Shown here: positions 1 through 64,000 of the stretch, one piece after another
How the letters are laid out: every line of letters begins with the position of its first letter
Position numbering within the stretch: position 1 is the first letter of the stretch
Assembly (NCBI GenBank): GCA_965207145.1
Contig: OZ242262.1
Location: 8,827-72,826, forward strand
DNA: 64,000 nt
DNA from: Dehalococcoidia bacterium
GTDB lineage: Bacteria; Chloroflexota; Dehalococcoidia; Lucifugimonadales; UBA2962
Direction: 5' to 3'
Made by a program: the position numbers and the translations under genes
Notes under the pieces: generated by a model
Seen by the model: only the letters and a program-made list of their open reading frames with translations
Database searches by the model: none
What the model was told of the DNA's origin: nothing

Positions 1-3000
1 CTCGTCGTCGGCGAAGGTGGCGTTGGCCGCCGCCGACAGCTGCACCAGGAAGGTCTCGTTCTCCTCGTCCATGGTGTCCTGGGTGGTCTCCACCTCCAGG
101 GTGGCGGTGGTGTCTCCGGCGTCGATGGTCACCGTGGTGGCCGTCACCGCCGTGTAGTCCGTGGCCCCGGCCGGGTGGTCCCCGTCGGCGTCCGCCGCCG
201 TCTTCCAGGAGAAGCTCACGTCCCGCCCGCTGGCCGCCGACAGGGTCACCGTGAACTCCGCCGTGCCGCCCTCCGCCACGCTCACGTCGCCCACCGACAG
301 GGTCGGCGTGGCGTCGTCGTCGGTGATGGTGCCGGTGGCGGTCAGCTCCGCCGCCGTGTTAGAGAGGGCGGCGTTGGTCGCCCCCGTCAGGGTCACGATC
401 ACCGTCTCGTCGTCCTCGTCGAGGACGTCCCCCTTTACCGGAATCACGATGTTGGCCGTCGTGGAACCGGCCGGCACGCTCACGCTCAGCGGGTCCGGCG
501 CCGTGTAGTCGCCGGGCGCCTCGGCCGTCCCGGTCAGCGTGTAGGTGACGGTCACCACCTTCCCCGAGGCCGCCGTCAGGCTCACCGGGAAGCTCATATT
601 CGTCGTCGCCGCCGGGTCGTTCCCCTCGGCCACCGCCGCCGCGGGAGCGCCCACCGAGGCCACCGCCGTGGCGTCGTCGTTGTCGGTGATCGTCCCCACG
701 CCCTCGTCGCCGCCGTCGCTGAAGGTCGCGTTGGCCGCCGCCGACAGCTTCACCAGGAAGGTCTCGTCGTGCTCGTCGATGGCGTCCTGGGTCGTCTCCA
801 CCTCCAGGGTCGCGGTCCGGTCCCCGGCGGCGATGGTCACCGTCTGCAGGGTGCCCACCGCCGTGTAGTCCGAAGCCCCCGCCGCGTGCGCCCCCTCGGT
901 GCTGTCCGCCGCCGTCTTCCACGAGAAGCTCACCGCCTTCCCCGAGGCCGCCGACAGCGTCACCGTGAAGGCGACCGTGCCCCCCTCCGTCACGCTCGCG
1001 TCGTTCACCGACAACGTCGGCGTCCCGTCGTCGTCGGTGATGGTGCCCTGGCCCTCGCCGTCGGCGACGGTGGCGTTGGTCGCATCCGACAGCTGCACCA
1101 GGAAGGTCTCGTCGGCCTCGTCCAGGGTGTCCTGGGTCGTCTGCACCTCCAGGGTCTCCGTCGTCGACCCCGCCGCGATGGTCACCGTCTGCAGGGTGCC
1201 CACCGCCGTGTAGTCCGAGGCCCCCGCCGCGTCGGCCCCGGTGGCGTTGGCCGTCTTCCACTTGAAGGTCACCGCCTTGCTGCTGGCCGCCGACAGGGTC
1301 ACCGTGAACTCCGCCGTGCTGCCCTCGGCCACGCTCACGTCGTCCACCGATAGGGTGGGCGCGTCGTCGTTGTCGGTGATGGTGCCGGTGGCCTCGTCGT
1401 CGGCGAAGGTGGCGTTGGCCGCCGCCGACAGCTGCACCAGGAAGGTCTCGTTCTCCTCGTCCATGGTGTCCTGGGTGGTCTCCACCTCCAGGGTGGCGGT
1501 GGTGTCTCCGGCGTCGATGGTCACCGTGGTGGCCGTCACCGCCGTGTAGTCCGTGGCCCCGGCCGGGTGGTCCCCGTCGGCGTCCGCCGCCGTCTTCCAG
1601 GAGAAGCTCACGTCCCGCCCGCTGGCCGCCGACAGGGTCACCGTGAACTCCGCCGTGCCGCCCTCCGCCACGCTCACGTCGCCCACCGACAGGGTCGGCG
1701 TGGCGTCGTCGTCGGTGATGGTGCCGGTGGCGGTCAGCTCCGCCGCCGTGTTAGAGAGGGCGGCGTTGGTCGCCCCCGTCAGGGTCACGATCACCGTCTC
1801 GTCGTCCTCGTCGAGGACGTCCCCCTTTACCGGAATCACGATGTTGGCCGTCGTGGAACCGGCCGGCACGCTCACGCTCAGCGGGTCCGGCGCCGTGTAG
1901 TCGCCGGGCGCCTCGGCCGTCCCGGTCAGCGTGTAGGTGACGGTCACCACCTTCCCCGAGGCCGCCGTCAGGCTCACCGGGAAGCTCATATTCGTCGTCG
2001 CCGCCGGGTCGTTCCCCTCGGCCACCGCCGCCGCGGGAGCGCCCACCGAGGCCACCGCCGTGGCGTCGTCGTTGTCGGTGATCGTCCCCACGCCCTCGTC
2101 GCCGCCGTCGCTGAAGGTCGCGTTGGCCGCCGCCGACAGCTTCACCAGGAAGGTCTCGTCGTGCTCGTCGATGGCGTCCTGGGTCGTCTCCACCTCCAGG
2201 GTCGCGGTCCGGTCCCCGGCGGCGATGGTCACCGTCTGCAGGGTGCCCACCGCCGTGTAGTCCGAAGCCCCCGCCGCGTGCGCCCCCTCGGTGCTGTCCG
2301 CCGCCGTCTTCCACGAGAAGCTCACCGCCTTCCCCGAGGCCGCCGACAGCGTCACCGTGAAGGCGACCGTGCCCCCCTCCGTCACGCTCGCGTCGTTCAC
2401 CGACAACGTCGGCGTCCCGTCGTCGTCGGTGATGGTGCCCTGGCCCTCGCCGTCGGCGACGGTGGCGTTGGTCGCATCCGACAGCTGCACCAGGAAGGTC
2501 TCGTCGGCCTCGTCCAGGGTGTCCTGGGTCGTCTGCACCTCCAGGGTCTCCGTCGTCGACCCCGCCGCGATGGTCACCGTCTGCAGGGTGCCCACCGCCG
2601 TGTAGTCCGAGGCCCCCGCCGCGTCGGCCCCGGTGGCGTTGGCCGTCTTCCACTTGAAGGTCACCGCCTTGCTGCTGGCCGCCGACAGGGTCACCGTGAA
2701 CTCCGCCGTGCTGCCCTCGGCCACGCTCACGTCGTCCACCGATAGGGTGGGCGCGTCGTCGTTGTCGGTGATGGTGCCGGTGGCCTCGTCGTCGGCGAAG
2801 GTGGCGTTGGCCGCCGCCGACAGCTGCACCAGGAAGGTCTCGTTCTCCTCGTCCATGGTGTCCTGGGTGGTCTCCACCTCCAGGGTGGCGGTGGTGTCTC
2901 CGGCGTCGATGGTCACCGTGGTGGCCGTCACCGCCGTGTAGTCCGTGGCCCCGGCCGGGTGGTCCCCGTCGGCGTCCGCCGCCGTCTTCCAGGAGAAGCT

Positions 3001-3597
3001 CACGTCCCGCCCGCTGGCCGCCGACAGGGTCACCGTGAACTCCGCCGTGCCGCCCTCCGCCACGCTCACGTCGCCCACCGACAGGGTCGGCGTGGCGTCG
3101 TCGTCGGTGATGGTGCCGGTGGCGGTCAGCTCCGCCGCCGTGTTAGAGAGGGCGGCGTTGGTCGCCCCCGTCAGGGTCACGATCACCGTCTCGTCGTCCT
3201 CGTCGAGGACGTCCCCCTTTACCGGAATCACGATGTTGGCCGTCGTGGAACCGGCCGGCACGCTCACGCTCAGCGGGTCCGGCGCCGTGTAGTCGCCGGG
3301 CGCCTCGGCCGTCCCGGTCAGCGTGTAGGTGACGGTCACCACCTTCCCCGAGGCCGCCGTCAGGCTCACCGGGAAGCTCATATTCGTCGTCGCCGCCGGG
3401 TCGTTCCCCTCGGCCACCGCCGCCGCGGGAGCGCCCACCGAGGCCACCGCCGTGGCGTCGTCGTTGTCGGTGATCGTCCCCACGCCCTCGTCGCCGCCGT
3501 CGCTGAAGGTCGCGTTGGCCGCCGCCGACAGCTTCACCAGGAAGGTCTCGTCGTGCTCGTCGATGGCGTCCTGGGTCGTCTCCACCTCCAGGGTCGC
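1..3597 (-). repeat. Nucleotide-perfect 1,392-bp tandem repeat, at least 2.58 copies; each unit encodes 4 diverged Calx-beta modules inside the giant gene.
   Basis: Positions 1.., 1393.. and 2785.. start identically (ctcgtcgtcggcgaaggtgg...). ORF-track proteins at 161/1553/2945, 175/1567, 359/1751, 545/1937, 899/2291 and 1241/2633 are identical. The first mismatch between copy 3 and copy 1 is at 3598 (equivalent to position 814). The repeat touches the left window edge. Confidence 0.9.
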
Positions 3598-6500
3598 CGT
3601 CAGGCCCCCGGGGTAGATGGTCACCGTCTGCAGGGTGCCCACCGCCGTGTAGTCCGCAGCCCCCGCCGCGTGGGCGTCCTCGGTCTCGTCCGCCGCCGTC
3701 TTCCACGAGAAGCTCACCGCCTTCCCCGAGGCCGCCGACAGCGTCACCGTGAACCCCGCCGTGTCACCCTCCACCACGCTCACGTCGTCCACCGACAACG
3801 TCGGCGTCCCGTCGTCGTCGGTGATGTCGCCGATGGCCGCCTTTTGGGACGGCGTGTCAGGCAGTTTCGCGTTCGTCGCCCCCGTCAGAGTGACGATGAT
3901 GTACTCGTCGTCCTCGTCCAGCATGTCCCCCTTGATCGGCACCACGATGTTGGCTGTGGTCGCACCCGCCGCGATGGTCACGCTGAGAGGGTCGGACTTG
4001 ATGTAGTCGCTGCCTGGACTGGCGCTGCCGCCGAGGACGTATGTCACCGTCACGTCCTTGCCCGAGGCCGCCGTCAGGCTCACCGGGAAGCTCATGTCGG
4101 TCGTCTTGGTTGGGTCGTCGCCCTCCGGCACCGCCGCCCCCGGCGCGGCGACCGAGACGGTTGGCGCGTCGTCGTCCACCGGCGCGTCGTCGTTGTCGGT
4201 GATGGTCCCCTGGCCCTCGGCGTCGGCGAAGGTGGCGTTGGCCGCCGCCGACAGCTGCACCAGGAAGGTCTCGTCCTCCTCGCCCAGGGTGTCCTGGACC
4301 GTCTGCACCTTCAGCTTCACCGTCTTGAACCCCGCCGCGATGGTCGCGTCGGTCTCCGCCACCGCCGTGTAGTCCGAAGCCCCCGCCGCGTGGGTCCCGT
4401 CTGCGTCCGCCGCCGTCTTCCACTTGAAGAAGACCGCCTTGCCCGAGGCCGCCGAGAGGGTCGCCGTGAACTCCGCCAAGCCCCCCTCGGCCACGCTCAC
4501 GTCGTTCACCGACAGGGTCGGCGCGTCGTCGTCGTCGGTGATGGTTCCCGTGGCCTGGCCGTCGACAATGGTGGCGTTTCGTGGCTGCGAGAGCTTTATG
4601 AGGAAGGTCTCGTCATGCTCGTCCAGCGTGTCCCCGACGGTTCGCACTGCGAGCCGGCCGCTGGTGTTGCCCGCCTTGACTCTGACAATACCTGTGTCGT
4701 ATACGAAATCCTTTTGCTGTTCAGCCGGGTGGTCCCCGGTGCTGTCTGGACTCGTCCGCCACCCGACGAACACATCCGTAGGCGCGATCCTGCTTATGCT
4801 GACTGTGAACACCATCGTCTTGCCTTCGGCCACGGTGAGGTCGGCGATCGACAGCTCTATCGTCTCGTCGTCGTCGGTGATGGTCCCCGTGGCCGTCAGG
4901 TCCGACGCGTCCTCGTCCAGCGCCGCGTTGGTCGCCCCGGTCAGGGTCACGATCACCGTCTCGTCGTCCTCGTACAGCACGTCCCCCCTGATGGGGATGA
5001 CGATGTTGGCCGTGGTCGACCCCGCCGGCACGCTCACGCTCAGCGGGTTGGGCGCCGTGTAGTCGCCGGGCGCCCTCGCCGTCCCGGTCAGCGTGTAGGT
5101 GACGGTCACCACCCTCCCCGAGGCCGCCGTCAGGCTCACCGGGAAGCTCATGTTCGTCGTCGCCGCCGGGTCGTCGCCTTCGATGACCGCCTTGGCGTCG
5201 CCGATGGACACGACGGCGGTCTGCGCATCGTCGTCTTTGATGGTCGCGGTTACGGTCACCCGGGGGTCCAGACCTCTTGTGGCGTAATCCGTGCCATCGT
5301 CTGTAATAACGAAGTGAACTTCGTCGGAATGAATGGAATTCCCGACACTGGCGTTAAGCTCAATGAGGAAGGTCTCGTCATGCTCGTCCAAGGTGTCCCC
5401 GGCGGTCTGCACGGTTATAAATTTGTCGATGTCAGGCGCAGAGTAGGTGGTTGCCCAGGTGATGGTGCCGGTTGTCACCGGGGTATAGTCGCTGGTGCCC
5501 GCCGGGTGGTCGCCATCGGCGTCCGCGGCCGTGTTCCATTCCAGGGTGACGTCGTCCCCTTCCGCGGGGGAGCCAAAGTTAATATGTTGGATCTGCACCT
5601 TGAAGGTGACGGGATCCCCTTCATCGACCGGCTTGACCGGGTGAATCACAATAGCGGCCCGAATTACGTCGGTTACCGTTACCTCCACGTTCAGCCTGGA
5701 GGCCAAGCCCGATTCATCGGTCGCCACCAGTGTAACCTCGTACACGTTGTCCCCGTCCTTGTCCTTGGGGTCCTCGAAGTCCTGGGCGGCCAGGGACAGT
5801 TTGGCCCTGGTCACGTCGGGGGTGGTCATTGACGTGTCGGTCACGGTGAAGAGGTCGGCGTCGTCCCCGCCGAGCGTCCAGGCGATGGCGCCGGTCGGGT
5901 TGCCCGCAACCGTGAACTCACCGCTCCACGCCACATTCTCCAAAACTCTGTACTCTGCCCTTCCACGCAGGGAGAATCTGTCGCTGATGGTGCCCACCGC
6001 CTCGGCGTCGAAAATGGTCGCGTTGGTGGGAGAAGAGAGCTGCACCAGGAAGGTCTCGTCGTGCTCGTCGATGGCGTCCTGGACGATCTGCACCTCCAGG
6101 GTCGCCGTCCGGTCCCCCGCCGCGATGGTCGCCGTCGTGGCCGTCACCGCCGTGTAGTCCGTGGCCCCGGCCGGGTTGGCTCCGTCGGTCTCGTCCGCCG
6201 CCGTCTTCCACTGGAACGTGACGTCCCTGGCGGAGACCGTCGACAGCGTCACCGTGAAGGCAGCCTTGCTCCCTTCGGACGCGCCGGCGTCGGCCACTGA
6301 CAAGGTGGGCGGGGCGTCGTTGTCAACGATAGTCGCGGTCACGCTCGCCGTGGCGTTCGGACCCAGCTTAACGACGTCGCGATTGCCTAAAATGGTGAAT
6401 TCCACTTCGTGGGGATGAACGGGATGCTTGGCAATGGCGTTTAGTTCGATCAGGAAGGTCTCGTCGAACTCATCCAGCGCGTCCTGGGTGGTCTGCACGG

Positions 6501-9500
6501 TGATCGTTTCGACGACGTCTTCTAAGCCCCTGCTGCCTGGCCAGCCAATGGTCTGGTCTGTCACCGGGGTATAGTCGCCGGCGTCCGCCGGATGGTCGCC
6601 GTCGGCGTCCGCGGCCGTGTTCCATTCCAGGGTGATTTTTTCCAGCGTCGAATCTTCGATGAGCGAGAAGACCCTCACCGTGAATGAGACGGCATTCCCT
6701 TCATCCACCGCCGTGGGCGGTTCAAACACAACGCCGCCAATGCTTACGTTGGTGACCGTGACTTGCACGTCAGTTGCAGCGGACAGGCCCTTCGTATCGG
6801 TGGCCACCAGCGTGACCTCGTAAACGTTGTCCCCGTCCTTGTCCTTGGGGTCTTCAAAGTCCTGGGCGGGCAGGTCTATCTGTGCCTGTACCGAAAGGCT
6901 TGATGAAATGCTGACAACGGTGAAGAGGTCGGCGTCGTCCCCGGTAAGCGTCCAGGTGACGTCGTCGTGCGGATTGCCGTAGATGACGAAACTGTCGCCA
7001 GGACTGCTCCAGGCAACATTTTCGGTCGCTTCGAAACTGGTGTCTCCGGTGATCTGGAACCCGTCGGTGATGGTGCCTTCGCCCTCGCCGTCGGAGATGG
7101 TGGCGTCGGTGGGCGAGGACAGCCGCACCAGGAACGTCTCGTCCTCCTCGTCCATCGTGTCCTGGGCGGTCTCCACCTCCAGGGTCGCGGTCGTCGACCC
7201 CGCCATGATCGTCACCGTCTGCAAAGTGGTCACCGCGGTGTAGTCCGTTCCCGCCGTGGCCGGATTGGCCCCGGTTGCGTCGTCGGACGTTCCCCACTTG
7301 AAGGTCACCGCCTGCTCCGAGGCCGCGCTCAGGGTCACCTCGAAGGCCACCTTGCTGCCCTCGGGCGCTTCGGCGTCGGCCACCGACAGGGTGGGCGGGG
7401 CATCGTCGTCGGTGATGGTGCCCGTGGCCGTCAGGTCCGCGGCCGTGGCGGACAGCTCCGCGTTGACGGCCCCGGTCAGGGTAACGGTCACCGTCTCGTC
7501 CTCCTCGTCCACCACGTCGCCCTTGACCGGGATGACGATGTTGGCCGTGGTAGACCCGGCGGGGATGGTGACTTCCAGCGGGTCCGGGGTCGTGTAGTCG
7601 CTGACCTCCTCGGCCGTCCCGCCTGTGGCCGTCCCGCCCAGGGTGTAGGTTAGCGTAGCGTCGCTGTTCCTGGCCGCCGACAGGCTCACCGGGAAGTTCA
7701 GGGCAGTCGTCTTGGTTGGGTCGTCGCCCTCGGCCACCGCTGCCGCCGGGGCCGCCACCGACGCTATGGGGAAGCTGGTGACGGTTACCCGCACGGCCTG
7801 GGTATCGCTATTGCCGTCTTCGTCGGTGGCCCGGGCGGTTACCTGGTACACGTTGTCCGTGTTCTGGTCCTTCGGGTCATCGAAGTCCTGGGCCGGCAGG
7901 GAGATGACGCCGGTGTCCGCGTCAATGGTGAAGCGCGCGTCGTCGTCCCCTTCCAGGGTCCAGGTCACGTGGCCCAGGGGAGCGCCGGAAACCGTTGGGA
8001 CGGGCGATTCCCAGTCCAGACCCTCCAGTCGCTCCGCGTCGCTGTAACCGCTGACGACCACCGAACCCAGGTCATCGTTCCGGATGGTTATCCGGGGCAT
8101 CCGGTACGATTGGTTACCACCGACGGGGAAATATCCCCTGTAACGAGGCTGCGGGGGATTGACGGAAGCTATATAGAACAAAACCCCCAGGTCTTCATCG
8201 GCTTCAACGCGGCTGTCCTCAGTGGTGGGGACGGGCAATTTCCAGGATTGAGTTCCCGACAATATAAGAACGGTGCGTGACGGATAACTCCCGTATCCGG
8301 TAATTCGTCTGCCCCGTTCCCAGCCGGTGTAGTCCACGTCGTCGTCGGCTGCCGGATTGCTGACCCCGGCAGTTGTCAGGTACACCAGACCCGTTACGAG
8401 ACGCGTCAACGGGTTGGTTGAATTGAACAAGATGTCAACCGTTTCCCCTTCGTCCACCACCCGGTCGGGGATGTAAAGATCCGTTTGGGTGGAGTCGTTG
8501 ATCTCGACGGTGGACTCGCCTTCCACGGGGTGGATGTTCAGCCCGGCGGACGCCTCTTCCAGGAAAACGGTGAAGGTCTCGGGCACGGGCTCTGCCCGGC
8601 CGTCCTCGAATATGACGACATCGACCGTCTGCGCCGTTTCTCCGGGGGCGAAGGTGATCTTTTCGCGGACGGGCTGATAATCCTCTCCGGCGATTGCGGT
8701 GCCGTTCCTGACGTCGACGAAGACCTCCAGCGCCTGCGTGTGGGGCTTGGAAAGGCTGACGGTGAACCGGGCGCGCCCGGCGTCCTCGTTCACCGAGGCG
8801 GGGCCGCTCACGGACGCCTGGGGCCGCTCGTCGTCAATGATGGTGGTGGTGAGCACCAACCCCAGCCGGGCGTCAGGCGAGAACAGGCTCCACCCCCTCC
8901 CAACGAACGGATAGAGCCACAGGGACAGGGTTTCGTTGCCTTCTGCCAAACTGTCTCCGCGGGGCCGCACACCAAACGTAATCTCGCGGAGTGTTCCCCC
9001 AAATTGTACGGTGTGAATCTCCGCCAGCTCGCCAATTCGAGTTCGCTCATGGCATTCCACTAAACTCGCCCGGAACTCGCCGTTGGCGATTTTGCCAACT
9101 GAGACATCCGTGCTGCCGGCGGCGCCCACAGTCAGGCCCCGAGGCGTCGCTCCTCCCGGGAAATTCCGGGGGTTGGGACGCGTCAGGGCGCACACCTGAA
9201 ATCCGAACTCGTCCCATGGAAAGTTCACTTCATCGGGATGCGCCGTCCGTCTGATCTTCACCTGATAGATCGTGTCGTCGTCCCAGTCGGCAGTCGTGCC
9301 CTCGGGAAGGGCCGCGGGGAGGACGCCGACGATCTCCCAGGTCAGGGCGTCGTCGTCCTCGATTTCGGCATAGCCGACGACGTTGCTGAAGTCGATGCTG
9401 GCTTCGTCGCCGCTGATGGTCACCCGGAACTCTTCGGTGTTCTCGATGAAATCGTCGTCATTGACCGTGACCGAAACCGTCTTCTCGGTTTCGCCGGCCG

Positions 9501-12500
9501 CGAAGGTGACGGAGCCGCTGGCGGCGGTGAAGTCATTCTCTCCCTGGTTGCCGTTGCCTCCGCTGCGGGCCGAATGGAGTGGGCCCGAGGCCCCGTCGCT
9601 CGTTGCCCACCGGACGGTCACGGCCGAGGTCTGGGCCGGCTTGAGGCTGATCACGAAATCGGCCGTGGCGCCGGGACCCTCGGTGACCGGGGCGGCGTCG
9701 GCGATGGCTACCTGCATGGTGTCGTCGTTCTTGATGGTGCCCACGGCGGTGGGGTCCCGGAACTTGGCATGGGGCGCGTGGGCCAGCTGGATCCGGAACT
9801 GCTCGTCGACCTCGGGCTCGATGTCGGGCTGGGAATCCACCACGATGGTCTTGCTCAGCTCGCCCGGCGCGAAGGTGACGGTCTGCCGCGCCGTAACGCC
9901 CACGTAGTCATTGTCCAAGACACTGGCGGTGTCGTCCTCCGTCACCCATATCACCGACACCGGCCTCTCCGAGGCGGCGTCCAGGGAGATGGTGAATTCG
10001 AGGCTGCCGCCTTCCACTGCCTCGGCGTCGCCAATGGACATCCAGGGCCGGGAGTCGTCGTCACGCACGGTCACCACCGCGTCAGCGTCGTCGGGCAGGG
10101 CGCCGGTAACGGAGACCACCGTCACGGTGAAGTACTGGTCGCCCTCGTCTATCGTGTCTTGCAGCGTCTGCACCGCGGGCAAGTCGATACTGGTCTCACC
10201 GGCGGGGATGGTGGCGGACTGCATGGTCCGCGCCGTGTAGTCCTTGCCTGCCTTGGCGGTGTGGGCGTCGTCGGCGCCGTTGCCGCCGTCCTGGGTCTTC
10301 CAGGTGAAAGTGACGTCGGTGGCCGACGGATCGCTGAGGGTGGCCCGCACGTGAGCCGGCTGCCCTTCGGTGACCTTGTCTTCCAGGACCGTCAGCGACA
10401 GGCCGGGCCGGTCCACGATGGTGATGGTGGGCATGGAGACGCTGGCCGCCAGGTCTGCATACTCGTAGTTGACCCCGAACAGTTGTTTTCGGACACGTTC
10501 ATTTTCTGGCGCAACGCCCAGCAAGAAAAGGCTGGCCCCGGCTTCAAACTCCAGGGTGAAGGTTTCCAGACCCTCGCCGCTTATCCCGTCGTCATGAACT
10601 CCAATCGCCTTGCGACCAGTGGTTTGGCCTTTCGGGACATGGATCCAAAAGGCCGTGCCGCTCAGGTCTCGATAATCAACCCCTCCCGTCGCCGTAATGT
10701 CTTTGGTCTTGAAGTTGGCGGACAGATCGTAGGGCACGGGCCTGGAGAGGGTGAGACGAACCACGGCCGAGACTCCTTCCAGCACCGTGGCGTCATCCAC
10801 GGCAACCGTCAGTTCCACCGGGTCGTCGTCGTTGAGGATGATGCCGCGAGAGATGAGGCCGCCGCCTCCGCAAGAAGGCACGCCGCGGAAGCAGGCGTTC
10901 ACCGCGTTGGTAAAGCTAATCCACACGACTTCATCGGGTTCTTTCTCGTAATCGCCCTTGACGGTAACCTCAACCTTCTTTCGCGTTTCGCCGGGCAGGA
11001 AGGTGAGGGTGCCGGAACTCAGGGCCTCATAGTCCGTGCCCGATGTGGCCTGGTCAGGCAGTCCGGTTCCGGCCCGAGAGATTCTTGCGTAGTTCACTTT
11101 GACCGTCCGGCCGCTGGACCGGTCCAGCCGGACAACGTAGGTGAGCTTGGCGGTTTCCCCTTCGTCGGGCTCCCTCACCGTCGAACTGGTCACGGACACG
11201 ATTGGCGGGTCGTCGTCATCCGTGATGGTCAGTTCCTTCAGGAAATAGCGATGTTCATTGCCGTCAGCGTCGGTCTCTACTATGGGCTGGCCGCCGTCGG
11301 CGTCGACCGCCCGCAACCCTTCGGCATTGCCATAGAACACCAGGATGCATTCGTCGTTCTCATCCAGAACATCCCGGCGGGTATAGACCTCGAAGTGCCT
11401 GGTCTGGTCTCCTGGCCCAAAGGTGAAGCGCTGTGAATTCACTGCCCGGTAATCCACGTGCTCCACCGCTTGTTTTTCGCCGCCGGCGCAATGGCTGCCC
11501 GTTGGCTCGACGACTTCGGCGAGGATGCTGGCATGCTCGCCGGGCCGCAGCGCCCGCGCCAGGGTGACGGGCAGCCGGGCCGCCTCACCCTCCGCCACCG
11601 TGCCGCCGCGGATCGTGACGTCGACGGTGTCTTCGCTTTCGATGAAGCCGTAGGCCTTGAGGGTTGTATCCGGAGTTCCGTCGCCGTCCTGGTCGGGAAA
11701 CTCCAAGTTGCCGGATGGATTGCTGAGGGTCAGGGTAAAAGCCTCCACCCCCTCAACGAGATTGTCGTCGACCGGGGTGACAACAATCTCCTGTACCTTG
11801 GTGTCCAGGAAGGAGAGTGTTCCCGATGCGCCGCCGGCGGGCGGCGTGTAGTCGCCGGCGCTGGCGGCATTACTGAAATCGGGTGGGGCGTCGGGTGTGA
11901 TGGCGTAGTTGACGGTTTGAGCGGCGCCCTGTGGCGCGGTCGGCAACTCAACCCGAAAGACGACCTTGCCGTCCTTCTTGGCAGCTTCTGTGGCGCCGTC
12001 GTCCCAGTCCTCCTTGCCTCGGTCGTTTGCCACGTTGACGGGGAGCGGCCGGTTGGTGATAGTGACCGTTATCTTGTTGTTGGGAAAACTAACTTCCGGA
12101 TCCGAAAAGTTGAAGGGTTGGAAATCAATTGCGAACCTTTCCGGCTTCTCCGCTATACCATCCCAGATTGCCTCCAAGGATATGGTTGCGGTGCGAGCCT
12201 CTTCCGAACTGCCGCTAAGCGTTATAGTCCCCTGCCGAACGACAGTGTTTCCCCCAACCTTCGCCGTGAAGTCCTGTCCATATATACCAGCGGACCCGTA
12301 AGTTTCGGTGATGTCGATCGAGGGAATAAAGGTATAGTAAAATTTGCGCTCTCGGGTTCCGGAATTTGCCGGTATCGTTAGCGTGATGTCTTGGGCCGGT
12401 CCGCCTTCTAGAATCGTGACGCTGGTCGGGGATACTGTCACTGGGACACGGTCTGGGCCCTGCTGGGCCGAGACGTCACTGGCGAACAGGCCGACAAGGG

Positions 12501-12657
12501 TGGCGCCAACGATCAGGAACAGGCCCAGCCAATGCGTGTGCCATCCAGACCGGCTTTGGCGCTCTCGCGAGGCTTCCGCCGGTGTGCTGAATTCTACGAT
12601 AGATGCAATCCGCGCCCAGTCTATGGACCGTTTCACCATATAGTCACCCATACTCAT
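1..12657 (-). CDS. Giant secreted Calx-beta / cadherin-like repeat surface protein. The N-terminus is complete; the C-terminal part runs off the left window edge (4,219 codons visible).
   Basis: The minus-strand frame whose codons end at position 1 is in phase with the ATG at 12657 ((12657-3)/3 is an integer; alternative ATGs at 12651 and 12639). No stop-delimited piece of this frame appears in the ORF track, which implies it is open to the window edge. The reverse complement of 1-340 reads ATGTITDDDATPTLSVGDVSVAEGGTAEFTVTLSAASGRDVSFSWKTAADADGDHPAGATDYTAVTATTVTIDAGDTTATLEVETTQDTMDEENETFLVQLSAAANATFADDE, a classic Calx-beta pattern. The reverse complement of 7780-7990 reads WTLEGDDDARFTIDADTGVISLPAQDFDDPKDQNTDNVYQVTARATDEDGNSDTQAVRVTVT, which is cadherin-like; similar modules lie near 6780-6990 and 5700-5900. 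The N-terminus is MSMGDYMVKRS...RSGWHTHWLGLFLIVGATLVGLFASDVSAQQ, a signal peptide. Confidence 0.85.
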   Translation of the reverse strand, partial: MSMGDYMVKRSIDWARIASIVEFSTPAEASRERQSRSGWHTHWLGLFLIVGATLVGLFASDVSAQQGPDRVPVTVSPTSVTILEGGPAQDITLTIPANSGTRERKFYYTFIPSIDITETYGSAGIYGQDFTAKVGGNTVVRQGTITLSGSSEEARTATISLEAIWDGIAEKPERFAIDFQPFNFSDPEVSFPNNKITVTITNRPLPVNVANDRGKEDWDDGATEAAKKDGKVVFRVELPTAPQGAAQTVNYAITPDAPPDFSNAASAGDYTPPAGGASGTLSFLDTKVQEIVVTPVDDNLVEGVEAFTLTLSNPSGNLEFPDQDGDGTPDTTLKAYGFIESEDTVDVTIRGGTVAEGEAARLPVTLARALRPGEHASILAEVVEPTGSHCAGGEKQAVEHVDYRAVNSQRFTFGPGDQTRHFEVYTRRDVLDENDECILVFYGNAEGLRAVDADGGQPIVETDADGNEHRYFLKELTITDDDDPPIVSVTSSTVREPDEGETAKLTYVVRLDRSSGRTVKVNYARISRAGTGLPDQATSGTDYEALSSGTLTFLPGETRKKVEVTVKGDYEKEPDEVVWISFTNAVNACFRGVPSCGGGGLISRGIILNDDDPVELTVAVDDATVLEGVSAVVRLTLSRPVPYDLSANFKTKDITATGGVDYRDLSGTAFWIHVPKGQTTGRKAIGVHDDGISGEGLETFTLEFEAGASLFLLGVAPENERVRKQLFGVNYEYADLAASVSMPTITIVDRPGLSLTVLEDKVTEGQPAHVRATLSDPSATDVTFTWKTQDGGNGADDAHTAKAGKDYTARTMQSATIPAGETSIDLPAVQTLQDTIDEGDQYFTVTVVSVTGALPDDADAVVTVRDDDSRPWMSIGDAEAVEGGSLEFTISLDAASERPVSVIWVTEDDTASVLDNDYVGVTARQTVTFAPGELSKTIVVDSQPDIEPEVDEQFRIQLAHAPHAKFRDPTAVGTIKNDDTMQVAIADAAPVTEGPGATADFVISLKPAQTSAVTVRWATSDGASGPLHSARSGGNGNQGENDFTAASGSVTFAAGETEKTVSVTVNDDDFIENTEEFRVTISGDEASIDFSNVVGYAEIEDDDALTWEIVGVLPAALPEGTTADWDDDTIYQVKIRRTAHPDEVNFPWDEFGFQVCALTRPNPRNFPGGATPRGLTVGAAGSTDVSVGKIANGEFRASLVECHERTRIGELAEIHTVQFGGTLREITFGVRPRGDSLAEGNETLSLWLYPFVGRGWSLFSPDARLGLVLTTTIIDDERPQASVSGPASVNEDAGRARFTVSLSKPHTQALEVFVDVRNGTAIAGEDYQPVREKITFAPGETAQTVDVVIFEDGRAEPVPETFTVFLEEASAGLNIHPVEGESTVEINDSTQTDLYIPDRVVDEGETVDILFNSTNPLTRLVTGLVYLTTAGVSNPAADDDVDYTGWERGRRITGYGSYPSRTVLILSGTQSWKLPVPTTEDSRVEADEDLGVLFYIASVNPPQPRYRGYFPVGGNQSYRMPRITIRNDDLGSVVVSGYSDAERLEGLDWESPVPTVSGAPLGHVTWTLEGDDDARFTIDADTGVISLPAQDFDDPKDQNTDNVYQVTARATDEDGNSDTQAVRVTVTSFPIASVAAPAAAVAEGDDPTKTTALNFPVSLSAARNSDATLTYTLGGTATGGTAEEVSDYTTPDPLEVTIPAGSTTANIVIPVKGDVVDEEDETVTVTLTGAVNAELSATAADLTATGTITDDDAPPTLSVADAEAPEGSKVAFEVTLSAASEQAVTFKWGTSDDATGANPATAGTDYTAVTTLQTVTIMAGSTTATLEVETAQDTMDEEDETFLVRLSSPTDATISDGEGEGTITDGFQITGDTSFEATENVAWSSPGDSFVIYGNPHDDVTWTLTGDDADLFTVVSISSSLSVQAQIDLPAQDFEDPKDKDGDNVYEVTLVATDTKGLSAATDVQVTVTNVSIGGVVFEPPTAVDEGNAVSFTVRVFSLIEDSTLEKITLEWNTAADADGDHPADAGDYTPVTDQTIGWPGSRGLEDVVETITVQTTQDALDEFDETFLIELNAIAKHPVHPHEVEFTILGNRDVVKLGPNATASVTATIVDNDAPPTLSVADAGASEGSKAAFTVTLSTVSARDVTFQWKTAADETDGANPAGATDYTAVTATTATIAAGDRTATLEVQIVQDAIDEHDETFLVQLSSPTNATIFDAEAVGTISDRFSLRGRAEYRVLENVAWSGEFTVAGNPTGAIAWTLGGDDADLFTVTDTSMTTPDVTRAKLSLAAQDFEDPKDKDGDNVYEVTLVATDESGLASRLNVEVTVTDVIRAAIVIHPVKPVDEGDPVTFKVQIQHINFGSPAEGDDVTLEWNTAADADGDHPAGTSDYTPVTTGTITWATTYSAPDIDKFITVQTAGDTLDEHDETFLIELNASVGNSIHSDEVHFVITDDGTDYATRGLDPRVTVTATIKDDDAQTAVVSIGDAKAVIEGDDPAATTNMSFPVSLTAASGRVVTVTYTLTGTARAPGDYTAPNPLSVSVPAGSTTANIVIPIRGDVLYEDDETVIVTLTGATNAALDEDASDLTATGTITDDDETIELSIADLTVAEGKTMVFTVSISRIAPTDVFVGWRTSPDSTGDHPAEQQKDFVYDTGIVRVKAGNTSGRLAVRTVGDTLDEHDETFLIKLSQPRNATIVDGQATGTITDDDDAPTLSVNDVSVAEGGLAEFTATLSAASGKAVFFKWKTAADADGTHAAGASDYTAVAETDATIAAGFKTVKLKVQTVQDTLGEEDETFLVQLSAAANATFADAEGQGTITDNDDAPVDDDAPTVSVAAPGAAVPEGDDPTKTTDMSFPVSLTAASGKDVTVTYVLGGSASPGSDYIKSDPLSVTIAAGATTANIVVPIKGDMLDEDDEYIIVTLTGATNAKLPDTPSQKAAIGDITDDDGTPTLSVDDVSVVEGDTAGFTVTLSAASGKAVSFSWKTAADETEDAHAAGAADYTAVGTLQTVTIYPGGLTATLEVETTQDAIDEHDETFLVKLSAAANATFSDGGDEGVGTITDNDDATAVASVGAPAAAVAEGNDPAATTNMSFPVSLTAASGKVVTVTYTLTGTAEAPGDYTAPDPLSVSVPAGSTTANIVIPVKGDVLDEDDETVIVTLTGATNAALSNTAAELTATGTITDDDATPTLSVGDVSVAEGGTAEFTVTLSAASGRDVSFSWKTAADADGDHPAGATDYTAVTATTVTIDAGDTTATLEVETTQDTMDEENETFLVQLSAAANATFADDEATGTITDNDDAPTLSVDDVSVAEGSTAEFTVTLSAASSKAVTFKWKTANATGADAAGASDYTAVGTLQTVTIAAGSTTETLEVQTTQDTLDEADETFLVQLSDATNATVADGEGQGTITDDDGTPTLSVNDASVTEGGTVAFTVTLSAASGKAVSFSWKTAADSTEGAHAAGASDYTAVGTLQTVTIAAGDRTATLEVETTQDAIDEHDETFLVKLSAAANATFSDGGDEGVGTITDNDDATAVASVGAPAAAVAEGNDPAATTNMSFPVSLTAASGKVVTVTYTLTGTAEAPGDYTAPDPLSVSVPAGSTTANIVIPVKGDVLDEDDETVIVTLTGATNAALSNTAAELTATGTITDDDATPTLSVGDVSVAEGGTAEFTVTLSAASGRDVSFSWKTAADADGDHPAGATDYTAVTATTVTIDAGDTTATLEVETTQDTMDEENETFLVQLSAAANATFADDEATGTITDNDDAPTLSVDDVSVAEGSTAEFTVTLSAASSKAVTFKWKTANATGADAAGASDYTAVGTLQTVTIAAGSTTETLEVQTTQDTLDEADETFLVQLSDATNATVADGEGQGTITDDDGTPTLSVNDASVTEGGTVAFTVTLSAASGKAVSFSWKTAADSTEGAHAAGASDYTAVGTLQTVTIAAGDRTATLEVETTQDAIDEHDETFLVKLSAAANATFSDGGDEGVGTITDNDDATAVASVGAPAAAVAEGNDPAATTNMSFPVSLTAASGKVVTVTYTLTGTAEAPGDYTAPDPLSVSVPAGSTTANIVIPVKGDVLDEDDETVIVTLTGATNAALSNTAAELTATGTITDDDATPTLSVGDVSVAEGGTAEFTVTLSAASGRDVSFSWKTAADADGDHPAGATDYTAVTATTVTIDAGDTTATLEVETTQDTMDEENETFLVQLSAAANATFADDE

Positions 12658-12667
12658 TTTACTATGC

Positions 12668-12685
12668 GGGGGGGGGGGGGGGGGG
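12668..12685. repeat. G18 homopolymer (C18 on the coding strand of the giant gene), 10 nt upstream of its first ATG.
   Basis: Direct reading: actatgc + 18 G + ctaccc. On the minus strand this is C18-GCATAGTAAA-ATG. Confidence 0.9.
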
Positions 12686-12896
12686 CTACCCTAATGCAAC
12701 GAGAATGAGTCCAAGATCCACTACCCAGCGGCAAGAATGCGATTTCGGGCCACTTGGTTGGGCCGGTGTCGGTGACGCCATCTTCACGGTGACGGCCAGC
12801 ACGAACGGGTCTTCCCCGGCTCGCGGCGCTGCCGGCAGTTTCCCCCAGAGATTCATCCACGGATTCGCCCCGTTGTCATCGCGCCTCCCCCATGTC

Positions 12897-13485
12897 TTAC
12901 GCCTCCAGCAGCAAACGAAGGGTCTGGGCCGACGTCCTCTCCTCCACCTCCGCCATGAAGACATCTGCCGATGGAAGGAAATAGTCTTCTGCGGGCCACA
13001 GGTCTCCCACAGGTGGAGGGTCGGCAAAGGTGGCAACCTTCTCCGGGTAGTGCACATAGGCTTCACGGACTCTCCGGCGCAGAGCTCCTATTCGTTCCAT
13101 GGCCTCGGCCATGCTTATCTCGTCCTCCGGGTATGACCAGGTGGTCGCACCCATGACGTCGCCCACCTGCCAGTCGGTCTTGGGCGGAGTTCGCGTCGCT
13201 GTTGTGGCAGACAACGCACGCCTCCGCCGAGGCGATGTCCGTGAACATGGCAGTCTGAAAGCCGATATCCGGGTCCAAGAAGAACTGCGGCTCGCCGGTG
13301 CGCCTGATGACCTGAAAGTGCTCTGTCTGCAAGCCGGTGAATTTGTTGGCGTCGTTGATCGGAAAGTCCGAGCCGAGGAAGAGATACAGGGGGACTGGAC
13401 TACGCCGGAGACCCTCGGCAGTCTCCCGCAGGAAGAGCGCCGGAAGCGGCCCGGCGTGCGTGGGGGTGATGGGGTCGTCCTCCAA
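12897..13485 (-). pseudogene. Single-haem c-type protein (CVVCH; tentatively Tll0287/DUF3365-like) interrupted by an apparent 1-nt frameshift.
   Basis: ORF 13063..13485 carries ...FQTAMFTDIASAEACVVCHNSDAN (CXXCH at 13204-13218) and then decays into Arg/Gly-rich sequence. The +1 frame (ORF 12897..13214) continues with protein-like TPPKTDWQVGDVMGATTWSYPEDEISMAEAMERIG... The frame switch must lie within about 13180-13203. Confidence 0.5.
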
Positions 13486-13917
13486 CTAGGTGTCCTGGTG
13501 GCAGTGGGTGCAGAAACCGATGGTGGGCTGAGTCACCCGCACCCCTTGGTGCTCGGTGTGGCAGGCGACGCACATGTGGGCCTCGATGTGCTCCCGTGCA
13601 TCGGCGAAGCGCGGCTCGAGGAAGCGGGAGATCGGGTGCCGGTCGTCAGGCCTCTCGTGGCAGTCCAGACAGGCTGCGTTACCGACATCCTCGGAGCCAA
13701 AACCGATGGTGGACTCCCGCAGGCCCAGCCAGTCGTAGACGTTGGAGTTCAGTTGCTGCGCGGCGGTGCCCGCTACGGCTGAGTGGCATTCCTGGCAGCC
13801 CAATCCCTCGTGGCCAGTGTTCATGGGCCCCTTGGCAACCAGCGCGTTGCGGTCCGGGAATGTGAGAAACGCCACCAAGAGCAGGCCCAGCGCGACGGCC
13901 GACTGCAACTCCGACAT
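13486..13917 (-). CDS. Membrane-anchored tetrahaem c-type cytochrome.
   Basis: 143 aa with an N-terminal hydrophobic helix (AVALGLLLVAFLTF) and four CXXCH motifs: CQECH, CLDCH, CVACH, CTHCH. Confidence 0.8.
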   Translation of the reverse strand: MSELQSAVALGLLLVAFLTFPDRNALVAKGPMNTGHEGLGCQECHSAVAGTAAQQLNSNVYDWLGLRESTIGFGSEDVGNAACLDCHERPDDRHPISRFLEPRFADAREHIEAHMCVACHTEHQGVRVTQPTIGFCTHCHQDT

Positions 13918-14282
13918 ACCTCCAGTGCTTCAATAACGTCCTGATAGCAGCCCCGTTCCCGAGCGGGTCCTTAAGTGCCTCAATTAGGATATGGGGCAGA
14001 CTAGGGCCGGGAATGCACGGGTGTGTCAGCACTGATCTGATGAGGACGGGGCGGAAGCGGGATTAGGATGCGGTCAGCCCGACGCAAGTTGCTACAAGCC
14101 TCGCGTCGGCTATTGACAGGCTATCGCATGGCGGATGGGGAGACGCGAGGAGAGTAGACCTCCAGTGACCAGCGCTCACGTTTCCCCGTCACTAGGCGTC
14201 ACACTACAGGTATCGCAAGTCCTTGGTGCGCCGACAGGCTGCCAAGCGACATCTCGAAGATGGCGGTATCTACCGTAAGCGG

Positions 14283-14343
14283 TGGTGGGCCAAAGTGGAC
14301 TCGAACTCTCATCGGATTGGTTCGAGTCCAGCTAGGCCCACCA
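14283..14343. repeat. Imperfect 24-nt inverted repeat whose arms resemble tRNA T-arm plus acceptor 3' ends.
   Basis: TGGTGGGCCAAAGTGGACTCGAAC - 13 nt - GTTCGAGTCCAGCTAGGCCCACCA, with 21 of 24 positions complementary. The right arm contains GGTTCGAGTCC and ends in ...GGCCCACCA. No D-arm or anticodon arm could be found on either strand. Confidence 0.5.
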
Positions 14344-14428
14344 CGCTTGACAGAATCAAGAACTTTCACATTGAGGTTCACGTTGGACTTGTAGCCGGGC
14401 CACCACCCGGATCGGCAGGGACGAAGCG

Positions 14429-15733
14429 TCAGGCCGCCTCCAGCCATAGAGACTCCAGCCCCCGCAGCGTCACCTGGTTCCGGTAGCGTGGTTCTTCGGC
14501 CAGCCGCAGGTTGCCCAGGCGTGGCAGCAGCGCCTCAAAGGCGACACGTCCCTCAAGCCGCGCCAGTGGCGCGCCGAGGCAGTAATGAATGCCCCGCCCA
14601 AAGGCCAGATGCCTGGCAGAAGAGCGTCCCACGTCCAGCCGGTCCGCGTCGGAAAAGACATGCGGGTCTCGGTTGGCCGCCCCCAGGAGGCAGAGCACCC
14701 GCTGTCCGGGAACTATTCGCTTTCCACGCATCTCAACCAGCTCACGGGCTATCCGGCTGTCCACTTGCACCGGACTATCGAAACGCAGAAGTTCATCAAT
14801 CGCTCTGTTCAGCAGCGCAGGGTCTTCGCGCAGCCTCCGGAGCTCGTTGCGATGACGCAGCAGCGCCAACGTGCCATTGCCGATGAGGTTACGCGTCGTC
14901 TCGTTTCCTGCCACCAGCACGAGCAGCAGGTTTACCAGCAGGTCGTCGCGCTCCAACCGTTCACCTTCGACCTCCGCCGTCACCAGGGCGCTGACCAGGT
15001 CGTCCTGCGGGTGGCGACGCCGTTCTTCCGCCACCGCTTCGAAATAGGTGAACACCTCATCGACAGCCCGCTGCACCTTCATCACCTGGTCTTCATTCAG
15101 CAGCGGGTCGACGATGAGGGAAACGATGTTGGACCACTCGTTGAACTGCTCGCGGTCCTCTGGTGGAACCCCCAACATCTCGGCGATGACGATGACCGGT
15201 AGGGGAAACGCGAGCTCCGCGATGAGGTCAAAGCGCTCCTTTGCCTCCACGCCGCCAAGCAAACCGTCCACCGTTTCCCGGATTCGCGGTTCCAGGGCGG
15301 CAACGGAGCGTGGAGTGAATCCGTGGGAAACCAGGGCCCGGATCTTGGTGTGTTCCGGCGGGTCCAGGTCCAGCATGCTCACCTGTGGAATGTAGCCGAA
15401 TTCCCTGCCTGCATTCCCGAACCGTCGGTTATCCCGCAGCACCATGTCGACTTCGGCATAGTCCGTCAGGACCCAGGCGTCCTGCAGACGCATCCGGTGG
15501 ACAGGATCTCTCCGCCGCAACTCCTCGTAGAAAGGGTACGGGTCTGCACGCAGTTCCCGGGAAAGGGGATTGTAGGCCACACCAGATTCGAATCGCTCCC
15601 ATGCCAGGAGAACCCGCATGGCCACAGGCCGCATGGTTCTCACAAGGTAATCGGACAACGCGTTCAATCCTTCCCTCCCCATCCCAAGTGTTGCGCGAAA
15701 CCGGGATCGTTTCTGATGAACCAACGGCGGCAC
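14429..15733 (-). CDS. Cytochrome P450.
   Basis: 434-aa ORF with the haem-thiolate loop FGRGIHYCLGAPLARLE, an ExxR-type helix K region and typical P450 length. The true start may be an internal Met (MRPVAM...). Confidence 0.9.
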   Translation of the reverse strand: MPPLVHQKRSRFRATLGMGREGLNALSDYLVRTMRPVAMRVLLAWERFESGVAYNPLSRELRADPYPFYEELRRRDPVHRMRLQDAWVLTDYAEVDMVLRDNRRFGNAGREFGYIPQVSMLDLDPPEHTKIRALVSHGFTPRSVAALEPRIRETVDGLLGGVEAKERFDLIAELAFPLPVIVIAEMLGVPPEDREQFNEWSNIVSLIVDPLLNEDQVMKVQRAVDEVFTYFEAVAEERRRHPQDDLVSALVTAEVEGERLERDDLLVNLLLVLVAGNETTRNLIGNGTLALLRHRNELRRLREDPALLNRAIDELLRFDSPVQVDSRIARELVEMRGKRIVPGQRVLCLLGAANRDPHVFSDADRLDVGRSSARHLAFGRGIHYCLGAPLARLEGRVAFEALLPRLGNLRLAEEPRYRNQVTLRGLESLWLEAA

Positions 15734-15748
15734 CGATGGCCAGCGCCT

Positions 15749-16042
15749 CTACTCGTCCAGTAAACCGTTCCGCACGGCCCAGACCAGCAGCTCCTGCTTT
15801 GTCTCAATCTTTAGCCTGTCCTGAATGCCGTAGATCGCGTTACGAACCGTCACCGGCCGGTTGCCCCTGGCTTCGGCGATCTCGGCATACGACAATCCCT
15901 GGGCAAACGGCGTGAGAATGTCCCGCTCCCTCCGGGTGATCATGCCAGGACTCGGGTTCCTCTCTCCCTGAGCCGATGTGCGGAACTCGGCAAACACGCG
16001 CCCTTTCGCCCCTGCGGGTATGCGGTACTGGCCATCCGCCAC
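15749..16042 (-). CDS. LuxR/GerE-family HTH transcriptional regulator (small).
   Basis: The C-terminal sequence ITRRERDILTPFAQGLSYAEIAEARGNRPVTVRNAIYGIQDRLKIETKQELLVWAVRNGLL matches the GerE HTH pattern. It lies immediately upstream of the P450 on the same strand. Confidence 0.8.
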   Translation of the reverse strand: MADGQYRIPAGAKGRVFAEFRTSAQGERNPSPGMITRRERDILTPFAQGLSYAEIAEARGNRPVTVRNAIYGIQDRLKIETKQELLVWAVRNGLLDE

Positions 16043-16061
16043 GTCGCGTGCCCGGCCGCAT

Positions 16062-16472
16062 TCAGGCCTGGATGCTTCTGAACATCCGGCAGCCGGTGAC
16101 GCCCAATACGACAGGCATCAGCGCGTCGATGACGGCCCAGAACTGCCCGTCAGGCTCGTTGTTGGGGGACAGGAGGCTGAACCAGTTCCAGAAGTACAGC
16201 AGGAACACGACGCACGCGGCGTAGAAGACGACGTTGGCCCCGATGTAGCGCCTGATGTCCACCGAGCCGTCGACGTCGACGCCGCGCTTTTCCACGTAGC
16301 TGGCGGCCAGCGCGATCACCATGCCGACGGCCATGAACCAGTTGAGTATCTCCCAGACGGTGAACGGCTCTTCTCCGCCGGGGTGGTACAGCGGGGTGAT
16401 GATGAAGTTGATGGCGACGGCTGCAGCAAGCAGTACGAGATAGGCCGCCGCCACTCGAATCAGGATTGACAT
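16062..16472 (-). CDS. Hypothetical integral membrane protein (about 4 TM helices).
   Basis: 136-aa ORF with four hydrophobic stretches (VAAAYLVLLAAAVAINFII, WFMAVGMVIALAASY, VVFYAACVVFLLYFW, AVIDALMPVVLGVTG). No family recognised. Confidence 0.55.
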   Translation of the reverse strand: MSILIRVAAAYLVLLAAAVAINFIITPLYHPGGEEPFTVWEILNWFMAVGMVIALAASYVEKRGVDVDGSVDIRRYIGANVVFYAACVVFLLYFWNWFSLLSPNNEPDGQFWAVIDALMPVVLGVTGCRMFRSIQA

Positions 16473-16735
16473 TGCTTCCTCCTTTGACCCTAACCTGGGT
16501 CGCTTTGCGGGGCCGTCAGTGTATCCAGCATTAGCCCTGCGCTGACAGCTCCATTGGTGCCGGATACGACCCCCGCGGAGCCGGTTGACTCCAGAGGCCG
16601 TAGGCGCCGACCGAAGCCCTCAGCAGCGTCACCTTTCGAGTGGGCGTTGACCCTCGGGCAGGAGCACCAGACCGTCTTGACCAGATTTGTACGCAGGGCA
16701 CAACACACGTGTGAGGACGTCGCATGGCGGCATCC

Positions 16736-16945
16736 TCACACGACCGAATCCGTATGTGTGGCCTTTCTAGCGTTTCCGGACTGGAGGCGAAAATGAAGCG
16801 TATCCAAGTGAAGGGAATCGATGTCCGCAGCCGCCGCCAGAACAGCGTTGAGGCTGTACCAGACCTGAAGCATCTCCGGTTCAGCGATGTTCAGTTCGGT
16901 CGCGTCGACCATGGACACAAATTCTCTCTTTGTCAGCCTATTCAA
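16736..16945 (-). CDS. Small hypothetical protein downstream of the amidase.
   Basis: 69-aa ORF co-directional with the amidase gene and 71 nt downstream of it. No motif recognised with confidence. Confidence 0.3.
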   Translation of the reverse strand: MNRLTKREFVSMVDATELNIAEPEMLQVWYSLNAVLAAAADIDSLHLDTLHFRLQSGNARKATHTDSVV

Positions 16946-17016
16946 CTGGAAACTCCCCTCTTCCCGCCGAGACTCTACACCTATAGATATCCGTCATCGG
17001 CCAGGAAGCACCCTAT

Positions 17017-18444
17017 CTAAATGGGTGGTCTCCGCAGATGCCATGCGGTTGCCCGCTGGTAGGCGTCAGCCACCCTCAGCACCATCGCTTCATCGCCCGG
17101 CTTGCCAGCAATTTGCATGGCCAGTGGCAAATCAGCGCCTCCATGGCTGACGAAACCACAACAGATCGACAGTGCCGGGCCGCCTACCAGGCTGAACAGC
17201 GCCCTTAGGTTGTCGCCCATCAGCTCAGAGGCCGCCTCCTGCTCACCGTCGAAGGATGGGTTGGGTTCTATCTTCTCCGCGGTGCCTGCCATCGTTGGCG
17301 TCAACAGTACATCGACCTCTTCAAAGGCATTCAGCGTCTGTGCCCGGATCATTGACTGCAACTTCTGTGCAGTGCAGTAGACGCTCGCGGGCAGCAGTTC
17401 AGCTGCCAAAAGCTGCACCCTGTTATATGGATCAAAGTCGTCTGCTTGATCACGTAGCCAACTTGACACCAGACTGGCGCATTCAACGGCGATGATCACG
17501 TGACTTGCGAATCCGGCGTGTTTCGCCAGCGGAAGGGAAACCTCGCTTACCTCTGCACCTAGACCGGATAGCACCCTTGTCGCCGAGGCAATGCCGTCCA
17601 GCACTTCAGTGCTGGCGCCCGACCCTTCAGCGTCAAGCATTTCCCGTACCAGACCGATTCTCACCCCCGCTGCATCTCCGGTCAGTGAGGCCAGGTAGTC
17701 TGGCACGGGAGTATTCCAGGAGTACGGATCTCTGGGGTCATGACCCGCGACCACGCCCATGGCCGCTGCACAGTCCTCGGCCGTACGGGCAATCGGACCA
17801 ATGGTGTCCATGAACCTGGATGCGCCGATGAGACCATATCTGCTCACCCTGCCCCACGACGGTCTAAGACCGGTGAGTCCGCAGTTGGCCGAGGGATTTC
17901 TGATTGATCCGCCGGTATCGGCGCCAAGCGAGGTAGGACACATGAGAGCGGCCGTGGCTGCTCCTGAACCCGAACTGGAGACCCCCGGCGTGCGTGTGAG
18001 ATTCCATGGGTTGCGCGTCATCCCGGATGCCGATGTCGCGAAGTTACCGAAGGCGAGTTCAGACATGGTCGTCTTGCCGACTATGATCGCGCCCGCCCGT
18101 TTGAGGTTGCGAACCACCGTGGCGTCCTCGGTTGGGACGAAATCTGCCCAGAGGGCAGACCCACCCGTGGTCTGGACACCTGACATGTGAATCTGATCCT
18201 TGATCGCCACGGGAACGCCGTGAAGAGGTGATCGAATGGTGCCGTTGCCGAGTTCCCTATCCGCACGGCGTGACAACTCCAATGCCTGATCGTCAAGCAC
18301 GGTGACAAAGGCATTCAGCTTCGGGTCTACGCTATCGATGCGGTCGAGGTGAGCTCTCGTCACCTCAACCGACGAGACCTCGCGCCGGCGCAGGAGACCA
18401 CCCAGTTCTATCGCGGAAAGCTGAATGATCTCCTGCTTATCCAA
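17017..18444 (-). CDS. Amidase-signature family amidase (GatA-like).
   Basis: 475 aa with the amidase signature GVSSSGSGAATAALMCPTSLGADTGGSIRNPSANCGLTGLRPSWGRVSRYG. Confidence 0.9.
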   Translation of the reverse strand: MDKQEIIQLSAIELGGLLRRREVSSVEVTRAHLDRIDSVDPKLNAFVTVLDDQALELSRRADRELGNGTIRSPLHGVPVAIKDQIHMSGVQTTGGSALWADFVPTEDATVVRNLKRAGAIIVGKTTMSELAFGNFATSASGMTRNPWNLTRTPGVSSSGSGAATAALMCPTSLGADTGGSIRNPSANCGLTGLRPSWGRVSRYGLIGASRFMDTIGPIARTAEDCAAAMGVVAGHDPRDPYSWNTPVPDYLASLTGDAAGVRIGLVREMLDAEGSGASTEVLDGIASATRVLSGLGAEVSEVSLPLAKHAGFASHVIIAVECASLVSSWLRDQADDFDPYNRVQLLAAELLPASVYCTAQKLQSMIRAQTLNAFEEVDVLLTPTMAGTAEKIEPNPSFDGEQEAASELMGDNLRALFSLVGGPALSICCGFVSHGGADLPLAMQIAGKPGDEAMVLRVADAYQRATAWHLRRPPI

Positions 18445-18577
18445 CGGCCCGTTCCTGAACGATTACGACCCTAAAGACTCACTGTGAGGTGAATGCATGA
18501 CCAGTAACGTCCAACCATGTGCTGGGACGTTACCTTATGCCCCGCCAATCACGAATGTCCGTCGCATTCACAGCCAC

Positions 18578-20320
18578 CTAGAACAACCCGTCGAGGTTAT
18601 CCCAAAGGTTCCGCCACCACCCTCGATCCGATCCGTGGTCCGGCACGAAGTGGACCTCGTATGTCCCGCCCTCGCTCACCTTGAGCCATCCGCCCAATGT
18701 CAGCCGCTTGCCCAAGGAGACTTCTTCGAAAGCTCCAATCGGTACGCGTACGATCACCTGCTGCACGTAATTCCCCCGGTCAATCTCCAGAACCAGCTTG
18801 TCGACCTCCTTGGATACCAGCGTGCCGCCGACCATCACGCACACATCGCGGAAAAGGTCGCGGGCCGACGCAATCTGCGCTGGCGTCGGAATCGGCGGAG
18901 ATTCCAGGGGACATGGTTTGTCACGAGGCGAGACCACATCGAGGCTGAGCAGGACGATCAAGGCCACCACCCCTATGACCAGAAGACTTACCAACCATAT
19001 GAGGCACCCGCGGAGCCGTCCTCCGCCCTCCGGCTCCTCAAACAGCTCCCCTGACCTGTACTGTTGGTACTTGACCGATGGCGGCCGCTCCTGGGCAGTC
19101 GGAGACTCACGCTGCGATTCCAGCTCTCCAGCGATCTCTTCGCCCTGGTCGGTGGTCCCTCCGTGCGCCGTGAGTTCCGGCTGCACGGCATCCGACGATT
19201 CCCGGTCAAGTTGCTCCAGCTGTTCAAGCAACTGAATTTCCTCTTCGTAGCCCCACTGCGCAGCCGCCTTCGCCGCATCCTCCGACCGTCCGGTTAGCCA
19301 CCACTCCGGCGCGTGCATGAAGGCGCGATAGGCCGCGTCCAGTTCGGCGCCCCGCAGGGAGGATTCCCCGCTTGATCCGAACCACGGCGGAGCCGACGCC
19401 GCAACGTCGAGCCACGGCTGGGCCACATTGAACGCGACCGCGTGGGCCAGCATGGGGTCTGATTGGCTCCGAGCGCCGGGAGGGGAAGGGCCGGCCATGG
19501 ATGCTTTCCAGCCAAGCCACTGACTTATCTCAAGTGCCCCCGCTGGAGTTGGCTTCAGCATGCCTGTCCTTAGCCCCATCGCCGACGGCAGCGCAAGAAA
19601 CGAGTACAGGAGACCCGCGAACGCGCCGATCAGGACATTCGCCCACCACTGGTCAAGCCACAGAGACGCCCAGAACCCGCTGCCGACACCCGTCAAGATG
19701 GAAGCCACCATCCACCAATCACTTCCGTCGTCGGACTTCTCCCTCCTTACCCTGACAGGGTTGTCATCGAATAGTCCGCGCTGCCTCAGGTAGTCACCTA
19801 TCTGGTCGCCGATGGCATCCTCGCGCTTCTCTATCGCTTCCTTGAGCGCATCAACTGTTGAAAAGCGCGACGGCAGGCTGTTACATATCGTTCGCTCCCA
19901 GTCATAGTGTGTGAGTCCCTGCCGGGACAGCCGGTACAGGAAGCCGACCCTCGTTCCGACGGCCTCGATCCGCAACGTGCGGCGCTGGCACATCTCGATG
20001 ATGGAAGCCAGCAGTGCCGGGCTCCCTACCGCGTGAACTTCCAGCGCTGATACCGCAGCCGCTGGCATTGAATCCGGCTTCGGGGGCCCCGAGTACCACG
20101 TGCTCGCGTGCGGTGGGCGGTGCTTGGGCCACAGCCACAGAGCGATGATGAGCAGTTGCGCCAGGACCACCCCTACCGTGCGGAAGCTCCAGACCGCGAG
20201 CTGCTTCCAGCCCATATCCCGGAATTCGGGAAAGCCGCTTTCGGCGATGGCTCCGCCGGGGTCCAGCGCGAACAGCAAGCCGATGGCGGCAAGGACCGCC
20301 ACCGCTGTGACCACACTCAC
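18578..20320 (-). CDS. Large multi-pass membrane protein of unknown function (DUF2207-like, tentative).
   Basis: 580-aa ORF with several TM segments, an acidic low-complexity linker, one further TM segment and a C-terminal globular part. The family call is only a resemblance by eye. Confidence 0.55.
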   Translation of the reverse strand: MSVVTAVAVLAAIGLLFALDPGGAIAESGFPEFRDMGWKQLAVWSFRTVGVVLAQLLIIALWLWPKHRPPHASTWYSGPPKPDSMPAAAVSALEVHAVGSPALLASIIEMCQRRTLRIEAVGTRVGFLYRLSRQGLTHYDWERTICNSLPSRFSTVDALKEAIEKREDAIGDQIGDYLRQRGLFDDNPVRVRREKSDDGSDWWMVASILTGVGSGFWASLWLDQWWANVLIGAFAGLLYSFLALPSAMGLRTGMLKPTPAGALEISQWLGWKASMAGPSPPGARSQSDPMLAHAVAFNVAQPWLDVAASAPPWFGSSGESSLRGAELDAAYRAFMHAPEWWLTGRSEDAAKAAAQWGYEEEIQLLEQLEQLDRESSDAVQPELTAHGGTTDQGEEIAGELESQRESPTAQERPPSVKYQQYRSGELFEEPEGGGRLRGCLIWLVSLLVIGVVALIVLLSLDVVSPRDKPCPLESPPIPTPAQIASARDLFRDVCVMVGGTLVSKEVDKLVLEIDRGNYVQQVIVRVPIGAFEEVSLGKRLTLGGWLKVSEGGTYEVHFVPDHGSDRGWWRNLWDNLDGLF

Positions 20321-20829
20321 AATGCCCTGCCTTCCTTCTCCGGTCCCGCTACCTGACCTGACTCCACCGGACTTTGAAGGTGGAGACGCCCGGGGTAGTC
20401 TTACACCTCCCCTGAAAAGGCGGATGCGCTACCGCTATCCGCTCATTGAGGCCTGCATATCCCGGCGCGACTACCTAATCTGGTGGTCGACGCGCTACGA
20501 CAGATCGCTGGAGAGACCGGCTTGTATCGCCGGTCCATCCCAGTCACACAACCGTAGAGTCAAGACCACATACAGGTGGCCCGAACTGTTCGTCGACACC
20601 TACACCAGCATGCGGTGTAGACCTGCCCTCGCACTCCTTGACCAATCCGTCTCTGGCCATCCCCGTTCCCATATCCGTCTGAACAGGCCTGACGGCTTCA
20701 GCGGGCGGAATCGTCCCGGGGTCCGGCAACAGTCTAACCGGGCCGCTAACGGCGCAACGGGGGCACGATGGGCTGGCGCCAGCCCCGCTGCTACACAGGG
20801 TCTAGACCAGTGTGCTCGGAAACAGGCGG

Positions 20830-21069
20830 TTACCTGTCCTTGGAAGCTAGTTGCTGTATGACCTCGGTAATGAGGAATGCGACAAAGGATATGCCCAAAG
20901 GTATGACTATCGTCGCCAAGCCCGCCCATCCTGTAGCCTCGGCTCCGCTTGCTGAGTGCATGGCCTTTGCCGCGAGCGCCAGGGCTATACAGAATAGGGC
21001 GGCGCTCATCGCATAGCCGAGCATGAGCCTGTCTAGATTGATTTCAAACTTCATTACTGCCTCCCACAA
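20830..21069 (-). CDS. Small two-TM membrane protein (hypothetical).
   Basis: 79-aa ORF with two hydrophobic helices. It lies in a lower-GC stretch and has no homology evidence. Confidence 0.35.
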   Translation of the reverse strand: MWEAVMKFEINLDRLMLGYAMSAALFCIALALAAKAMHSASGAEATGWAGLATIVIPLGISFVAFLITEVIQQLASKDR

Positions 21070-21570
21070 ATGAATGGCGTGGATGGGTTAATCGGCGATT
21101 GTCTCGCCACTCCTGATCTTTCATTCCTTTTGTGCCTGCGCCTTACTATCACTAGCCGAGTCGATACGATCTGCTCCCAGAATTCTGTTCCAGTCGGAAC
21201 GTTAGTTCTGCGAGAAGTCGCGATTGCCACTGCTGTCCACGGCCCCCACAGCCTACAGCCATGTGATATGGCCCGCATATCAATCGACGATGATTTCGCA
21301 TGAATCGCTGTATGTTTTCTTCAAGCACTGGTTAGTTGGGTCCTCAGCCTGCAGAACACTCGAACCAGGCCGTCATGTGGCTCTTGAGCTGGAGCCGAAC
21401 CCCAAAAGGGCCGGCGAACGGCGAGCGCGGCCGACGATTGGGGAGACGTTAAGCATGCGGGTCCTCAAGCTCCCAATGGCCACCGACTGCATCACTGTTC
21501 CCATGGTGACTCCCGCAGTCTCACCGGATGGGCCAGTGACAAGCAACATAGCTCCCAAAGCGAGAGCCGG

Positions 21571-22656
21571 ATGAACGATGGCGGCTGCACTCGACGGCGA
21601 GGAGTACCGGATGCCATAGCCACTAGCTGGTCCTTGCCTACCTCCGCCATCCTCCTGGGGCTGCTGCTCCTAGGGACCATCACCGCGTGCGAGGACAATG
21701 CTCCGGAGGTCACGTCGCCGATCGTAACCTCTTCCCCCACAGCGACTGCGTCACCTACACCTGAGCCAACGGCCACGCCTACATCGACCGCCACGCCCAC
21801 AGCCACACCCGCACAGGCCGCGCCCCCCTCCCCCACAGCGACTGCGTCACCTACACCCGCGCCGACGGCCACGCCTACACCGACCGCCACAGCCACACCA
21901 ATCCTGATACCCACGGACACGCCTACACCAACGCCTGAGCCGACTGCCACGCCGACACCAACGCCTGAGCCGACTGCCACGCCGACACCCGGGCCGACTG
22001 CCACACCAGAAACGGGGACAGCTTCTCAAGAGTGGGTGGACGAGTTTCTGGAAGGGCTCGACGCCAATCCAGTTGTCGAAGACGCTGTTGCCGCCCTGGA
22101 GGAAAATCCGATTTTCAGAGCCGTCCGCACTCAGACGCTCTATGACGGAGACACTGAGATTTTTGATGCTGTCTTCGAGTACACGGGCGATTCCGACGCT
22201 CCCTTTTCGGCTCAGGGAACACACACTACGACTTCTATTGGCCGAATCTATGAACACGATTCAACGTGGCACTCGACCTGCCTCCGGGCAATCGCCCCTC
22301 GTGTACGGCATTGGCTGTATTTCGAACACGATCACTGGTGGAAAACTGGACCGAATCTAGAAATATTCGTCCCGGCCATTCCGTTCGCCTCTTTGTTTGT
22401 TGACGGCGCGGAGTGGGAGGCAATCGATGTCCACAGGCGAAGCGGCCCCCTCGAGCTTGTCCTCCGTACGACGCTTCCTGACGGCGTAAGCTACACCGTC
22501 CACATCTATCCAGAAGAACATCCCTTTCGCCTAGTCGCTGAAAAGACCTATCTCTTTGACCGACTCTTTTCTGACACGAATTACCTTTACGACATCGAAG
22601 AGACGCCGGCAGTCCATGAGAGTAAAGAAGACTGCCTCTCCCGCAATACCGGCTGA
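21571..22656 (+). CDS. Lipoprotein with a long Pro/Thr-rich linker and a C-terminal globular domain of unknown function.
   Basis: The signal and lipobox read LLGLLLLGTITAC, followed by about 110 aa of TPTPEPTATP-type low complexity and about 210 aa of ordinary composition. Confidence 0.65.
   Translation: MNDGGCTRRRGVPDAIATSWSLPTSAILLGLLLLGTITACEDNAPEVTSPIVTSSPTATASPTPEPTATPTSTATPTATPAQAAPPSPTATASPTPAPTATPTPTATATPILIPTDTPTPTPEPTATPTPTPEPTATPTPGPTATPETGTASQEWVDEFLEGLDANPVVEDAVAALEENPIFRAVRTQTLYDGDTEIFDAVFEYTGDSDAPFSAQGTHTTTSIGRIYEHDSTWHSTCLRAIAPRVRHWLYFEHDHWWKTGPNLEIFVPAIPFASLFVDGAEWEAIDVHRRSGPLELVLRTTLPDGVSYTVHIYPEEHPFRLVAEKTYLFDRLFSDTNYLYDIEETPAVHESKEDCLSRNTG
21736..21990 (+). repeat. Coding tandem repeats of the PT linker (96-bp and 30-bp periods).
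   Basis: cccacagcgactgcgtcacctacacc... recurs at about 21736 and 21832. acaccaacgcctgagccgactgccacgccg occurs twice in tandem at 21925-21984. Confidence 0.7.
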
Positions 22657-22739
22657 CCGATCCCTCAACCCCTGGACTGGCTCTGCCGTTCCTGATTCAA
22701 GGTTGCCACGCAGGCACGGGATATAGAACTCTCGGGAGA

Positions 22740-23018
22740 GTGACCTACGCGATCGGTATGTTCGCAACCGGCATGTCCCCGGCTTCGGCGTTGTTGGGAT
22801 TCGTCGCAGCATTGATGTTGGTATACGCACTGGGCAAGACGATCGTGAGAGGCCCTCGCGCTGCCTGGGAGATGCTGACATTGGCCTCGCTCATGACACT
22901 CGGCCTCGCGGTCCCATTCTTGTTGACCTTTGGATTCTTTGCCTCCCAAATCGGTCTCGCGCTGCTGTCTTTCTCCGTGGTCAAGCTCGCCAAGAGCTTA
23001 ATGATTCGCCAAACGTAG
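22740..23018 (+). CDS. Small three-TM membrane protein (hypothetical).
   Basis: 92-aa ORF that is hydrophobic throughout. The antisense ORF 22745..23107 looks less protein-like. Confidence 0.35.
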   Translation: MTYAIGMFATGMSPASALLGFVAALMLVYALGKTIVRGPRAAWEMLTLASLMTLGLAVPFLLTFGFFASQIGLALLSFSVVKLAKSLMIRQT

Positions 23019-23090
23019 TTTGAGTCATACCTGCCCTCTGAATTCTGCTCCGGCGGGAATGTCAATCGCCTGAATGGTTTAGCTTCCCGT

Positions 23091-23330
23091 CTAGGCCGAT
23101 ATCCCAAAGCACACTACTCTGGGGGCAAGGAGCGCAGAGCTGTGCCTAACTCGCGATCCTTTGAGTTGCTCTCCAGCTACAGTTGCGCGTTCCAGCCCAG
23201 CTTCTCCGCCCAGTCTCCAGCGGTCTTTAATCCGGCCGTTATGCGGTTCCACCGTCATGACAGTCCCATACGGTGAGCGATCCATCTCCTTGCGACCACA
23301 CCCTGAGCGTCCTGGAACGCGCGCACTGTA
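23091..23330 (-). pseudogene. Possible decayed C-terminal fragment of an integrase-core (rve) transposase.
   Basis: The translation ...TVEPHNGRIKDRWRLGGEAGLERATVAGEQLKGSRVRHSSALLAPRV loosely follows the rve pattern P-x-T-N-G-K-V-E-R-F-x-R-T-L ... Y-N-x-x-R-P-H-S-A-L-G. No catalytic DDE region is present. Confidence 0.25.
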
Positions 23331-23732
23331 GGAAATCCTGGAGGAGCTGGCAGTAGGGCCTGACGTGTGAAGTATCCGGCTATCGCCGCCATCACCGCGG
23401 TGATGGCTTCCCCCTCGGCTTTGCGACATGCAGTATGTCAGGAGATCACCTCTTCCGGAGGTGGGCCACCCTGCATCGTCACACTGGGAGCCAACGCGAC
23501 AACGTCCAGTCATGGAGTGCCGTCACGTGCGTGCGGCCAGTCGACCAACTAGACATGCTCCGATGTCAGCGGGAGACTGGGCGCTTCCTCGCCGGCGGCA
23601 AGTGGCTAGCCACGTTCAACCAAAGAGGCACTGCCGTTGTACTGGCGATCTGGGCGGCTCTCACCGCCGCGGGTATCTTCGCCTACACGTACGACCGGCA
23701 TTTCAGCCTCTGCTCGTGATGGGATTAGCCAG

Positions 23733-23747
23733 TGTAACAAAGTTACA
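23733..23747. promoter_or_regulatory. Perfect palindrome TGTAAC-AAA-GTTACA, about 215 nt upstream of the orphan response regulator.
   Basis: Read directly. The same 15-mer (reverse complement) recurs at 55104-55118 upstream of the paralogous regulator. Confidence 0.5.
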
Positions 23748-23963
23748 TCGGTCGGAGAACGTTGGGATCGTCACTGCACCTGCTCATCAAAGTGAATTAG
23801 ATTAGTCTATAGACGCTTCAGCTGGAAATGTGGGGACGATCTGCTCCACAGCCTTTTGTGACTTGTATAACTAAGTTGACAGCGAAATAAACTTGCCATT
23901 AGATTGGTCGGCAAGGCAAAGCGCTTGACCTCGAGTGGTCCCCCCGGAAGGAGTCGGATTGCC

Positions 23964-24476
23964 ATGGAGGAACAGGAAGGCGGAGTAGAGGTGCTTCTTG
24001 TCGAAGACAACCCTGGAGACGCAAGACTCACCCAAGAGGCACTGAAGGATTCCAAGTACGAGGTGAACGTGTCCGTCGCCGAGGACGGTGAAATAGCCCT
24101 GTCACGCCTCCGCAAGGAGGGCGAGTTCGCCGACACGCTATCTCCCGAGCTGATTCTCCTCGACCTGCAACTACCGAAATACTCAGGCGTAGAGATCTTG
24201 ACCGAGATGGACAGGGACGAAGAATTGCGCCAGATACCGGTTGTCGTACTGACCGGTACTTTGGCTGAGGGCAGTATGCTTGAGTCGTATGGGATTTCGC
24301 CGTCGCGTTTCATGAGAAAGCCCATTGACGTTGCCCGCTTTGACGTGACCGTGACAGCTACGCGGTCGCATTCGAAGAAGGCGAACGTCCTCTCGCCTGA
24401 CGTTCTGGCCCAAGCATCTCCAATCACGGAAGCCCGCACACCTTCAAGCAAGCACTGGTGGTGGCCGTTCGGATAG
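23964..24476 (+). CDS. Stand-alone response-regulator receiver with a C-terminal WWWPFG tail; orphan paralogue of 54392..54889.
   Basis: MEEQEGGVEVLLVEDNPGDARLTQEALKDSK...LILLDLQLPKYSG...PVVVLTG...MRKP is a CheY-like receiver. The ATG at 23964 is preceded by GGAAGGAG. The tail ends ...SSKHWWWPFG. Confidence 0.85.
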   Translation: MEEQEGGVEVLLVEDNPGDARLTQEALKDSKYEVNVSVAEDGEIALSRLRKEGEFADTLSPELILLDLQLPKYSGVEILTEMDRDEELRQIPVVVLTGTLAEGSMLESYGISPSRFMRKPIDVARFDVTVTATRSHSKKANVLSPDVLAQASPITEARTPSSKHWWWPFG

Positions 24477-24736
24477 GCACGGATCTATTCTTGGAGCCGT
24501 GACTCTAGGGTCGGACGCAAGTCCGAGTCCCGCCATCCGATCAACGGTCGACCGAGTGCGATTGCCCCTCTTGGCATGACGCGGCGGTCTCTGCCAATGC
24601 AGATTCCGCTAATGCACCACGTGTGGGGGCGTTACTCCCCATCGCGCCAGGTCTACGCACACGCACACCCAGATTCTCGCTTCAGGCGCCGACTACAATC
24701 AGCCTGCCATCCATATGTTCCAGACAAGGTGCGAGT

Positions 24737-25858
24737 ATGAGAATCGAGACCCTTGCCGTTCACAGCGGCCGACATGTCGACCCGGCCACCGGCGCAGTTA
24801 CCCCACCGATACATATGTCAACTACGTTTCAACGAGGGGTCGACGGCTCATATCCCCAGGGGTACGTCTACGGACGGTCTGACAACCCCACCCGGTCCCA
24901 TTTGGAGGAGTGCATCCGGGACTTGGAAGGTGGAATGGCTGCCGCGGCGTTCTCTTCAGGCTTGGCGGCAATCTCGGCTGTCTTCCAGTCCCTGGCCCCC
25001 GGCGACCACATAGTCGCCCCCAAGGACATCTATCACGGGACGACCCTGCTGCTGCGGGACCGACTGGCCCGTTGGGGCCTCAAGGCCACCTTTGTTGACA
25101 TGACGGTCACTGATAGGGTCCGCGAGGCGATCACACCTGCTACCAAGCTCATCCTCGTAGAGACCCCTTCCAATCCTTTGCTGAAGATCACCGACATCGC
25201 CGCGGTGGCGCAGTTGGCACGTCAGAGAGGAATCGTTTGTGTCTGCGACAACACCTGGGCCACACCTGTGCTGCAGCGGTGCCTGGAGCTAGGAGCGGAC
25301 ATGGCAGTCCACTCGACCACGAAGTACCTCGGCGGCCACGGCGACGTTACCGGGGGAGTAGTGGTCAGCGACGGGAACAACGCCATGTTCGAAGAGATAC
25401 GGGCGATACAGCAAGGCGGCGGGGCTGTCCCGTCTCCTTTCGATTGCTGGCTGATTCTCAGGGGAATACGAACCCTGCCCTACCGCATGCGTGCCCACTC
25501 CGAAAACGCTGCCAGAGTAGCCGCCTTCCTGAACGGCCATCCCCGCGTCCTGAAGGTCTTCTATCCGGGGCTTAGAGCTCATGCCGGACACGACGTCGCA
25601 CGTTGCCAGATGAGCATGTTCGGGGGGATGCTGTCTTTCCGGGTCCGCGGCGGTGAGGAGGCAGCTTTCAGGGTTGCCGCTCGGACTTCCCTGTTCACTC
25701 GAGCTACAAGCCTGGGCAGCTACGAAAGCCTGATCGAGCACCGGGCCTCCATTGAGGACCCTGGCAGTGCTACTCCCACTGACCTGCTGCGAGTGTCGGT
25801 AGGCCTTGAAAACGCCGAAGATCTAGTCTTGGACCTTGAACAGGCCCTAGCCGAATAG
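24737..25858 (+). CDS. PLP-dependent Cys/Met-metabolism enzyme (cystathionine gamma-synthase / gamma-lyase / beta-lyase family).
   Basis: MRIETLAVHSGRHVDPATGAVTPPIHMSTTF... together with the PLP-lysine region HSTTKYLGGHGDVTGG. The ATG at 24737 follows AAGGTG. Confidence 0.85.
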   Translation: MRIETLAVHSGRHVDPATGAVTPPIHMSTTFQRGVDGSYPQGYVYGRSDNPTRSHLEECIRDLEGGMAAAAFSSGLAAISAVFQSLAPGDHIVAPKDIYHGTTLLLRDRLARWGLKATFVDMTVTDRVREAITPATKLILVETPSNPLLKITDIAAVAQLARQRGIVCVCDNTWATPVLQRCLELGADMAVHSTTKYLGGHGDVTGGVVVSDGNNAMFEEIRAIQQGGGAVPSPFDCWLILRGIRTLPYRMRAHSENAARVAAFLNGHPRVLKVFYPGLRAHAGHDVARCQMSMFGGMLSFRVRGGEEAAFRVAARTSLFTRATSLGSYESLIEHRASIEDPGSATPTDLLRVSVGLENAEDLVLDLEQALAE

Positions 25859-25884
25859 AGGGTGCAGCGACTCTCCGATACGAT

Positions 25885-26105
25885 TCATTCGCTCAGCTTG
25901 ATCCATCTCAGCCGAGCGCGAACTTACAGCACACAGAAATCTGCCAAAGCATACGAATCTGGGGAAGAGAACAAGGGCCTCTGCATCCTTCACCTGTCCT
26001 TCACTTCCTATCCACCAGTCCACCACCCGGTCGGTGGCGCTGCAGCCTAAAGTGATATGACGTATGGAAAGGTTCTACGGTCAGTCACCTATGACCACCA
26101 CTCGG
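25885..26105 (+). repeat. Copy A of a roughly 220-bp dispersed intergenic element (copy B at 44365-44595).
   Basis: Co-linear same-strand similarity with 1-nt indels, for example GGAAAGGTTCTACGGTCAGTCACC vs TGAAGGGTTCTACGCTCACTCACC, and TATCCACCAGTCC vs TCTCCACCAGTTC. Confidence 0.5.
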
Positions 26106-26148
26106 TGCAACGTGGAAGGCTTATCTCACCGTATTGGCGGAACAGAGA

Positions 26149-27315
26149 TCACGGCCGCTGGGAAGTTGGGATCCAGCCGCGCTCCTCGCGCCAGCCTGGG
26201 CCGACGTCAGAGAATCGGCCCAGTCCAAGGGCACTGATGTCTATCCTCGACTCGCCGTAAAGCACCAGGTCGCTTACGGCCTTGCCCGTGGCCGGCGCGA
26301 TGCCGAACCCATGCGCCGACGCCGTGACGACAACGTAGTTGCTCACGCCGTCCGCGATGTCGATGATGGGTAGATAGTCCGGGGCCTGTTCCACCACTCC
26401 GGCCCAGCTTCGGATTACCGGTACGTCCGCCACCCGCGGAAGAAGCTCCGCGAGCCTCCTGGCGATATTCCTGATGAGGGGGGTATTGGGCTTGTGCGGG
26501 TCGGTGACTAGGTCCACGTCGATCCATTCATGCGGGCCTCCCCCAAAGAGTAGATTGCCCCTGGCCGCCTGACGCCCGTATAGACCATTGCCCACAAGGG
26601 CGATGTCGAAGAGCGGTTCGAGAGGGGCGGTTGCCAGGATCTCCACCCTTGCCGGTGCAACGGGAACGTGAATGCCAACCATATCCGCCAGCAGACCTGT
26701 CTGGGGCCCGGCGGCGGCGACCACCATATCGGCCTCAATAGAGCCCGCGGCCGTCTCCACGGATGAGACCCTTTCGCCGACAACCGACATGCCCGTGACG
26801 GCGGTGTTCTGATAGAGTCTGCCCCCCAGATCCTGGAAGGCCCATGCGAATGCCTGGACCGTCCGCTGAGGGTTGGCGTGACCGCCATTGGCGAAGAAAA
26901 GCCCGCCCAATGTTCTCCCCGTGATTTCGGGAATCAGTCCTTGAATCTCCGAAGGGTCGAGCAGTTCTACACTGAGGCCGTGGCGCAGCGCTTCCTCTCT
27001 CTCCGTGTACAGGTCGCCCATCTCCTCTTCACTGACGGCGACCTGGAGCCTGCCCTCGTGTGTGAACTCCGTCGGATAGCCCAGTTCATCGTCCAGCGTC
27101 GGCCATATCTTTAGGGACTCTACCCCCATGGGTATCATCGGAGGCTCGTCGACCCGTTCGCTGATCATTCCGCCGTTTCGCCCGGAGGCCTCGCCGCCCA
27201 CGGTGCCCTTATCGACCACCACGACATCCTTGCCCGCCTTGGCAAGATAGTAGGCCGAGGCCAGGCCCGAAACGCCGGCTCCGATGACGACTACATCTGC
27301 ACTTCTTTCAGGCAT
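26149..27315 (-). CDS. FAD-dependent oxidoreductase, DAO family (SoxB / HcnC / OoxB-like).
   Basis: The N-terminal dinucleotide fold is DVVVIGAGVSGLASAYYLAKAGKDVVVVDKG. 388 aa, typical for the family. Confidence 0.85.
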   Translation of the reverse strand: MPERSADVVVIGAGVSGLASAYYLAKAGKDVVVVDKGTVGGEASGRNGGMISERVDEPPMIPMGVESLKIWPTLDDELGYPTEFTHEGRLQVAVSEEEMGDLYTEREEALRHGLSVELLDPSEIQGLIPEITGRTLGGLFFANGGHANPQRTVQAFAWAFQDLGGRLYQNTAVTGMSVVGERVSSVETAAGSIEADMVVAAAGPQTGLLADMVGIHVPVAPARVEILATAPLEPLFDIALVGNGLYGRQAARGNLLFGGGPHEWIDVDLVTDPHKPNTPLIRNIARRLAELLPRVADVPVIRSWAGVVEQAPDYLPIIDIADGVSNYVVVTASAHGFGIAPATGKAVSDLVLYGESRIDISALGLGRFSDVGPGWREERGWIPTSQRP

Positions 27316-27350
27316 GATCCCACTCCGGTGGCTCGATCCTGAACCGTCCT

Positions 27351-28865
27351 CTACCCCAGCACCTCGTTAGCTGGGCTGAACCATTTGGGCCAGTCCCTTC
27401 GCACCTGATCCGGCTCCTCGTGGGGCCACATCACATTCAGGGGAAGAGGGCGGACGGGAGGACGGTAAGACATGAAGGGGGTATCGGCCAGATCCGCTCC
27501 GGACTCCTCGGCCAGCAGCATGGACACCTGCTCGCGGCAAAGTCGACCCTGGCAATGGCCGGTTCCCACCCGCGTGAGGCGTTTCATCTGGTTCGGGCTA
27601 ACCGGACCGTCTTCCAATAGAGTCCTGAGATTCCGTCGGTTCATTCGCTCCGACTCCCATCCCAGGTATCGCGGAGGCCGCGTGCCTGTGAGGTCGGCGC
27701 AAGTGACCTCCTCGCACCGGCACACGAAGATATCCGGCCCACCTGCCCTTACGAGGGACTGAAGCCAGGACTTCCAGTTTGATCGTGCTTCGATCGGCGC
27801 CCACCGGACCCCGGCTGCCCGCAGGTCGGCCATCCGGGCGAGCGTTTCCTCCTTATCGATAGCCCCGAGAGACCCGGAGGCGGCAATTCCGGCCAGACGG
27901 CCCTGATTCCGGGCTATTTCGGAGTTCAGGGTCATCCCCTCGTGGGAGCCTGCCACATCGCCTGCGACGAATACCTCACCGACGTTGGTCATCATCCTGT
28001 CGTCGTGGACGGGTACGTACCCGCCAAGGTCCGACTCGAAGGAAAGCTCGCAACCCAGAAGACTGAGGAGCTCAACGTTGGGAACGAGGCCTATGGCAAG
28101 GCACACGGTGTCGGTGGGAATAGATTTCTCAGTGCCGGCAACAGGGTCGCAATTCTCGTCGATCTCGACCAGGACGACGGACTCGATCTCACCGTCTCTG
28201 CCGACCGCCCTCCGAACCGTGTGGGAGGTGTACAGCTCTACGCCCCTATCCCGCAACTCCGTCGCGACGGCCTCGTCCCCCCGCACCGAAGACGATACCT
28301 CCACGACGGCGGGAACCTCGATGCCGCCGTCCAACGCCATCCTGGCTGTGTTGAGGCCAAGATTGCCGGAGCCCACGACCACAAGTCGCCGCGAGGACAG
28401 CGCCCCGTAGCGACTCATCAGCGAATGTGCGCCGTTGGCCCCCATGGCACCCGCCAGATCCCATCCCGCAAAGGACATTCCCATGTCCCGCGACCCCGCC
28501 GCCACGATGAGCCGCTCGTACTTGATCAGCCACGATCGCTCGCCGTCGGCCAGCCCAAGCTGCGGCCCGTCGATAACCCTGCTGGTCTCTGAATTGCGGA
28601 AGGCACCCCACACGCACGTCCCCAGCAGGACATCGACGCCGGCGTCTACCGCCTCGCCCATCGCATCGTTGGCTGCGACCACCCTCTCCAGCATCAGGGG
28701 TGCATCTCGCACACCGCCTGTGAAACGCTGGCCGAAGAACTGGGGAACATCCAGCGCCATCATCGCGGTCGACAGGGGATTCTCGTCGACAAGCGTGACC
28801 TGCACTCCGGCACCGGCCGCCTCTATGGCAGCGGCCGTACCCGCTGCTCCCGCTCCCACAACCAC
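27351..28865 (-). CDS. FAD/NAD(P)-binding oxidoreductase with a BFD-like [2Fe-2S] Cys motif (HcnB / OoxA-like partner subunit).
   Basis: Two Rossmann motifs (VVGAGAAGTAAAIEAAGAG and VVVGSGNLGLNTA) plus FVCRCEEVTCADL...GTGHCQGRLC. There is no ATG; the first in-frame start is the GTG at 28865. Confidence 0.8.
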   Translation of the reverse strand: MVVGAGAAGTAAAIEAAGAGVQVTLVDENPLSTAMMALDVPQFFGQRFTGGVRDAPLMLERVVAANDAMGEAVDAGVDVLLGTCVWGAFRNSETSRVIDGPQLGLADGERSWLIKYERLIVAAGSRDMGMSFAGWDLAGAMGANGAHSLMSRYGALSSRRLVVVGSGNLGLNTARMALDGGIEVPAVVEVSSSVRGDEAVATELRDRGVELYTSHTVRRAVGRDGEIESVVLVEIDENCDPVAGTEKSIPTDTVCLAIGLVPNVELLSLLGCELSFESDLGGYVPVHDDRMMTNVGEVFVAGDVAGSHEGMTLNSEIARNQGRLAGIAASGSLGAIDKEETLARMADLRAAGVRWAPIEARSNWKSWLQSLVRAGGPDIFVCRCEEVTCADLTGTRPPRYLGWESERMNRRNLRTLLEDGPVSPNQMKRLTRVGTGHCQGRLCREQVSMLLAEESGADLADTPFMSYRPPVRPLPLNVMWPHEEPDQVRRDWPKWFSPANEVLG

Positions 28866-28950
28866 AAGTGGCTTGGATTCGATGAGAGGTACCTCTTGTC
28901 GGGCTGAAGGCCTTGCTTACGTCACACGCGCTTGTGTCTGCGTAGACCCC

Positions 28951-30024
28951 TTACAAACCAGCTGGTGAGCCTCTTCGCGGAGATGAGACCCGTTCCGGCA
29001 GCGCCCCGCCCAGGGCCCTGGTGTAGTCGACGCCGAATCCACAGCATGTGCCGATGATCTGGGCTCCCATTCCGACCCAGTCGACGGCCTCCCGCCTCAA
29101 CCCCTCGGCGGTTTCTTCGTTGGCGACCATGCTGTCCTGCCAGGCCTCGAGATAGTCTTCCCTGCCCGCATCCGGATAGACGACTATGGGCCCGGCCCAC
29201 CGGTCGAGGACAACGTCAAGCGCCGCCGTGGTCTCCGATAACCTGCTGTGGAACACGCCGAGCACGTCTGGGTTCAGCGCCGTAATCTCATCGATCCCTT
29301 CGGCCAGGGTCATGTCATAGTCGACAGTCCGCCAACTCGAAGTGAACATCGGCATCCCCATACCGGTGCTGTAGTAACGGTCATCTCCCAGGCTCAACCT
29401 CACCGTCTGTCCGTCACCTGCCACCGATGCCGTAAAGCCCACCCAGACCGGCAGTCCCGTGGCCATAGCCGCTTCAGTGGCAATCAACCTCGACTCGTTG
29501 TCAGCCCACATGTTCTCCATCAGAAAGAAGTCAACACCGGACTCTGCAAGGACATCCGCCTGCTCGTCGACATAGGTCCTCAGCTCGTCTGCCGACAGGC
29601 TGGCGCCATAGCCGAAGCCGGTGCCTCCCAGGAGTGTTCCGGTCCTGCGGTCGCGAACGGGGATGCGGCACGAGATGGACCCGGCAATGTACACAGGCCT
29701 GTCTACGGCGGCCCGATCTATGGCCTCAAGCGCCGCGTCCACCGCGCGCACATTGATCTCCCTGACTAACTCCTGGTACCCGGACGCCTCCAGAGCGGGA
29801 CGGAGGGTGTTGAAGGTATTGGTGGTGATGATATCGGCCCCGGCCCGTATGTAACGCTCGTGCATCTGACGCACCGTGGCCGGATGCGTGTAGTTGCCCG
29901 GACCGCACCACGCGGCCGGATGCATCGGCACGCCCATAGCCTGTAGCTCAGTCCCGATTGCGCCGTCCAGAACGATAACTTCACCCTGATCTATTCGACC
30001 TCTCAGCTCGTCGTATTTGGCCAT
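28951..30024 (-). CDS. Homocysteine S-methyltransferase family protein.
   Basis: VIVLDGAIGTELQ...ADIITTNTF...IIGTCCGFG, with the zinc-binding Cys pattern of the S-methyl_trans family. Confidence 0.85.
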   Translation of the reverse strand: MAKYDELRGRIDQGEVIVLDGAIGTELQAMGVPMHPAAWCGPGNYTHPATVRQMHERYIRAGADIITTNTFNTLRPALEASGYQELVREINVRAVDAALEAIDRAAVDRPVYIAGSISCRIPVRDRRTGTLLGGTGFGYGASLSADELRTYVDEQADVLAESGVDFFLMENMWADNESRLIATEAAMATGLPVWVGFTASVAGDGQTVRLSLGDDRYYSTGMGMPMFTSSWRTVDYDMTLAEGIDEITALNPDVLGVFHSRLSETTAALDVVLDRWAGPIVVYPDAGREDYLEAWQDSMVANEETAEGLRREAVDWVGMGAQIIGTCCGFGVDYTRALGGALPERVSSPRRGSPAGL

Positions 30025-30346
30025 GGCCTGATTCTCCGCTACGGCTCAGAACCCTATCCTTCCTATCCAACGCCAGGTTGCCCAGATCGAAGACGCACAG
30101 CTTTTGGGAGCGCAATCCTAAGTTCCCATCTTGGACGCCGTCAACCACCCAAAATTGACCATCGACCGGGCATGGATTTGCTTCTGCTGGCCTGCTCCCC
30201 AAATGCCTGTCCAGCCGACGGGTTAGTTTCGTGGTAAGAGAAAGAGATAGATAAGGGACCGGCCCCTGAAGAGGCCCCTCCGGCGTCCTTGTCCACCGTG
30301 TCCAGAAGCACGGCTGATGAGGCCGGCAGGCAGCAGCCTTTGACAG

Positions 30347-31153
30347 CTATTGCCGCATCGCCTCGCGGGACAGGTCCTGGCAGATCAGCCGGGCTATCGC
30401 CGTCGCAGTCCCGTCATCCTCGAAGATGCTGAGGGCCTGATCCACCATCTCCAACGACGGGCGGTCTCCCGCAATATCCTCGTTGGCCGCATAGCAAGCT
30501 GCCAGAGTCGCTACCGCATCGGCCCGTTCGGCCGAGGGAGATTCGATTTCTCTCGGCTCCATTCCCGCCGTGCCGCAGGCCATGTACGTCATCGTCACCA
30601 GCTCGACGTCGTTTACCGTGCGCTCCGCGTTGAGCCGGTAGTTTTCGAGAACCAGCTGTTGCATCTGTTCCGGCATTCCCTGGTCCCGCAGGGCCAGGCA
30701 CCTCGCTCCTGCTTCAATGACCGTCTTCTGGTCGGTGCTGGCGCCCTCCATGGTGAAGCGCGGCTCCTCCTGCAACAGCCTCTCCAGTTCCATACCCATT
30801 TCCTGGAGCATCTGCTCGTCGGTGAGTCCCATGCCGACCCTATTGCCGGCACCGGGTTCCCCGGTGAGCAGGGCCATCACCAGGGAGCGCGTCTCCTCGT
30901 TCATTGCCTCGTTGGCATCTCGCTCGGCTTCAGCCCGTTCCAGAGCCTGCTCCAGGGCGGCCAGCCGTTCGGCAATTTCAGCCCGCTCGGCTGCGGCAGT
31001 CTCCCTGCCCTCGCGCTCCCGCGCCTCGGCGCGGCTCAGGCCTTCCTCCAGTGCGGTGATGCGGACATCGCTGTCGCTGCTGTTGCATCCCGCCAGCGCC
31101 AGGGTAGCAATGACCAATAGAAGTATCGTCAGGATTCTTGCCGTGTTCTGCAT
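30347..31153 (-). CDS. Lipoprotein with an Ala/Glu/Arg-rich coiled-coil N-terminal region (hypothetical).
   Basis: The internal start at 31153 gives MQNTARILTILLLVIATLALAGC (lipobox LAGC). Confidence 0.6.
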   Translation of the reverse strand: MQNTARILTILLLVIATLALAGCNSSDSDVRITALEEGLSRAEAREREGRETAAAERAEIAERLAALEQALERAEAERDANEAMNEETRSLVMALLTGEPGAGNRVGMGLTDEQMLQEMGMELERLLQEEPRFTMEGASTDQKTVIEAGARCLALRDQGMPEQMQQLVLENYRLNAERTVNDVELVTMTYMACGTAGMEPREIESPSAERADAVATLAACYAANEDIAGDRPSLEMVDQALSIFEDDGTATAIARLICQDLSREAMRQ

Positions 31154-31275
31154 ATCTGTCTCTCGTCTCTCAAGGCTCAACATGGAATGTTGACGCGTAC
31201 GATGCGGCCCCATTCCTCTACTTCACTTTCACAGGGGAACATCTCAACCTGCAAGATGTGCCCACACCCGCAGCT

Positions 31276-32478
31276 TTACCACTGGGAAGACTCCTCCGAA
31301 TACATGTGGTCGGGCAGCCTGTAGCTGATCCCCATCTCTTCCAGCACCGAGGCCTCCAGCAGCGACGTGAACCTGGTGAAGTTCGAGTTCTCCACACTCC
31401 TTCGGCCCAGCCTGGCCAGAAGGCGCTGGTACCTGGCCTGCATCCGAAATATGAACAGGGTCCCAAAGCTGGGGTCGGATGGGTACATCAACTGGTCGGC
31501 CAGCGCGTTGCCGATCAGGGCGCGGGACACTTTGAACACGTAGCTTGCCATCTTGCGGCGTTCCGATGGGTCGGTAACGTCAATCACCAGCGGGGCAGAG
31601 TTGATCAGCGCGTTCGCCATGACGATCGACTCCAGGGAGGGCGGAGGCTCGCACATCGAGCCGATCTGGAGCAGGTACCGAGCGTCTTCCTCGTCCTGGA
31701 AGAGCATGGAGGAAGGAATGCCCATGACATGCCCGGTGTACCGCCAGATGGACATGAGGCTCTTGCGTTCCTCGTCGGTGAACTCAGCCCCCAGGCTCTT
31801 CATGTGGTCCAGGAGCCTGGCCGAGAAGGCCGTGATCGCGTAACCCAGATGGGCCGAGCTTATGGGCAGGCCCCACGCTTCGTGGTCCCATTCATCGGAG
31901 TTCCCGAGCAACCGTCTGAGCTGGGCGTGCACCAGCCGGATCCGCACCGACAGCTTCCAGCCGTCTCCGTCCCTGGTCAGACCGTCGGGCATGAATATCT
32001 CGATCATGTGCCGGTTGTTCTGCCTCAGCCTCCGTACCCCCTGGTCCCGCAATTTCCCACTGATGAAGAAAGACTTGCTGATGTTGGTGGCGAACCCCTC
32101 CACAAGCGTGCCCCCGACAAATGCGCCCAAGATGAGGTGGGAGTTCCGATGGAACATGCGGATTCCCGGGATGAATGAATCAAAATCCACCCAGTCCGGC
32201 ACTTTCTCCGCGTCATCGAAGAATTTTCTCGCCGACGAAGGAGCGTCAGCCAGGCTTTCCCAGTCCTGTTCCTGCAACACCGCCTGAAACAGCAGCGCCT
32301 GCTCCCGCCTTGAGACGCTGGACAGGTCTTCCATCATGGCGTCGGCCAGAGGATCTCCAATCAACGTGTGGGCGACATAGTTGGCGGCCGTCTCCGGCGC
32401 CAATTGGCGCGCCTTCTCGTACCCGGCCCGGTAGTCGGTGGGTATAGTCGCCGGGAGTTCGTATTCAATCGCTGCCAT
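31276..32478 (-). CDS. Oxygenase MpaB-family / DUF2236-like protein (tentative).
   Basis: 400 aa. The overall pattern (...FHRNSHLILGAF...RIRLVHAQLRRLL...) resembles DUF2236. Recognition is by eye only. Confidence 0.5.
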   Translation of the reverse strand: MAAIEYELPATIPTDYRAGYEKARQLAPETAANYVAHTLIGDPLADAMMEDLSSVSRREQALLFQAVLQEQDWESLADAPSSARKFFDDAEKVPDWVDFDSFIPGIRMFHRNSHLILGAFVGGTLVEGFATNISKSFFISGKLRDQGVRRLRQNNRHMIEIFMPDGLTRDGDGWKLSVRIRLVHAQLRRLLGNSDEWDHEAWGLPISSAHLGYAITAFSARLLDHMKSLGAEFTDEERKSLMSIWRYTGHVMGIPSSMLFQDEEDARYLLQIGSMCEPPPSLESIVMANALINSAPLVIDVTDPSERRKMASYVFKVSRALIGNALADQLMYPSDPSFGTLFIFRMQARYQRLLARLGRRSVENSNFTRFTSLLEASVLEEMGISYRLPDHMYSEESSQW

Positions 32479-32623
32479 GCTGACTTTCTTGCTTTACCGA
32501 CACCTCACCAATCGCCCCAGCCCGGGTCTTGGGCCAGATCGGGCAGGGCCATCGTGTGCTCCGTGTAGGGACGGCCCACGCCTGCGAACGGCTGAAGGCC
32601 GAGGTCTGCTGGCAACGCCGGAG

Positions 32624-32875
32624 CTAGGCAGCCTTACCGATTCGGAACGTCCTCGTGGGACGGACCGGACAGGTACCCGGAGTGGCCAGCCTGCCGTTCT
32701 TCATCGTTATGGACCGGGGGTTGCGCCTCTCCCTCTTGGACCGGCACTTCGTGCAGTAAGCCTTCGAGACACACCTCCAAACTTGTAGTGTTGGCGATCC
32801 GGGCGGTAGTCCCGCCTCCCGTGATGGGTTGGTGCCTGGCCCCGCCCAGATCAGGCGCTCCGGGGTCACCGGCAT
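32624..32875 (-). CDS. DUF5679-like zinc-ribbon mini-protein, possibly degenerate.
   Basis: The C-terminal 45 aa read AYCTKCRSKRERRNPRSITMKNGRLATPGTCPVRPTRTFRIGKAA, which resembles the AYC-x-KC...MKNGR...GTCPVCGTK-x-FRIG family. The second CxxC reads CPVR (CGT where TGY is expected), and no start codon sits next to the conserved core. Confidence 0.3.
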   Translation of the reverse strand: MPVTPERLIWAGPGTNPSREAGLPPGSPTLQVWRCVSKAYCTKCRSKRERRNPRSITMKNGRLATPGTCPVRPTRTFRIGKAA

Positions 32876-33732
32876 GCCGCCCTCGGAGCCAGCGAGATGT
32901 GGGGCTGCATCCCCACCCCTGTGTCGGGGGATCGTGACGCACCAGCGCTTTTGCCCAGGGTGCCCAGCGCTATCTTCCTTCCATGTAGCTGAATTACCTC
33001 ACCTCCCGGCCTTGGCCGCCTAGGATGTTCCGATGCACTTATCGCAACGCTTAACGCGGTCGGCGTACATCCGCACAAGCCCCGCCGCCAGCCACGCAAA
33101 GGGGATAGGCCGGCTCCACCATGCAGCTGCATCAGGCTTGCGACGCCGGTAGTCGCAACAAGCGGTCGTGTGTATGGAACAGCCCGACAATCGAGGCGGG
33201 TTCGGGAAGTGAAGGACATACATCCTCACTGTCGGACTGCCAGGAGGGGTGGGACGTCACCGCGGCCCACGGGCCGGTTCCCTCTCTGTTGACGGACGCC
33301 ACTCGTATCTGCTGCTGTCGTCCATCGCCTGCCGGCCGGTGACGTTCCGCAGAATCGGATACTAGCTATTGGCGCTGAAGTCCCAGGGTTTGTACGCCGT
33401 GCCGTCGCCGGTTACTCCACGGTCCAGTTGACGTAGATCCCAGCGTAGCCGGTGGGCGTCTGCGGCTACCTGGCAGTGCTGCCCGGCAGCCGGTTGACCC
33501 TGTCTTCGTCAGCAACGTTGCTGTTGCTTCGGGCGCAGTTGATGGTCTTGTCCCTTGAGGTTGCTGATACGTCCGGAAAACTCCATCGCAAATGCAAAGT
33601 ACCATACAATATCGTAAATGCAAAACACTCGTATGGTCTGCCGGGGCCGTTTCGACTTCAGTGGACGATGCGCTCTATGCCTGGAAACCTCCTCTCCACT
33701 TGTGGGGACCTGGCGGCACCCGGAGGCCTGAA

Positions 33733-34857
33733 GTGAATCCAGCTGGCGCCGACATTGACGAGCGCATCCACGCCGTTCTCTCCGAGTTCAAGCTCCTCAA
33801 CCCGTTCTCGGCGGGATATCCGGTCAACCAGAGGTTCGACTACTCAAGGCTCTACCCGCTCCTGGACTACTGCGGTAACAACATCGGCGACCCCTTCGGC
33901 TATTCCCGCTACCAGTCCAACACCCACGAGGTCGAGCGAGACGTCGTGCAGGCCATGGCGAAGCTGGCCCGGCTGCCGGCCGCAGAGGCCTGGGGATACG
34001 TCACCTCCGGCGGCACCGAGGGGAACATGTACGGCATATACGTCGGCCGGGAGGTCCTGGGCGAACCCGTCGCCTACTTCTCCGAGGACTCCCACTACTC
34101 GGTCCACAAGATTCTCCACGTCCTGAGGGTCCGAAGCTGCATGGTCCACAGCCAGGACAACGGCGAGATGGACTACGCCGACCTGCGGACCGCAATCCTT
34201 CGCAACCAGGGGCATCCGGCGCTGATCATCGCCAACATCGGCTCGACCATGAAGGGAGCGGTGGACGACCTGGGCCGCATCCGGGCCATCATCGATGAGA
34301 CGGCTCCACCCCGGGCATACATCCATGCCGATGCCGCGCTCAGCGGCATGATCCTGCCCTTCGTGAACGATCCTCAGCCGTTCGGGTTCGACAGTGGCAT
34401 CGACAGTTTCGCCGTCTCCGGGCACAAGATGATCGGCTCCCCCCTGCCCTGCGGTATCGTCCTGGCCCGCCGGGCCTACGCCACGCAGATCAGCGGCGCA
34501 GCGGAATACGTCGGGGTGATGGACACCACCTTGCTTGGCTCCCGGAGCGCATTTGCGCCCATGATCATCTGGTACGGGCTGAACAGGTTCGGGTCCGACG
34601 GCTACCGGAAGATCGTGGCCGGCATGCTGGACACCGCGGAGTATGCCGTGGAACGATTCAAAGCCAGCGGGATACCCGCCTGGCGAACCAGGAACAGCCC
34701 CATTGTCGTTTTCCCCAGACCATCTCCCTACGTGCTCTTCCAGTGGCAGCTGGCTCCACTGGGGGACATCACCCACCTGGTTACCATGCCGCACGTGACC
34801 CGGGAGATCATCGACCAGGTGGTGGCCGATTGCCTGGAATGGCCCGCGGTCCGCTGA
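33733..34857 (+). CDS. Group II PLP-dependent decarboxylase, histidine-decarboxylase-like.
   Basis: TSGGTEGNMYG...HADAALSG...SFAVSGHKMIGSPLPCGI (PLP lysine). The GTG at 33733 is preceded by GGAGG with a 7-nt spacer, giving 374 aa. Confidence 0.8.
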   Translation: MNPAGADIDERIHAVLSEFKLLNPFSAGYPVNQRFDYSRLYPLLDYCGNNIGDPFGYSRYQSNTHEVERDVVQAMAKLARLPAAEAWGYVTSGGTEGNMYGIYVGREVLGEPVAYFSEDSHYSVHKILHVLRVRSCMVHSQDNGEMDYADLRTAILRNQGHPALIIANIGSTMKGAVDDLGRIRAIIDETAPPRAYIHADAALSGMILPFVNDPQPFGFDSGIDSFAVSGHKMIGSPLPCGIVLARRAYATQISGAAEYVGVMDTTLLGSRSAFAPMIIWYGLNRFGSDGYRKIVAGMLDTAEYAVERFKASGIPAWRTRNSPIVVFPRPSPYVLFQWQLAPLGDITHLVTMPHVTREIIDQVVADCLEWPAVR

Positions 34858-34924
34858 CCGATCGGAGGCTCGCATTGAACTATGCCGGAAATCATCCCTG
34901 CACCGGCGGCGTGCGCGTTAAGGA

Positions 34925-35950
34925 ATGGCTGTGCTAAAGCCTCTAGCGGCCCTGCTGCTCATGTCCTTCGCCGCCTGCTCGGCGGGCGATACCCCTTCCG
35001 AAACGTGCACGGAGGGAGACCGGGTCCTCACGGTCGGCTTCTACGCCTTCTTCGATCCCGTGAGCCACAGCGCCGACCCCGACCCAGCCTCCGAGGGGTT
35101 CAACACCCATCTGGGGTACGAGGCCGACCTGCTCACCGCGCTTGAAGCGATGGAGGGAGCCGGGCTGTCCTTCTCCCGGCGCGGCATCGCTCCCTGGGAC
35201 GACATCTGGCTGCTATCTGCAGGTCCCGAGTACGACATCGTGGGCGGCGGCATGACCATTCTCGACTCACGCACACGCAACGCGGCGGGTGAGGAGGTCG
35301 TCTCATTCACGTCGGGCCACGTGAAGTTTCGACAGTCCCTGCTGGTCCGGGCCGACGACGCGGGGCGGATTGCCTCCCATTCCGATCTGAATAGCGACAT
35401 GCGGGTGGGAGTGCTCGCGGACACAACCGGAGAGCGCCGCCTGCTGGAACTGACCGGCCTGGTGGACGCCGACGGGGTGTTTGTCGCGGGCACGCGCATC
35501 GAGACCGATGCCGGCACGCTGACCGCCGACGGCAGCGCCAACTACACCATCGACTTCGCCGCCGAGTCCCCCGCTCTGGAGGGTCGGCGTCACCTGTACC
35601 CGCCGTCGGAAGACATGCCCCGGGTGGTCTATCTCGGCGACGAGAGCGGTGAGTCCGAGCTTCTCGCAGCGTTGCGGGCAGGCGATGTAGACGCGCTGGC
35701 AAGGGGCGAGGTGGGCAACCTTGAGGCGGCCAGAGATTCGGAAGGCGCGTTCGTCGTCACCGCCCTGGACGATGCGGTCGAGCTGGGCGGCTTCACCCTG
35801 GCGATCGAAGACGCCCAATTGCGTTCCTGTCTCGACGAGAAGATTAACTACCTGACCGACAACCGGCGCATCGGCTATGCTGAGTGGGCGGCGGACCCGG
35901 AGGTGTTCATGCGTCGCGCCGGCGAAATGCGCTTGCAGGACGCGAACTGA
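34925..35950 (+). CDS. Family-3 solute-binding-protein-like lipoprotein.
   Basis: The signal and lipobox read LLLMSFAAC. The body resembles polar amino-acid SBPs (VGFYAFFDP...GYEADLLTAL...). Confidence 0.65.
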   Translation: MAVLKPLAALLLMSFAACSAGDTPSETCTEGDRVLTVGFYAFFDPVSHSADPDPASEGFNTHLGYEADLLTALEAMEGAGLSFSRRGIAPWDDIWLLSAGPEYDIVGGGMTILDSRTRNAAGEEVVSFTSGHVKFRQSLLVRADDAGRIASHSDLNSDMRVGVLADTTGERRLLELTGLVDADGVFVAGTRIETDAGTLTADGSANYTIDFAAESPALEGRRHLYPPSEDMPRVVYLGDESGESELLAALRAGDVDALARGEVGNLEAARDSEGAFVVTALDDAVELGGFTLAIEDAQLRSCLDEKINYLTDNRRIGYAEWAADPEVFMRRAGEMRLQDAN

Positions 35951-35968
35951 GACCCACGGCGGAGCCGG

Positions 35969-36715
35969 CTACTCCGGCGGGCGCTGCTCCCTCAGCTCCG
36001 CCAGCTCCTCTCGCATGATCCTTACCTCCTCGACCAGGGCGGCGACGGCGGCCGGGCCGATGTCCTTCCTCCTGACCAGGATGGACGCGAAGTTGGCCGT
36101 GAGGGCGCTGAAGAGCCCGATCCCGCCGATCATCAGGACGTAGGCGAAGGCCCGGCCCACCTGGGTCACGGGCACCACGTCGCCGTATCCCACCGTCGTC
36201 ACCGTTCCGATGGACCACCAAAGGGCGTCGGGGAATGAGTCCAAATCCGGGTTGTGTCCCCGCTCCGCCGACATGACGAGGGTCGCCACGACCAGGACGA
36301 GACCAATGGCATACACGACCAGGGAGTCGACGTTGGCCAGACGCACGACCCCCCGGTAGGATCTGGAGCCGAACACGATGAGCCGCAGTAGCCGCAGGGG
36401 ACGCGCAACGGGAAACAGCACGACCAGCACTTCGAGCCAGTGGCTCCTGACGTACTCGACGCGCCGGGGGGCGACGGCCACCTTGACCGCCAGGTCCGTT
36501 GCGAAAAGCGCCCAGATGAGCGTGTCGAGAGCGAGAGTCACCGTCCTGGAGACCGGGCTCAGGTCCCAGAAGAGGGGCGCCGCCAGCAGGGGAACCATGG
36601 CAAAGCCGAGGACCAACAGCGGCAGCTCGGTCATCCGCTCGATCCTGTGCAGCAAGGCCTCGCGGTGGTCCTGCCCGGGAGAATCGGTCTCCGGCGTATC
36701 GGCGTGTCCGTTCAC
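35969..36715 (-). CDS. Potassium channel (ion-transport family, TVGYGD selectivity filter).
   Basis: WWSIGTVTTVGYGDVVP, preceded by an S4-like segment with regularly spaced Arg (FPVARPLRLLRLIVFGSR). Confidence 0.85.
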   Translation of the reverse strand: MNGHADTPETDSPGQDHREALLHRIERMTELPLLVLGFAMVPLLAAPLFWDLSPVSRTVTLALDTLIWALFATDLAVKVAVAPRRVEYVRSHWLEVLVVLFPVARPLRLLRLIVFGSRSYRGVVRLANVDSLVVYAIGLVLVVATLVMSAERGHNPDLDSFPDALWWSIGTVTTVGYGDVVPVTQVGRAFAYVLMIGGIGLFSALTANFASILVRRKDIGPAAVAALVEEVRIMREELAELREQRPPE

Positions 36716-36896
36716 GTTCCTTTCCTCCTTTTCAATCGGAGCCTCAGCTTCTCAATCCGCCGCCGCCGTTCATGGGGACGCGGACGCATTCCTCCCATTC
36801 GTTCGCCCTGTGCAGGGCGTTACCCATTCAACTGCTGCGGTGCTACATTCATGCCTGAATATGCACAGTGGAGAAACACAGCCGGAGGAGACGGTG

Positions 36897-37397
36897 ATGC
36901 GCGAGACCAGCGAGACCACGGAACGCGACGAGGAGATACTTCCCGTCCTCGGGTACCTGGCGGCCGGCATGACGGCCATGCTGGCGAGGCTGTCCAGGGA
37001 GGCGCTGGCTCCCTTCGGCATTACTCCCGTGCAGACCGCAATTCTCATGCACTGCTCGCGAAACGAGGCAAACACGACCGAGAGCTTGGTGGGCGCAATA
37101 CACCTGGACCAGGCCAGCATAAGCCGCCACGTAGCCAGACTGGTCGGCAAGGGCCTGATCCGGCGGACGCGCCCATGCGACGACAGGCGCGTCGTGCACT
37201 TGGAGTTAACGGAAGAGGGATGGACCTTCATGCCCCGGCTCATCGAGTCCCACCAGGATCTCAACGCCCTGGTCAACGTCGGGATCGGCGAGGAGGAGAA
37301 GAGGGTTTTTCTGGACGTCACCAGGAAGATACACGGGAACCTGAGGACGGGACTGCAGGAACTTAGACAAGCTGCGGTGCGTGAGGTCCGGGGTTAA
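36897..37397 (+). CDS. MarR-family transcriptional regulator.
   Basis: LAPFGITPVQTAILMHC...LVGAIHLDQASISRHVARLVGKGLIRRTRPCDDRRVVHLELTEEG. The ATG at 36897 follows GGAGGAG. The ORF-track extension upstream is antisense to the channel gene. Confidence 0.85.
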   Translation: MRETSETTERDEEILPVLGYLAAGMTAMLARLSREALAPFGITPVQTAILMHCSRNEANTTESLVGAIHLDQASISRHVARLVGKGLIRRTRPCDDRRVVHLELTEEGWTFMPRLIESHQDLNALVNVGIGEEEKRVFLDVTRKIHGNLRTGLQELRQAAVREVRG

Positions 37398-38069
37398 GCT
37401 GAAGAGTAGCGTCTGAGGCGTTCCCCGCGCCGGCCCCCGGCGGCTGTGCCGGGCTGCGGCGCCGAGCCTATCGCTGAAGCCACGGATGGCCGTGGGCCCG
37501 GCTGTCCCGCCGATCCCCCCTCTCAGCAGGCTAGATCCACCGCGGCGCCCCTGTCTCCCTCGGCCGCAGACCCGACGGCTGCGGAGCCCGCAGTCTCCCC
37601 TCTCATCATCGTTGGAGAAAACGCACTCGTACTCGCGTTGCATATGTTTTGCATCTGCAATATAGTGCCCGGCGCAGAATAGCAGACTTGCGGCGAAATC
37701 ACGCGCCCAGGAAAGCAGGAACTCTCTAGCTCGAGTATCTCTAGAGCATGTCGCGGGGAGCATGAGCGCGCCTAGAGAAAGGATGTGCCGGCATGTCCAA
37801 GGTCCCTTACGCCCTGAGCTGGCTGGTCACCATCGAGTCCGACGCGGGCGGTGTAGTGGGCGGCAGCCTCTCCCGGCCACCGTCTCCGAGGAGACCCCCG
37901 AGGCCCTCGGCCCGCAGATGATGCAACTGATGACCCTGGCCCTGCATGAAGCACATCAGTCAGGTCCGCACACGGGGGCGAAGGTCCGGTGGCAAGCCCG
38001 GCCGCCGCAAAAGTCGACCCAGCCCCGCCGAGGGTCCCCGTTTCCGAATCGGATGGAGAAGGTCAGGTC

Positions 38070-39389
38070 ATGACGCATAGAGCGCTCGGGACAGCGGGTA
38101 CAGCCTTGGTCCTGCTCAGTGTGGTCCTTCTGGCAGCCTGTGGAGGCGACGATAAGGGTCTGTCCCGCATGGATGTCGAGGAGATAGTGCGCTCCGAGCT
38201 TGCTGCGGTCCAGGAACGGCAGTCAAACGCGGCCCCTCCCAGGTACATGCCGGAGGAGTACACCAAGTTCCTGGTAAGAGAGGCCATTGGCCGGTACGAG
38301 TCGGACGGCCGTGACGCCACCCTTGCCCACTACAACTCCGTGGAGAGCATCGACGGTCAATGGTACGTGTTCATCGGTGAACCGGACGGTGCGTTCCTCG
38401 CTCATGCCGCCAATCCCGACCTGGTGAACCGCCCTGTCTCCGATGCCGTGGGGCCGAACGAATACCCTGTGGGGGAAGCCGTGGCCGCAGTCGCCGACGA
38501 GGACGGCGAATGGTTCAGCTACACCTACCCAAACCCCGACACCGGCGCTGTCGAGACCAAGCACTCCTGGATGGTGAGCAGCCACGGGCTGGTCTTCGGC
38601 TCGGGGTGGTATGAGCGGGGGCCCAAGAAGTCGGACCCGGCGGCCTACACGCAGGCCTTCGTGCGGCAGGCGCTGAACCTCTACGACGCCATGGGGCTGG
38701 AGGACACCCTGGCCTACTACAACAGTAGTGAGAGCATCGACGGCCAATGGTACGTGTTCATCGGCGACCGGGATGACGTGCTGGTGGCCCACGCCTTCGA
38801 TCCGGACCTGGTGGGCCGTCACGCCTCGGAGGTCGTGGGGCCGAACAACTACCCCTCGGGCCTTGCGGTCCTAGCGGTGGCGGACCAGGACGGCGAATGG
38901 TTCAGCTACACCTACCCGAACCCCGCCACGGGCACCATTGAGACCAAGCACTCCTGGATCGTCGCGCATGACGGCCTTGTCTTCGGCTCCGGCTGGTATG
39001 AGGCTGGCCCCCCCAAATCCGACACTCCCGCCTACACCCGGGCCCTCGTCCAGCAGGCCCTGAACCTCTACGACGCCCTGGGGCTGGAGGACACCGTTGC
39101 GTACTACAGCTCCGAGGTCAATGTGGACGGTCCGTGGTATGTGTTCATCATCGGCGAGGACGGCCGCATAATCGCCCACTACGATCCGGAGCGCATGGGG
39201 CTGGATGCCGGTTCCCTGACGGATTCTGCGGGACGTCTGTACGGCCCTGAGCTGGTGGGAGCCACCGAGGAAGGCGAATGGGTGGACTATGTGAAGCTCA
39301 ACCCGGAGACGGGCCAGGAACAGCAGAAGTACTCCTGGGTGGTCCGACATGACGGTCTGGTCTTCGGCTCCGGCTGGTATGAGCGGTGA
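38070..39389 (+). CDS. Lipoprotein made of three tandem single-Cache (sCache_2-like) modules with no output domain.
   Basis: The lipobox reads LLAAC. It is followed by three repeats of ...YYNS-ESIDGQWYVFIG...AHA-NPDLV...VGPN-YP-G-AV-AVADEDGEWFSYTYPNP-TG--ETKHSW-V-H-GLVFGSGWYE. Confidence 0.75.
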   Translation: MTHRALGTAGTALVLLSVVLLAACGGDDKGLSRMDVEEIVRSELAAVQERQSNAAPPRYMPEEYTKFLVREAIGRYESDGRDATLAHYNSVESIDGQWYVFIGEPDGAFLAHAANPDLVNRPVSDAVGPNEYPVGEAVAAVADEDGEWFSYTYPNPDTGAVETKHSWMVSSHGLVFGSGWYERGPKKSDPAAYTQAFVRQALNLYDAMGLEDTLAYYNSSESIDGQWYVFIGDRDDVLVAHAFDPDLVGRHASEVVGPNNYPSGLAVLAVADQDGEWFSYTYPNPATGTIETKHSWIVAHDGLVFGSGWYEAGPPKSDTPAYTRALVQQALNLYDALGLEDTVAYYSSEVNVDGPWYVFIIGEDGRIIAHYDPERMGLDAGSLTDSAGRLYGPELVGATEEGEWVDYVKLNPETGQEQQKYSWVVRHDGLVFGSGWYER

Positions 39390-39817
39390 AGATGATCCGG
39401 CGGACCGATCACTTCCTCGGTCCTACTGGTGCGCGGTCGTCGCTCCGTGGAAACCGGGCGCTACAGCAGAGCTAGGACAGGCGAACCTGGAAGCCTGCCT
39501 CGACGGAAGAGTGGCCTCGGTGATGGGTCAGTTGGGTGTAGCTATGGGATCGGAATTCGCGGGCATGTTTGACCTCTCCGAGTCCTTTGAAGACATACCT
39601 ACAGAAGGTATGCCAAGAGACCAAGACGGCACACTTACGATCTGGGTGTCCGACAGCATGCTCAGCTGTAGGTCAAGTGACCTCAGGTAGCGGCCCGTAT
39701 GCGGCGCAGAGACCTTTTCGAATCTGATGGCGAGGACACTCCGTTTTGGCCTGGAGTCATAGGGTTGGCGGTGCTGGCGGCGGTGATGATCGGTCTCGTG
39801 CTCACACTCTCTAGAGG

Positions 39818-40015
39818 GTGCCACTCCAGTTGAAGATTAGGGCCTACTACTCCACCCTGCGCATCGTCTACCACACCCACGACGACTGCGAAGAGGGAAG
39901 GCGGATTCCCGAGAAGTTCCTGAAACGAGGCAAGGGTGGCAGGTCACTCTGCACCGACTGCAGGGCGCTGAATCAGAGACGAGTCCCCAAGTCCAACGAC
40001 GATGCGATCGACTGA
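39818..40015 (+). CDS. Small Cys-containing hypothetical protein.
   Basis: The probable TTG start gives MKIRAYYSTLRIVYHTHDDCEEGRRIPEKFLKRGKGGRSLCTDCRAL... This pattern recurs in small conserved hypotheticals of high-GC bacteria, from memory only. Confidence 0.3.
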   Translation: MPLQLKIRAYYSTLRIVYHTHDDCEEGRRIPEKFLKRGKGGRSLCTDCRALNQRRVPKSNDDAID

Positions 40016-41059
40016 CTGCAAGTGGGTTGCGGTCATAGTGCTGTCGGTGTCAGTCGGTGCAGCGTTTGCCCTCACCATCATCTTTGTCGGGTAGGGAGAG
40101 GAATTGGCCTACAGCGTTTACAGGGACGGGACACCATGCAGGGGATGGTCCACGACATCAATTGCCTCTTCACAAGCTTTCACCTCATGGAAAGCCCCAA
40201 GCCGGTGTCTTATTTCCAGGCCTCGACATGGGCACGCCGAATAGGGCAGCTATCTCTCTGCGTGGCTTCTTGCCCTGATGCTGATCAGCGCCGTCTTCAC
40301 AGTCGTCGGCAGCTGCGCCACGTTTATTCTCACCACCCAATGACATGAAGGCTATCCCCGTACTTGGACTGCTCATAGTCCGCCGCGGTTATCTATCGGA
40401 CCGCTACAACCGTGTCATGAATTTCCCTGGAACCGTGGCACCTCCGTAGATTTCTTCCACAGGTTGGAAGATCACAGGGAAATGGCGTTCCAGATCCTCT
40501 CGGCTGCTGCTCCGCCCCAGTTCGTCCGTCACCGCAAAATAACCGGTGCTTAACACGGCGAAAAGGCTCGCTGAAAGCCATTGCAACTACCGTATACGGT
40601 AAGATACTGAACTGGTGCTACAGTGCCCTTACGCTCGTTAACTGCTGGAAGACGCGCTTTATCGGTGTGGACTGGGCCGTTGCAATGTGGATCCGAGCGG
40701 ACTGACCTTTCGACGATCCTGAAGTAATACGGTCGTTCAGCTACTGCGAAAGCAACATGTCATTTGGGAGCGTCGAGAAGCGAAAGTCTGGGGCTTACCG
40801 GCCGCCCGGGCAAGAGTCTACAGACGAATGTACTGCGAATTAGGGTAGACACCTGTTCGCTACGTTGGGCAACAGCATTGGCCACACATGACGATGACAT
40901 TGACGCCATGTCGGTCCTAAAGGAGCACCCTGTTAGGCACCTAGCTTCTCCATTTGGCCGATCTTGGAAGCTTTCTGTGCCGGTAAGAGATGCTGCCATC
41001 GAGGGGCGGAAGCCTAGACTGGCACATCGCATCAAGATAGTGCATCGAGGTCAGACCTG

Positions 41060-43087
41060 ATGACTGCGTCAAAGGGTGAAACGACGATCCAATCGCTCAG
41101 CTTGACTGAAGAACTCCTCCTGATGCTCCTCAACGAGGAGAGTGGTTATTTCCACCAGGTGCCCGGATGGGACCTTAACTGCGCCGTCGTCGGTGCCGTG
41201 CTAGCGGAACTTTCACTCAGGTCTCGAATTGACACAGATCTTGAATCACTTTTTGTCGTTGACGAGACAGAAACGGGTAGACCCACACTGGACTCTATCC
41301 TGAAGGAAATCGCAGCCGAACCGGTCCAAAGGACCACGCAGTACTGGATCGAGAGGCTGGCGCCCCGCGCGGAGTCAATCATCGATTGGACTCTTGATCA
41401 CCTGGTTGACCTGAAGATTCTGGAACACCACGACGGGGAGTTCTGGACGCTGTCCCGTACTACATGGCAAGAGGGGATGTTTGGCAACTCGTCGGAGGGG
41501 ACCGCAGTCCAGTTTGTAAAGACCCGTATCAGCAACGCGATCTTCAATAACGAGATCCCTGACCCGAGGGATGTCATCATCATCTGCCTGATCAACACGT
41601 GCGACGTCTTCCGTTTCATGTTCCAGCTTGATGACGAGGCGGAGGAGCGTATTCAGTTCATCTGCAAGATGGACCTGATCGGCCGCTCCATAGCTGAAGC
41701 GGTGGCCCACAATCTGGCGGGCCCGCTGTTCCGACGTTCGGCCCTGACCAAGAAGATCCCTACCGCTTCCTTGCGCAAGATCCTGTTCAATCCTCACATC
41801 CGCAAGGGCAACATACCGGCAGTGTTCGCGGACCTTGCGCACGAGTATGGCCCGGTGTTTCAGATCCGACCTCCGTTTTCCGAGCCCATGATCGTCTTGG
41901 CGGGCTCCGACACAAATCAGTGGGTCCATCGCCGAGGTCGAATGTACCTGAGAGCGAGGGACTATTTCTCGGACTTTGAGAAAGTCTATGGCGCCGCCGG
42001 GGTGCTGCCCGCCCTTGACGGCGCCGACCATTTCCGACTGCGCAAGTCCTTATCGGCGGCCTATTCCCGCAAGAGACTGGCGGGACAGATAGACGACCTT
42101 TACGGACATGCGCGAAGGCATATGGCGCAGTGGACAGTTGGGGAGGTCTACCCAGCGACCGGCATGAGCCGGCAAATGATCAACGCTCAGATCTCGCCTT
42201 TCATGGTGGGAGTTGAGACTCAGGACATCATTGACGACCTGCTCAAGTTCAAGGAACGGGCGCTCAGCGTCCACATTATGAAGATCATGCCGAAGTTCAT
42301 GCTGAAAACTCCCGGCATGAGGCGCCGGGCGAAGTTCATCGAAGCGTTGCTCGAGCGCGTCTACAGCGTGCATACCCCCGCCCAGCGAGCCGGACGGCCC
42401 CTAGACCTGGTGGACGACTATCTGAGCCTGCATGCGAGCGATCCGCAGTTCATACCCGAATCTAACCTCAGGTTCGCCTTTACCGCGGCGCTGGTGGCCA
42501 GCGCATACCTCGGCGATGCGTTTAGCTTCACCCTGTATGCCATGGCCTCGCAGCCGGAGGTCCACGCGAGAATCCAGGCCGAGGCCGACGCCCTGTTTGG
42601 CAACGGCGATCCGAAGCCCGAGGACTTCAGCCCGTCCACGATTGATGTCACGCACCGCTTCATGATGGAGTGCATGCGCATGTACCCGGTCGTTCCGATG
42701 TCCATTCGAAACGTGATGAATTCCTGTGTGGTAGAGGACTACGAACTGCCGGTGGGTTCGAGGGTCATCATCGCCCAGACGTCCACGCATTACATGGAGG
42801 ATGTCTTTCCAGATCCCTTCAAGTTCGATATCGACCGCTATCTGCCCCCGCGCAATGAGCACCTCAGCCCCGGGTACGCACCCTACGGGCTGGGTACCCA
42901 CACATGCCTCGGCTCCCGGTGGATGGAGTTGCAACTGGCCGTCAACCTGCTGATGGTTGCGCACTACTTCACGCTTGAGGTGCTGCCGAAGAACTTCGAG
43001 TTCCGGTTTAACCCCATACCGTCGATGAAGCCGAGCAGCAGGCTGAAGTTCCGCATAACCGGGAAAAGGCGCGAACTGAGCGCTTAA
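41060..43087 (+). CDS. Fusion protein: N-terminal GPP34/GOLPH3-family domain plus C-terminal cytochrome P450.
   Basis: The N-terminal region reads LSLTEELLLMLLNEESGYFHQVPGWDLNCAVVGAVLAELSLRSRI, the GPP34 pattern. The C-terminal region has ExxR (ECMRMYP) and the haem loop APYGLGTHTCLGSRWMELQ. It is a single uninterrupted 675-aa ORF. Confidence 0.85.
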   Translation: MTASKGETTIQSLSLTEELLLMLLNEESGYFHQVPGWDLNCAVVGAVLAELSLRSRIDTDLESLFVVDETETGRPTLDSILKEIAAEPVQRTTQYWIERLAPRAESIIDWTLDHLVDLKILEHHDGEFWTLSRTTWQEGMFGNSSEGTAVQFVKTRISNAIFNNEIPDPRDVIIICLINTCDVFRFMFQLDDEAEERIQFICKMDLIGRSIAEAVAHNLAGPLFRRSALTKKIPTASLRKILFNPHIRKGNIPAVFADLAHEYGPVFQIRPPFSEPMIVLAGSDTNQWVHRRGRMYLRARDYFSDFEKVYGAAGVLPALDGADHFRLRKSLSAAYSRKRLAGQIDDLYGHARRHMAQWTVGEVYPATGMSRQMINAQISPFMVGVETQDIIDDLLKFKERALSVHIMKIMPKFMLKTPGMRRRAKFIEALLERVYSVHTPAQRAGRPLDLVDDYLSLHASDPQFIPESNLRFAFTAALVASAYLGDAFSFTLYAMASQPEVHARIQAEADALFGNGDPKPEDFSPSTIDVTHRFMMECMRMYPVVPMSIRNVMNSCVVEDYELPVGSRVIIAQTSTHYMEDVFPDPFKFDIDRYLPPRNEHLSPGYAPYGLGTHTCLGSRWMELQLAVNLLMVAHYFTLEVLPKNFEFRFNPIPSMKPSSRLKFRITGKRRELSA

Positions 43088-43116
43088 CGCACCACTGGAT
43101 CGCGCCCGACAGGCTG

Positions 43117-44172
43117 CTAAGGAGAGGGGCTAGGTCTAAGAGGCTTGCGCGCCAGGAAACAGTAAAGTGGCGTGAAGATCCCGGCCCTGCCGCCCGCGAC
43201 ATAGGCGTTTGCAGTCCTATCCAGCAGCCTGACGACGTCCGCAGAGCCCTTGGGAAACACGCCCAGCACCTCGGCCAGCCTGCATACCCCGACAAAAGCC
43301 TTGCGGCCCAGCGGAATCCTGTAGAGGGCGCCGCGCAGTGCTCCGTCCGGGGCTTCCATGGGTCGATACCACGGGGTGATCGAACCGTTCTCCCCGACGC
43401 CGCGGTCAATCCCCTCGATGACCTCGAATCCCGCCGCTACGAGCGACCGGTTCACCTCATCCGTCGTGGCGATTTCCTTGAGCGCTATGCCGTGCATCAG
43501 GTCCTGCTTTTTGGCCAGGTGCCCAGCATCGCTGGGGTCGAACCTGTCCGTCATGCACATCTCCTGACCCCAGAAGAGAGCTCCGGGCTTCAGCACGCGG
43601 CATATCTCGGCGAACGCTCCCACCTTGTCCGGGGCATGGCAGGTCGATTCGATCGCGTAACCGCGGTCGAACGTGTCGTCCGCGATTGCGCCCATGTCCA
43701 TGAAGCTGCACTCGAGGTAGTCGACCATGTAGTCGACCCCCGCCTCGGCGTTCAACGATTTCGCCCTGTCAAGCTGGATCTTATTGTTGTTGACCCCTAC
43801 GACCCTGGCGCCGACCTCACGGACTACACGGCGCATGGGGCCGCCTATCCCACAACCGACATCGATCACCGTCATGCCCTCGCTCATCTCCAGCTTGTCG
43901 ATCATCAGTCGCTGATGCCTGAGCTTGGACTCCTCCAGGCTCTCCCCGGGCGATAGCGGCGCGAAGTGGAGGGATTCGCCCCAGCCGAACACCATGAATT
44001 CGCCGCAAAGGTCATAGTACTCCTTGACGGTTGCTGCGTGGTCGTAGCCCGGCCCGCTAACCCCCTGCGCGGACGCCCTGTCGAGCCATCCATCAAATCG
44101 CTGCACGCGACGGGCTACGGGGGATCCCAGGTACGCGGCCTCCAGCCCTTTGCGTAGATTGCCGAGTTGCAT
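43117..44172 (-). CDS. Sterol C-24 methyltransferase (ERG6/SMT1-family) homologue.
   Basis: YYDLCGEFMVFGWGESLHFA (SMT region I), VIDVGCGIGGP (SAM motif I), YAIESTCHAP (SMT region II), VLKPGALF, EMCMTDRFDP, and the C-terminal TPWYRPME...GRKAF...LGVFPKGS...AGGRAGIFTPLYCFLARKP (Sterol_MT_C-like). Confidence 0.8.
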   Translation of the reverse strand: MQLGNLRKGLEAAYLGSPVARRVQRFDGWLDRASAQGVSGPGYDHAATVKEYYDLCGEFMVFGWGESLHFAPLSPGESLEESKLRHQRLMIDKLEMSEGMTVIDVGCGIGGPMRRVVREVGARVVGVNNNKIQLDRAKSLNAEAGVDYMVDYLECSFMDMGAIADDTFDRGYAIESTCHAPDKVGAFAEICRVLKPGALFWGQEMCMTDRFDPSDAGHLAKKQDLMHGIALKEIATTDEVNRSLVAAGFEVIEGIDRGVGENGSITPWYRPMEAPDGALRGALYRIPLGRKAFVGVCRLAEVLGVFPKGSADVVRLLDRTANAYVAGGRAGIFTPLYCFLARKPLRPSPSP

Positions 44173-44364
44173 GAGTTCCTTTCAGAACAGCTGGGCCGAG
44201 CGGACTATTCGCCTGCGACAGGGGTACCTTCGCGGGAGATTACTACCCTAGCTGCTGTCATGGTGCCGCTGCCCCAACACAGTAGCGGAGAAACGGTCAC
44301 GTTTGTACAGGGAGATTCTATCTAATTGCAGGTAGGCCCCGTCGATGGACTCACCTGCGCCCAT

Positions 44365-44595
44365 CTTTCGTTTCAATCGCTGTGACGCTGCCATATACGC
44401 TTGAGCCTGCAATCCAGGCAGATCTGTCGAAGCCCACGAGCCCACGATTCCGGAGAAAGAACGAGGGGCTCTGCTTCCATCACACGTTCATCATCTGCTC
44501 TCCACCAGTTCATAACCGGATCCTTGGCGCTAGGAGCTAGAGTGATGCTACGCACTGAAGGGTTCTACGCTCACTCACCAGCGGCCCATCACTGC
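44365..44595 (+). repeat. Copy B of the dispersed intergenic element (copy A at 25885-26105).
   Basis: See copy A. It lies between the two methyltransferase genes. Confidence 0.5.
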
Positions 44596-44709
44596 GGGCC
44601 GTTCGACCGGGCCTGAGTCCAGTCGGGGATTACCGGGATCTGTCGCACTCGTCACGCCGGCCAAGGCCGGTATCCAGGGGCCAGGCAGATCCGCGCAGGA
44701 TGAACCAAT

Positions 44710-45549
44710 CTAGTCGCCCTTCACCCCCACTGCATGCGCCCTCGCCGTTGACAGGTAGGCGTCAGGGTGCTTTGCCCACTCGCGGATGCCGCTGACCATC
44801 GACTCTAGCTCAGAGTCAGTGGTCAGGCCCAGTTCAATCGACTCCTGGAACAGCGGGACGTTCTCAATCCACGCGATGTAGATCTCGGCCGACGCGCTCG
44901 CGGCGTCCTGCCCCAACACGTGGGACATATTGGTCTCGAACTCGATGACGTCGAAACCGGCCTCACGCATGTGGGACCTCAGGAAGCGCCCTCGGTTAAG
45001 CGATCCGCCGATTCGCGTAAAGCCGCCCTCGAACAGCTCGAAGAACCTGCTCAGCTCAGGACACTCCGGCACGATGAACGGGAACGACCAGTCGGTACGA
45101 GCGACCGCTCCGACGCCGCCGGGTTTCGTGACCCTGAGTATCTCCCTCAGCGCACGGACGGGATCGGACAGGTGCTCGGTGACCGCGCTGGAAAACACGA
45201 CATCGAACTCGCCGTCTTCGTATGGCAGGTCGTAGATGTCCGCTACCTGGAACGCGAGGTTCTCCAGTCCGCTGTCGGCGGCTAGCCGGTTGGCCCGCTC
45301 GATCATCGTCGGCTCGATGTCGATGCCCACGACCCGGCCGGGCGCCACGATCTCCGCGAAACTGAGCGCGATCGGCCCCGGCCCGCAGCCGCAGTCGAGT
45401 ACGCTCTTACCCTCAGACAGGTGCGGCACTAGGAAGTCGGCGAGCCGGACTGTGTCACGGTTAGCGTAGCCCCGCTGAACTCTGGCCGAGTCGTATCCGT
45501 AGAATGGTCTTCCTCCGAACTGCGGAGTCTGTGGTACGTGTGCCGTCAT
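44710..45549 (-). CDS. Class I SAM-dependent methyltransferase (Methyltransf_11/25-like).
   Basis: VLDCGCGPGPIALSFAEIV...VVGIDIE...FDVVFSSAVTEHL...VTKPGG. Confidence 0.85.
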   Translation of the reverse strand: MTAHVPQTPQFGGRPFYGYDSARVQRGYANRDTVRLADFLVPHLSEGKSVLDCGCGPGPIALSFAEIVAPGRVVGIDIEPTMIERANRLAADSGLENLAFQVADIYDLPYEDGEFDVVFSSAVTEHLSDPVRALREILRVTKPGGVGAVARTDWSFPFIVPECPELSRFFELFEGGFTRIGGSLNRGRFLRSHMREAGFDVIEFETNMSHVLGQDAASASAEIYIAWIENVPLFQESIELGLTTDSELESMVSGIREWAKHPDAYLSTARAHAVGVKGD

Positions 45550-45736
45550 AATCGTGGTCCTATTGCTGCCTCACGGCTTCTCGTATATTTGAGCGCGGTG
45601 CCTGTTGGACTCGGTCTCGGTGCGCCCGCCTGACTGATGCTACCCTGATACAGGCTGATTTGGAGGATGGGTTCTTCGATAGGTCGAGTTACGGCGTGCT
45701 CAAGGACAACATGGGCGGCGTCTGACTCTTTGGTGG

Positions 45737-46306
45737 GTGGAGGTACGATCGGTGGTGAACGCTAATCGCGGCTGTCGCTTAAGCATCGCCGGGAAAGTAC
45801 TGTTCCCGCTGCTAGCCGGGACCATCGTCGCTATCCTGTCCTGCACCGGCGAGCCGGGCAGTTCTTCGACACAGATGACCGTGGTTCCATCCATCACCCC
45901 GGTCCCTACAGTCCCCAAGGATGTTCAGGGGTGCGCCGTAGGCCCAAACGCGGAGTGCCCGGGCGCCAGATTCGATGGACAGGACTTCAGCGAGATTCCT
46001 TCAGTCCAGGGTGGTGGCTCCAGGGGCCGGGAAGCGGCCGATTTCTCCGGGTCTACCCTCGAGGGAGCCAGCTTCGTGGGCTCCAATCTCGAAGGGGTGT
46101 TTTTTGAGGGGGCGAACCTGCGCGACGTGGACTTTCAGGATGCCAACCTCAGAGGAGCCTCCTTCTATCAGGCCGACCTGTCAGGGTCCGACTTCACCGG
46201 TGCAGACCTCGAGAACGCTGACATGGAGGATGCGATATTGCAGGGAGTCATTTACTGTCGCACCAAGACTCCTGATGGCTCCGTTAGTGACAGGGATTGT
46301 CCCTGA
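45737..46306 (+). CDS. Pentapeptide-repeat lipoprotein.
   Basis: The lipobox reads VAILSC. It is followed by ADFSGSTLEGASFVGSNLEGVFFEGANLRDVDFQDANLRGASFYQADLSGSDFTGADLENADMEDAIL. Confidence 0.8.
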   Translation: MEVRSVVNANRGCRLSIAGKVLFPLLAGTIVAILSCTGEPGSSSTQMTVVPSITPVPTVPKDVQGCAVGPNAECPGARFDGQDFSEIPSVQGGGSRGREAADFSGSTLEGASFVGSNLEGVFFEGANLRDVDFQDANLRGASFYQADLSGSDFTGADLENADMEDAILQGVIYCRTKTPDGSVSDRDCP

Positions 46307-46579
46307 GTTCCATAGAGCGTGAGGGCGGAGACGGGTGAATCGCCATGAGCAATCTCTGGCGGAGGCCAGAGGTGCACGGTCGAGTCTGGCTCGAGCGATG
46401 CCGACGGATTAACGAGAAAGGCCACCGCTAGTGAACGAGTTTCCTCGTCGCTGCACGGGGAATCCACGCGGTTGTGCGTTCTGCGGGAGCAGACTCCTGC
46501 ATGAGAGAATGCAGACCATATGCTTGGCTTAGAGTACGAGTGCTCCAGAGGTTGGAGATGAGGATCACGGTTTTTTTCC

Positions 46580-46939
46580 TTGATTGCGGTGGGGCTAACC
46601 GTGCTGGCGATAGCGGCGTGCGGAACGGAGGAATCTCGCCCTCAGAGGCTATACGACTTTTACCAACACGAGAGAGAATCTAATCCCACCCGATTGGCCG
46701 CGCGAATTGCGGCCGAAGAAATGCGCAAGTTTTCGGGCCACATAACGAACATTGACGGCCCGAAGGTTCAATTCCACCCTGACGATCGGATATCGCAACG
46801 GGATCGGTATATCGAGTGCCGGTTCGCTGATCTGGAATCCGTTTCGCAACTGGACACGGGCCAGTACATCACTTTGTTCGGAAGACTCGTCCGCGCCGAC
46901 CACATAATCGTCTTCGACGATTGCACCGTCGCCCAGTGA
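46580..46939 (+). CDS. Hypothetical lipoprotein. The start is uncertain; see the T7-tract finding.
   Basis: The TTG start gives LIAVGLTVLAIAACGTEES (lipobox IAAC). An ATG at 46558 with an AGAGG RBS would supply a proper MRITVF n-region if the T7 run at 46571-46577 were T6. Confidence 0.55.
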   Translation: MIAVGLTVLAIAACGTEESRPQRLYDFYQHERESNPTRLAARIAAEEMRKFSGHITNIDGPKVQFHPDDRISQRDRYIECRFADLESVSQLDTGQYITLFGRLVRADHIIVFDDCTVAQ

Positions 46940-47225
46940 CAGACCTTCCCTTCCTTCAGTTGATATAGCCGCGATCCGGCGTCAGTGGCCCCAGGTCGAT
47001 CATTGGCGGTGGGTCCGATTGACCACGTCGCGGCCTGACGATTCCCTGAGGCCAGACACATCGCCGGATTCGCCGGCCAAAGGGCACGGCCTGGGCATCA
47101 ACGACCCGCCACCCGGCCACAGACGGTGGCGCCAATGCCTGACCGTCGGTTGGTATGGAAACTATCAACGCCACCTGTTACCCTCGCTGCTCAGCAACGA
47201 GCATGGTGAAGGACACATAAAGGTC

Positions 47226-47876
47226 GTGTTGCGCACCCTGACTGGCAGACCGGCACTGCTTGCTCTGGCCACGTGTTTTTCTGTGGCCGCTCTGCTCGTC
47301 GGCTGTGGAGGGGAGACTTCCGGGACAGAGAGCCCTACCTCCCGGCCGGTTTCCACACCTACAGTCACGACCATCTCGGAGGAAGCCCAACAGCCTGAGC
47401 CAACGGCCGTTCCAACGACACCGCCTACCCAAATGGCGCTGGAGGTCGGGCATAAGGCGGGACAGAAAGCCCCGGACTTCATGCTGACCACCGTCGAAGG
47501 TGAGCAGGTCAGCCTGAACAGCTTTAGTGGTCGCCCACTACTCCTCTACTTCTACACCACCTGGTGACCAACCTGCCGTGCCTCGTTGAGGCACCTTAAG
47601 GAAGTTCAACCCGAATACGCGGATCGCGTGGGAATTCTTGCGGTGAACATAGACCCGCTGGAGACCGCCGAACAGATCCTGGCCTACAAGCAATCCGAAG
47701 GGTTCGTGTGGCCAATGACCGTGGCTGATGTGCAGGTTGTAAGGAACTACAACGTCACCCGCCAGGCCGCCTACGTCACTCTCGATTCAGACGGCGTCGT
47801 TTCGACCAGCGTCACCTACGGTAGTGAGACCGCTGAGGATTGGCGAGAGCTTTTCGAAGCCCTGCTGGATTCCTGA
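47226..47876 (+). CDS. TlpA/ResA-like thiol-disulfide oxidoreductase lipoprotein with an in-frame UGA at the first redox Cys position (candidate selenoprotein, UxxC).
   Basis: ORFs 47019..47567 and 47586..47876 are in the same frame, separated only by the TGA at 47565-47567. The joined sequence is APDFMLTTVEGEQVSLNSFSGRPLLLYFYTTW-U-PTCRASLRHLKEVQPEYADRVGILAVNID..., so the UGA sits exactly where the WCxxC Cys is expected. The GTG at 47226 gives the lipoprotein signal ...AALLVGC. Confidence 0.75.
47578..47594 (+). other. SECIS-like hairpin 10 nt downstream of the UGA.
   Basis: GTGCCTC-GTT-GAGGCAC is a perfect 7-bp stem with an apical loop starting GU. The loop begins 18 nt after the UGA. Confidence 0.6.
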
Positions 47877-48161
47877 TCACAGTTGCCGCCCCCGTAGTCT
47901 GGCCACGCCTGCGGCCCCTTTACGGTGTCAGATTGGGTGGGTAGGCCGCCCCGATCCCTTTTGCAGCGATTAATCGCCTACACCAGGCGAACACCTAGCC
48001 TCCGATCGGGAGTTCGTTTTTCCTGTTGTTGTCGGGCCTATTGCAGGAACAGCCGCTCGAAACGCCGCATGAGCCTGACTTTGGCGGTCGGCACTGCCAC
48101 TTTGCCACCGATAGCCGCTGCAGGGCAGGCAGTGCCGGTCCCGCACGGCCCAGGACCGTAT

Positions 48162-49217
48162 TTAGGCGGCCGGGGTGTCAGAATCGCTGGGGTCGGGATA
48201 AAACTGGGCGCAGTAGGCTCTAAATGGCATGAGCTCACCGTCGGAACGGCATAGGCGCGGGCGAGACTGATATTGCTTGCGACTCCAGATGAGCACGTCC
48301 TGTAGCACATCCTTTTCTTGCTGGGCGGCCATGAACTTGTTCATGATGGGCGCGCGCATCCCCACCGGGAGAAATCCGAGGCCCAGTATCCACCGCCTGG
48401 GGTTACGAATCTCCCGCACCTGACCTACCAAAGACATGTCGATCAGCGTGCCGTCGACGGGCGTCGCCAGTATCCACAGGCGCAGGTCCATGCCGATGGA
48501 GTGCTCGCGGATCTCCACGTACGAGTAGCCCAGTCCATAGATTCGCGTCCTCGCCGATATATTGAACGTTAGGCTCGCAATGCCTGCGATCGAGCGCGTT
48601 CTGGTGAAGTCGAAATCGCTTTCGAGAAGGTGTCCGTCCACGGACACGGGGTCGACGCGGTTTACGCCGTCGTAACCGTGCACGTACCGCAGGTGCGCCA
48701 GGTCAACCGAATTCTCCGTAGTCTCCTGAGGATGCCCGGGAAAACGGATGGTCTTGATATCAAGATCGCTCCAACCAGTTTGATCAGGCGACTCCGCGGG
48801 CAGGCTCCACTGGGGCGGCCTTCCCCGGATTCCCCACCACGCGAAGATCAACCCGGCTATTTCCCGTGTTTCGAAGACCCGCAGCCTTGCGAATTTCGGC
48901 GGAGGGGAAAAGGGAGTGGCAACGCATTGGCCCGTGGCATCGAACTCATAGCCATGAAAGGGACACACGAGCCGACCATCGCACACCCTCCCCCCTGCCG
49001 CAGGCCCCAGATCGGCACCAAGGTGAGGGCAAAAGGCCCCGGATACGCAGACTCGCCCGTCTTCATCGCACCAGACTATGATGCTCTCGCCCATCCAGGT
49101 CTTTTGGATGAGCTTCTCCCTCGAGATGGCCCGACGACTTGTAACGAAATACCAGCCCTCAGGGAAAGGGGAAGCTAGCGGGGCGTCAGCGGGCGCCTTA
49201 TAACGGGTTGCTATCGT
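48162..49217 (-). CDS. Rieske [2Fe-2S] non-haem-iron oxygenase (KshA / cholesterol-desaturase-type architecture). The N-terminus extends upstream of the first ATG.
   Basis: CPHLGADL...CPFHGYEF (Rieske) and ENSVDLAHLRYVHG (mononuclear iron). The reading frame stays open 41 codons upstream of the ATG at 49094 and encodes ...PFPEGWYFVTSRRAISREKLIQKTW, the first strands of the Rieske domain. Confidence 0.8.
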   Translation of the reverse strand, partial: TIATRYKAPADAPLASPFPEGWYFVTSRRAISREKLIQKTWMGESIIVWCDEDGRVCVSGAFCPHLGADLGPAAGGRVCDGRLVCPFHGYEFDATGQCVATPFSPPPKFARLRVFETREIAGLIFAWWGIRGRPPQWSLPAESPDQTGWSDLDIKTIRFPGHPQETTENSVDLAHLRYVHGYDGVNRVDPVSVDGHLLESDFDFTRTRSIAGIASLTFNISARTRIYGLGYSYVEIREHSIGMDLRLWILATPVDGTLIDMSLVGQVREIRNPRRWILGLGFLPVGMRAPIMNKFMAAQQEKDVLQDVLIWSRKQYQSRPRLCRSDGELMPFRAYCAQFYPDPSDSDTPAA

Positions 49218-49329
49218 TCAACACTCCTCGTGCGACTAACAGAGTAGCGCATAGCCGGTCATACGCGGCCGCCGCGGGCAAGGCGCAACTGGCGTTCGCT
49301 CAAGTGACGAAGGCCCCAAACCCGTCGAT

Positions 49330-51816
49330 CTAAGGAGTGCTCGGCTGATCCTGACCGTGACGCCGGTGCACATCCTCAATGGCCTCGTCAAGGTCGCTCC
49401 ACATGCGTTCGACCATGGAGCGCAGCCGCATGTTCTGGTACGCGCCCCAGACGACCATCGCGGGCAGCACCACCAGGATGGAGACTATGAGGGAGTAGGC
49501 GATGGTGATGGTCGCCGTGATACCGAACTGCTGTGACGCAAGCAGGGGCGAGGCTATCAGCACCCCGAATCCGAACGCCGTCGTCAGCGCCGAGCCCATC
49601 AGCGCCGAGCCCGTGGTAGCCAGGGTCCGCACAGCCGCTTGCTCCGGGTTGCGCAGACGGGCGAACTCCTCCCGGTAGCGATGAATCACGTGGATGGTGT
49701 AGTCCACCCCGATTCCGATCGACAGCGCCGTGATGATGGAGGTGACCAGGGTGTAGGGAATGTCCAGCAGCGCCATCGTACCCAGCACGCTGATGAGGAC
49801 GAGCACTATCGGCCCCACCGCAACGAGCCCGAGCATGGGCTGGCGCAGCGTCACCCAGAAGAAGATGGTGAGGATGCCCAGTGCAACCGCTACGGTGACA
49901 CTAATCGACTCCGTCTGCCGTCCGGTGATCTGGTCCGTGACCGCGATGGCGACGATGCTGCCCGAGGTCGCCGTGATGGCGCTGTCGTCGCCGGACCAGA
50001 GCGCCTCTATCTCCTCCTGTATCATCCCCGTTCCCTTGGGATCGCCCTGGTAGGTGGGGAACTGCAGCAGCAGCGTATCGACCCCGTCCGGATCGTTAAC
50101 GAGGAAGCGCGCCAGGTGGGGTTCCAGGTCGACAAGCCTGTCGATGACCTCCTGCATCAGTTCTCGATCGAGGCCCACCCCAACGGAGGCTTCCCGGTAG
50201 AGAGCCGCAAGCTCGGGGTCGTAGTTGTCTCCGGGCTCTCCTGTGTCTTCTACCCAGTCGCTCAGTGCCGAGTAGTACGAAGCCTGGATCGGTCCTGCCG
50301 CCTGGGGAGGACGGCGCGACTCGTCCTCAAATGCGGCCGTGAGATCCTGAAGATTCAGGAGCGTGCGTGTCTCGGTAGCCTCGGCCTTGACCACTACGCT
50401 GGTGAGCTCCGTAGAGCCTCCCACGGCTGCTTCGAGCGTTTCCATGTCCTCCAGCACGCTCCCACCCCGGGGCAGGATGTCGCGGATGCTGAATTCGGAC
50501 TTCAGTCCCGTTGCGGCGAACCCGAGCCCGACGGTCACCGCTATGACGCAGACCAGATAGGGCGCGGGCCAGCGTGTTACCGATCGCCCCAGCCGCTCCG
50601 CCAGCAGCGGGATGCCGGGCAATGCGTTAGAGATCGGTCGCGCGGGCGGCAAGGTGCCTCGTGCCTCGCGCCGCCGGTCTATGATGGTTCGTCCGGCCGG
50701 GATCAGGGTCAGCATCACTATCAGGCTCAATCCCACGCCCAAGCCCGCGACGATGCCGAAGTCGCCAATCACCCCTATCGGGGAGAACAGGCTCGCCAGC
50801 AGGCTCACAATTGTCGTGACGGCGGCCAGGGTTAGCGGGATCGTGACATTGCGCAGCCCCGTGCGGACGGCCGTCAGGACAGGCGCGCCTGCGGTTCGCT
50901 GCTCGCGGTAGTGGGACACGGCCTGAATGGCATAGTCCACCGTGAGGCTGATGAGGATCACGGGCACCATGGCGGTGAGCGAGCTGGGAGGGCCAATCGC
51001 TCCCAGCGCCTCCGGCCCGAGCCAGCCTTCCGCCCCGACAACCCAGATTATCGAGAGGATGAGGCCGAGCAGCGTTAACAGCGTATCCGAAATGGCGCGC
51101 GTAAAGAGCAGAAGCAGCGCTGCGATCAGGAGCAGCGCCAGGCCTATGAGCGGTGCCATACCCGACTCGGTGGCCTCCTTGTACTCGTCCTCGATGATCA
51201 CCGGGGATAGGCTGCTCACGTCAAGGGGGCCGTCATCCGCTGTAGCGAGGTCGCTGATCGCTCGTTCGGCGTCCTCGATTCGCTCGTCACCGGTGTCGAT
51301 CAGGCTTATGGTGGCGATCCCAACCGGCTTGCCGTCCTCGTCCTCTCCGGTCAGCGCGGAGAATGCCTCCTGCAACTGCGGCGTCCCGACCACGGAGTCG
51401 ATCTCTGCCTGCGTGACCGAATCGAAGCCGTCGACCCGGAGCACAGACTTGACCAGCGAAGTCGGGGCGGCGACGGGATCACCTGCAACCAGTAGCTCAC
51501 GAACGCCCTGGTCACTCTCGATCTCACCTAGCAGCGCGTCCATCTGAGAGAGCCCGTCGGGAGTGAGCACATCTCCGCGGAACACGAGCGTGGCAACGCT
51601 CACATCGCCCGAGTCGGCGAACGACGCCTCTATCTCCTGCGTCGCCGCAGCAACGGCGTGCCCGGGCGGAAGGAACGCCAGGTCGGCTCCTTCCGTGGGA
51701 GGGGCGCGCATCGTCACGCCCGCGCCAAGCAAGACTGTTACGGCGAGAAGGACTAGGAGCGTGACGTACGGGCGGACCGTGATCAGCCAGCTCAGCCTAT
51801 CGAGTACCTGGCCCAT
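49330..51816 (-). CDS. MMPL/RND-superfamily transporter (HpnN-like architecture).
   Basis: 828 aa with two blocks of about 6 TM helices, each preceded by a large soluble loop. The sequence texture is typical of MMPL proteins (…LSIIWVVGAEGWLG…, …GIGVDYTIHVIHRYREE…). Confidence 0.85.
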   Translation of the reverse strand: MGQVLDRLSWLITVRPYVTLLVLLAVTVLLGAGVTMRAPPTEGADLAFLPPGHAVAAATQEIEASFADSGDVSVATLVFRGDVLTPDGLSQMDALLGEIESDQGVRELLVAGDPVAAPTSLVKSVLRVDGFDSVTQAEIDSVVGTPQLQEAFSALTGEDEDGKPVGIATISLIDTGDERIEDAERAISDLATADDGPLDVSSLSPVIIEDEYKEATESGMAPLIGLALLLIAALLLLFTRAISDTLLTLLGLILSIIWVVGAEGWLGPEALGAIGPPSSLTAMVPVILISLTVDYAIQAVSHYREQRTAGAPVLTAVRTGLRNVTIPLTLAAVTTIVSLLASLFSPIGVIGDFGIVAGLGVGLSLIVMLTLIPAGRTIIDRRREARGTLPPARPISNALPGIPLLAERLGRSVTRWPAPYLVCVIAVTVGLGFAATGLKSEFSIRDILPRGGSVLEDMETLEAAVGGSTELTSVVVKAEATETRTLLNLQDLTAAFEDESRRPPQAAGPIQASYYSALSDWVEDTGEPGDNYDPELAALYREASVGVGLDRELMQEVIDRLVDLEPHLARFLVNDPDGVDTLLLQFPTYQGDPKGTGMIQEEIEALWSGDDSAITATSGSIVAIAVTDQITGRQTESISVTVAVALGILTIFFWVTLRQPMLGLVAVGPIVLVLISVLGTMALLDIPYTLVTSIITALSIGIGVDYTIHVIHRYREEFARLRNPEQAAVRTLATTGSALMGSALTTAFGFGVLIASPLLASQQFGITATITIAYSLIVSILVVLPAMVVWGAYQNMRLRSMVERMWSDLDEAIEDVHRRHGQDQPSTP

Positions 51817-52118
51817 GGCGCACTATTCTATATGAGTAAGCCCCGGTGGCCAGAACACGGGGACTCAGGCGTACGCGGCGGTCTTACCGGCCGCCAGGCC
51901 TCACCTCCGGCGGCTGTGATCCGCCCTCCACGTCTTCTAAGAGGCCCAGATGGTGACGACGCTGACGGGGCAGATCAGCGGTTCAGCCAACGCCTGGCGC
52001 CTGATGGCCTGATTGGGACCTCTCTCTAGGGTCGGGGTGAGCCGGGAACCATCCCCCGGCTGACGCGGATTCGCCACCTGTCCACTTTTGGCTGCCCTCG
52101 GCGAGGTTCTGATATGTC

Positions 52119-52562
52119 TCAGCGGGCTGGCGACGCCGGCGGGAGGGTGACGATGGTCAGCCAGAAATCCTCGATGGAATTAACCACCTTGACGAACTGG
52201 TCCAGGTCCAGTGGCTTTGTGATGTAGCAGTTGGCGTGCAGGTCGTAGGTGCTAAGCACATCATCTTCGGCCTGCGAACTGGTGAGGACCACCACAGGTA
52301 TGCGCTTGAGCCCATCGTCGCTCTTCATCTGAGCCAGGACTTCCCTACCGTGCTTTTTCGGCAGATTCAGATCCAGCAGAACCAGGTCGGGCAGTCTTTC
52401 GGCGCCGGTCAATATCTCCATCGCCCGCTCTCCATCGGACGCCACGACCATATCGTTCCGGACCTTGGCATCGCGCAACGCCTCTTGGGCAAGTCGGACG
52501 TCGCCCGGATTGTCCTCGACCATCAGTATGTGGATGGGCCTGCCGAACCGGGAATCACTCAA
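52119..52562 (-). CDS. Stand-alone response-regulator receiver (CheY-like).
   Basis: IHILMVEDNPGDVRLAQEAL...PDLVLLDLNLPKKHG...PVVVLTSS...ITKP. The TTG start overlaps the kinase stop (cTTGagTGA). Confidence 0.85.
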   Translation of the reverse strand: MSDSRFGRPIHILMVEDNPGDVRLAQEALRDAKVRNDMVVASDGERAMEILTGAERLPDLVLLDLNLPKKHGREVLAQMKSDDGLKRIPVVVLTSSQAEDDVLSTYDLHANCYITKPLDLDQFVKVVNSIEDFWLTIVTLPPASPAR

Positions 52563-54375
52563 GCTGCAGTCCCCCAGAGCCGTTGACCGAGGCCGGCATC
52601 GTGAACCAGAAAGTGGAGCCTAGTCCGGGCTCAGACTCGGCCCAGATTCTTCCCCCGTGCCTCTCCACGATCTTCTTGGCTATCGCAAGACCTATCCCGG
52701 TCCCCGGGTATTCGCTCCTCGTCTGAAGCCGTTGAAACACTCCAAATATCCTGTCCGCAAACTTTTGCTCAAAGCCTATTCCATTGTCCTTTACACCGAA
52801 GAGCCAGTGCCCTTCCTCGGCCACCGCCGACACCGAGACCTTCGGGCGATCCTCGCCCCGGTACTTGATGGCATTGCCGATCAGGTTCTGGAAGACCAGC
52901 TCGAGCTGGCCCGGATCGGCGTTTACCTCGGGCATCTCTTCGAAGATGACGCGGGCCTCCGTCTCGTCGATCAGAACCTGAAGGTTCTCGAGCGCTCTGG
53001 CGAGCGCGGCCCGGCTGTCGGTGGGAACAAGTTCACCGCCCCGGGTGCCCACGCGGGAAAAGGCCAGCAGGTCCTGGATGAGCTGCCTCATCCTCTCGGC
53101 TCCGTCGACGGCGAAATGAATGAAATCGTCAGCATCGGCGTCCAAACGGCCCTGGTACCTGCGCTCAAGCAGCGTTACGTAGCTGGAGACCATCCTCAGG
53201 GGCTCTTGCAGGTCGTGCGAGGCTACGTAGGCGAACTGCTCAAGGTCGGCATTGGAGCGCCTGAGCTCATCGTGGGTACTCTGCAGCTCGGTCACCAGCA
53301 GGCTGGTAGCCACCGCCCCGGCAACCTGGTCTCCGACCAGGCACAAAAACTGCAGATCTTCCTCCGAGTACGCGCCTTCTGCCTTGGACGCGACGGTCAG
53401 AAACGCCACCGTCTCGTGCATGGACAGCAGGGGAACGGTGATGATGGATCGGAATCCGGCTTCCATGCTCTCCAGCTCCCCGGGCAGGACGCCGGATTGC
53501 ACGATTTCCCCGGTCAGGTTCCAGATGCCGGCCCCGCCGAGCAGGGCCTGCTCCTCGGTGGTGCCCTTCATGGGCATGTCCTGCCAGGAGGCCCAACTCC
53601 CCGGAATGTCCTCTCCGCTCAGGTATGCAACACGGATGGTGTCCTTGGCCCCTCCAAGGACGGTGACGTTGATCCTGTCCACCGAAACCCTCTCGGCCAC
53701 CGCGGCCGCGAACTGCCTGTAGACATCGTCCATGTCGGAGGTGGACGTCACGATCCTGCCGATACGGGCCAGCAGGTCCCTTTCCCTCACCATCTCGCCG
53801 AGCCGGGAGACCATCGCCGAGTTGTAGAGTGCGCCCGAGATCTGGTTACCTACCTCCGTGGCCGACCGGAGATGGTCCTCGGTGTAGGCGTTTAGAGATC
53901 TTGACCGCAGCGTGAGAACCCCAATGACCTCCCCCCTGTAGAGCAGGGGAACCGAGATCTTTGATCTGAACCCGGCCCGGTAGTGCAGAGCCTCGACGCT
54001 GTACTCACCCGCCAGCCTCTCGTATTCATCTCCGCATGCAACCAGCCCCCTTTGCGATCTGGCCACGAGGAGCGCGGTCGTATCGTCCAGACGTCTGGTG
54101 GCGGCCCCATCCAGCTCCTGGGGCCCTGCACCGGCCACGTGGGAGTTGATCACCTCGTTGGACTCAAGGTCCAGGGTGGAGATGCTTATCCTGTCGAACG
54201 GGATAAGCCGGGCCACCGTGGAGTCGAACTGCTGGTAGACATCACCGATGTCATGCGTCGACGTGACTATCTGGCCGATCCGGGCCAGTTCCGCGTAAGC
54301 GACCCCGGAACTGGGTTGACCGGCGCTAGAGAGATCAGTACCCGGGCTCTCGTTCGGCCCTGGAGTGTGGGCCAT
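52555..54375 (-). CDS. Cytoplasmic sensor histidine kinase (GAF-GAF-HisKA-HATPase_c).
   Basis: The H-box is FAYVASHDLQEPLRMV, the N-box is NLIGNAIKY and the G-boxes are GIGFE / GTGIGLAIAKKIVERHGGRIWAESEPGLGSTFWF. The two N-terminal units of about 160 aa are GAF-like. No TM segment is present. Confidence 0.9.
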   Translation of the reverse strand: MAHTPGPNESPGTDLSSAGQPSSGVAYAELARIGQIVTSTHDIGDVYQQFDSTVARLIPFDRISISTLDLESNEVINSHVAGAGPQELDGAATRRLDDTTALLVARSQRGLVACGDEYERLAGEYSVEALHYRAGFRSKISVPLLYRGEVIGVLTLRSRSLNAYTEDHLRSATEVGNQISGALYNSAMVSRLGEMVRERDLLARIGRIVTSTSDMDDVYRQFAAAVAERVSVDRINVTVLGGAKDTIRVAYLSGEDIPGSWASWQDMPMKGTTEEQALLGGAGIWNLTGEIVQSGVLPGELESMEAGFRSIITVPLLSMHETVAFLTVASKAEGAYSEEDLQFLCLVGDQVAGAVATSLLVTELQSTHDELRRSNADLEQFAYVASHDLQEPLRMVSSYVTLLERRYQGRLDADADDFIHFAVDGAERMRQLIQDLLAFSRVGTRGGELVPTDSRAALARALENLQVLIDETEARVIFEEMPEVNADPGQLELVFQNLIGNAIKYRGEDRPKVSVSAVAEEGHWLFGVKDNGIGFEQKFADRIFGVFQRLQTRSEYPGTGIGLAIAKKIVERHGGRIWAESEPGLGSTFWFTMPASVNGSGGLQLE

Positions 54376-54391
54376 GGTTAGCGAACCCTGC

Positions 54392-54889
54392 CTATCCGAA
54401 AGGCCACCACCAGCGCCTTCTGGGAGCGGCGGGCGATTCTGTAACCGAGACCTCAGCGGGCTGCTCGGCCTCCCTCTCCGAATAGGACCGCAGAGTCGTC
54501 ATTGTCACGTCGAAGCGCGCGACGTTGACTGGCTTTCTCATGAAACGCGAAGGCGAGATCCCATACGACTGGAGCATGCTGCCCTCGGCGGAAGTCCCGG
54601 TCAGCACGACGACAGGTATGTGACGCAGTCCCTCGTCCTTGTTGATCTCGGCCAAGACCTCTAGGCCGGATCGCTTTGGCAGCTGCAGGTCGAGGAGAAT
54701 CAGCTCGGGAGAGAGCGTATCGGCGAACTCGCCCTCCTTGCGGAGGCGTGACAGGGCTATTTCACCATCCTCGGCGACGCTGACGCTCACCTCATACTTG
54801 GAGTCCTTCAGCGCTTCCTGGGTAAGTCGAGCGTCACCGGGGTTGTCCTCGACAAGAAGCACCTCGACTGTTCCCTCTTGTTCCTCCAT
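54392..54889 (-). CDS. Stand-alone response-regulator receiver with a WWWPFG tail; first gene of the RR-HK-RR operon.
   Basis: MEEQEGTVEVLLVEDNPGDARLTQEALKDSKYEVSVSV... differs at only 2 of the first 72 residues from the 23964..24476 product. The tail ends ...PRRRWWWPFG. Its stop is 16 nt before the kinase ATG. Confidence 0.9.
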   Translation of the reverse strand: MEEQEGTVEVLLVEDNPGDARLTQEALKDSKYEVSVSVAEDGEIALSRLRKEGEFADTLSPELILLDLQLPKRSGLEVLAEINKDEGLRHIPVVVLTGTSAEGSMLQSYGISPSRFMRKPVNVARFDVTMTTLRSYSEREAEQPAEVSVTESPAAPRRRWWWPFG

Positions 54890-55103
54890 TGCAATCCAAC
54901 TCCTTTCAGGGGACCGTCTGGGGTCAGGCGCGTTCCCCCGACGAACAATCTAATGACAAGTTTTTCTTGTTGTCAACTTAGTAAACGGAGTCACAATGAA
55001 CCGAACCTTCATCTAGTCGCCTATTTCCCCCAGTTAGCTTATAGACTAGTCGCCTTCAGTACGGCAAGCATGTGGGCCAATGCTCGTTACGTTGACCACC
55101 CTA

Positions 55104-55118
55104 TGTAACTTTGTTACA
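55104..55118. promoter_or_regulatory. Palindrome TGTAAC-TTT-GTTACA in the divergent promoter region between the RR operon and the wHTH gene.
   Basis: Read directly. It lies 31 nt upstream of the ATG at 55150 and about 215 nt upstream of the RR ATG at 54889. Confidence 0.5.
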
Positions 55119-55149
55119 TTGAACTATCCAATCATACGTAGAGGTTGAC

Positions 55150-55632
55150 ATGCCGGTTATACGTATAAGCGAAGATACTTGGCAGCGACTGAAACGTTGG
55201 GCATCGCCTCTCGAGGACACCCCGGATTCGACCATCGGGAAGTTGCTCGACCAGGTCGACAAGAACCTGGATTCCCCCGGCAAAAGGACCGCCAAGCAGG
55301 CCGGGGGCACTCGCCTGCCGAGAGGAAGAAAGACCGCCGAGCGAGAGTTCGAGAAGCCGCTGCTCGAAGCGCTGTTCGAGCTTGGCGGCACGGGCGTAAT
55401 GTACGAGGTCCTGCCCGTCGTTGAAGAGAAGATGCGTCCAATCCTAAAGGAAGTGGACTACGAGCGATTGCCTTCGACGGGTGTCGCCCGATGGCGCAGC
55501 ACCGCCCAGTGGACCAGGCACCGCCTGACCGAGCGTGGACTCATCAAGAGGGGGCCGACGAGAGGAATCTGGGAGCTGACCGAATACGGGGCAAAGACCG
55601 TCGGCCAGTGGATTGAGGAAACCACTCTATAG
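55150..55632 (+). CDS. Small DNA-binding protein with an Mrr_N-like winged-helix domain.
   Basis: FEKPLLEALFELGGTGVMYEVLPVVEEKMRPILKEVDYERLPSTGVARWRSTAQWTRHRLTERGLIKRGPTRGIWELTEYG matches the Mrr N-terminal wHTH pattern. Confidence 0.65.
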   Translation: MPVIRISEDTWQRLKRWASPLEDTPDSTIGKLLDQVDKNLDSPGKRTAKQAGGTRLPRGRKTAEREFEKPLLEALFELGGTGVMYEVLPVVEEKMRPILKEVDYERLPSTGVARWRSTAQWTRHRLTERGLIKRGPTRGIWELTEYGAKTVGQWIEETTL

Positions 55633-55647
55633 AAAGGGAGACCCTTA

Positions 55648-56097
55648 ATGATCAATGTGGACGCATTCTCGCACCTTCAAGCCGATCAGGTGGACCGCAT
55701 CCTCGGCTTGGGCGAGCGCCGGATGGTGTCGGCGGGAACCCTCCTCGGGCACACTGACGAGCCGGTGACCTCCTTTTACATCATCCTCAGCGGGCAAGCC
55801 GAGTTGTCATACGGGTCGCAGTCGTGGGAGATGGCGATCCGACTGGCCGGCCCGGGCGAGACGTTTCCCTGGGCGGGTCTGGGGAGCACCGGCAACCTCG
55901 TTACGAACTGCAGGGCCAGGATCGACATGGAGGTCCTGGACATTCCCATCGACGACCTGACGGCTCTGTTTCGTAAGGATCCTGAAATCGGGATGGGCTT
56001 TTATCACGGTGTCATGGAACTGTTTGCCGGACAGTACAGGCGGACTCTGGCGATGCTGGCGGCAAATGTGGAGCGCGAGCTAACCGGGATGCGCTAG
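55648..56097 (+). CDS. Cyclic-nucleotide-binding-domain protein (no HTH).
   Basis: 149 aa with ...FYIILSGQAELSY...RLAGPGETFPWAGL..., the cNMP-binding beta-roll pattern. It starts 15 nt after the wHTH gene. Confidence 0.7.
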   Translation: MINVDAFSHLQADQVDRILGLGERRMVSAGTLLGHTDEPVTSFYIILSGQAELSYGSQSWEMAIRLAGPGETFPWAGLGSTGNLVTNCRARIDMEVLDIPIDDLTALFRKDPEIGMGFYHGVMELFAGQYRRTLAMLAANVERELTGMR

Positions 56098-56380
56098 GGG
56101 CACGCGATGCCTGGTAGACCCGAGCGGCCAGGCCTACCGGCAGTCACAGAGGCCCAGGTAACTTGAGATGTGCTGGCGCTGGGAGGACAGGACCGACGAC
56201 GATAAAGCGTAGGTACCGGGACCAGCGTCCAGCAGGACCCTGGCACGTTCCCTCGGAAAGAACCGGACGGTTCTACTACCTATCAGACGCTCTGAGTTCC
56301 TCCCGGGTTGCAGCTGCGAGCAGGCCATGACCGCGGCTGGCGACCGTCCGCAGATCCTACCCAGACCTACCTGGCCAGGA

Positions 56381-56944
56381 TCAAACGGGGGCGTCTGGAA
56401 TGGACGGTAGTCCAGCGGCCTCGGCCAACTCCTTCACCACCTCGGTGAGCATCCGCAGGATCACCTCATCGCCTATATTGCCGTCTGCATCCACCGACTT
56501 GGCCACTTCGCATACTGGGTGAGGGCCACCTATAACACTCGCCTCCGCACTGCTGAGCACGGTGATCGTGGTTTCCTGAGCCCATTTGGCGCCGAACCGG
56601 GAGGGGCTTGCGCCGACAACCGCCACTGGCTTGCCTGAGAAGGCCGACTGACCGTAGGGCCGAGACGCCCAGTCGATCAGGTTCTTCAGCACACCCGGGA
56701 TGCTGCTGTTGTATTCGGGGGACGCGATCAGAATGGCATCGGCCGATCGAATCCTCCTTCGCAGCTTCAGCACCGGTAGAGGAGTCAGGTCGCCTTCGAA
56801 GTCCTGGTTGAACAGCGGTATGCTTGGCCCATCCTCGTAGATGTCGACTTCCACTCTCTCAGGAGCAAGTTGCCTCGCCGCCTCGAGAAGGGCCCTGTTG
56901 TACGAATCCCTCCTGAGGCTGCCGGGAATCGCCAGTATTCTCAT
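56381..56944 (-). CDS. NAD(P)H-dependent FMN reductase.
   Basis: MRILAIPGSLRRDSYNRALL...ADAILIASPEYNSSIPGVLKNLIDWASRP. The internal ATG at 56944 fits the family N-terminus. Confidence 0.85.
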   Translation of the reverse strand: MRILAIPGSLRRDSYNRALLEAARQLAPERVEVDIYEDGPSIPLFNQDFEGDLTPLPVLKLRRRIRSADAILIASPEYNSSIPGVLKNLIDWASRPYGQSAFSGKPVAVVGASPSRFGAKWAQETTITVLSSAEASVIGGPHPVCEVAKSVDADGNIGDEVILRMLTEVVKELAEAAGLPSIPDAPV

Positions 56945-57446
56945 GCTTTCTTCATCCAATCCTGAACCCTCTGCCAAATCGCATCTCCCTTCAGCGAATA
57001 TGGTAGCCACCAAGGATCTGGCCCCGGCCGCCCTGACGTTAGGCAGCCTCCTATTGGCACGGCCGCGGGAATTGGGGCCGAAAGCTAAGGTACCAGAGTG
57101 GGCTCATGGAGCCCCCTCCTTGTGCAGCTTTGGGGCGCACGGTCACGCGAGGCCTTGCTTGCGGGCCTAGCCCGTGAAGTCCGGGGTACACGGCAAAACC
57201 ACTGGGAGGCCGTGGTTAAGTGGAAGGGCAGCGGCATCGCAAATGAAACCGGCAATGCGACAAACATGGTCGGAGTCTGCCCGGATCGCGGTCCGCCGGA
57301 CGGAAGCGCCGGTCGGGGGCGGTCACCCATGAACCGTCGATCCAGGTTTCGGGTCTCAATTGACGTCTATGGCGCCGCCGGAGCCCGGGGGCAGTCGGGT
57401 ATCATCCAAACGAAGTCTCGTCCAACGGACCTAGGCAGCCTTTCAG

Positions 57447-58757
57447 ATGACGCAAGACCGCTACGCTCGTTCCCGACAGCTGTTTGAAGAGGCCCAGGAG
57501 CTGGTCGCAGGCGGCGTCTCCAGCCAGCTGAGGCGAAGCGAGCAGCCCGTACCCCTTTTCTTTGCCAGGGCGAAACACGGGCGCATGTGGGACGTGGACG
57601 GCAATGAATACGTCGACTACGTGCAGGGCATGGGCCCGAACATATTTGGTCACTCCCCCGACTTCCTCACAGAAGCGGTTGCGCAGGCGATGGGGGATGG
57701 CCTGGTCTACACCGGGCAATTCGGGCGTGAACTGGATGTCGCCCGCCTGGTGCGGCAAGCGGTCCCGCTCAAGGGCACCGTGCGTTTCGCCAGCTCAGGT
57801 ACCGAGATCGATCAACTCGTCATCCGCCTGGCCCGTGGGTTCACGGGTCGCAGGAAGTTCATCAAGTTCGAAGGGCACTACCACGGCTGGACGGACTCGG
57901 TGAACTACAGCGTTCATCCTCCCCTGGACAAGGCGGGCCCTGGTGAGGCCCCCCTGCCCGTCGGGGAGTCCGCGGGCATGGATCCGGCCAGCGCCGAGAA
58001 CGTCGTCGTCTGTCGCTGGAACGACATCGACGCGCTGTCCCACGCCTTCGAACGGCACCACGACCAGATCTCAGGGGTCATCATGGAGCCGATTCTCATC
58101 AACACCAACTTCATCGCGCCCAGGGAAGGATACCTGGAGGAGGTAAGGGACCTGTGCGCAGCCCATGGAGCGCTGCTGATATTCGATGAGGTGATAACGG
58201 GCTTTCGAATAGCGCTGGGCGGAGCGCAGGAGCTTACCGGGGTCGTGCCCGACCTTGCTACCTATGCAAAGTCCATGGCCGGGGGTTTCCCGCTGGCGAT
58301 GCTGGTCGGGCGTCCGGAAGTGATGCAAGTTCTGGGCGACGGCACAGTCCAGCACGGCGGGAGTTTCAACTCGAACGTCGTGTCAATCGAGGCGGCCCAC
58401 GCCTCGCTTGCCCACATCATGGAGGACAGCGACCGGTTCTATGAGGACATTAGCAGGCGGGGCATGCATCTCATCGAAGGTCTAAGGGATGCCGCCAAGG
58501 AGACCGAGTCGGATCTGAGAGTGCATGGCCTCGGTTCGGTCTTCTCCACATCGTTCACGACCCGCACGCAGATCGACGACTACCGCGAGCACGCCCTCTA
58601 CTGCGACGAGGCAAAGTACCAGAGATTCCGTGCCGCAATGCTCGATCAAGGAGTCCGCCTGTCCGTGAACGGCCGGTGGCACATGGCCTCCACTCACACA
58701 GATGAGGACATCGACGTGACCATCGCTGCCGCAAGGGACGTCCTGTACTCGATGTGA
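57447..58757 (+). CDS. Class III aminotransferase (glutamate-1-semialdehyde aminomutase-like).
   Basis: ELVAGGVSSQLR...DVDGNEYVDYVQGMGPNIFGH...LIFDEVITGFR...DLATYAKSMAGGFPLA (PLP lysine). Confidence 0.85.
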   Translation: MTQDRYARSRQLFEEAQELVAGGVSSQLRRSEQPVPLFFARAKHGRMWDVDGNEYVDYVQGMGPNIFGHSPDFLTEAVAQAMGDGLVYTGQFGRELDVARLVRQAVPLKGTVRFASSGTEIDQLVIRLARGFTGRRKFIKFEGHYHGWTDSVNYSVHPPLDKAGPGEAPLPVGESAGMDPASAENVVVCRWNDIDALSHAFERHHDQISGVIMEPILINTNFIAPREGYLEEVRDLCAAHGALLIFDEVITGFRIALGGAQELTGVVPDLATYAKSMAGGFPLAMLVGRPEVMQVLGDGTVQHGGSFNSNVVSIEAAHASLAHIMEDSDRFYEDISRRGMHLIEGLRDAAKETESDLRVHGLGSVFSTSFTTRTQIDDYREHALYCDEAKYQRFRAAMLDQGVRLSVNGRWHMASTHTDEDIDVTIAAARDVLYSM

Positions 58758-58927
58758 CGGCAGCCGCCAGCCCTGCAGCTAGCTTGAGCTAATCTACCGA
58801 GCTGGGCCGTGTGCCGCCTGCTCTGACCCTTTGCGCACCGTCGTCCTGCCACATTCCTCAGACCATGGGCCCTGTTGAGACGCCCTGCATCGCATGGCGG
58901 TAACAAGGTGAATCCGGCCGCCCATTC

Positions 58928-59422
58928 CTAGGAGGAAACTTCCTTGAGGTTCCCCGTGGCGCAGTCGTAGACGAAGCCGCGGATATCGTCCTTGTCTGGA
59001 ATGAACGGACTCGCCTGTATTCGAGCTATCGAGTGGCGTACGTCTTCGTCCAGGTCACCGAACGCCTCCAGAGCGAAGGGCGGACGAAGGCCCGTATCAG
59101 CCTTGATCGAGTCCTTAACGTCATCGTCCCGAAAGGTCAACATCCCACAATCCGTGTGGTGGATAAGCAGGATCGATTGGGTGCCCAGCAGGCGCTGGGA
59201 GATCGTCAACGACCGGATCGCGTCGTCGGTGACCACTCCTCCCGCGTTTCTGATGACGTGCGCGTCGCCTTCCTCAAGACCAAGCAGCGCGTGAGTATCG
59301 AGGCGTGCATCCATACACGCCAAGACCGCCAGCTTTCGGCCTGGGGGCAAGGGCAGATCACCCTTACTGAATGTCTCCGCATAACGGGCGTTGTTCCCGA
59401 CCAGTTCATCTATGACGGACAT
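58928..59422 (-). CDS. Beta-class carbonic anhydrase.
   Basis: The internal ATG at 59422 gives 164 aa: KLAVLACMDARLD...LLIHHTDCGM (CxDxR and HxxC zinc ligands). Confidence 0.85.
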   Translation of the reverse strand: MSVIDELVGNNARYAETFSKGDLPLPPGRKLAVLACMDARLDTHALLGLEEGDAHVIRNAGGVVTDDAIRSLTISQRLLGTQSILLIHHTDCGMLTFRDDDVKDSIKADTGLRPPFALEAFGDLDEDVRHSIARIQASPFIPDKDDIRGFVYDCATGNLKEVSS

Positions 59423-59818
59423 AAAGACACTCCTTGGCAACGCTGCGCGCGTGCTGTCCAGATTTCCCGGGCCACAGGGCGCGGACCGGGGCGGGCGCCA
59501 AATTGTGACATTGCCGACTGGCCAGAAACAAGACCTGGCCCCCAGCAGGACGGCCGCTCTCAGCCTGCCGAGTGAAGCGATCGGCCACCTAGAGACAGGT
59601 GACTCTGCCGACACCTTTTTCGGGGGGAAGTCGGGTTCCAACGATTCGACCGTGGCACCGGGTCGCCTAGAGCTTGCGTCCGTAGCGCAAACCGCGACGA
59701 ACACACGAGGGCCAATCCGCCTCCCGTGCGGGACGGGCGGCAGTGTCAGCCCATGCTTACCCCAGGCCGGCCAGGCCCTCCCCTATCAGGGCAGCCTCGG
59801 CTACACGATGGACCCGCA

Positions 59819-60190
59819 TTAGCAGCCCGATATCCTGAAGCGGTTTCTGGCGACCAGCCTGTAGAGGGGGACACCGATGAAATGGAGTCCAGGCAGCCAC
59901 ATCAGCAGGCCCAGGGGGACGAGAACCGGCAGCGCCATTAGCAGTCTTCGAAAGGCGAAAAATCCCTCGAAGATGTCTCCCCGAGCATCCTCTACATAAG
60001 CCGATCTCTCCAGATCATCGCGCGTCAGGCCCTGCGGCAGGCACGCCGCCTCCTGCCAGGGCCGCCAGGAAACCCTCTTGCGCCAGTCGAGCGGACTCAG
60101 GCATCTGACGCATGCGGTGCAGAAACCGCAATCGCCGTCATAGTAGAAGATCAAGGCATTTGCAGCGGGCGGCAGACGACCAGACATCAA
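59819..60190 (-). CDS. Thiol-disulfide oxidoreductase DCC-family protein (DUF393).
   Basis: LIFYYDGDCGFCTACVRCL, followed by a C-terminal hydrophobic region. Confidence 0.8.
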   Translation of the reverse strand: MMSGRLPPAANALIFYYDGDCGFCTACVRCLSPLDWRKRVSWRPWQEAACLPQGLTRDDLERSAYVEDARGDIFEGFFAFRRLLMALPVLVPLGLLMWLPGLHFIGVPLYRLVARNRFRISGC

Positions 60191-60866
60191 ACAGGCTGCG
60201 CCTTCTACCCCCTCAATCGTTGACCGGCAGGTGTCCAGCGTCCCGAAGGCGGAAATTCCATGGGCTGCCTTTGAATGAGCTCATCCTGAATGGTGGGTAG
60301 CGGTTCGTGGTGATAAACGCTGTGTATGCGGTAATGCGCCAGGATCGACGAACGTTTTGGGCGTCATCGGTCGACGGGGACAGGTCTGTCATCGGTTACG
60401 AGTAAACTCCGACTCGAGCCGAGCGTCACGCGCGCTCAAGGTTGAAGTCGAACCACCAGCGCGGGTACTTTTCCCAGGGAAGGAGCATCAACACCAGTGG
60501 CGGAGTGGTCATTCCTGCCAGCAACCCATCAGCGATCCGGCTGGGCCTTGTTAGAAAGAGTCGAAAGAGAGTGCTCACCCGGCCGACTCCCTGTTGGGGC
60601 ATTCGGCATCGTAGCTAAGTGGATGGGAGTTCATCGGTTCTGATGCCATACTCTCCCTCTTGGGCCCGCAACTTGGTCGGAAGGCCCGACTCGCCCTACC
60701 TCTTCCCTCCCCTTGCAGGCGCCGAGGATACCACGGCGCAGCGACGCTCCCCGCGGCCGGGCGCCTGCGGGCATGATGCAGTTCCAGGAGGGTCGTCGGA
60801 TGCAGGTACATTAGATCTGTCCCTGGGCAACGCGGCCCCTTTACCAGGTAACGCACCTTCAGGTCG

Positions 60867-61601
60867 ATGCCCGTGACTTTCCTTAAGCCCATCCGGATCA
60901 CCGACGGCCTGTACCAGGTACGGGCAATTGGAGCACGGGTAACCGTCCTGGTGGACAAAGATGCGGTCCTGCTTGTGGACGCAGGCTCGCTGGGGAGTGC
61001 GGGCCTCATAGCACGGGGTCTAGGAGCACTGGGCCTTTCTGCCAGTCACGTGGAACGCGTGGTAGTTACCCATGCCCATCCCGACCACTGTGGCGGGTTA
61101 AGCGGGTTGATCAAAGGAAGGGCGATTGCTGTCGCGGCGCATACCCTGGATGCTGACTTCATAGACGGAACGGCGACTCCCCCGAGCCCGGTGCAGAACA
61201 TCATCCTCGGCAGGCTGACCCACCCGATCTATAACGCGCTAATGGGCAGGCCCGTGCCCGTCGCGGACAGACTCGAGGACGGCGACCTGGTTGACTTCGG
61301 GCTGGAGGTCCGGGTGGTCCACCTTCCCGGACATACCGACGGGAGCATCGCACTCTATGTACCGGCAAAACGTGCGGTGATCGTCGGGGATACCCTTCAG
61401 TACAGGTTCGCCCGAAAGCTAGGACCCCCGGCGAGGTGGGTGACCAGGCGACCGGAAGTGGCGATACGTTCGCTCGAAAAGCTCCTCAATCTGAATTTCG
61501 ATGTCATATGCTTCAGTCACTTCCCGCCCCTGCGCGAGGAACCCCACAAAGCCATCCGGAGGCTGATCGATCAACACTCTCTCCGACCGTCGCCCACTTG
61601 A
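60867..61601 (+). CDS. MBL-fold metallo-hydrolase.
   Basis: VVVTHAHPDHCGG (HxHxDH) and a downstream VVHLPGHTDGS. Confidence 0.85.
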   Translation: MPVTFLKPIRITDGLYQVRAIGARVTVLVDKDAVLLVDAGSLGSAGLIARGLGALGLSASHVERVVVTHAHPDHCGGLSGLIKGRAIAVAAHTLDADFIDGTATPPSPVQNIILGRLTHPIYNALMGRPVPVADRLEDGDLVDFGLEVRVVHLPGHTDGSIALYVPAKRAVIVGDTLQYRFARKLGPPARWVTRRPEVAIRSLEKLLNLNFDVICFSHFPPLREEPHKAIRRLIDQHSLRPSPT

Positions 61602-61696
61602 CCGCGACAGTGGCCGCCGTCGCCATGTGACATAGCGCGCGAGCCTGCCTGGGATCTCGTATCGTGTGATGGCCAGCAGCGATGTAGGAGTGAACC

Positions 61697-64000
61697 ATGC
61701 CGCCTAGCGAAACATTCGATCACCCGGCGGGCGAAACCGTCATCGACTTTATTCGCGCGGCGACCGACAGGTACGGTCCGCGCGATGCCCTCCTCATAAA
61801 GCCTGCATTCAGATACATGCGCTGGACCTATTCACAGGTCTGGGCACAAGCTGGCCAGGTCGCCACCCTCCTACAGCAAAGGGGCCTCAGCAAGGGAGAC
61901 CGGGTTATTCTCTGGGGACCGAACTCGCCTCACTGGGTAATCATCTTCTTCGGCTGCCTGAGGGCCGGAGCCGCAGTCGTTCCACTCGATGTTCGCAGCG
62001 CGCCGGACTACGTGTCCCGCGTGCTGGCGCAGACCGAACCCAAATTGGCTTTCACGTCGCGCCTCACTCCAAAGGGCGATCTTGACCTGGCTATCGAGGA
62101 GATCGCGTTCGAGGACCTCGAGGCGGCGATAGCCGGCTTATCCGATCCGAAAGACGTGACCTTAGAGCCGCATGACCTTGCCGAGATCATGTTCACGTCC
62201 GGCACGACGGGGGATCCAAAGGGCGTTATGCTCACCCACCGAAACCTTCAGGCGAACATTGAGGGCATTTCCCAATACATCTCCTGCGAGCCTTCAAGCC
62301 GGCTGCTGTCCATCCTGCCCCTGAGCCACATGTATGAGCAGATGGGAGGGCTGTTCATAGCCATGTACTACGGGGCCAGCATCACCTACCCGACCAGCCG
62401 TCAGCCCACGGTGCTCGCACGAACGATGCGCGAGCGCAGGATCACCATAATGCTGCTCGTTCCCCAGGGCCTGGAGCTTCTGATGAACGGCATAGAGCGG
62501 GAGATCGGGCGCCAGGGCAAGGAGGCCCTCTGGGGCCTGCTCCTGAGGGTCGCCGGGCGGACACCCTTCCGGTTGCGACGACACCTGTTCGGCCGGGTGC
62601 ACAGGCAGTTCGGAGGCAAACTTGAACTCATAGTCTCGGGCGGGGCAGCGCTCGACCCCGATCTGGGGAGGAAGTGGGAGCTCATTGGGGTGAAGATCCT
62701 GCAGGGCTACGGGGCCACCGAGGCCTCTCCCGTGATCAGCAACCATGCCCTCGATGAAAGGCGGCTCGAATCAGCCGGTCGCCCCCTGCCGAACCTGGAG
62801 GTCAAGATAAGCGGCGCGGGCGAGATCTGGGTACGTGGGGAGAACGTTACTCCGGGCTATTGGCGCGCTCCCGAGCAGACCGCAGAGGTCTTCGAAGGTG
62901 ACTGGTACAAGACGGGCGACCTGGGGTACCTGGACGACGAGGGATTCCTACACATTCAGGGACGAATGAAGGACATGATCGTTCTGCCAAGTGGTCAGAA
63001 CGTGTTCCCGGAGGATATCGAAGCGGTATTGCTCAAACATCCCCAAGTCAAGGATGCGACAGTTGTGGGGATAAGCAGGGGCTCTTCCGTCGAGGTCCAC
63101 GCGGTGCTGATTCTGGAAGACGCGGGCGAGGCGCAGCAGGTCGTCTCGTGGACCAACGACCAGCTGGCAGAGCACCAGAGGATTAGAGGCTCGACCGTAT
63201 GGAGGGCCGAGGACTTCCCACGCACCCACACCCTGAAGGTGAAAAAGCAATTGGTGATCGACTCTGTTCTCGCAGGCACAGAACCGGTGGGCCCGGCGGC
63301 CGCCGCTTCAGGCGGCGGGCGGGCGGGTGGCGCGCAAGGACTTGCTCAGATCCTGTGTGAGGTCGCCAGAATTGACCCCGAGCACCTGGGCGAGGACCTC
63401 AGGCTTGGCGACGATCTCGACCTGGACTCCCTCGGCAGGGTGGAACTGCTGTCGACGATTGAAGCGGAGATGGGCGTTTACATCGACGAGGATCAGCTGG
63501 GCCCGGATACCACCGTTGCACGCTTGGCGAGCCTCGTCGAGGAGGGCTCAAAGAGTCCTCCAATGCTCAGCTTTCCGGTCTGGGGGATGCGGTTGTGGTG
63601 TCGCATGCTCCGCGGCCTGCTCCAGAGAACACTGGTGTTTCCATTCCTCACCCTCATCTACAGCCTCAAGATCACCGGAGGCGACAACCTAGACGGGCTC
63701 GTTGGGCCCGTCCTGCTGGCATCCAATCACCATCTGGGCATGGATCACATCCTGATCACGAAGGCCGTACCGCTTAAGTGGCGCCGCCGCATGGCGATTG
63801 CCGCGGCCGCCGGGCTGTGGAGAAATCCCGTGCGCTGGGTATTGAACCCACTGCTTGGCAACGGCTTTCCCCTGGCAAGGGAAGGCGCCGTCCGTCCCAG
63901 CCTGGAGAACATGGGCAGGATCATGGATAACGGATGGTCGGTCCTCATATTCCCGGAGGGAGAACTCACCTATGGAGGACCCATGAAGCCCTTCATGACC
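61697..64000 (+). CDS. Tri-domain fusion: acyl-AMP/CoA ligase, carrier protein (PP-binding) and lysophospholipid-type acyltransferase. The 3' end is truncated by the window.
   Basis: It is not in the ORF track because it has no stop in the window. The ATG at 61697 follows GGAG. MFTSGTTGDPKGVMLTHRNL (AMP-binding), then LGDDLDLDSLGRVELLSTIEAEMG (phosphopantetheine Ser), then LASNHHLGMDHIL and LIFPEGE (HX4D and PEG acyltransferase motifs). All motifs are in the frame of 61697. Confidence 0.85.
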   Translation, partial: MPPSETFDHPAGETVIDFIRAATDRYGPRDALLIKPAFRYMRWTYSQVWAQAGQVATLLQQRGLSKGDRVILWGPNSPHWVIIFFGCLRAGAAVVPLDVRSAPDYVSRVLAQTEPKLAFTSRLTPKGDLDLAIEEIAFEDLEAAIAGLSDPKDVTLEPHDLAEIMFTSGTTGDPKGVMLTHRNLQANIEGISQYISCEPSSRLLSILPLSHMYEQMGGLFIAMYYGASITYPTSRQPTVLARTMRERRITIMLLVPQGLELLMNGIEREIGRQGKEALWGLLLRVAGRTPFRLRRHLFGRVHRQFGGKLELIVSGGAALDPDLGRKWELIGVKILQGYGATEASPVISNHALDERRLESAGRPLPNLEVKISGAGEIWVRGENVTPGYWRAPEQTAEVFEGDWYKTGDLGYLDDEGFLHIQGRMKDMIVLPSGQNVFPEDIEAVLLKHPQVKDATVVGISRGSSVEVHAVLILEDAGEAQQVVSWTNDQLAEHQRIRGSTVWRAEDFPRTHTLKVKKQLVIDSVLAGTEPVGPAAAASGGGRAGGAQGLAQILCEVARIDPEHLGEDLRLGDDLDLDSLGRVELLSTIEAEMGVYIDEDQLGPDTTVARLASLVEEGSKSPPMLSFPVWGMRLWCRMLRGLLQRTLVFPFLTLIYSLKITGGDNLDGLVGPVLLASNHHLGMDHILITKAVPLKWRRRMAIAAAAGLWRNPVRWVLNPLLGNGFPLAREGAVRPSLENMGRIMDNGWSVLIFPEGELTYGGPMKPFMT

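Follow-up and report, generated by a model that had tools for sequence, protein, structure and literature searches.

A single gene in the 64,000-nt stretch of Dehalococcoidia DNA analyzed here (the window) joins a GPP34 domain, of the GOLPH3/Vps74 fold, to a complete cytochrome P450, and we think it probable that the protein is a cytoplasmic oxidase of sterol-like lipids in which the GPP34 domain acts as an adaptor in cis. The neighbors of the gene, and the loss of lipid-binding residues from its GPP34 domain, suggest that sterol-like lipids are modified inside the bacterium, rather than that a host cell is manipulated. The architecture is not new. Proteins with GPP34 and P450 in one chain have been published as GPP34_L, a family of 656 proteins from sponge symbionts, with the proposal that GPP34_L binds PI4P and evades the phagosome (Ferreira et al. 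2025, Microbiome 13:4, PMC11706023). The protein described here is a member, sharing the combination of PF05719 and PF00067, the length of about 675 aa, the habitat and the multi-phylum distribution. There is no structural difference from the published family; it is the reading that differs, in that the pocket for PI4P is lost and a sterol-type cassette is conserved. A first-pass annotation, made from the sequence alone, had found this partner for a P450 unfamiliar, which holds insofar as no member has been biochemically characterized, though not for the architecture itself.

Architecture of the fusion protein

The gene (41060..43087, + strand) occupies one frame, with an ATG start and a GAGG 9 nt upstream. 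Its 675-aa product gives a Pfam GPP34 match of 107.2 bits (PF05719, cutoff 29.1) over residues 15-216 (41102..41707, +), reaching from position 1 to 199 of the 201 in the profile, and a Pfam p450 match of 127.1 bits (PF00067, cutoff 22.8) over residues 247-645 (41798..42994, +). The observation made in the first-pass annotation, one ORF with both domains complete, is thus confirmed, and the AF2 model agrees, with a pLDDT of 89.5 and a pTM of 0.86 over the entire chain. The interpretation offered with that observation is partly supported, as described below.

An atypical P450

The P450 domain has the expected heme-thiolate features: the ExxR motif (E537-C-M-R540) and the heme-ligand cysteine, C616 in YGLGTHTCLG, for which the superfamily signature is FxxGxxxCxG, are invariant in 45 diverse fusions. 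The I helix is another matter. In alignments A480-S-A-Y-L-G-D486 (42497..42517, +) replaces AGx[DE]T[TS], so that the protein lacks the (A/G)Gx(D/E)T(T/S) signature of canonical O2-activating monooxygenases. The motif ASxYLGD, devoid of an acid-alcohol pair, is invariant in 80 orthologs, and the Thr position is held by Y483 or L484, depending on the alignment register; more distant fusion clades retain AG[LI][DE]T. P450s that lack the I-helix Thr include CYP74, CYP5A1/CYP8A1, CYP152 and EryF, and also CYP7/CYP8/CYP39 and CYP61/CYP710. These share the loss of the acid-alcohol pair, but they are related to the fusion P450 at the superfamily level only, and we know of none among them that A-S-x-Y-L-G-D matches.

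What might such an enzyme oxidize? The nearest folds, CYP184A1 with oleate, BM3, CYP120A1 with retinoic acid, and CYP51, are those of enzymes with lipophilic substrates; identity to any solved P450 is at most 20%, so that the fold gives no substrate assignment. The best PDB sequence matches are to CYP51, including the M. capsulatus CYP51-ferredoxin fusion (6MCW, 7JJ1), at E values of about 1e-18 across the whole P450 domain, and both proteins belong to the long, 'eukaryote-like' P450 class and occur in a sterol context. An identity as CYP51 was nevertheless rejected: identity to 6MCW is about 20%, where the nomenclature rule is at least 40%, and the I helix reads ASAYLG in place of the AG(Q/H)HTS of CYP51. 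The adjoining sterol operons have a true CYP51 (ERG11) of their own.

Natural fusions of a P450 to a second domain are familiar from the redox-partner fusions (BM3/CYP102, CYP116B, CYP51-Fdx), and BM3 heme domains are among the nearest folds noted above. In the present case, by contrast, the partner is N-terminal, and residues 1-246 show GPP34 alone, with no flavin or iron-sulfur motif and no Cys cluster. Because it has no such motif the GPP34 partner cannot supply electrons, and a redox-partner role was rejected. No conserved ferredoxin or reductase was found among the ORF clusters near the fusion, and a motif scan of small ORFs there gave off-frame noise only.

Conserved neighbors and the link to sterols

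Convergent with the fusion gene, across a gap of 29 nt, lies a gene (43117..44172, -) for a divergent sterol methyltransferase paralog, SMT-B, with Methyltransf_11 and Sterol_MT_C domains. This is the sterol-methyltransferase homolog to which the first-pass annotation had drawn attention, and the association extends well beyond the window. When neighbors within 10 kb were collected for 80 fusion loci from 7 phyla, SMT-B was present in 60 of the 80, and so absent from about a quarter; it lies directly downstream of and convergent with the fusion in 39 loci, at a median gap of 39 nt. A Rieske [2Fe-2S] oxygenase with a KshA_C domain is found in 63/80 loci; the copy in the window (48162..49217, -) has a conserved N terminus that reaches upstream of the first ATG (49094). 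An RND transporter with a sterol-sensing domain (SSD) accompanies 51/80, and is represented in the window by a gene (49330..51816, -) whose domain matches are of the HAE3/MmpL type, HpnN/Patched-like. Unbiased clustering of ORFs again ranked these three partners highest (59, 59 and 50 loci) and added an amine-oxidase-like flavoprotein (32), an LppX/LprG-type lipoprotein (22) and ERG4/ERG24 (8). No cassette partner scores as high as an NCBIfam cutoff. Two further genes in the window are not conserved partners of this fusion clade: an MPAB_Lcp gene (31276-32478) and a second class-I SAM methyltransferase (44710..45549, -), which lies outside the conserved cassette and has a true ortholog, at 92% identity, only in the near-identical locus L004, with a weak 32% match in L001.

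The type of exporter tracks the cell envelope. MmpL/SSD-type RND exporters accompany the fusion in 47 of 58 Chloroflexota loci, and AcrB-type exporters with an MFP gene in all 16 loci from the diderm phyla Latescibacterota, Binatota, Verrucomicrobiota and Thermodesulfobacteriota. Such a swap is a non-orthologous replacement, and to judge from gene content export looks to be part of what the cassette does.

A sterol link is seen in Nitrospirota, all 4 of whose loci have the cassette physically joined to a de novo sterol operon. In one of them (L020) the cassette adjoins genes for a canonical SMT-A, SdmB-like and SdmA-like proteins, and ERG24, an order that, as given in Supplementary Data 1 of Brown et al. 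(2023), is that of a Nitrospira cluster which runs on into ERG11 and SMO-OSC. A coral-reef locus (L046, Nitrospira/Nitrospirales), with the same gene order, appears to be on the same contig as that Nitrospira cluster. At another locus (L051) ERG4/24 comes directly after the fusion. Operons with ERG24, CYP51 and LSS are common in sponge Dehalococcoidia (Kelly 2022). Ferreira et al. (2025, PMC11706023) mention neither sterols nor methyltransferases, and the sterol link of the fusion appears to be unpublished.

Is the substrate really a sterol? The same cassette logic, with methylation, oxidation and export, could serve hopanoids and other triterpenoids, carotenoids, retinoids or long-chain fatty-acyl lipids. 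Region I of SMT-B, which is sterol-binding, has been rebuilt: it reads FMVFGWGESLHF, replacing FYEFGWGQSFHF (Tyr-Glu to Met-Val), a change that leaves room for a substrate other than a standard sterol. Enzymes of the SMT-B kind, designated '2 of 2', are, going by the gene identifiers there, among the SMTs tested by Brown et al. (2023), and some of the bacterial SMTs for which tests are given were inactive on standard sterols. SMT-B also matches the CMAS/cyclopropane-synthase families, fatty acid or retinoic acid is bound by the nearest P450 folds, the RND transporter resembles HpnN and the MmpL lipid exporters, and complex lipids typically have an LprG-like lipoprotein and an amine-oxidase-like flavoprotein as partners. 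Set against this, SMT-B has kept its Sterol_MT_C domain, at 59 bits, the Rieske enzyme finds its best match in the steroid-specific KshA, and a sterol-sensing domain is part of the RND transporter; the merger with sterol operons and the ERG4/ERG24 gene adjoining the fusion point the same way. We consider a non-sterol substrate unlikely, though it deserves to be kept in mind.

A GPP34 domain that has lost the PI4P pocket

The GPP34 domain has the same fold as GOLPH3 and Vps74 (PDB 3KN1, 9QPQ, 2ZIH). When modeled alone (pLDDT 84) it has no significant Foldseek match in the PDB other than GOLPH3 (TM 0.67-0.68, E 6e-9) and Vps74, and the profile alignment gives E 1e-13; the beta-hairpin predicted at residues 121-131 (strands 121-124 and 128-131) is also common to both. 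Identity is about 21%, the domain is bacterial and enzyme-fused, and in a profile alignment to 9qpq_A the equivalents of W81, R90, R171 and R174 of GOLPH3 are P35, V44, E105 and I108. None of the 45 diverse fusions has Arg in the R90 column, which is always A or V. Residues 1-216 contain 17 K+R and 37 D+E, for a net charge of about -20, an acidity that speaks against simple electrostatic attachment to anionic membranes. The first-pass annotation had supposed that the partner might tether the P450 to a membrane or deliver a lipid substrate. With three basic pocket residues lost and the charge so negative, a phosphoinositide or membrane tether in the GOLPH3 sense is not supported; delivery of a substrate finds no support, and to our knowledge the GOLPH3 fold has no lipid cavity.

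These features bear directly on the published proposal, by which released GPP34_L would bind PI4P of the sponge phagosome and block phagolysosome maturation, with the P450 as an accessory whose role is left unspecified (Ferreira et al. 2025). The proposal has its attractions: GPP34_L is largely restricted to sponge symbionts, which belong to many phyla, and its expression has been seen in A. aerophoba (PMC11706023), the sequencing runs that hold the fusion sequence of the window are mostly sponge metagenomes, the gene has moved among co-resident phyla, and the fold of the domain is shared with eukaryotic proteins. All four of the GOLPH3 residues listed above are however required for PI4P binding (Wood et al. 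2009), so the basic PtdIns4P pocket of a GOLPH3-type effector is absent, and as judged from sequence the domain is unlikely to be a phosphoinositide reader. The GPP34 profile begins at residue 15, preceded by only 14 hydrophilic residues, too few for a signal peptide, and no N-terminal Sec or Tat signal was found; secretion-system genes are likewise missing from among the conserved neighbors, though non-classical secretion may leave no trace in the sequence. Pocket residues and secretion signals were not examined by Ferreira et al. (2025). A heme P450, moreover, requires heme loading and electron donors, and the tight, conserved linkage to lipid enzymes and exporters counts against an effector. 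We find the effector proposal improbable.

A sterol-related role need not be biosynthetic. In actinobacteria the breakdown of steroids begins with KshA-type Rieske enzymes and P450s, and the fusion is never without a linked efflux pump; one might imagine that host sterols in the symbiont membrane are oxidized, and then pumped out or started on the way to degradation. A SAM-dependent C-methyltransferase has no catabolic role, however, no KstD, Hsa or beta-oxidation genes were found among the conserved neighbors, and the genes that the cassette adjoins in Nitrospirota are biosynthetic. Detoxification or catabolic entry therefore seems very improbable to us.

Integrity and spread of the fusion

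The weakest alternative, that two separate genes were joined by a frameshift or mis-assembly, which the first-pass annotation had named as one way in which it could be wrong, is refuted by hundreds of independent full-length copies, indel-free independent assemblies and a conserved linker, and may be set aside as practically negligible. Protein clusters of equal length and with both domains number more than 120, at 73-98% identity, and at least 571 stretches in species-representative genomes, many of them on complete long-read chromosomes, encode relatives. The locus in one complete genome of a relative, OZ220697.1, is 96% identical. Contigs from two independent sponge-metagenome runs reproduce the linker with 0 differences and no indels. 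Conservation is equal along the chain (GPP34 domain 0.76, linker 0.73, P450 0.75), and this, with the whole-chain pTM, counts for a unit: the fusion is real, and is probably one functional unit.

The linker (residues 217-246; 41708..41797, +) is basic, with a charge of +6 and zero acidic residues, and low pLDDT is limited to residues 222-228. It runs into the proline-rich/GN region that in microsomal P450s comes after the membrane anchor. It is plausible, as conjecture, that GPP34 is a cis adaptor or localizer standing where microsomal P450s bear that anchor.

In the tree of the family other phyla are nested within Chloroflexota on short branches, which indicates that the gene has spread by horizontal transfer among co-resident phyla; at least one fusion member comes from a coral-associated MAG (L046). 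In 25 of 32 genomes a stand-alone GPP34 gene lies no more than 5 genes from a P450, and fusions of GPP34 to Rieske or ABC-ATPase domains have also been reported (Ferreira et al. 2025, PMC11706023). Both the Rieske and the ABC-ATPase gene families are present in the cassette neighborhood.

The 670-nt, lower-GC gap upstream of the fusion gene contains no Rfam match and no sigma-70-like promoter, and terminator-like sites occur there at chance level. Two RNA-seq runs from a sponge that carries relatives gave 0 reads at the locus, which is uninformative; these were probably host poly-A libraries, or the strain was a different one.

Proposed function

How might the parts work together? We propose that symbionts of sponges, and of some corals, share a horizontally spread cassette that tailors and exports lipids. 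Its P450 step would fall to an atypical heme-thiolate P450 bearing a pocket-less GOLPH3-fold domain in place of the microsomal membrane anchor, and its further members would be SMT-B, the KshA-type Rieske oxygenase, an envelope-matched exporter and, frequently, a CrtI/amine-oxidase-like flavoprotein. The substrates would most likely be sterols, either from the symbionts' own HGT-spread sterol operons or derived from the host. The P450 would hydroxylate or desaturate them, and may activate oxygen in an unconventional way; SMT-B and the Rieske enzyme might work before or after this step, and the end product would be exported to the cell surface. GPP34, acting in cis, would most likely be an adaptor or scaffold that brings the oxygenase to the membrane or to a partner protein.

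A more specific version of this proposal, which we regard as doubtful, is that the GPP34-P450, SMT-B and KshA-type Rieske cassette is the missing bacterial machinery for the 'unconventional' sponge sterols. Examples would be sterols with side-chain methylation off C-24, such as the 26-methyl, aplysterol-type precursors of the 26-methylstigmastane biomarker, or with otherwise oxidized or desaturated nuclei. SMT-B would then fail to act on desmosterol because its true substrate is what the P450 or the Rieske enzyme produces. If true, demosponge biomarker sterols would be, at least partly, products of a mobile bacterial gene cassette.

Significance

The sole proposal in print for the function of the fusion, PI4P-mediated phagosome evasion, is at odds with the sequence evidence presented here. 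The fusion cassette joins two literatures, that of the 'eukaryotic-like proteins' of symbiosis and that of bacterial sterol and biomarker biosynthesis. The function of the fusion, once defined, would be the first assigned to any GPP34 domain from bacteria, and to a P450 clade without the oxygen-activating Thr. It also bears on who makes sponge sterols, and hence on how the sterane biomarkers of the Neoproterozoic are to be read.

The GPP34-P450 fusion gene

The gene (41060-43087, + strand) is one 675-aa frame that starts at ATG, with GAGG lying 9 nt before it, and the first-pass reading of a single ORF joining GPP34 to a complete P450 is borne out by Pfam, both profiles matching above cut-off. 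GPP34 is complete at residues 15-216 (107 bits against a cut-off of 29; profile positions 1-199 of 201), and the P450 domain occupies residues 247-645 (127 bits). The AlphaFold2 model, made from 45 diverse homologues, is predicted with confidence (pLDDT 89.5, pTM 0.86), with disorder limited to the N-terminal 10 residues, loop 139-150 and residues 222-228 of the linker. The separately modeled N-domain has only GOLPH3 (TM 0.67-0.68) and Vps74 as PDB matches.

Might the two halves be separate genes joined by an assembly or indel error? The linker region is matched exactly, with no indels, in contigs of two independent sponge-metagenome runs, and among 80 orthologues its conservation (0.73) is on par with that of GPP34 (0.76) and P450 (0.75). 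The fusion's length and both domains recur in over 120 protein clusters that are 73-98% identical. With each prokaryotic species represented by a single genome, a scan yielded at least 571 stretches encoding relatives, many on complete chromosomes, and an exhaustive HMMER search gave dozens more full-length representatives, with identity down to 25%. The fusion is genuine, and the chance of an artifact is negligible.

The architecture is, on the other hand, not new. It is already known as GPP34_L, a name given by Ferreira et al. (2025, Microbiome 13:4, PMC11706023), who tallied 656 proteins with both GPP34 and P450, all of them from sponge symbionts belonging to many phyla, and showed expression in Aplysina aerophoba. 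The fusion also lies, however, on a contig of the coral-associated Nitrospirales MAG 'Plut' (locus L046, JAAXIB010000027.1), styled 'Nitrospira sp., coral reef' by Brown et al., so that, contrary to the publication, the family is not strictly sponge-exclusive.

Just 5' of the gene, about 700 nt (40349-41059) have a G+C of 0.53-0.56, against about 0.6 or more in flanking genes; apart from two overlapping ORFs with weak starts at 40760-41060, every open frame in this interval is shorter than 80 aa, and it shows neither an Rfam match nor a sigma-70-like promoter. A very long ORF, above 4219 aa (1-12657, - strand), runs past the window start.

Gene neighborhood and sterol operons

The sterol methyltransferase (SMT) homologue noticed at first pass is indeed convergent with the fusion, 29 nt away (43117-44172, - strand), an arrangement that recurs in other loci. 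This divergent paralogue, SMT-B, retains the Sterol_MT_C domain, with region I altered from FYEFGWGQSFHF to FMVFGWGESLHF. Beyond it come genes for a Rieske+KshA_C oxygenase and for an MMPL/RND transporter that contains a sterol-sensing domain. The Rieske frame is open upstream of its first ATG, through a conserved stretch (49094-49217, - strand; …TIATRYKAPADAPLASPFPEGWYFVTS…) matching orthologues about 358 aa long; translation likely begins at a non-canonical codon, and the gene is probably not a pseudogene.

We compared 80 related loci from seven phyla (Chloroflexota, Latescibacterota, Nitrospirota, Binatota, Verrucomicrobiota, Thermodesulfobacteriota and Actinomycetota). Within 10 kb of the fusion, tblastn with the window's proteins found an SMT in 60/80, a Rieske oxygenase in 63/80 and an RND transporter in 51/80, and unbiased clustering of all ORFs returned the same three lead partners (59, 59 and 50 loci). 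Further partners were an amine-oxidase/CrtI-like flavoprotein (32 loci), an MFS transporter and an LppX/LprG-type lipoprotein (22 each), an ABC ATPase (13), ERG4/ERG24 (8), an SdmA-like Rieske gene (6) and AcrB-MFP-OMF pumps. The SMT is directly 3' and convergent in 39 loci, with a median gap of 39 nt.

The exporter type varies with the cell envelope. MmpL/SSD RND transporters occur in 47 of 58 Chloroflexota loci, and the LprG-like lipoprotein also goes with this phylum; AcrB+MFP occurs in all 16 loci of the diderm Latescibacterota, Binatota, Verrucomicrobiota and Thermodesulfobacteriota, where the pumps are of AcrB-MFP-OMF type. Replacement of one pump by a non-orthologous one speaks for export as part of the cassette's function.

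Locus L020 (Nitrospirota) reads fusion, SMT-B, KshA-type Rieske, OMP, flavoprotein, canonical SMT-A, SdmB-like, SdmA-like and ERG24, a gene-for-gene match to the 'Nitrospira MAG' cluster of Brown et al. (2023), which runs on into ERG11 and SMO-OSC. By length (70,077 bp), lineage, source and gene order, the contig of L046 appears to be the very contig of that cluster, and its SMT-B is 'Nitrospira 2 of 2', an enzyme tested by Brown et al. In the fusion tree other phyla nest within Chloroflexota on short branches; likewise, the ERG24-CYP51-LSS operons found in 115 of 537 Ircinia MAGs, including Dehalococcoidia, were concluded to have spread by horizontal transfer (Kelly et al. 2022).

On one Dehalococcoidia contig (CAYZES010000007.1; loci L009 and L080), two distinct fusion+SMT cassettes lie about 25 kb from each other, which means that several copies per genome are possible. 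Same-strand pairs of GPP34-P450 paralogues, 27% identical, also occur: adjacent, with an ERG4/ERG24 sterol reductase directly next, in L051 (7773-13139), and about 3 kb apart in L039 (4987-12028).

The P450 domain and fusion clades

The Cys ligand C616 and the ExxR pair E537-R540 are invariant. CYP51s give the best sequence matches (E ~1e-18), and the best folds are CYP184A1, BM3, CYP120A1 and CYP51, each at 20% identity or less, which places the P450 outside every characterized CYP family. Where CYP51 has AGHHTS in the I-helix, the fusion has A480-S-A-Y-L-G-D486; Y483 or L484 takes the conserved Thr site, and the acid is absent. Loss of the acid-alcohol pair is seen in P450s whose chemistry is substrate-assisted or not that of a monooxygenase, so the fusion may work by something other than the usual monooxygenase reaction. 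The ASAYLGD-type motif is invariant in the 80 orthologues and shared with sister clades to about 33% identity; two sampled sister clades adjoin AcrB-type pumps, one with a KshA-type Rieske and the other with an amine-oxidase-like flavoprotein. More distant clades retain AG[LI][DE]T, and the two sampled adjoin sulfotransferases, with no SMT nearby (L081, 8001-11230, also with an acyltransferase and PhyH dioxygenases; L086, 6351-10007). Different fusion clades may serve different lipid chemistries.

Is the substrate of the window's fusion then a sterol at all? The Welander laboratory reports eleven tested SMTs, possibly including enzymes of the SMT-B type, that were inactive on desmosterol and 24-methylenecholesterol, and suggests that these may need other sterols. 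With Sterol_MT_C retained in SMT-B, a sterol-sensing domain in the RND transporter and ERG4/ERG24 near the fusion in some loci, we consider a lipid other than a sterol rather unlikely.

The GPP34 domain

Ferreira et al. proposed that GPP34_L binds PI4P and interferes with phagosome maturation. A profile of 17 N-domains aligns to full-length GOLPH3 across the whole domain (E 2.6e-13), and the PtdIns4P pocket residues of GOLPH3, W81/R90/R171/R174, stand opposite P35/V44/E105/I108. Wood et al. (2009) defined the pocket by these four residues, and the double mutations W81A/R90A and R171A/R174A abolish binding. In the 45 diverse fusions, Arg never occurs at the position of R90. The domain is acidic (17 K+R against 37 D+E; linker +6), and just 14 residues, all hydrophilic, precede it, which argues against a classical signal peptide. 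With the pocket lost, the domain acidic and a classical signal peptide lacking, PI4P reading in the manner of GOLPH3 by a secreted protein is improbable. The first-pass functional idea is partly supported: its sterol link stands, whereas phosphoinositide tethering finds no support.

In microsomal P450s the site of GPP34 is occupied by the membrane anchor. Stand-alone GPP34 genes have a P450 nearby in 25 of 32 genomes, and other GPP34 fusion partners are Rieske and ABC ATPase (Ferreira et al. 2025), gene families that also occur in the cassette. We infer that GPP34 is an in-cis adaptor for membrane-lipid oxygenases, which fits its anchor position, the P450 proximity and the shared partner families.

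Role of the fusion

A P450 beside a Rieske oxygenase and a pump might also serve detoxification or catabolism; among SMTs and sterol reductases we give that role very little credence. The best explanation, and to us a reasonably probable one, is that the fusion would be a cytoplasmic oxidase in a cassette for tailoring and export of sterol-type lipids, with GPP34 as adaptor. Ferreira et al. are silent on sterols and methyltransferases as well as on pocket residues and signal peptides, the Welander-laboratory SMT papers mention neither P450 nor GPP34, and a literature search for GPP34, sterol and sponge found no paper in the sterol-cassette sense. Both the tie to a sterol cassette and the loss of the pocket appear to be unpublished and can be tested directly.

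What the first reader, a model, noticed from the sequence alone, without database searches (positions are those of the whole stretch)
41060..51816. Candidate sterol/triterpenoid tailoring-and-export neighbourhood
Within 11 kb the window contains:
- the GPP34-P450 fusion;
- the SMT homologue;
- a second SAM methyltransferase;
- a Rieske non-haem oxygenase of the type that acts on steroid nuclei (KshA and cholesterol-desaturase-like motifs);
- an MMPL/RND transporter of the HpnN type, which moves hopanoids in other bacteria;
- a lipoprotein operon, including a redox selenoprotein candidate, interleaved with these genes.

No squalene epoxidase or cyclase is in the window, so this would be a modification and trafficking module rather than a full pathway. 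As a combination I do not recognise it as a described gene cluster.
Basis: inference. Interest (0 to 1): 0.8.

Follow-up and report, generated by a model that had tools for sequence, protein, structure and literature searches.

The report
Sponge-symbiont sterol-tailoring gene cassette
Four genes here (an unusual sterol-methyltransferase paralogue, a GPP34-cytochrome P450 fusion, a KshA-like Rieske oxygenase and an MMPL lipid transporter) form a cassette shared by sponge-symbiont bacteria of at least six phyla and sometimes embedded in true sterol-synthesis operons, so it most likely modifies and moves sterols, though no enzyme has been tested.

Summary
Only four form a conserved unit:
- MMPL transporter (49330-51816, -)
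- KshA-like Rieske oxygenase (48162-49214, -, ATA start)
- divergent sterol methyltransferase, SMT (43117-44172, -)
- GPP34-P450 fusion (41060-43087, +)

Of 73 species-level genomes carrying this SMT clade with full flanks, 38 have all three partners within 10 kb. A fifth partner, an amine-oxidase-like flavoprotein, survives here only as a relic at 40592-40790. The second methyltransferase and the lipoprotein/selenoprotein operon occur only in the closest relatives. "HpnN-type" is not supported.

The cassette occurs at 60-85% identity in Dehalococcoidia, Acidimicrobiia, Alphaproteobacteria, Binatia, Dadabacteria, Thermodesulfobacteriota, Nitrospira and Opitutae. Every source that could be traced is a sponge metagenome.

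In a Binatia chromosome and two rTCA-carrying, Nitrospira-like contig types it adjoins canonical sterol-operon genes; together these show squalene epoxidase-oxidosqualene cyclase, CYP51, ERG24, SdmA/B and a canonical SMT.

The SMT clade keeps the family core but has invariant substitutions at side-chain-pocket residues. By inference, one member was inactive on desmosterol and 24-methylenecholesterol in published assays.

Best reading: a horizontally spread late-stage sterol tailoring and trafficking module. Whether this genome makes its own sterol could not be tested. The parts were published separately; the combination was not found described.

The parts
40592..40790 (+). Decayed 3' relic of the amine-oxidase-like flavoprotein gene that accompanies the cassette in other genomes. 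It aligns to the last ~60 residues and contains an in-frame stop.
   Evidence: tblastn with more than 25 homologues all hit this spot (E down to 6e-8), and the alignment shows an internal stop. The intact gene is present in 29 of 80 GTDB loci and 41 of 165 loci overall.
41060..43087 (+). GPP34 (residues 15-216) fused to cytochrome P450 (residues 247-645). It is a core member, convergent with the SMT gene with 29 nt between the stop codons.
   Evidence: Pfam. Heme Cys616 and E537-x-x-R540 are invariant in 54 homologues. The I-helix acid-alcohol pair is replaced by Y483-L484. dN/dS is 0.08-0.12. It is adjacent and convergent to the SMT in 44 of 79 species-level loci.
43117..44172 (-). Sterol-methyltransferase-family protein of a distinct sponge-symbiont clade. 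It is the core member used as the anchor for all comparisons.
   Evidence: Methyltransf_11 and Sterol_MT_C domains. About 35% identical to yeast ERG6. It keeps 23 of the 25 residues that are conserved in functional SMTs. Clade-wide substitutions (ERG6 numbering): Y81M, E82V, F89L, T219L, Y223Q, I249.
44710..45549 (-). Generic class-I SAM methyltransferase. It is not a conserved part of the cassette.
   Evidence: Pfam and NCBIfam give only generic hits. Orthologues occur only in L001 and L006.
45737..46306 (+). Pentapeptide-repeat protein with a weak N-terminal lipobox. Not core.
   Evidence: Pfam Pentapeptide. Present only in L001, L006 and L014.
46580..46939 (+). Small predicted lipoprotein (lipobox IAAC) with no family match. 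Not core.
   Evidence: Present only in L001, L006 and L014.
47226..47876 (+). TlpA/ResA-like redoxin lipoprotein, a selenoprotein candidate (U-x-x-C at TGA 47565-47567). Not core.
   Evidence: AhpC-TSA and Redoxin domains. The TGA and the downstream reading frame are conserved in L001, L006 and L014. A 7-bp hairpin begins 10 nt after the TGA codon (13 nt from its first base). Probable GTG start at 47226.
48162..49214 (-). KshA-like Rieske non-haem iron oxygenase. It is a core member and appears to start at an ATA codon.
   Evidence: Rieske and KshA_C domains. KshA is the best solved relative over the full length (83 bits). ATA replaces the homologues' ATG in four genomes, and dN/dS is 0.05-0.12 across the extension.
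49330..51816 (-). MMPL-family RND transporter with a sterol-sensing-domain-like membrane region. Core member.
   Evidence: Pfam MMPL 151 bits and Sterol-sensing 43 bits. It lies directly upstream of the SMT on the same strand in 40 of 76 species-level loci. It is rearranged in this lineage.

Best explanation
This is a horizontally mobile cassette restricted to bacteria of sponge microbiomes. It carries out late-stage tailoring of sterols and moves them out of the cytoplasmic membrane.

Proposed roles (steps 1-5 are inferred, not shown):
1. The N-terminal GPP34 domain docks the P450 on the inner face of the membrane, where sterols sit. It would take the place of the membrane anchor of eukaryotic sterol P450s. 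The P450 then oxidises or desaturates the sterol.
2. The KshA/Neverland-type Rieske oxygenase hydroxylates or desaturates the ring system or the side chain.
3. The amine-oxidase-like flavoprotein, lost in this window, adds, removes or shifts a C=C bond.
4. The divergent SMT adds a methyl group to a side-chain double bond other than the one used by canonical C-24 SMTs.
5. The MMPL transporter delivers the product to the cell surface or to the host. In other genomes a LprG-like lipoprotein plus an MFS pump, or an AcrB-type pump, may do the same.

The sterol comes from the bacterium's own epoxidase-cyclase operon where one is present. Otherwise it may come from the sponge.

Shown here: gene identities, conserved synteny, purifying selection, cross-phylum spread, and physical linkage to sterol operons. 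Inferred: substrate, reactions, direction of transport and the role of GPP34.
For: - Domain assignments.
- Synteny: 38 of 73 species-level loci have all three partners. The P450 is adjacent in 44 of 79 and the MMPL in 40 of 76.
- Further recurrent partners: flavoprotein in 29 loci, LppX_LprAFG lipoprotein in 19, MFS in 17, ERG4/24-like reductase in 6 of 80.
- Embedding in sterol operons:
  - L037 (Binatia): KshA-like Rieske, GPP34-P450, flavoprotein, SdmB-like, SdmA-like (408 bits), canonical SMT, clade SMT, a second GPP34-P450, and a squalene epoxidase-cyclase fusion.
  - L109: SdmA-like, ERG24, CYP51-like P450, epoxidase-cyclase fusion, canonical SMT, clade SMT, GPP34-P450.
  - L168: the cassette lies next to canonical SMT, SdmB-like, SdmA-like, ERG24 and a P450.
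- Dadabacteria loci add FA_hydroxylase, 3-beta-HSD and an ERG4/24-like reductase.
- The SMT keeps 23 of the 25 residues of functional SMTs.
- KshA is the nearest solved Rieske enzyme and CYP51 the nearest solved P450.
- dN/dS is 0.05-0.24.
- Literature: sterol-gene clusters are enriched in sponge MAGs of the same classes (PMC9531527). Symbiont SMTs are functional (PMC10070321).
Against: - No enzyme of this cassette has a demonstrated activity.
- No cyclase, CYP51, ERG24 or SdmA/B is in this window. None could be tied to a Dehalococcoidia chromosome that carries the cassette.
- No redox partner for the P450 or the Rieske protein is encoded in the cassette.
- 18 of 73 loci have the SMT alone.
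- The P450 lacks the usual I-helix acid-alcohol pair, so ordinary monooxygenase chemistry is not assured.
- The transporter matches no sterol- or hopanoid-transporter model.
Confidence: 0.6

Rival explanations
1. The cassette modifies a non-sterol isoprenoid or triterpenoid lipid, such as squalene, a hopanoid, a tetrahymanol-like compound or another polyprenoid, and exports it. SMT-like enzymes that methylate squalene and botryococcene are known from the alga Botryococcus (from my own knowledge).
For: - The side-chain pocket residues are remodelled throughout the clade.
- A tested member was, by inference, inactive on standard sterols.
- The partner flavoprotein belongs to the amine-oxidase/CrtI-type superfamily.
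- No cyclase is in this window.
- MMPL relatives export diverse lipids.
Against: - In Binatia and in Nitrospira-like genomes the same orthologues sit beside or inside the oxidosqualene-cyclase sterol operon and next to a canonical SMT.
- Dadabacteria loci add ERG4/24-, ERG3/25- and 3-beta-HSD-type genes.
- No hopanoid (hpn) genes were seen in any flank.
- The nearest Rieske relative acts on steroids.
Confidence: 0.15
2. The GPP34-P450 protein is a symbiosis effector, as proposed by Ferreira et al. 2025. Its GPP34 domain would bind host phosphatidylinositol-4-phosphate to block phagosome maturation. On this reading the neighbouring genes are unrelated or only loosely related.
For: - The fusion is exclusive to sponge symbionts and monophyletic (PMC11706023).
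- The GPP34 domain is a clear family member (107 bits).
- Every traceable relative comes from a sponge metagenome.
Against: - The N-terminus shows no obvious signal peptide (read by eye).
- A P450 needs haem and cytoplasmic electron donors (general knowledge).
- The gene is tightly and convergently linked to a cytoplasmic SAM-dependent SMT and to a Rieske oxygenase in many phyla.
- Rare GPP34+Rieske fusions fit an enzymatic partnership.
- In a weak alignment to human GOLPH3, the PI4P-contact residue R90 aligns to valine.
- The two ideas are not mutually exclusive.
Confidence: 0.1
3. The genes are part of steroid catabolism, that is uptake and degradation of host sterols as a carbon source, by analogy with KshA and the side-chain P450s of actinobacteria.
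For: KshA is the nearest solved relative of the Rieske protein. The P450 has distant similarity to sterol P450s.
Against: - A sterol methyltransferase is anabolic.
- No KstD, Hsa, Mce4 or beta-oxidation genes appear in any of the flanks examined.
- The cassette adjoins biosynthetic operons.
- No NCBIfam KshA-type model is matched.
Confidence: 0.05
4. The neighbourhood is a chance juxtaposition with no shared function.
For: Two of the six listed components are lineage-specific. The gene order in this window is rearranged compared with most relatives.
Against: Adjacency of the four core genes recurs in dozens of species-level genomes from different phyla, at 60-85% identity and under purifying selection.
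Confidence: 0.03

Closest known systems
Bacterial sterol-biosynthesis gene clusters of sponge symbionts (Brown et al. 2023, PMC10070321; Kelly et al. 2022, PMC9531527)
   Same: They share the habitat and the bacterial classes, and both contain an SMT-family gene. In L037, L109 and L168 the cassette is physically joined to such a cluster. The clade SMT of L109/L110 matches their "A. aerophoba JGIcombinedJ30088_10000835 SMT 2 of 2": 35.16% identity to ERG6 and the same gene order.
   Different: Those clusters are defined by cyclase, CYP51, ERG24, SdmA/B and a canonical SMT. The window has none of these. GPP34-P450, the KshA-like Rieske, the flavoprotein and MMPL are not among the genes those papers name as sterol genes.
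GPP34_L, the GPP34 + cytochrome P450 fusion of sponge symbionts (Ferreira et al. 2025, PMC11706023)
   Same: The window protein has the same two-domain architecture and the same restriction to sponge-associated bacteria of many phyla.
   Different: That paper proposes PI4P binding and evasion of phagocytosis. Its main text does not mention sterols, methyltransferases or MMPL, and it analysed flanks only for the short GPP34 form. Here the fusion is one gene of a sterol-linked enzyme and transporter cassette.
Eukaryotic and bacterial C-24 sterol methyltransferases (ERG6/SMT1 family)
   Same: It has the class-I SAM fold, the Sterol_MT_C domain, the Region II DxGxGxxGP motif and the Region III YAIE(A/S)TCHAP motif. 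It keeps 23 of the 25 residues shared by functional SMTs and is ~35% identical to ERG6.
   Different: The clade has invariant changes at Y81M, F89L, T219L and Y223Q, Ile at position 249, and mostly E82V. Positions 81 and 249 flank the docked sterol side chain in the published model. By inference it has no activity on desmosterol or 24-methylenecholesterol.
KshA (3-ketosteroid 9-alpha-hydroxylase) and SdmA (bacterial sterol C-4 demethylase oxygenase)
   Same: It has a Rieske CxH...CxxH cluster motif, the E-x3-D-x2-H-x4-H iron motif and the KshA_C catalytic domain. It aligns with KshA over its full length.
   Different: It matches no KshA-type NCBIfam model. It scores 30 bits on the SdmA model against a cut-off of 600, whereas the true SdmA-like gene in L037 scores 408. 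No KshB-type reductase or catabolic genes are nearby.
HpnN (hopanoid), BstA (sterol) and MmpL3-5 RND lipid transporters
   Same: It belongs to the MMPL/RND superfamily and has a sterol-sensing-domain-like membrane region.
   Different: HpnN models score 101 and 60 bits against cut-offs of 752 and 1100. BstA scores 20 against 1400. HAE3 scores 198 against 352. It is an unassigned MMPL subfamily.
Sterol-modifying enzymes of intracellular bacteria that lack a sterol pathway, such as the Coxiella burnetii delta-24 sterol reductase (from my own knowledge)
   Same: These are host-associated bacteria that encode late sterol-modifying enzymes without the early pathway. That may be the situation in this Dehalococcoidia lineage and in the 1.6-Mb Dadabacteria genomes.
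   Different: The enzymes are different, the organism is not an intracellular pathogen, and it is untested whether the window's genome lacks a cyclase.

Membership tests
Sterol methyltransferase (ERG6/SMT) family | Class-I SAM-binding fold with the Region II motif DxGxGxxGP | tested here: met
   D104, G106, G108, G111 and P112 align to ERG6 D125...P133. They are invariant or nearly so in 123 clade members.
Sterol methyltransferase (ERG6/SMT) family | C-terminal Sterol_MT_C domain (PF08498) | tested here: met
   59.1 bits against a gathering score of 21.7.
Sterol methyltransferase (ERG6/SMT) family | Aromatic Region I, Y81-E-Y/F-GWGxxFHF, as conserved in all SMTs shown to be functional | tested here: not met
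   The clade has M81 (121 of 123), V82 (111 of 123) and L89 (123 of 123). G84, W85, H90 and F91 are kept (criteria).
Sterol methyltransferase (ERG6/SMT) family | Region III motif YAIEATCHAP with E195 | tested here: met
   The window protein reads YAIESTCHAP. E195 is invariant in the clade.
Sterol methyltransferase (ERG6/SMT) family | Methylation of a delta-24 sterol in vitro | not testable with these tools
   Literature inference only. All functional SMTs in the Brown & Welander panel have F89 and T78. The clade does not, so the probable clade member in that panel ("2 of 2") was not among the functional ones.
GPP34_L (GPP34 + P450 fusion of sponge symbionts) | GPP34 domain and P450 domain in one polypeptide | tested here: met
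   GPP34 at residues 15-216 (107 bits) and p450 at residues 247-645 (127 bits).
GPP34_L (GPP34 + P450 fusion of sponge symbionts) | Occurrence restricted to sponge-associated bacteria | tested here: inconclusive
   Relatives with traceable names (SB06xx, APA and named Nitrospira SB bins) are sponge MAGs. The host of the many MAGs named only by a UUID could not be checked.
CYP51 (sterol 14-alpha-demethylase) | CYP51 signature motifs: B'-C region PxFG...YD and I-helix GQHTS | tested here: not met
   When aligned to the CYP51-like P450 of L109, the window has KVYG and A-S-A-Y-L-G at these sites. CYP51 is only a 69-bit best PDB hit.
KshA-type Rieske steroid oxygenases | Rieske [2Fe-2S] motif, mononuclear iron motif and KshA_C domain | tested here: met
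   CPH...CPFH and ENSVDLAHLRYVH are read in the sequence. Rieske scores 62 bits and KshA_C 87 bits. KshA scores 83 bits over residues 15-345.
KshA-type Rieske steroid oxygenases | Partner reductase (KshB) and a steroid-catabolic gene context | tested here: not met
   No such genes are in the window or in the annotated flanks.
SdmA (bacterial C-4 sterol demethylase oxygenase) | Match to the NCBIfam equivalog NF052579 | tested here: not met
   30 bits against a cut-off of 600. The separate VanA_C-type Rieske gene in L037 scores 408 bits.
HpnN hopanoid transporter | Match to TIGR03480 or NF052374, and linkage to hpn genes | tested here: not met
   100.7 bits against 751.85 and 60.2 against 1100. 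No hpn genes were seen in the flanks.
MMPL family of RND transporters | Pfam MMPL domains in both halves of a ~800-residue membrane protein | tested here: met
   PF03176 scores 150.8 bits in two stretches. MmpL4/5 are the best PDB hits.
Bacterial de novo sterol-biosynthesis cluster | Oxidosqualene cyclase together with CYP51, ERG24 and/or SdmA/B at the locus | tested here: not met
   None are in the 64-kb window. The requirement is met in the related loci L037 and L109; L168 shows the operon up to a P450 at the locus edge, and its 2,258,192-bp contig is also the longest on record for an epoxidase-cyclase fusion.
Bacterial selenoproteins of the thioredoxin fold (side feature) | In-frame UGA at the first Cys of CxxC, conserved in relatives, with a downstream stem-loop | tested here: met
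   W-U-P-T-C motif. The TGA is conserved in L001, L006 and L014. The hairpin GTGCCTC-GTT-GAGGCAC begins 10 nt after the TGA codon. No tRNA-Sec is in the window. The sel genes were not searched.

The most novel reading that the evidence does not exclude
The divergent SMT clade, working with the P450, Rieske and flavoprotein partners, may be the missing enzymology for the unconventional side chains that make sponge sterols special. Examples are C-26 methylation (aplysterol and the precursors of 26-methylstigmastane) and side-chain cyclopropanation (petrosterol type).

On this reading the neighbouring canonical SMT supplies codisterol-type delta-25 intermediates and the clade SMT acts on them. 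Symbiotic bacteria, not the sponge, would then be a source of "sponge" biomarkers.

What fits this idea:
- The clade is confined to sponge metagenomes where sources can be traced.
- It is abundant in Aplysina aerophoba and Petrosia ficiformis data.
- Its side-chain pocket is remodelled.
- It sits next to a canonical SMT of the type whose tested symbiont relatives make (epi)codisterol.
- By inference it is inactive on the two standard substrates.

The biosynthetic logic rests on my recollection of the classical sponge-sterol feeding studies.
Probability: 0.12. Interest if true: 0.9.

Novelty: new variant of a known kind. Interest (0 to 1): 0.65.

Why it matters
Sponge-type steranes (24-isopropylcholestane, 26-methylstigmastane) are used as the oldest chemical evidence for animals. 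The debate now turns on whether bacteria can make such side chains.

This locus defines a widespread, horizontally exchanged set of candidate sterol-tailoring genes that is specific to sponge microbiomes. Its methyltransferase is a separate paralogue with an altered side-chain pocket. By inference that paralogue did not act on either standard substrate used in published assays.

The locus also gives a concrete, testable alternative function for the GPP34-P450 fusion, recently highlighted as a hallmark of sponge symbiosis. On this view it is a membrane-docked sterol enzyme rather than, or as well as, a phagosome effector.

Finally, it nominates candidates for late sterol-pathway steps that have no known bacterial enzymes, and for sterol export.

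Tried and rejected
1. Cyclase in the window's own genome. I then tried to match contig lengths between SMT hits and epoxidase-cyclase hits. Only the Binatia chromosome matched. Because the lists are cut at 120 and show only cluster representatives, this says little about Dehalococcoidia.
2. Structure of the fusion. The AlphaFold2 model from 38 homologues was poor in the P450 half (mean pLDDT 58.9). Foldseek returned only generic P450 folds such as CYP184A1, M. capsulatus CYP51 and P450 BM3, at rmsd above 8 A. This did not discriminate between families.
3. PI4P-pocket residues. Only the first ~100 residues align to human GOLPH3 (E = 0.002). R90 aligns to Val, but R171 and R174 could not be placed.
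4. Assay result for the published "SMT 2 of 2". It is held only in figures, not in the text or the stored supplements, so its inactivity is inferred rather than read.
5. Promoter and terminator scan. It gave fewer sites than in shuffled sequence.
6. Plasmid collection. It holds no SMT homologue and only distant P450s.
7. Readings rejected:
   - HpnN-type transporter.
   - CYP51 identity of the P450.
   - SdmA identity of the Rieske protein.
   - N-terminal truncation of the Rieske gene. It starts at ATA and is under purifying selection.
   - The second methyltransferase and the lipoprotein operon as parts of the module.
Full report
**1. What is in the window**

Between 40.6 and 51.8 kb the following genes are present.

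| Coordinates | Strand | Gene |
|---|---|---|
| 41060-43087 | + | 675-aa fusion of a GPP34 domain (107 bits) and a cytochrome P450 (127 bits) |
| 43117-44172 | - | 351-aa protein with Methyltransf_11 and the Sterol_MT_C domain (59 bits, cut-off 21.7) |
| 44710-45549 | - | generic class-I SAM methyltransferase |
| 45737-46306 | + | pentapeptide-repeat protein |
| 46580-46939 | + | small lipoprotein |
| 47226-47876 | + | TlpA/ResA-like redoxin |
| 48162-49214 | - | Rieske + KshA_C oxygenase |
| 49330-51816 | - | 828-aa MMPL-family RND transporter |

- The redoxin reading frame passes through TGA 47565-47567, giving W-U-P-T-C. That TGA and the frame after it are conserved in three relatives. A 7-bp hairpin begins 10 nt after the TGA codon.
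- The Rieske ORF looked N-terminally short (48162-49094). In fact the conserved FPEGWYF strand continues in frame upstream. The codon that is ATG in homologues is ATA here and in three relatives. With that start the Rieske domain is complete. The extension is under purifying selection, with dN/dS 0.05-0.12.
- The window contains no squalene epoxidase, cyclase, CYP51, ERG24 or SdmA/B.

**2. Is the grouping more than chance?**

- The SMT-like protein has more than 2,000 relatives in the protein collection, and the best 120 are 72-96% identical.
- A scan of one genome per GTDB species found at least 550 relatives. I fetched the 80 best with 10-kb flanks.
- tblastn with the window proteins against these flanks gave the following:
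  - GPP34-P450 lies immediately downstream and convergent in 44 of 79 loci.
  - MMPL lies immediately upstream on the same strand in 40 of 76 loci.
  - Among 73 loci with full flanks, 38 have all three partners, 11 have two, 6 have one and 18 have none.
- The partner proteins are 60-85% identical to the window's.
- Orthologues of the second methyltransferase occur only in L001 and L006. The pentapeptide protein, the small lipoprotein and the redoxin occur only in L001, L006 and L014. These four genes are an insert, not part of the unit.
- Unsupervised clustering of all flank ORFs found further recurrent partners:
  - an amine-oxidase-like flavoprotein in 29 of 80 loci,
  - a LppX_LprAFG lipoprotein in 19,
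  - an MFS pump in 17,
  - an ERG4/ERG24-like reductase in 6.
- The window keeps only a decayed 3' fragment of the flavoprotein gene, at 40592-40790, with an internal stop.
- Starting instead from GPP34-P450 homologues gave the same picture in an Opitutae MAG, a 4.9-Mb contig and a 2.26-Mb contig that carries rTCA genes. GPP34-P450, the flavoprotein and the KshA-like Rieske travel together, usually with SMTs. In the first two an AcrB-type RND pump lies nearby instead of the MMPL.

**3. The link to sterols**

Three independent genomic contexts tie the cassette to sterol metabolism.

- **Candidatus Binatia chromosome (L037).** The order is KshA-like Rieske, GPP34-P450, flavoprotein, SdmB-like (301 bits), SdmA-like (408 bits), canonical SMT, clade SMT, a second GPP34-P450, and a 1269-aa squalene epoxidase-oxidosqualene cyclase fusion.
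- **Aplysina aerophoba contigs (L109/L110).** The order is SdmA-like, ERG24, CYP51-like P450, epoxidase-cyclase fusion, canonical SMT, clade SMT, GPP34-P450.
- **The rTCA-carrying contig (L168).** The cassette lies next to canonical SMT, SdmB-like, SdmA-like, ERG24 and a P450. The length of this contig equals the longest contig recorded for an epoxidase-cyclase homologue.
- **Dadabacteria.** The SMT, Rieske and MMPL genes lie beside FA_hydroxylase, 3-beta-HSD and an ERG4/24-like reductase.

Published work had already reported clusters of ERG24, CYP51 and lanosterol synthase, and enrichment of SMT, in sponge MAGs of the same classes, including Dehalococcoidia (PMC9531527).

**4. The methyltransferase is a distinct paralogue**

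- I aligned it to yeast ERG6. I recalled that sequence from memory and checked it at 28 of 28 published residue numbers.
- The window protein is ~35% identical to ERG6.
- It keeps 23 of the 25 residues that Brown & Welander (2025 preprint) found conserved in every functional SMT.
- Across 123 clade members certain positions differ consistently:
  - Y81 is Met in 121,
  - E82 is Val in 111,
  - F89 is Leu in all,
  - T219 is Leu in all,
  - Y223 is Gln in all,
  - position 249 is Ile in all.
- Positions 81 and 249 flank the docked sterol side chain in the published model.
- The canonical SMTs next door in L037 and L109 keep the usual residues and are only ~42% identical to the clade.
- BLASTP of ERG6 against the L109/L110 clade SMT gives 35.159%. 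Brown et al. list 35.16% for gene JGIcombinedJ30088_100008359, their "A. aerophoba SMT 2 of 2", in a cluster with the same gene order. A clade member was therefore almost certainly in their test panel.
- All functional SMTs in that panel have F89 and T78. [quoted passage not shown] This is an inference, because the result itself is only in figures.

**5. The other enzymes**

- **P450.** The nearest solved relatives of the P450 half are CYP51s, at only 69 bits. CYP51 signature motifs are absent. The haem cysteine and ExxR are invariant in 54 homologues. The I-helix acid-alcohol pair is replaced by a conserved Tyr-Leu; this statement depends on the alignment.
- **GPP34-P450 in the literature.** Ferreira et al. 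2025 described the fusion as exclusive to sponge symbionts and proposed PI4P binding to evade phagocytosis. Their main text does not mention sterols, methyltransferases or MMPL. They also note rare GPP34+Rieske fusions.
- **Rieske protein.** It aligns over its full length with KshA (83 bits) and is not SdmA (30 bits against a cut-off of 600).
- **Transporter.** It is an MMPL of no assigned subfamily. The HpnN, BstA and HAE3 models are all far below their cut-offs, and MmpL4/5 are the best PDB hits.
- **Flavoprotein.** Its nearest solved relative is LkcE (107 bits).

**6. Distribution**

- By record title, the SMT clade occurs in Dehalococcoidia/Chloroflexota (the majority), Acidimicrobiia, Alphaproteobacteria, Ca. 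Dadabacteria, Ca. Binatia and Thermodesulfobacteriota, at 71-92% identity to the window. Identity that high between phyla points to horizontal transfer.
- The fusion also occurs in Nitrospira and Opitutae MAGs.
- All 89 relatives in the JGI metagenome collection carry a small set of contig prefixes. Those I could trace through Brown et al.'s tables (LXNI, LXNJ, JGIcombinedJ30088, Ga0209021) are sponge metagenomes.
- MAG names with SB06xx and APA prefixes are sponge bins.
- The window is 92-98% identical at protein level, and colinear, with a Dehalococcoidia chromosome (OZ220697.1, L006) and with a metagenome scaffold (L001).
- All genes are under purifying selection, with dN/dS 0.05-0.24.

**7. 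What could not be settled**

Whether this organism has a cyclase is unknown. Epoxidase-cyclase homologues with a source name belong to Nitrospira, Gammaproteobacteria, Defluviicoccus, Rhodospirillales and Acidimicrobiia. Only the Binatia chromosome is shared between the cyclase and SMT contig lists. These lists are truncated, so this is only weak evidence that cassette-bearing Dehalococcoidia lack this type of cyclase.

**8. Interpretation**

- The best-supported reading is a mobile, sponge-microbiome-specific module for late-stage sterol tailoring and trafficking (confidence about 0.6).
- The steps I infer are:
  - The GPP34 domain acts as a peripheral membrane dock for the P450.
  - The Rieske protein and the flavoprotein act as desaturase, hydroxylase or isomerase-type enzymes.
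  - The SMT paralogue acts on a non-standard side-chain double bond.
  - The MMPL, or other pumps elsewhere, exports the product.
- Rival readings, in decreasing order of plausibility, are a non-sterol triterpenoid substrate, a PI4P-binding effector role for the fusion, steroid catabolism, and coincidence.

**9. Novelty**

The components are published separately: bacterial SMTs and sterol clusters in sponge symbionts, and the GPP34-P450 fusion. In seven literature searches I found no description of their linkage into one cassette with a KshA-like Rieske oxygenase, a flavoprotein and a transporter. I also found no recognition of this SMT as a separate clade with an altered pocket. I therefore rate it a new variant of a known kind, of moderate to high interest. 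It bears on the sponge-biomarker debate and offers a testable alternative function for a reported symbiosis hallmark.

Noticed in passing
window 1-12657 (-): A giant open reading frame of more than 4,200 codons starts at ATG 12657 with a signal- or anchor-like hydrophobic stretch and runs off the window start. It is built of Calx-beta repeats: at least 10 in the last 1,200 residues, and a 339-nt-period array at 1-3838 with GC ~71%. It is probably a huge surface adhesin. The large plus-strand ORFs listed there are antisense artefacts with no family match.
   Followed up: partly
window 47226-47876 (+), TGA at 47565-47567: A TlpA/ResA-like redoxin lipoprotein has selenocysteine predicted in a U-P-T-C active site. 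The TGA is conserved in three related genomes, and the hairpin GTGCCTC-GTT-GAGGCAC begins 10 nt after the TGA codon (13 nt from its first base). No tRNA-Sec is in the window, and the sel genes were not searched. An unrelated AhpC/TSA redoxin sits directly upstream of the MMPL gene in the Dadabacteria loci (L003, L039, L047).
   Followed up: partly
window 49212-49214 (-): The Rieske oxygenase gene appears to start with ATA, where homologues have ATG. The ATA is kept in four genomes that differ by dS up to 0.48, and the N-terminal extension is under purifying selection.
   Followed up: yes
window 40592-40790 (+): A pseudogene relic of the amine-oxidase-like flavoprotein lies in a stretch of lowered GC (0.55) just upstream of the GPP34-P450 gene. 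It covers the last ~60 codons and has an in-frame stop. The cassette in this lineage is therefore an eroded and rearranged version.
   Followed up: yes
window 42497-42514 (+), residues 480-485 of the GPP34-P450 protein: In the whole GPP34-P450 family the P450 I-helix motif (A/G)Gx(D/E)T(T/S) reads A-S-x-Y-L-G. The conserved acid and threonine used for oxygen activation are therefore missing (Tyr in 53 of 54, Leu in 48 of 54). This hints at unusual chemistry, but the call depends on the alignment.
   Followed up: partly
window 14429-15733 (-): A second, stand-alone cytochrome P450 (434 aa, 77 bits) lies 25 kb from the cassette. Its family was not determined.
   Followed up: no
window 26149-30024 (-): Genes for a DAO-type FAD oxidase, a sarcosine-oxidase-alpha-like flavoprotein and a homocysteine S-methyltransferase lie together. 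In the 96%-identical relative L001 the same genes are only 3-9 kb from the GPP34-P450 gene. The window therefore carries about 9 kb of extra genes between them (MarR, ion channel, PLP decarboxylase, Cache sensor).
   Followed up: no
L166 16150-22031 and L167 363-6409: In an Opitutae MAG (L166) and an unclassified 4.9-Mb contig (L167), a complete AcrB-type tripartite RND pump (outer-membrane factor, adaptor and ACR_tran) lies a few kb from the GPP34-P450, flavoprotein and Rieske genes, and no MMPL gene is called in the 10-kb flanks shown. This suggests the transporter component is swapped according to envelope type.
   Followed up: no
L012 2527-6214 and 16 to 18 other GTDB loci: A LppX_LprAFG lipoprotein and an MFS pump, resembling the mycobacterial LprG-Rv1410c lipid-export pair, recur immediately beside the cassette in 19 and 17 of 80 loci. 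They are absent from the window.
   Followed up: partly

Follow-up and report, generated by a model that had tools for sequence, protein, structure and literature searches.

The oldest chemical evidence for animals is taken from side-chain-alkylated steranes (24-isopropylcholestane and 26-methylstigmastane), and the argument hinges on which organisms hold which sterol methyltransferases. Bacterial sterol methyltransferases (SMTs) from sponge symbionts have already been published (Kelly et al., 2022, PMC9531527; Brown et al., 2023, PMC10070321). In Ircinia symbionts, steroid clusters contain ERG24-CYP51-LSS flanked by SMT (Kelly et al., 2022, PMC9531527). The substrates assayed by Brown et al. 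were desmosterol and 24-methylenecholesterol only (PMC10070321). No functional SMT, yeast SMT and plant SMT1 and SMT2 included, departs from F89 and T78, and the docked sterol side chain lies less than 5 Å from residue 81 in 8 of 8 models (Brown and Welander, 2025). In propylating (24-isopropyl-forming) SMTs, Gly249 is necessary, together with Phe81 and/or Phe83 (Brown and Welander, 2025). A different family, GPP34_L, is reported to be exclusive to sponge symbionts, spans many phyla and has been proposed to be a PI4P-binding phagocytosis effector; that study makes no mention of sterols, methyltransferases or MMPL transporters (PMC11706023).

Here we analyze an SMT-family gene from a Dehalococcoidia bacterium in its genomic context. 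The whole stretch of DNA that was analyzed, 64 kb in length, is referred to as the window.

A divergent member of the ERG6/SMT superfamily

A first-pass annotation had described the gene at 43117-44172 as a bacterial homologue of eukaryotic sterol C-24 methyltransferase, naming no strand. We find the 351-residue open reading frame on the minus strand, and all the sequence blocks cited in that annotation are present in the protein:

43117..44172, minus strand: divergent-clade SMT-family methyltransferase, 351 aa; ATG-started open reading frame with Methyltransf_11 and Sterol_MT_C (Pfam)
43960..43989, minus strand: Region I (sterol-binding), FGWGESLHFA, residues 62–71; bears F89L, with M81 and G78 just upstream
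43837..43866, minus strand: Region II (SAM-binding), IDVGCGIGGP, residues 103–112; intact, with D125, G127, G129, G132 and P133
43630..43659, minus strand: Region III, YAIESTCHAP, residues 172–181; E195 retained
43534..43659, minus strand: Regions III and IV together; Region IV reads GQEMCMTD, with the clade-specific Y223Q and W225M
43534..43563, minus strand: EMCMTDRFDP block, residues 204–213
43141..43311, minus strand: Sterol_MT_C domain, residues 288–344 (Pfam PF08498)

The proposed search with PF08498 detects Sterol_MT_C at residues 288–344 (E 4.7e-16; 59.1 bits against a curated cut-off of 21.7). The domain scores above the gathering threshold and lies C-terminal to a class I SAM methyltransferase domain (Methyltransf_11, 61 bits, residues 103–200), which places the protein in the ERG6/SMT superfamily. 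The characteristic residues of the superfamily are also present: DVGCGIGGP, corresponding to the DxGxGxxGP SAM motif, E195 in Region III and G217 in Region IV. The C-terminal blocks PWY, FTP and ARKP are found at residues 267–269, 333–335 and 341–344. Taken together, the Sterol_MT_C domain and the motifs are far above chance level. An NCBIfam search of the protein gave no equivalog model above threshold, and a PDB sequence search returned generic methyltransferases only (e.g. MitM) and no true SMT structure.

Compared with ten orthologues, the gene has dN/dS values of 0.13–0.27 and is therefore under purifying selection. These values and the intact motifs rule out a decaying pseudogene or dead enzyme. 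Scans for promoters and terminators around the SMT gene, and an Rfam scan of the whole 64-kb window, found nothing.

Phylogeny and distribution

To place the protein we used a neighbor-joining tree, a distance method only, built from 113 sequences and supported by 100 bootstrap replicates, with MAFFT L-INS-i alignment of a 119-sequence subset. The window protein belongs to a divergent clade with 100% bootstrap support, which lies outside yeast ERG6, rice SMT1, grass SMT2, and the protist and canonical bacterial SMTs. Thus, the phylogeny proposed in the first-pass annotation gives a divided answer: the protein is within the Sterol_MT_C superfamily but outside the clade of characterized SMTs, at 100% bootstrap.

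Relatives of the gene are numerous. Over 2,100 database clusters give a match. A close relative is encoded by the representatives of at least 550 GTDB species, mostly Dehalococcoidia but from at least six phyla. These numbers contradict the earlier statement that bacterial SMTs are rare. All metagenome matches (89/89) bear sponge-metagenome contig names; the clade is present in Aplysina and Petrosia metagenomes. Between phyla, dS within the clade is only 0.6–0.8, and the gene is mobile and horizontally transferred. We conclude that this is a distinct clade of paralogues that is spreading horizontally and is to date found only in sponge-associated bacteria; the Dehalococcoidia bacterium behind the window is itself most likely a symbiont.

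Residues in the sterol side-chain pocket are substituted

We compared the protein with the set of 25 residues that every functional SMT shares, using the list of Brown and Welander (2025) and a MAFFT --auto alignment of 272 sequences. The residue numbering was validated in 30/30 cases and by exact reproduction of the published ERG6 identities. The window protein retains 23 of the 25 residues; the deviations are T78G and F89L, of which F89L is invariant across the clade. Y81M, F89L, Y223Q, W225M, E246M and others are found at ≥93% in 121 clade members and at <8% in 55 canonical SMTs. Y81 is present in 98% and W225 in 95% of these canonical SMTs, and neither occurs in any clade member.

The blocks that had been taken as hallmarks of ERG6/SMT1 enzymes are, in fact, noncanonical. 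The canonical signature is Y/F81-x-Y/F/W83-GWGxSFHF in Region I with Y-E-W in Region IV; the window protein reads M81-V-F83-GWGESLHF and Q-E-M, with F89 replaced by Leu, T78 by Gly and Y81 by Met. As judged from the alignment, the aromatic residues lining the sterol side-chain pocket have been substituted in the clade, with the SAM site and the catalytic scaffold intact. Because these pocket aromatics are exchanged (Y81M, F89L, Y223Q, W225M), we infer that the enzyme does not perform the usual first methylation, at C-24, of sterols of the desmosterol type. Propylation is not predicted either, since position 249 is Ile throughout the clade and the window protein combines Phe83 with Met81.

Coexistence with canonical SMTs and the assayed clade member

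Canonical and divergent SMTs co-occur in some genomes. They are encoded side by side at six loci, where the two members of a pair are 40–45% identical, and far apart on at least two further chromosomes. Among the chromosomes listed, matches to both types coincide on three (3,396,024, 3,394,821 and 2,186,624 bp). As the divergent SMT coexists with a canonical SMT in one cluster, we argue that it catalyzes a non-redundant reaction.

One of these pairs includes a protein that has been assayed. The divergent SMT at L105 (10001-11035) shares 69.6% identity with the window protein and 35.159% with ERG6. On the basis of its sequence it corresponds to gene JGIcombinedJ30088_100008359, 'A. aerophoba 10000835 2 of 2' of Brown et al. 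The neighboring SMT, 42.357% identical to ERG6, is the propylating '1 of 2' gene: its identity to the published DNA is 97% in a frameshift-tolerant alignment, whereas plain tblastn gives a misleading 57% on the OCR-damaged published sequence. JGIcombinedJ30088_100008359, the sole assayed member of the clade, showed no activity on desmosterol or 24-methylenecholesterol (Brown et al., 2023, PMC10070321). In the supplement to Brown and Welander (2025), the row labels of the tested-SMT alignment include a 'No activity' group. The inactivity of the assayed member could reflect weak expression, the lack of a partner or a substrate other than a sterol.

It could also reflect the choice of sterol if the protein were an ordinary C-24 methyltransferase whose preferred nucleus differs, such as lanosterol, cycloartenol, zymosterol or another 4,4-dimethyl or 14-methyl intermediate. 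We consider this unlikely, but a possibility to be weighed. Cycloartenol is the preferred substrate of plant SMT1, and zymosterol that of yeast ERG6. The retention of Sterol_MT_C and of 23/25 functional residues is in keeping with such an enzyme, as is the sterol 24-C-methyltransferase label given to relatives by NCBI and IMG, and Brown et al. tried no sterols beyond the two named. However, the clade-specific changes fall in Regions I and IV, which touch the side chain rather than the nucleus, and F89 and T78 are invariant in functional SMTs irrespective of their native substrate. Moreover, a canonical SMT is already present in the same cluster, pointing to a non-redundant reaction, and the tree places the window protein apart from all canonical SMTs.

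The first-pass reading as a bacterial sterol C-24 methyltransferase is therefore retained for the superfamily, with its Sterol_MT_C domain, but not for the activity. C-24 methylation of ordinary Δ24 sterols is not established for the window protein and is somewhat disfavored, because the motifs are noncanonical, the protein is placed outside the canonical clade and the tested member is inactive on desmosterol and 24-methylenecholesterol.

The SMT belongs to a module with a GPP34-P450 and a lipid transporter

The genes surrounding the SMT are as follows:

40592..40759, plus strand: FAD amine-oxidase-like remnant, 56 aa; tblastn 41% identity to residues 401–455 of L033:5098-6495
41060..43087, plus strand: GPP34-P450 fusion, 675 aa; Pfam GPP34 at 15–216 and p450 at 247–645; convergent with the SMT, 29-bp gap
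44173..48161, no strand: lineage-specific insertion of ~3.9 kb that splits the module; only in the window, L001 and L002
44710-45549, minus strand: generic class I methyltransferase within the insertion (Pfam)
45737-46306, plus strand: pentapeptide-repeat protein within the insertion (Pfam)
48162..49217, minus strand: Rieske [2Fe-2S] oxygenase with KshA-type catalytic domain (Pfam Rieske and KshA_C)
49330..51816, minus strand: RND lipid transporter, MMPL family, 828 aa (Pfam MMPL 151, Sterol-sensing 43 and Patched 33 bits)

We define the module by a Region I signature of the type xFMVFGWGESLHFAPL, an adjacent GPP34-P450 gene and an RND transporter. In its canonical layout the RND gene is directly upstream of the SMT, and full versions add an LppX-like lipoprotein and an MFS protein. 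About one-third of loci carry the SMT without any module gene. The window locus has the divergent signature and the adjacent GPP34-P450, with the MMPL and Rieske genes present but displaced by the insertion. The insertion, which also contains an AhpC fragment, is outside the conserved module; its methyltransferase was considered as a pathway partner and rejected, as it occurs in only 4 of 81 loci.

In 64% of 91 loci the GPP34-P450 gene lies no more than 6 kb from the SMT, at a median gap of 40 bp. It adjoins the SMT also in the deepest clade member, P0125, and is the ancestral partner gene of the divergent clade. Its closest PDB relatives are CYP51 enzymes. The ExxR motif and the heme-thiolate loop are conserved, and the acid-alcohol pair of the I-helix is absent from the protein.

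An RND gene of any kind lies within 6 kb in 63% of the 91 loci, with a median gap of 32 bp for MMPL, and the partner type varies among MMPL, MMPL2 and AcrB. The transporter has a membrane bundle resembling a sterol-sensing domain, and its PDB relatives are MmpL4/5, Patched-1 and HpnN. The Rieske gene, present in 49% of the loci, has 3-ketosteroid 9-alpha-hydroxylase KshA as the best PDB match of its product. We rejected an assignment to SdmA, the C-4 demethylase, as the protein is 24% identical to L105 SdmA and has KshA_C, not VanA_C. The module showed no redox partners for either the P450 or the Rieske protein.

The FAD oxidase is linked in 26% of the 91 loci, with an intact FAD amine-oxidase-like gene in 35 loci. 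In the window lineage this gene has decayed to the remnant listed above. In the same lineage the module is split by the insertion and the Rieske gene is without a normal start codon: its first ATG is at 49094, and the conserved N-terminus continues in frame to 49217 with no ATG, GTG or TTG.

The association with GPP34 raises the question of whether the locus serves host interaction, with GPP34-mediated PI4P binding and phagosome evasion as its true function and the SMT as a passenger or as a regulatory or non-catalytic protein. The GPP34-P450 has been reported only in sponge symbionts and proposed as a modulator of phagocytosis (PMC11706023), the SMT clade is equally restricted to sponges, and its assayed member was inactive. 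Against this, conservation is strict at the SAM-binding and catalytic positions, with dN/dS of 0.13–0.27, and the P450 retains its heme-thiolate loop and ExxR. The linkage to RND, Rieske, FAD oxidase and LppX-like lipoprotein genes also resembles a lipid pathway, not a secreted effector. We regard a passenger role as highly improbable.

Relation to sterol synthesis

At L105, L106 and L033, the module is located beside SMO-OSC, CYP51, ERG24 and SdmAB, and some module loci also hold a canonical SMT with a de novo sterol cluster. An oxidosqualene cyclase (OSC) is within 10 kb in only 3 of 161 loci. With the L105 cluster proteins as tblastn queries, no OSC, ERG24 or SdmB was detected in the 64-kb window, the only matches being weak ones to paralogous P450 and Rieske genes. 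The SMT-bearing chromosomes do not overlap with the best 120 OSC matches, a set that does not include L033's own OSC. For all four partners, the nearest characterized relatives (CYP51, KshA, Patched and HpnN) are proteins that act on sterols, steroids or hopanoids.

These data bear on whether the substrate is instead an isoprenoid or another lipid olefin that is not a sterol, for example squalene, a polyprenoid or a hopanoid-like lipid. There is precedent in Botryococcus braunii, in which TMT-1, TMT-2 and TMT-3 are SMT-like and act on squalene and botryococcene. The remodeled sterol pocket, the inactivity of the assayed member on sterols, the absence of nearby OSC genes from most loci and from the window, and the presence of the lipid exporters HpnN and MmpL among the relatives of the transporter would all fit. 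On the other hand, the partners resemble the steroid enzymes CYP51 and KshA, several genomes have the module directly beside complete sterol clusters and canonical SMTs, and the C-terminal sterol-methyltransferase domain is well conserved. A non-sterol substrate thus seems to us improbable.

Proposed function

The best explanation, in which our confidence is evenly balanced, is that the protein is an active SAM-dependent C-methyltransferase, a divergent sponge-symbiont paralogue that would act on a different sterol or steroid intermediate. The divergent SMT would methylate a tailored intermediate that is made or pre-modified by the CYP51-like GPP34-P450, the KshA-like Rieske oxygenase and, in many genomes, the FAD oxidase. 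The adjacent RND transporter would subsequently carry the product to the cell envelope, assisted in full modules by the LppX-like lipoprotein and the MFS protein. In genomes that have a canonical SMT and a de novo sterol cluster, the divergent enzyme would add a non-redundant tailoring step. We infer the sterol substrate, the order of the steps and the export. Weighing against this explanation are the inactivity of the assayed member, the rarity of OSC genes close to the SMT, the loci that have the SMT but no module gene, the lack of redox partners in the module and the disrupted module of the window lineage.

A more specific version, which we consider very unlikely, is that the clade consists of sterol side-chain methyltransferases with a new regiochemistry, for example at C-26 (C-27, C-28) of 24-alkyl Δ25(27) or Δ24(28) sterols. 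The substrates would be sterols such as (epi)codisterol, made by the neighboring canonical SMT, and the GPP34-P450, Rieske and RND proteins would form a tailoring and export line for 26-methyl sterols. If so, symbionts would supply 26-methyl sterols including aplysterol in Aplysina, petrosterol precursors in Petrosia and precursors of the 'sponge' biomarker 26-methylstigmastane. The presence of the clade in Aplysina and Petrosia metagenomes, its coexistence with canonical SMTs and its altered side-chain pocket are compatible with this version.

The divergent SMT apparently represents an SMT-like family that is highly abundant in sponge microbiomes, with a pocket unlike that of any SMT of demonstrated activity, and the relevance to the sterane-biomarker debate claimed for this gene at the outset is upheld. 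Depending on the identity of the substrate, either symbionts add alkylation patterns to sponge sterols, or counts of 'SMT homologues' in metagenomes overstate bacterial C-24 methylation.

Comparison with known systems

Like yeast ERG6 and plant SMT1 and SMT2 (EC 2.1.1.41 and 2.1.1.143), the window protein has the class I core, Sterol_MT_C, and Regions II and III; its identity to yeast ERG6 is 33%. It differs from these enzymes in belonging to a separate clade, in the substitutions Y81M, F89L, T78G, Y223Q, W225M and E246M, in the lack of an N-terminal extension and in its bacterial hosts.

The functional bacterial SMTs, such as the propylating JGIcombinedJ30088_1000083511 and the Chlamydiae SMT, share the superfamily and the sponge-symbiont habitat, and a functional SMT is sometimes encoded next door to the divergent one in the same cluster. 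The window protein is, however, only 42–46% identical to them. At positions where they keep F89, T78 and Y/F81, and the propylating enzymes G249, it has L, G, M and I. The closest assayed protein, JGIcombinedJ30088_100008359, is in the same clade, has the Region I signature EFMVYGWGESLHFAPL and is followed by a GPP34-P450 gene; unlike the window, it has a full de novo sterol cluster next door, in a genome that is probably that of a Nitrospira-like symbiont. The triterpene methyltransferases of B. braunii are also SMT-family enzymes with a pocket changed for another olefinic isoprenoid, but they are eukaryotic.

The Ircinia clusters resemble the window-type module in being restricted to sponge symbionts of many phyla, under purifying selection, horizontally transferred and enriched in SMT genes (PMC9531527). 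They encode a de novo pathway, whereas the module is a different gene set that is usually elsewhere in the genome. Finally, the 675-residue neighbor of the SMT has an architecture identical to that of the GPP34_L proteins, GPP34 joined to a cytochrome P450 (PMC11706023). In contrast to the effector proposal, the GPP34-P450 is here the tightest partner of an SMT within a module that resembles a lipid pathway. A sponge-exclusive protein is now tied to a gene set for lipid tailoring and export, which offers a testable alternative to a phagocytosis effector.

A divergent clade of sterol methyltransferase relatives

The gene under study lies in the window as follows:
43117-44172 (-): window SMT, 351-aa open reading frame with an ATG start

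The motifs that the first-pass annotation quoted from this protein are all present where it had placed them, and at the level of the superfamily its assignment to ERG6/SMT is correct. A class I methyltransferase domain (Methyltransf_11, 61 bits) precedes a Sterol_MT_C domain (PF08498) at residues 288-344, which a Pfam search detects at 59.1 bits (E 4.7e-16) against a curated cut-off of 21.7.

Bacterial SMTs had also been called rare, which does not hold here. When 5.8 billion proteins were searched by word index, 2,116 matched the window SMT at E<=1e-10; the best 120 of these are 72-96% identical, 343-373 aa long and all carry PF08498. Scanning one genome per species, we found a relative in at least 550 GTDB species. 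The best 80 (71-92% identity) come mostly from Dehalococcoidia/Chloroflexota MAGs, the other hosts being Acidimicrobiia, Dadabacteria, Binatia, Alphaproteobacteria and Thermodesulfobacteriota. The closest among the GTDB matches listed, L002, is a 2.7-Mb Dehalococcoidia chromosome with 92% identity and the flanking genes of the window, which makes a Dehalococcoidia bacterium the most likely source of the window. In the JGI metagenome records (241 million), relatives are encoded by 89 stretches, every one on a contig with a sponge-metagenome name (prefixes LXNI01, LXNJ01, MKWU01, JGIcombinedJ30088 and Ga02090xx/Ga02095xx/Ga0209754); Brown et al. label LXNI, LXNJ, JGIcombinedJ30088, Ga0209021, Ga0209754 and Ga0209544 as Sarcotragus, Petrosia and Aplysina. 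SMTs of sponge symbionts are already published: their genes are enriched and lie near horizontally transferred steroid gene clusters (Kelly 2022, PMC9531527), and the enzymes can be functional (Brown 2023, PMC10070321).

Neighbour joining on 113 sequences and 339 columns, with 100 bootstraps, unites the window SMT, its relatives and the deeper members P0122, P0124 and P0125 (56-42% identity) in one clade with 100% bootstrap, which the longest internal branch parts from all other sequences. On the opposite side fall yeast ERG6, rice cycloartenol-C24-MT, grass SMT2, Cladosporium ERG6, a protist SMT and canonical SMTs from sponge symbionts. The phylogeny suggested in the first pass places the protein outside the side holding yeast ERG6, plant and canonical bacterial SMTs (100% bootstrap), still inside the Sterol_MT_C superfamily. 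The window SMT belongs to a paralogue clade that is abundant, restricted to sponge symbionts and spreading horizontally.

The side-chain pocket and an assayed clade member

Twenty-five residues, in yeast numbering, are kept in every SMT active in vitro (Brown & Welander 2025 preprint). Our ERG6 reference sequence passed 30/30 position checks against that preprint, and identities calculated with it agree with two published values to two decimal places, so we consider the numbering sound. In a 272-sequence alignment, the window SMT keeps 23 of the 25 residues, deviating at T78 (to G) and F89 (to L). M replaces Y81, classically the residue of Region I that contacts the side chain, and position 249, where propylation requires Gly, is I. 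Each of 120 close relatives has F89L and I249, and nearly all have M81. Set against 55 canonical SMTs, the 121 clade members compared show 13 clade-specific positions, four of which are lost pocket aromatics (Y81M, F89L, Y223Q, W225M); E246M, near position 249, is also clade-specific, and the SAM motif is unaltered.

Six loci carry two adjacent SMT genes, one with the canonical Region I DFYEYGWGRSFHFAPR and one with the divergent signature EFMVFGWGESLHFAPL, 40-45% identical within a locus. L105 and L106, Aplysina metagenome contigs, each have both. Their canonical SMT is 97.2% identical (318/327 comparable codons) to the OCR-damaged published DNA of "A. aerophoba JGIcombinedJ30088_10000835 1 of 2". 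According to Brown's Supplementary Data 1, that contig encodes two SMTs, which are 42.36% (gene 11) and 35.16% (gene 9) identical to ERG6, and downstream of both an SMO-OSC fusion, CYP51, ERG24, sdmA and sdmB. The L105 SMTs are 42.357% and 35.159% identical to ERG6 (BLASTP), and its neighbours agree with Brown's contig gene for gene and in order (Pfam). The enzyme "2 of 2", gene JGIcombinedJ30088_100008359 (Brown supplementary table), falls in the "No activity" group (Brown & Welander 2025 supplement); its canonical neighbour "1 of 2" is propylating, with three methylations (Brown et al.). The more specific first-pass claim, a rare bacterial C-24 SMT, is not supported; the clade is abundant, its pocket is altered, and the member assayed was inactive. 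An ordinary C-24 SMT that prefers another nucleus appears unlikely.

A recurrent gene neighbourhood

When all ORFs of 161 related loci were clustered without bias, a module emerged with the recurrent order [LppX-like lipoprotein] [MFS] [Rieske] [RND] SMT> <[GPP34-P450] [Rieske] <[FAD amine-oxidase-like]. Its genes in the window, and those of an insertion that splits it, are:
40592-40759 (+): 56-aa FAD oxidase remnant, 41% identity to residues 401-455, just upstream of GPP34-P450
41060-43087: GPP34-P450 fusion, 675 aa, convergent with the SMT, 29-bp gap
44710-45549: generic class I methyltransferase (insertion)
45737-46306: pentapeptide-repeat protein (insertion)
end of ORF 47019-47567: truncated AhpC/TSA fragment (insertion)
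48162-49094, from the first ATG: KshA-type Rieske oxygenase, ~4 kb upstream of the SMT
49330-51816: MMPL-type RND transporter with a sterol-sensing-like domain, ~4 kb upstream of the SMT

Table. Module partners within 6 kb of the SMT in 91 loci with at least 6 kb on either side
GPP34-P450: 64%, median gap 40 bp
Any RND transporter: 63%
MMPL: 49%, median gap 32 bp
Rieske oxygenase: 49%, median gap 2,492 bp
FAD oxidase: 26%, median gap 3,349 bp

GPP34-P450 follows the SMT even at P0125, the deepest clade member (42% identity). The RND partner varies by genome (MMPL, a second MMPL type or AcrB), an argument that selection acts on the link to transport as such. The 3.9-kb insertion (44173-48161), which separates the SMT from the Rieske/MMPL genes, is common to the window, L001 and L002 only. 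In the same three loci the FAD amine-oxidase-like gene, intact in 35 related loci, has decayed; its remnant lies in the part of the window with the lowest GC.

Among solved structures, the P450 domain is closest to CYP51, the Rieske protein to 3-ketosteroid 9-alpha-hydroxylase KshA, and the transporter to MmpL4/5, Patched-1 and HpnN. ExxR and the heme-thiolate loop are retained in the P450, but the I-helix acid-alcohol pair is missing. We rejected the C-4 demethylase SdmA as an identity for the Rieske protein (24% identity; KshA_C instead of VanA_C domain). The Rieske N-terminus (PFPEGWYFV...) is encoded in frame at 49095-49217 (-), before the first ATG and back to a TGA stop. This segment contains no ATG, GTG or TTG, the codons following the stop being ACG ATA GCA; L001 and L002 share the situation. 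Translation either begins at a rare start codon or yields a protein truncated at the N-terminus.

Directly past the MMPL gene lie a GAF-domain histidine kinase and response regulator (52555-54889, -), kept in the closest relatives only (4 loci) and therefore probably outside the module. In some Dadabacteria-type loci (L035, L043, L083, L135), a fusion of an NAD-binding 3-beta-HSD-like domain with DUF2867 adjoins the SMT (for example L035:11170-12633, -), making it a further steroid-type enzyme linked to the clade.

"Long-form" GPP34 + P450 proteins have been described as monophyletic, confined to sponge symbionts and spread over many phyla, with a proposed role in PI4P binding that blocks phagosome maturation (Microbiome 2025, PMC11706023). 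The words "sterol", "methyltransferase" and "MMPL" occur nowhere in that paper, and we found no paper linking the fusion with the SMT paralogue in the literature searched; the module is a gene set previously unconnected there.

Links to sterol synthesis and other window features

An oxidosqualene cyclase lies within 10 kb of the SMT in 3/161 loci, and none is present in the 64-kb window. A canonical SMT query identified 3 chromosomes with both paralogues, with the copies far apart in 2/3. Sponge-symbiont sterol clusters encode squalene monooxygenase and oxidosqualene cyclase as a single fused protein (~1,113-1,179 aa; L105:4360-8022, L106:2438-6100, L033:15427-19236 and the best 120 database matches). 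The fusion matches 503 database clusters at E<=1e-30, and Brown's Supplementary Data 1 assigns ERG1 and ERG7 to one gene.

A second cytochrome P450 (14429-15733, -, 434 aa) stands in an unrelated context and is 28% identical to the L105 CYP51 over 235 aa; near it, at 26-30 kb, is a betaine/sarcosine-type cluster with sarcosine-oxidase-like and homocysteine S-methyltransferase genes. A 1,966-aa open frame (1-5898, -) runs past the window start and contains eleven 339-bp tandem repeats (1-3838, 71% GC). Its ten Calx-beta domains and LapA domain (Pfam) indicate a giant adhesin-like repeat protein. Rfam gave no family at gathering score across the window.

Proposed function, selection and transfer

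The conserved SAM site, purifying selection (dN/dS 0.13-0.27 against ten orthologues) and rebuilt side-chain pocket point to an active methyltransferase, as do the coexisting canonical SMTs, the steroid-type partners and the SMO-OSC/CYP51/ERG24/SdmAB cluster sometimes adjacent. The same selection and SAM site weigh against a non-catalytic passenger in a host-interaction locus, which the proposed phagosome role of GPP34-P450 could accommodate and which we regard as very improbable. Methylation of a non-sterol isoprenoid would also suit a rebuilt pocket; beside steroid-type partners it seems a doubtful reading, though less so than the passenger. We give roughly even weight to the proposal that the divergent SMT methylates a non-standard sterol or steroid. 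Its substrate would be distinct from standard delta-24 sterols; the P450 and Rieske partners would probably make or modify it, and the product would pass to the RND/LppX export system. The function has a direct bearing on the debate over sponge sterane biomarkers and is testable with existing assays.

Between the window SMT and copies in Acidimicrobiia, Dadabacteria, Alphaproteobacteria and Thermodesulfobacteriota, dS is 0.61-0.81, far below saturation between phyla, which implies recent horizontal transfer. Judged by these substitution rates, the divergent SMT is a working, mobile gene. Kelly et al. (PMC9531527) inferred horizontal transfer for the steroid cluster genes too, in agreement with the result for the divergent SMT.
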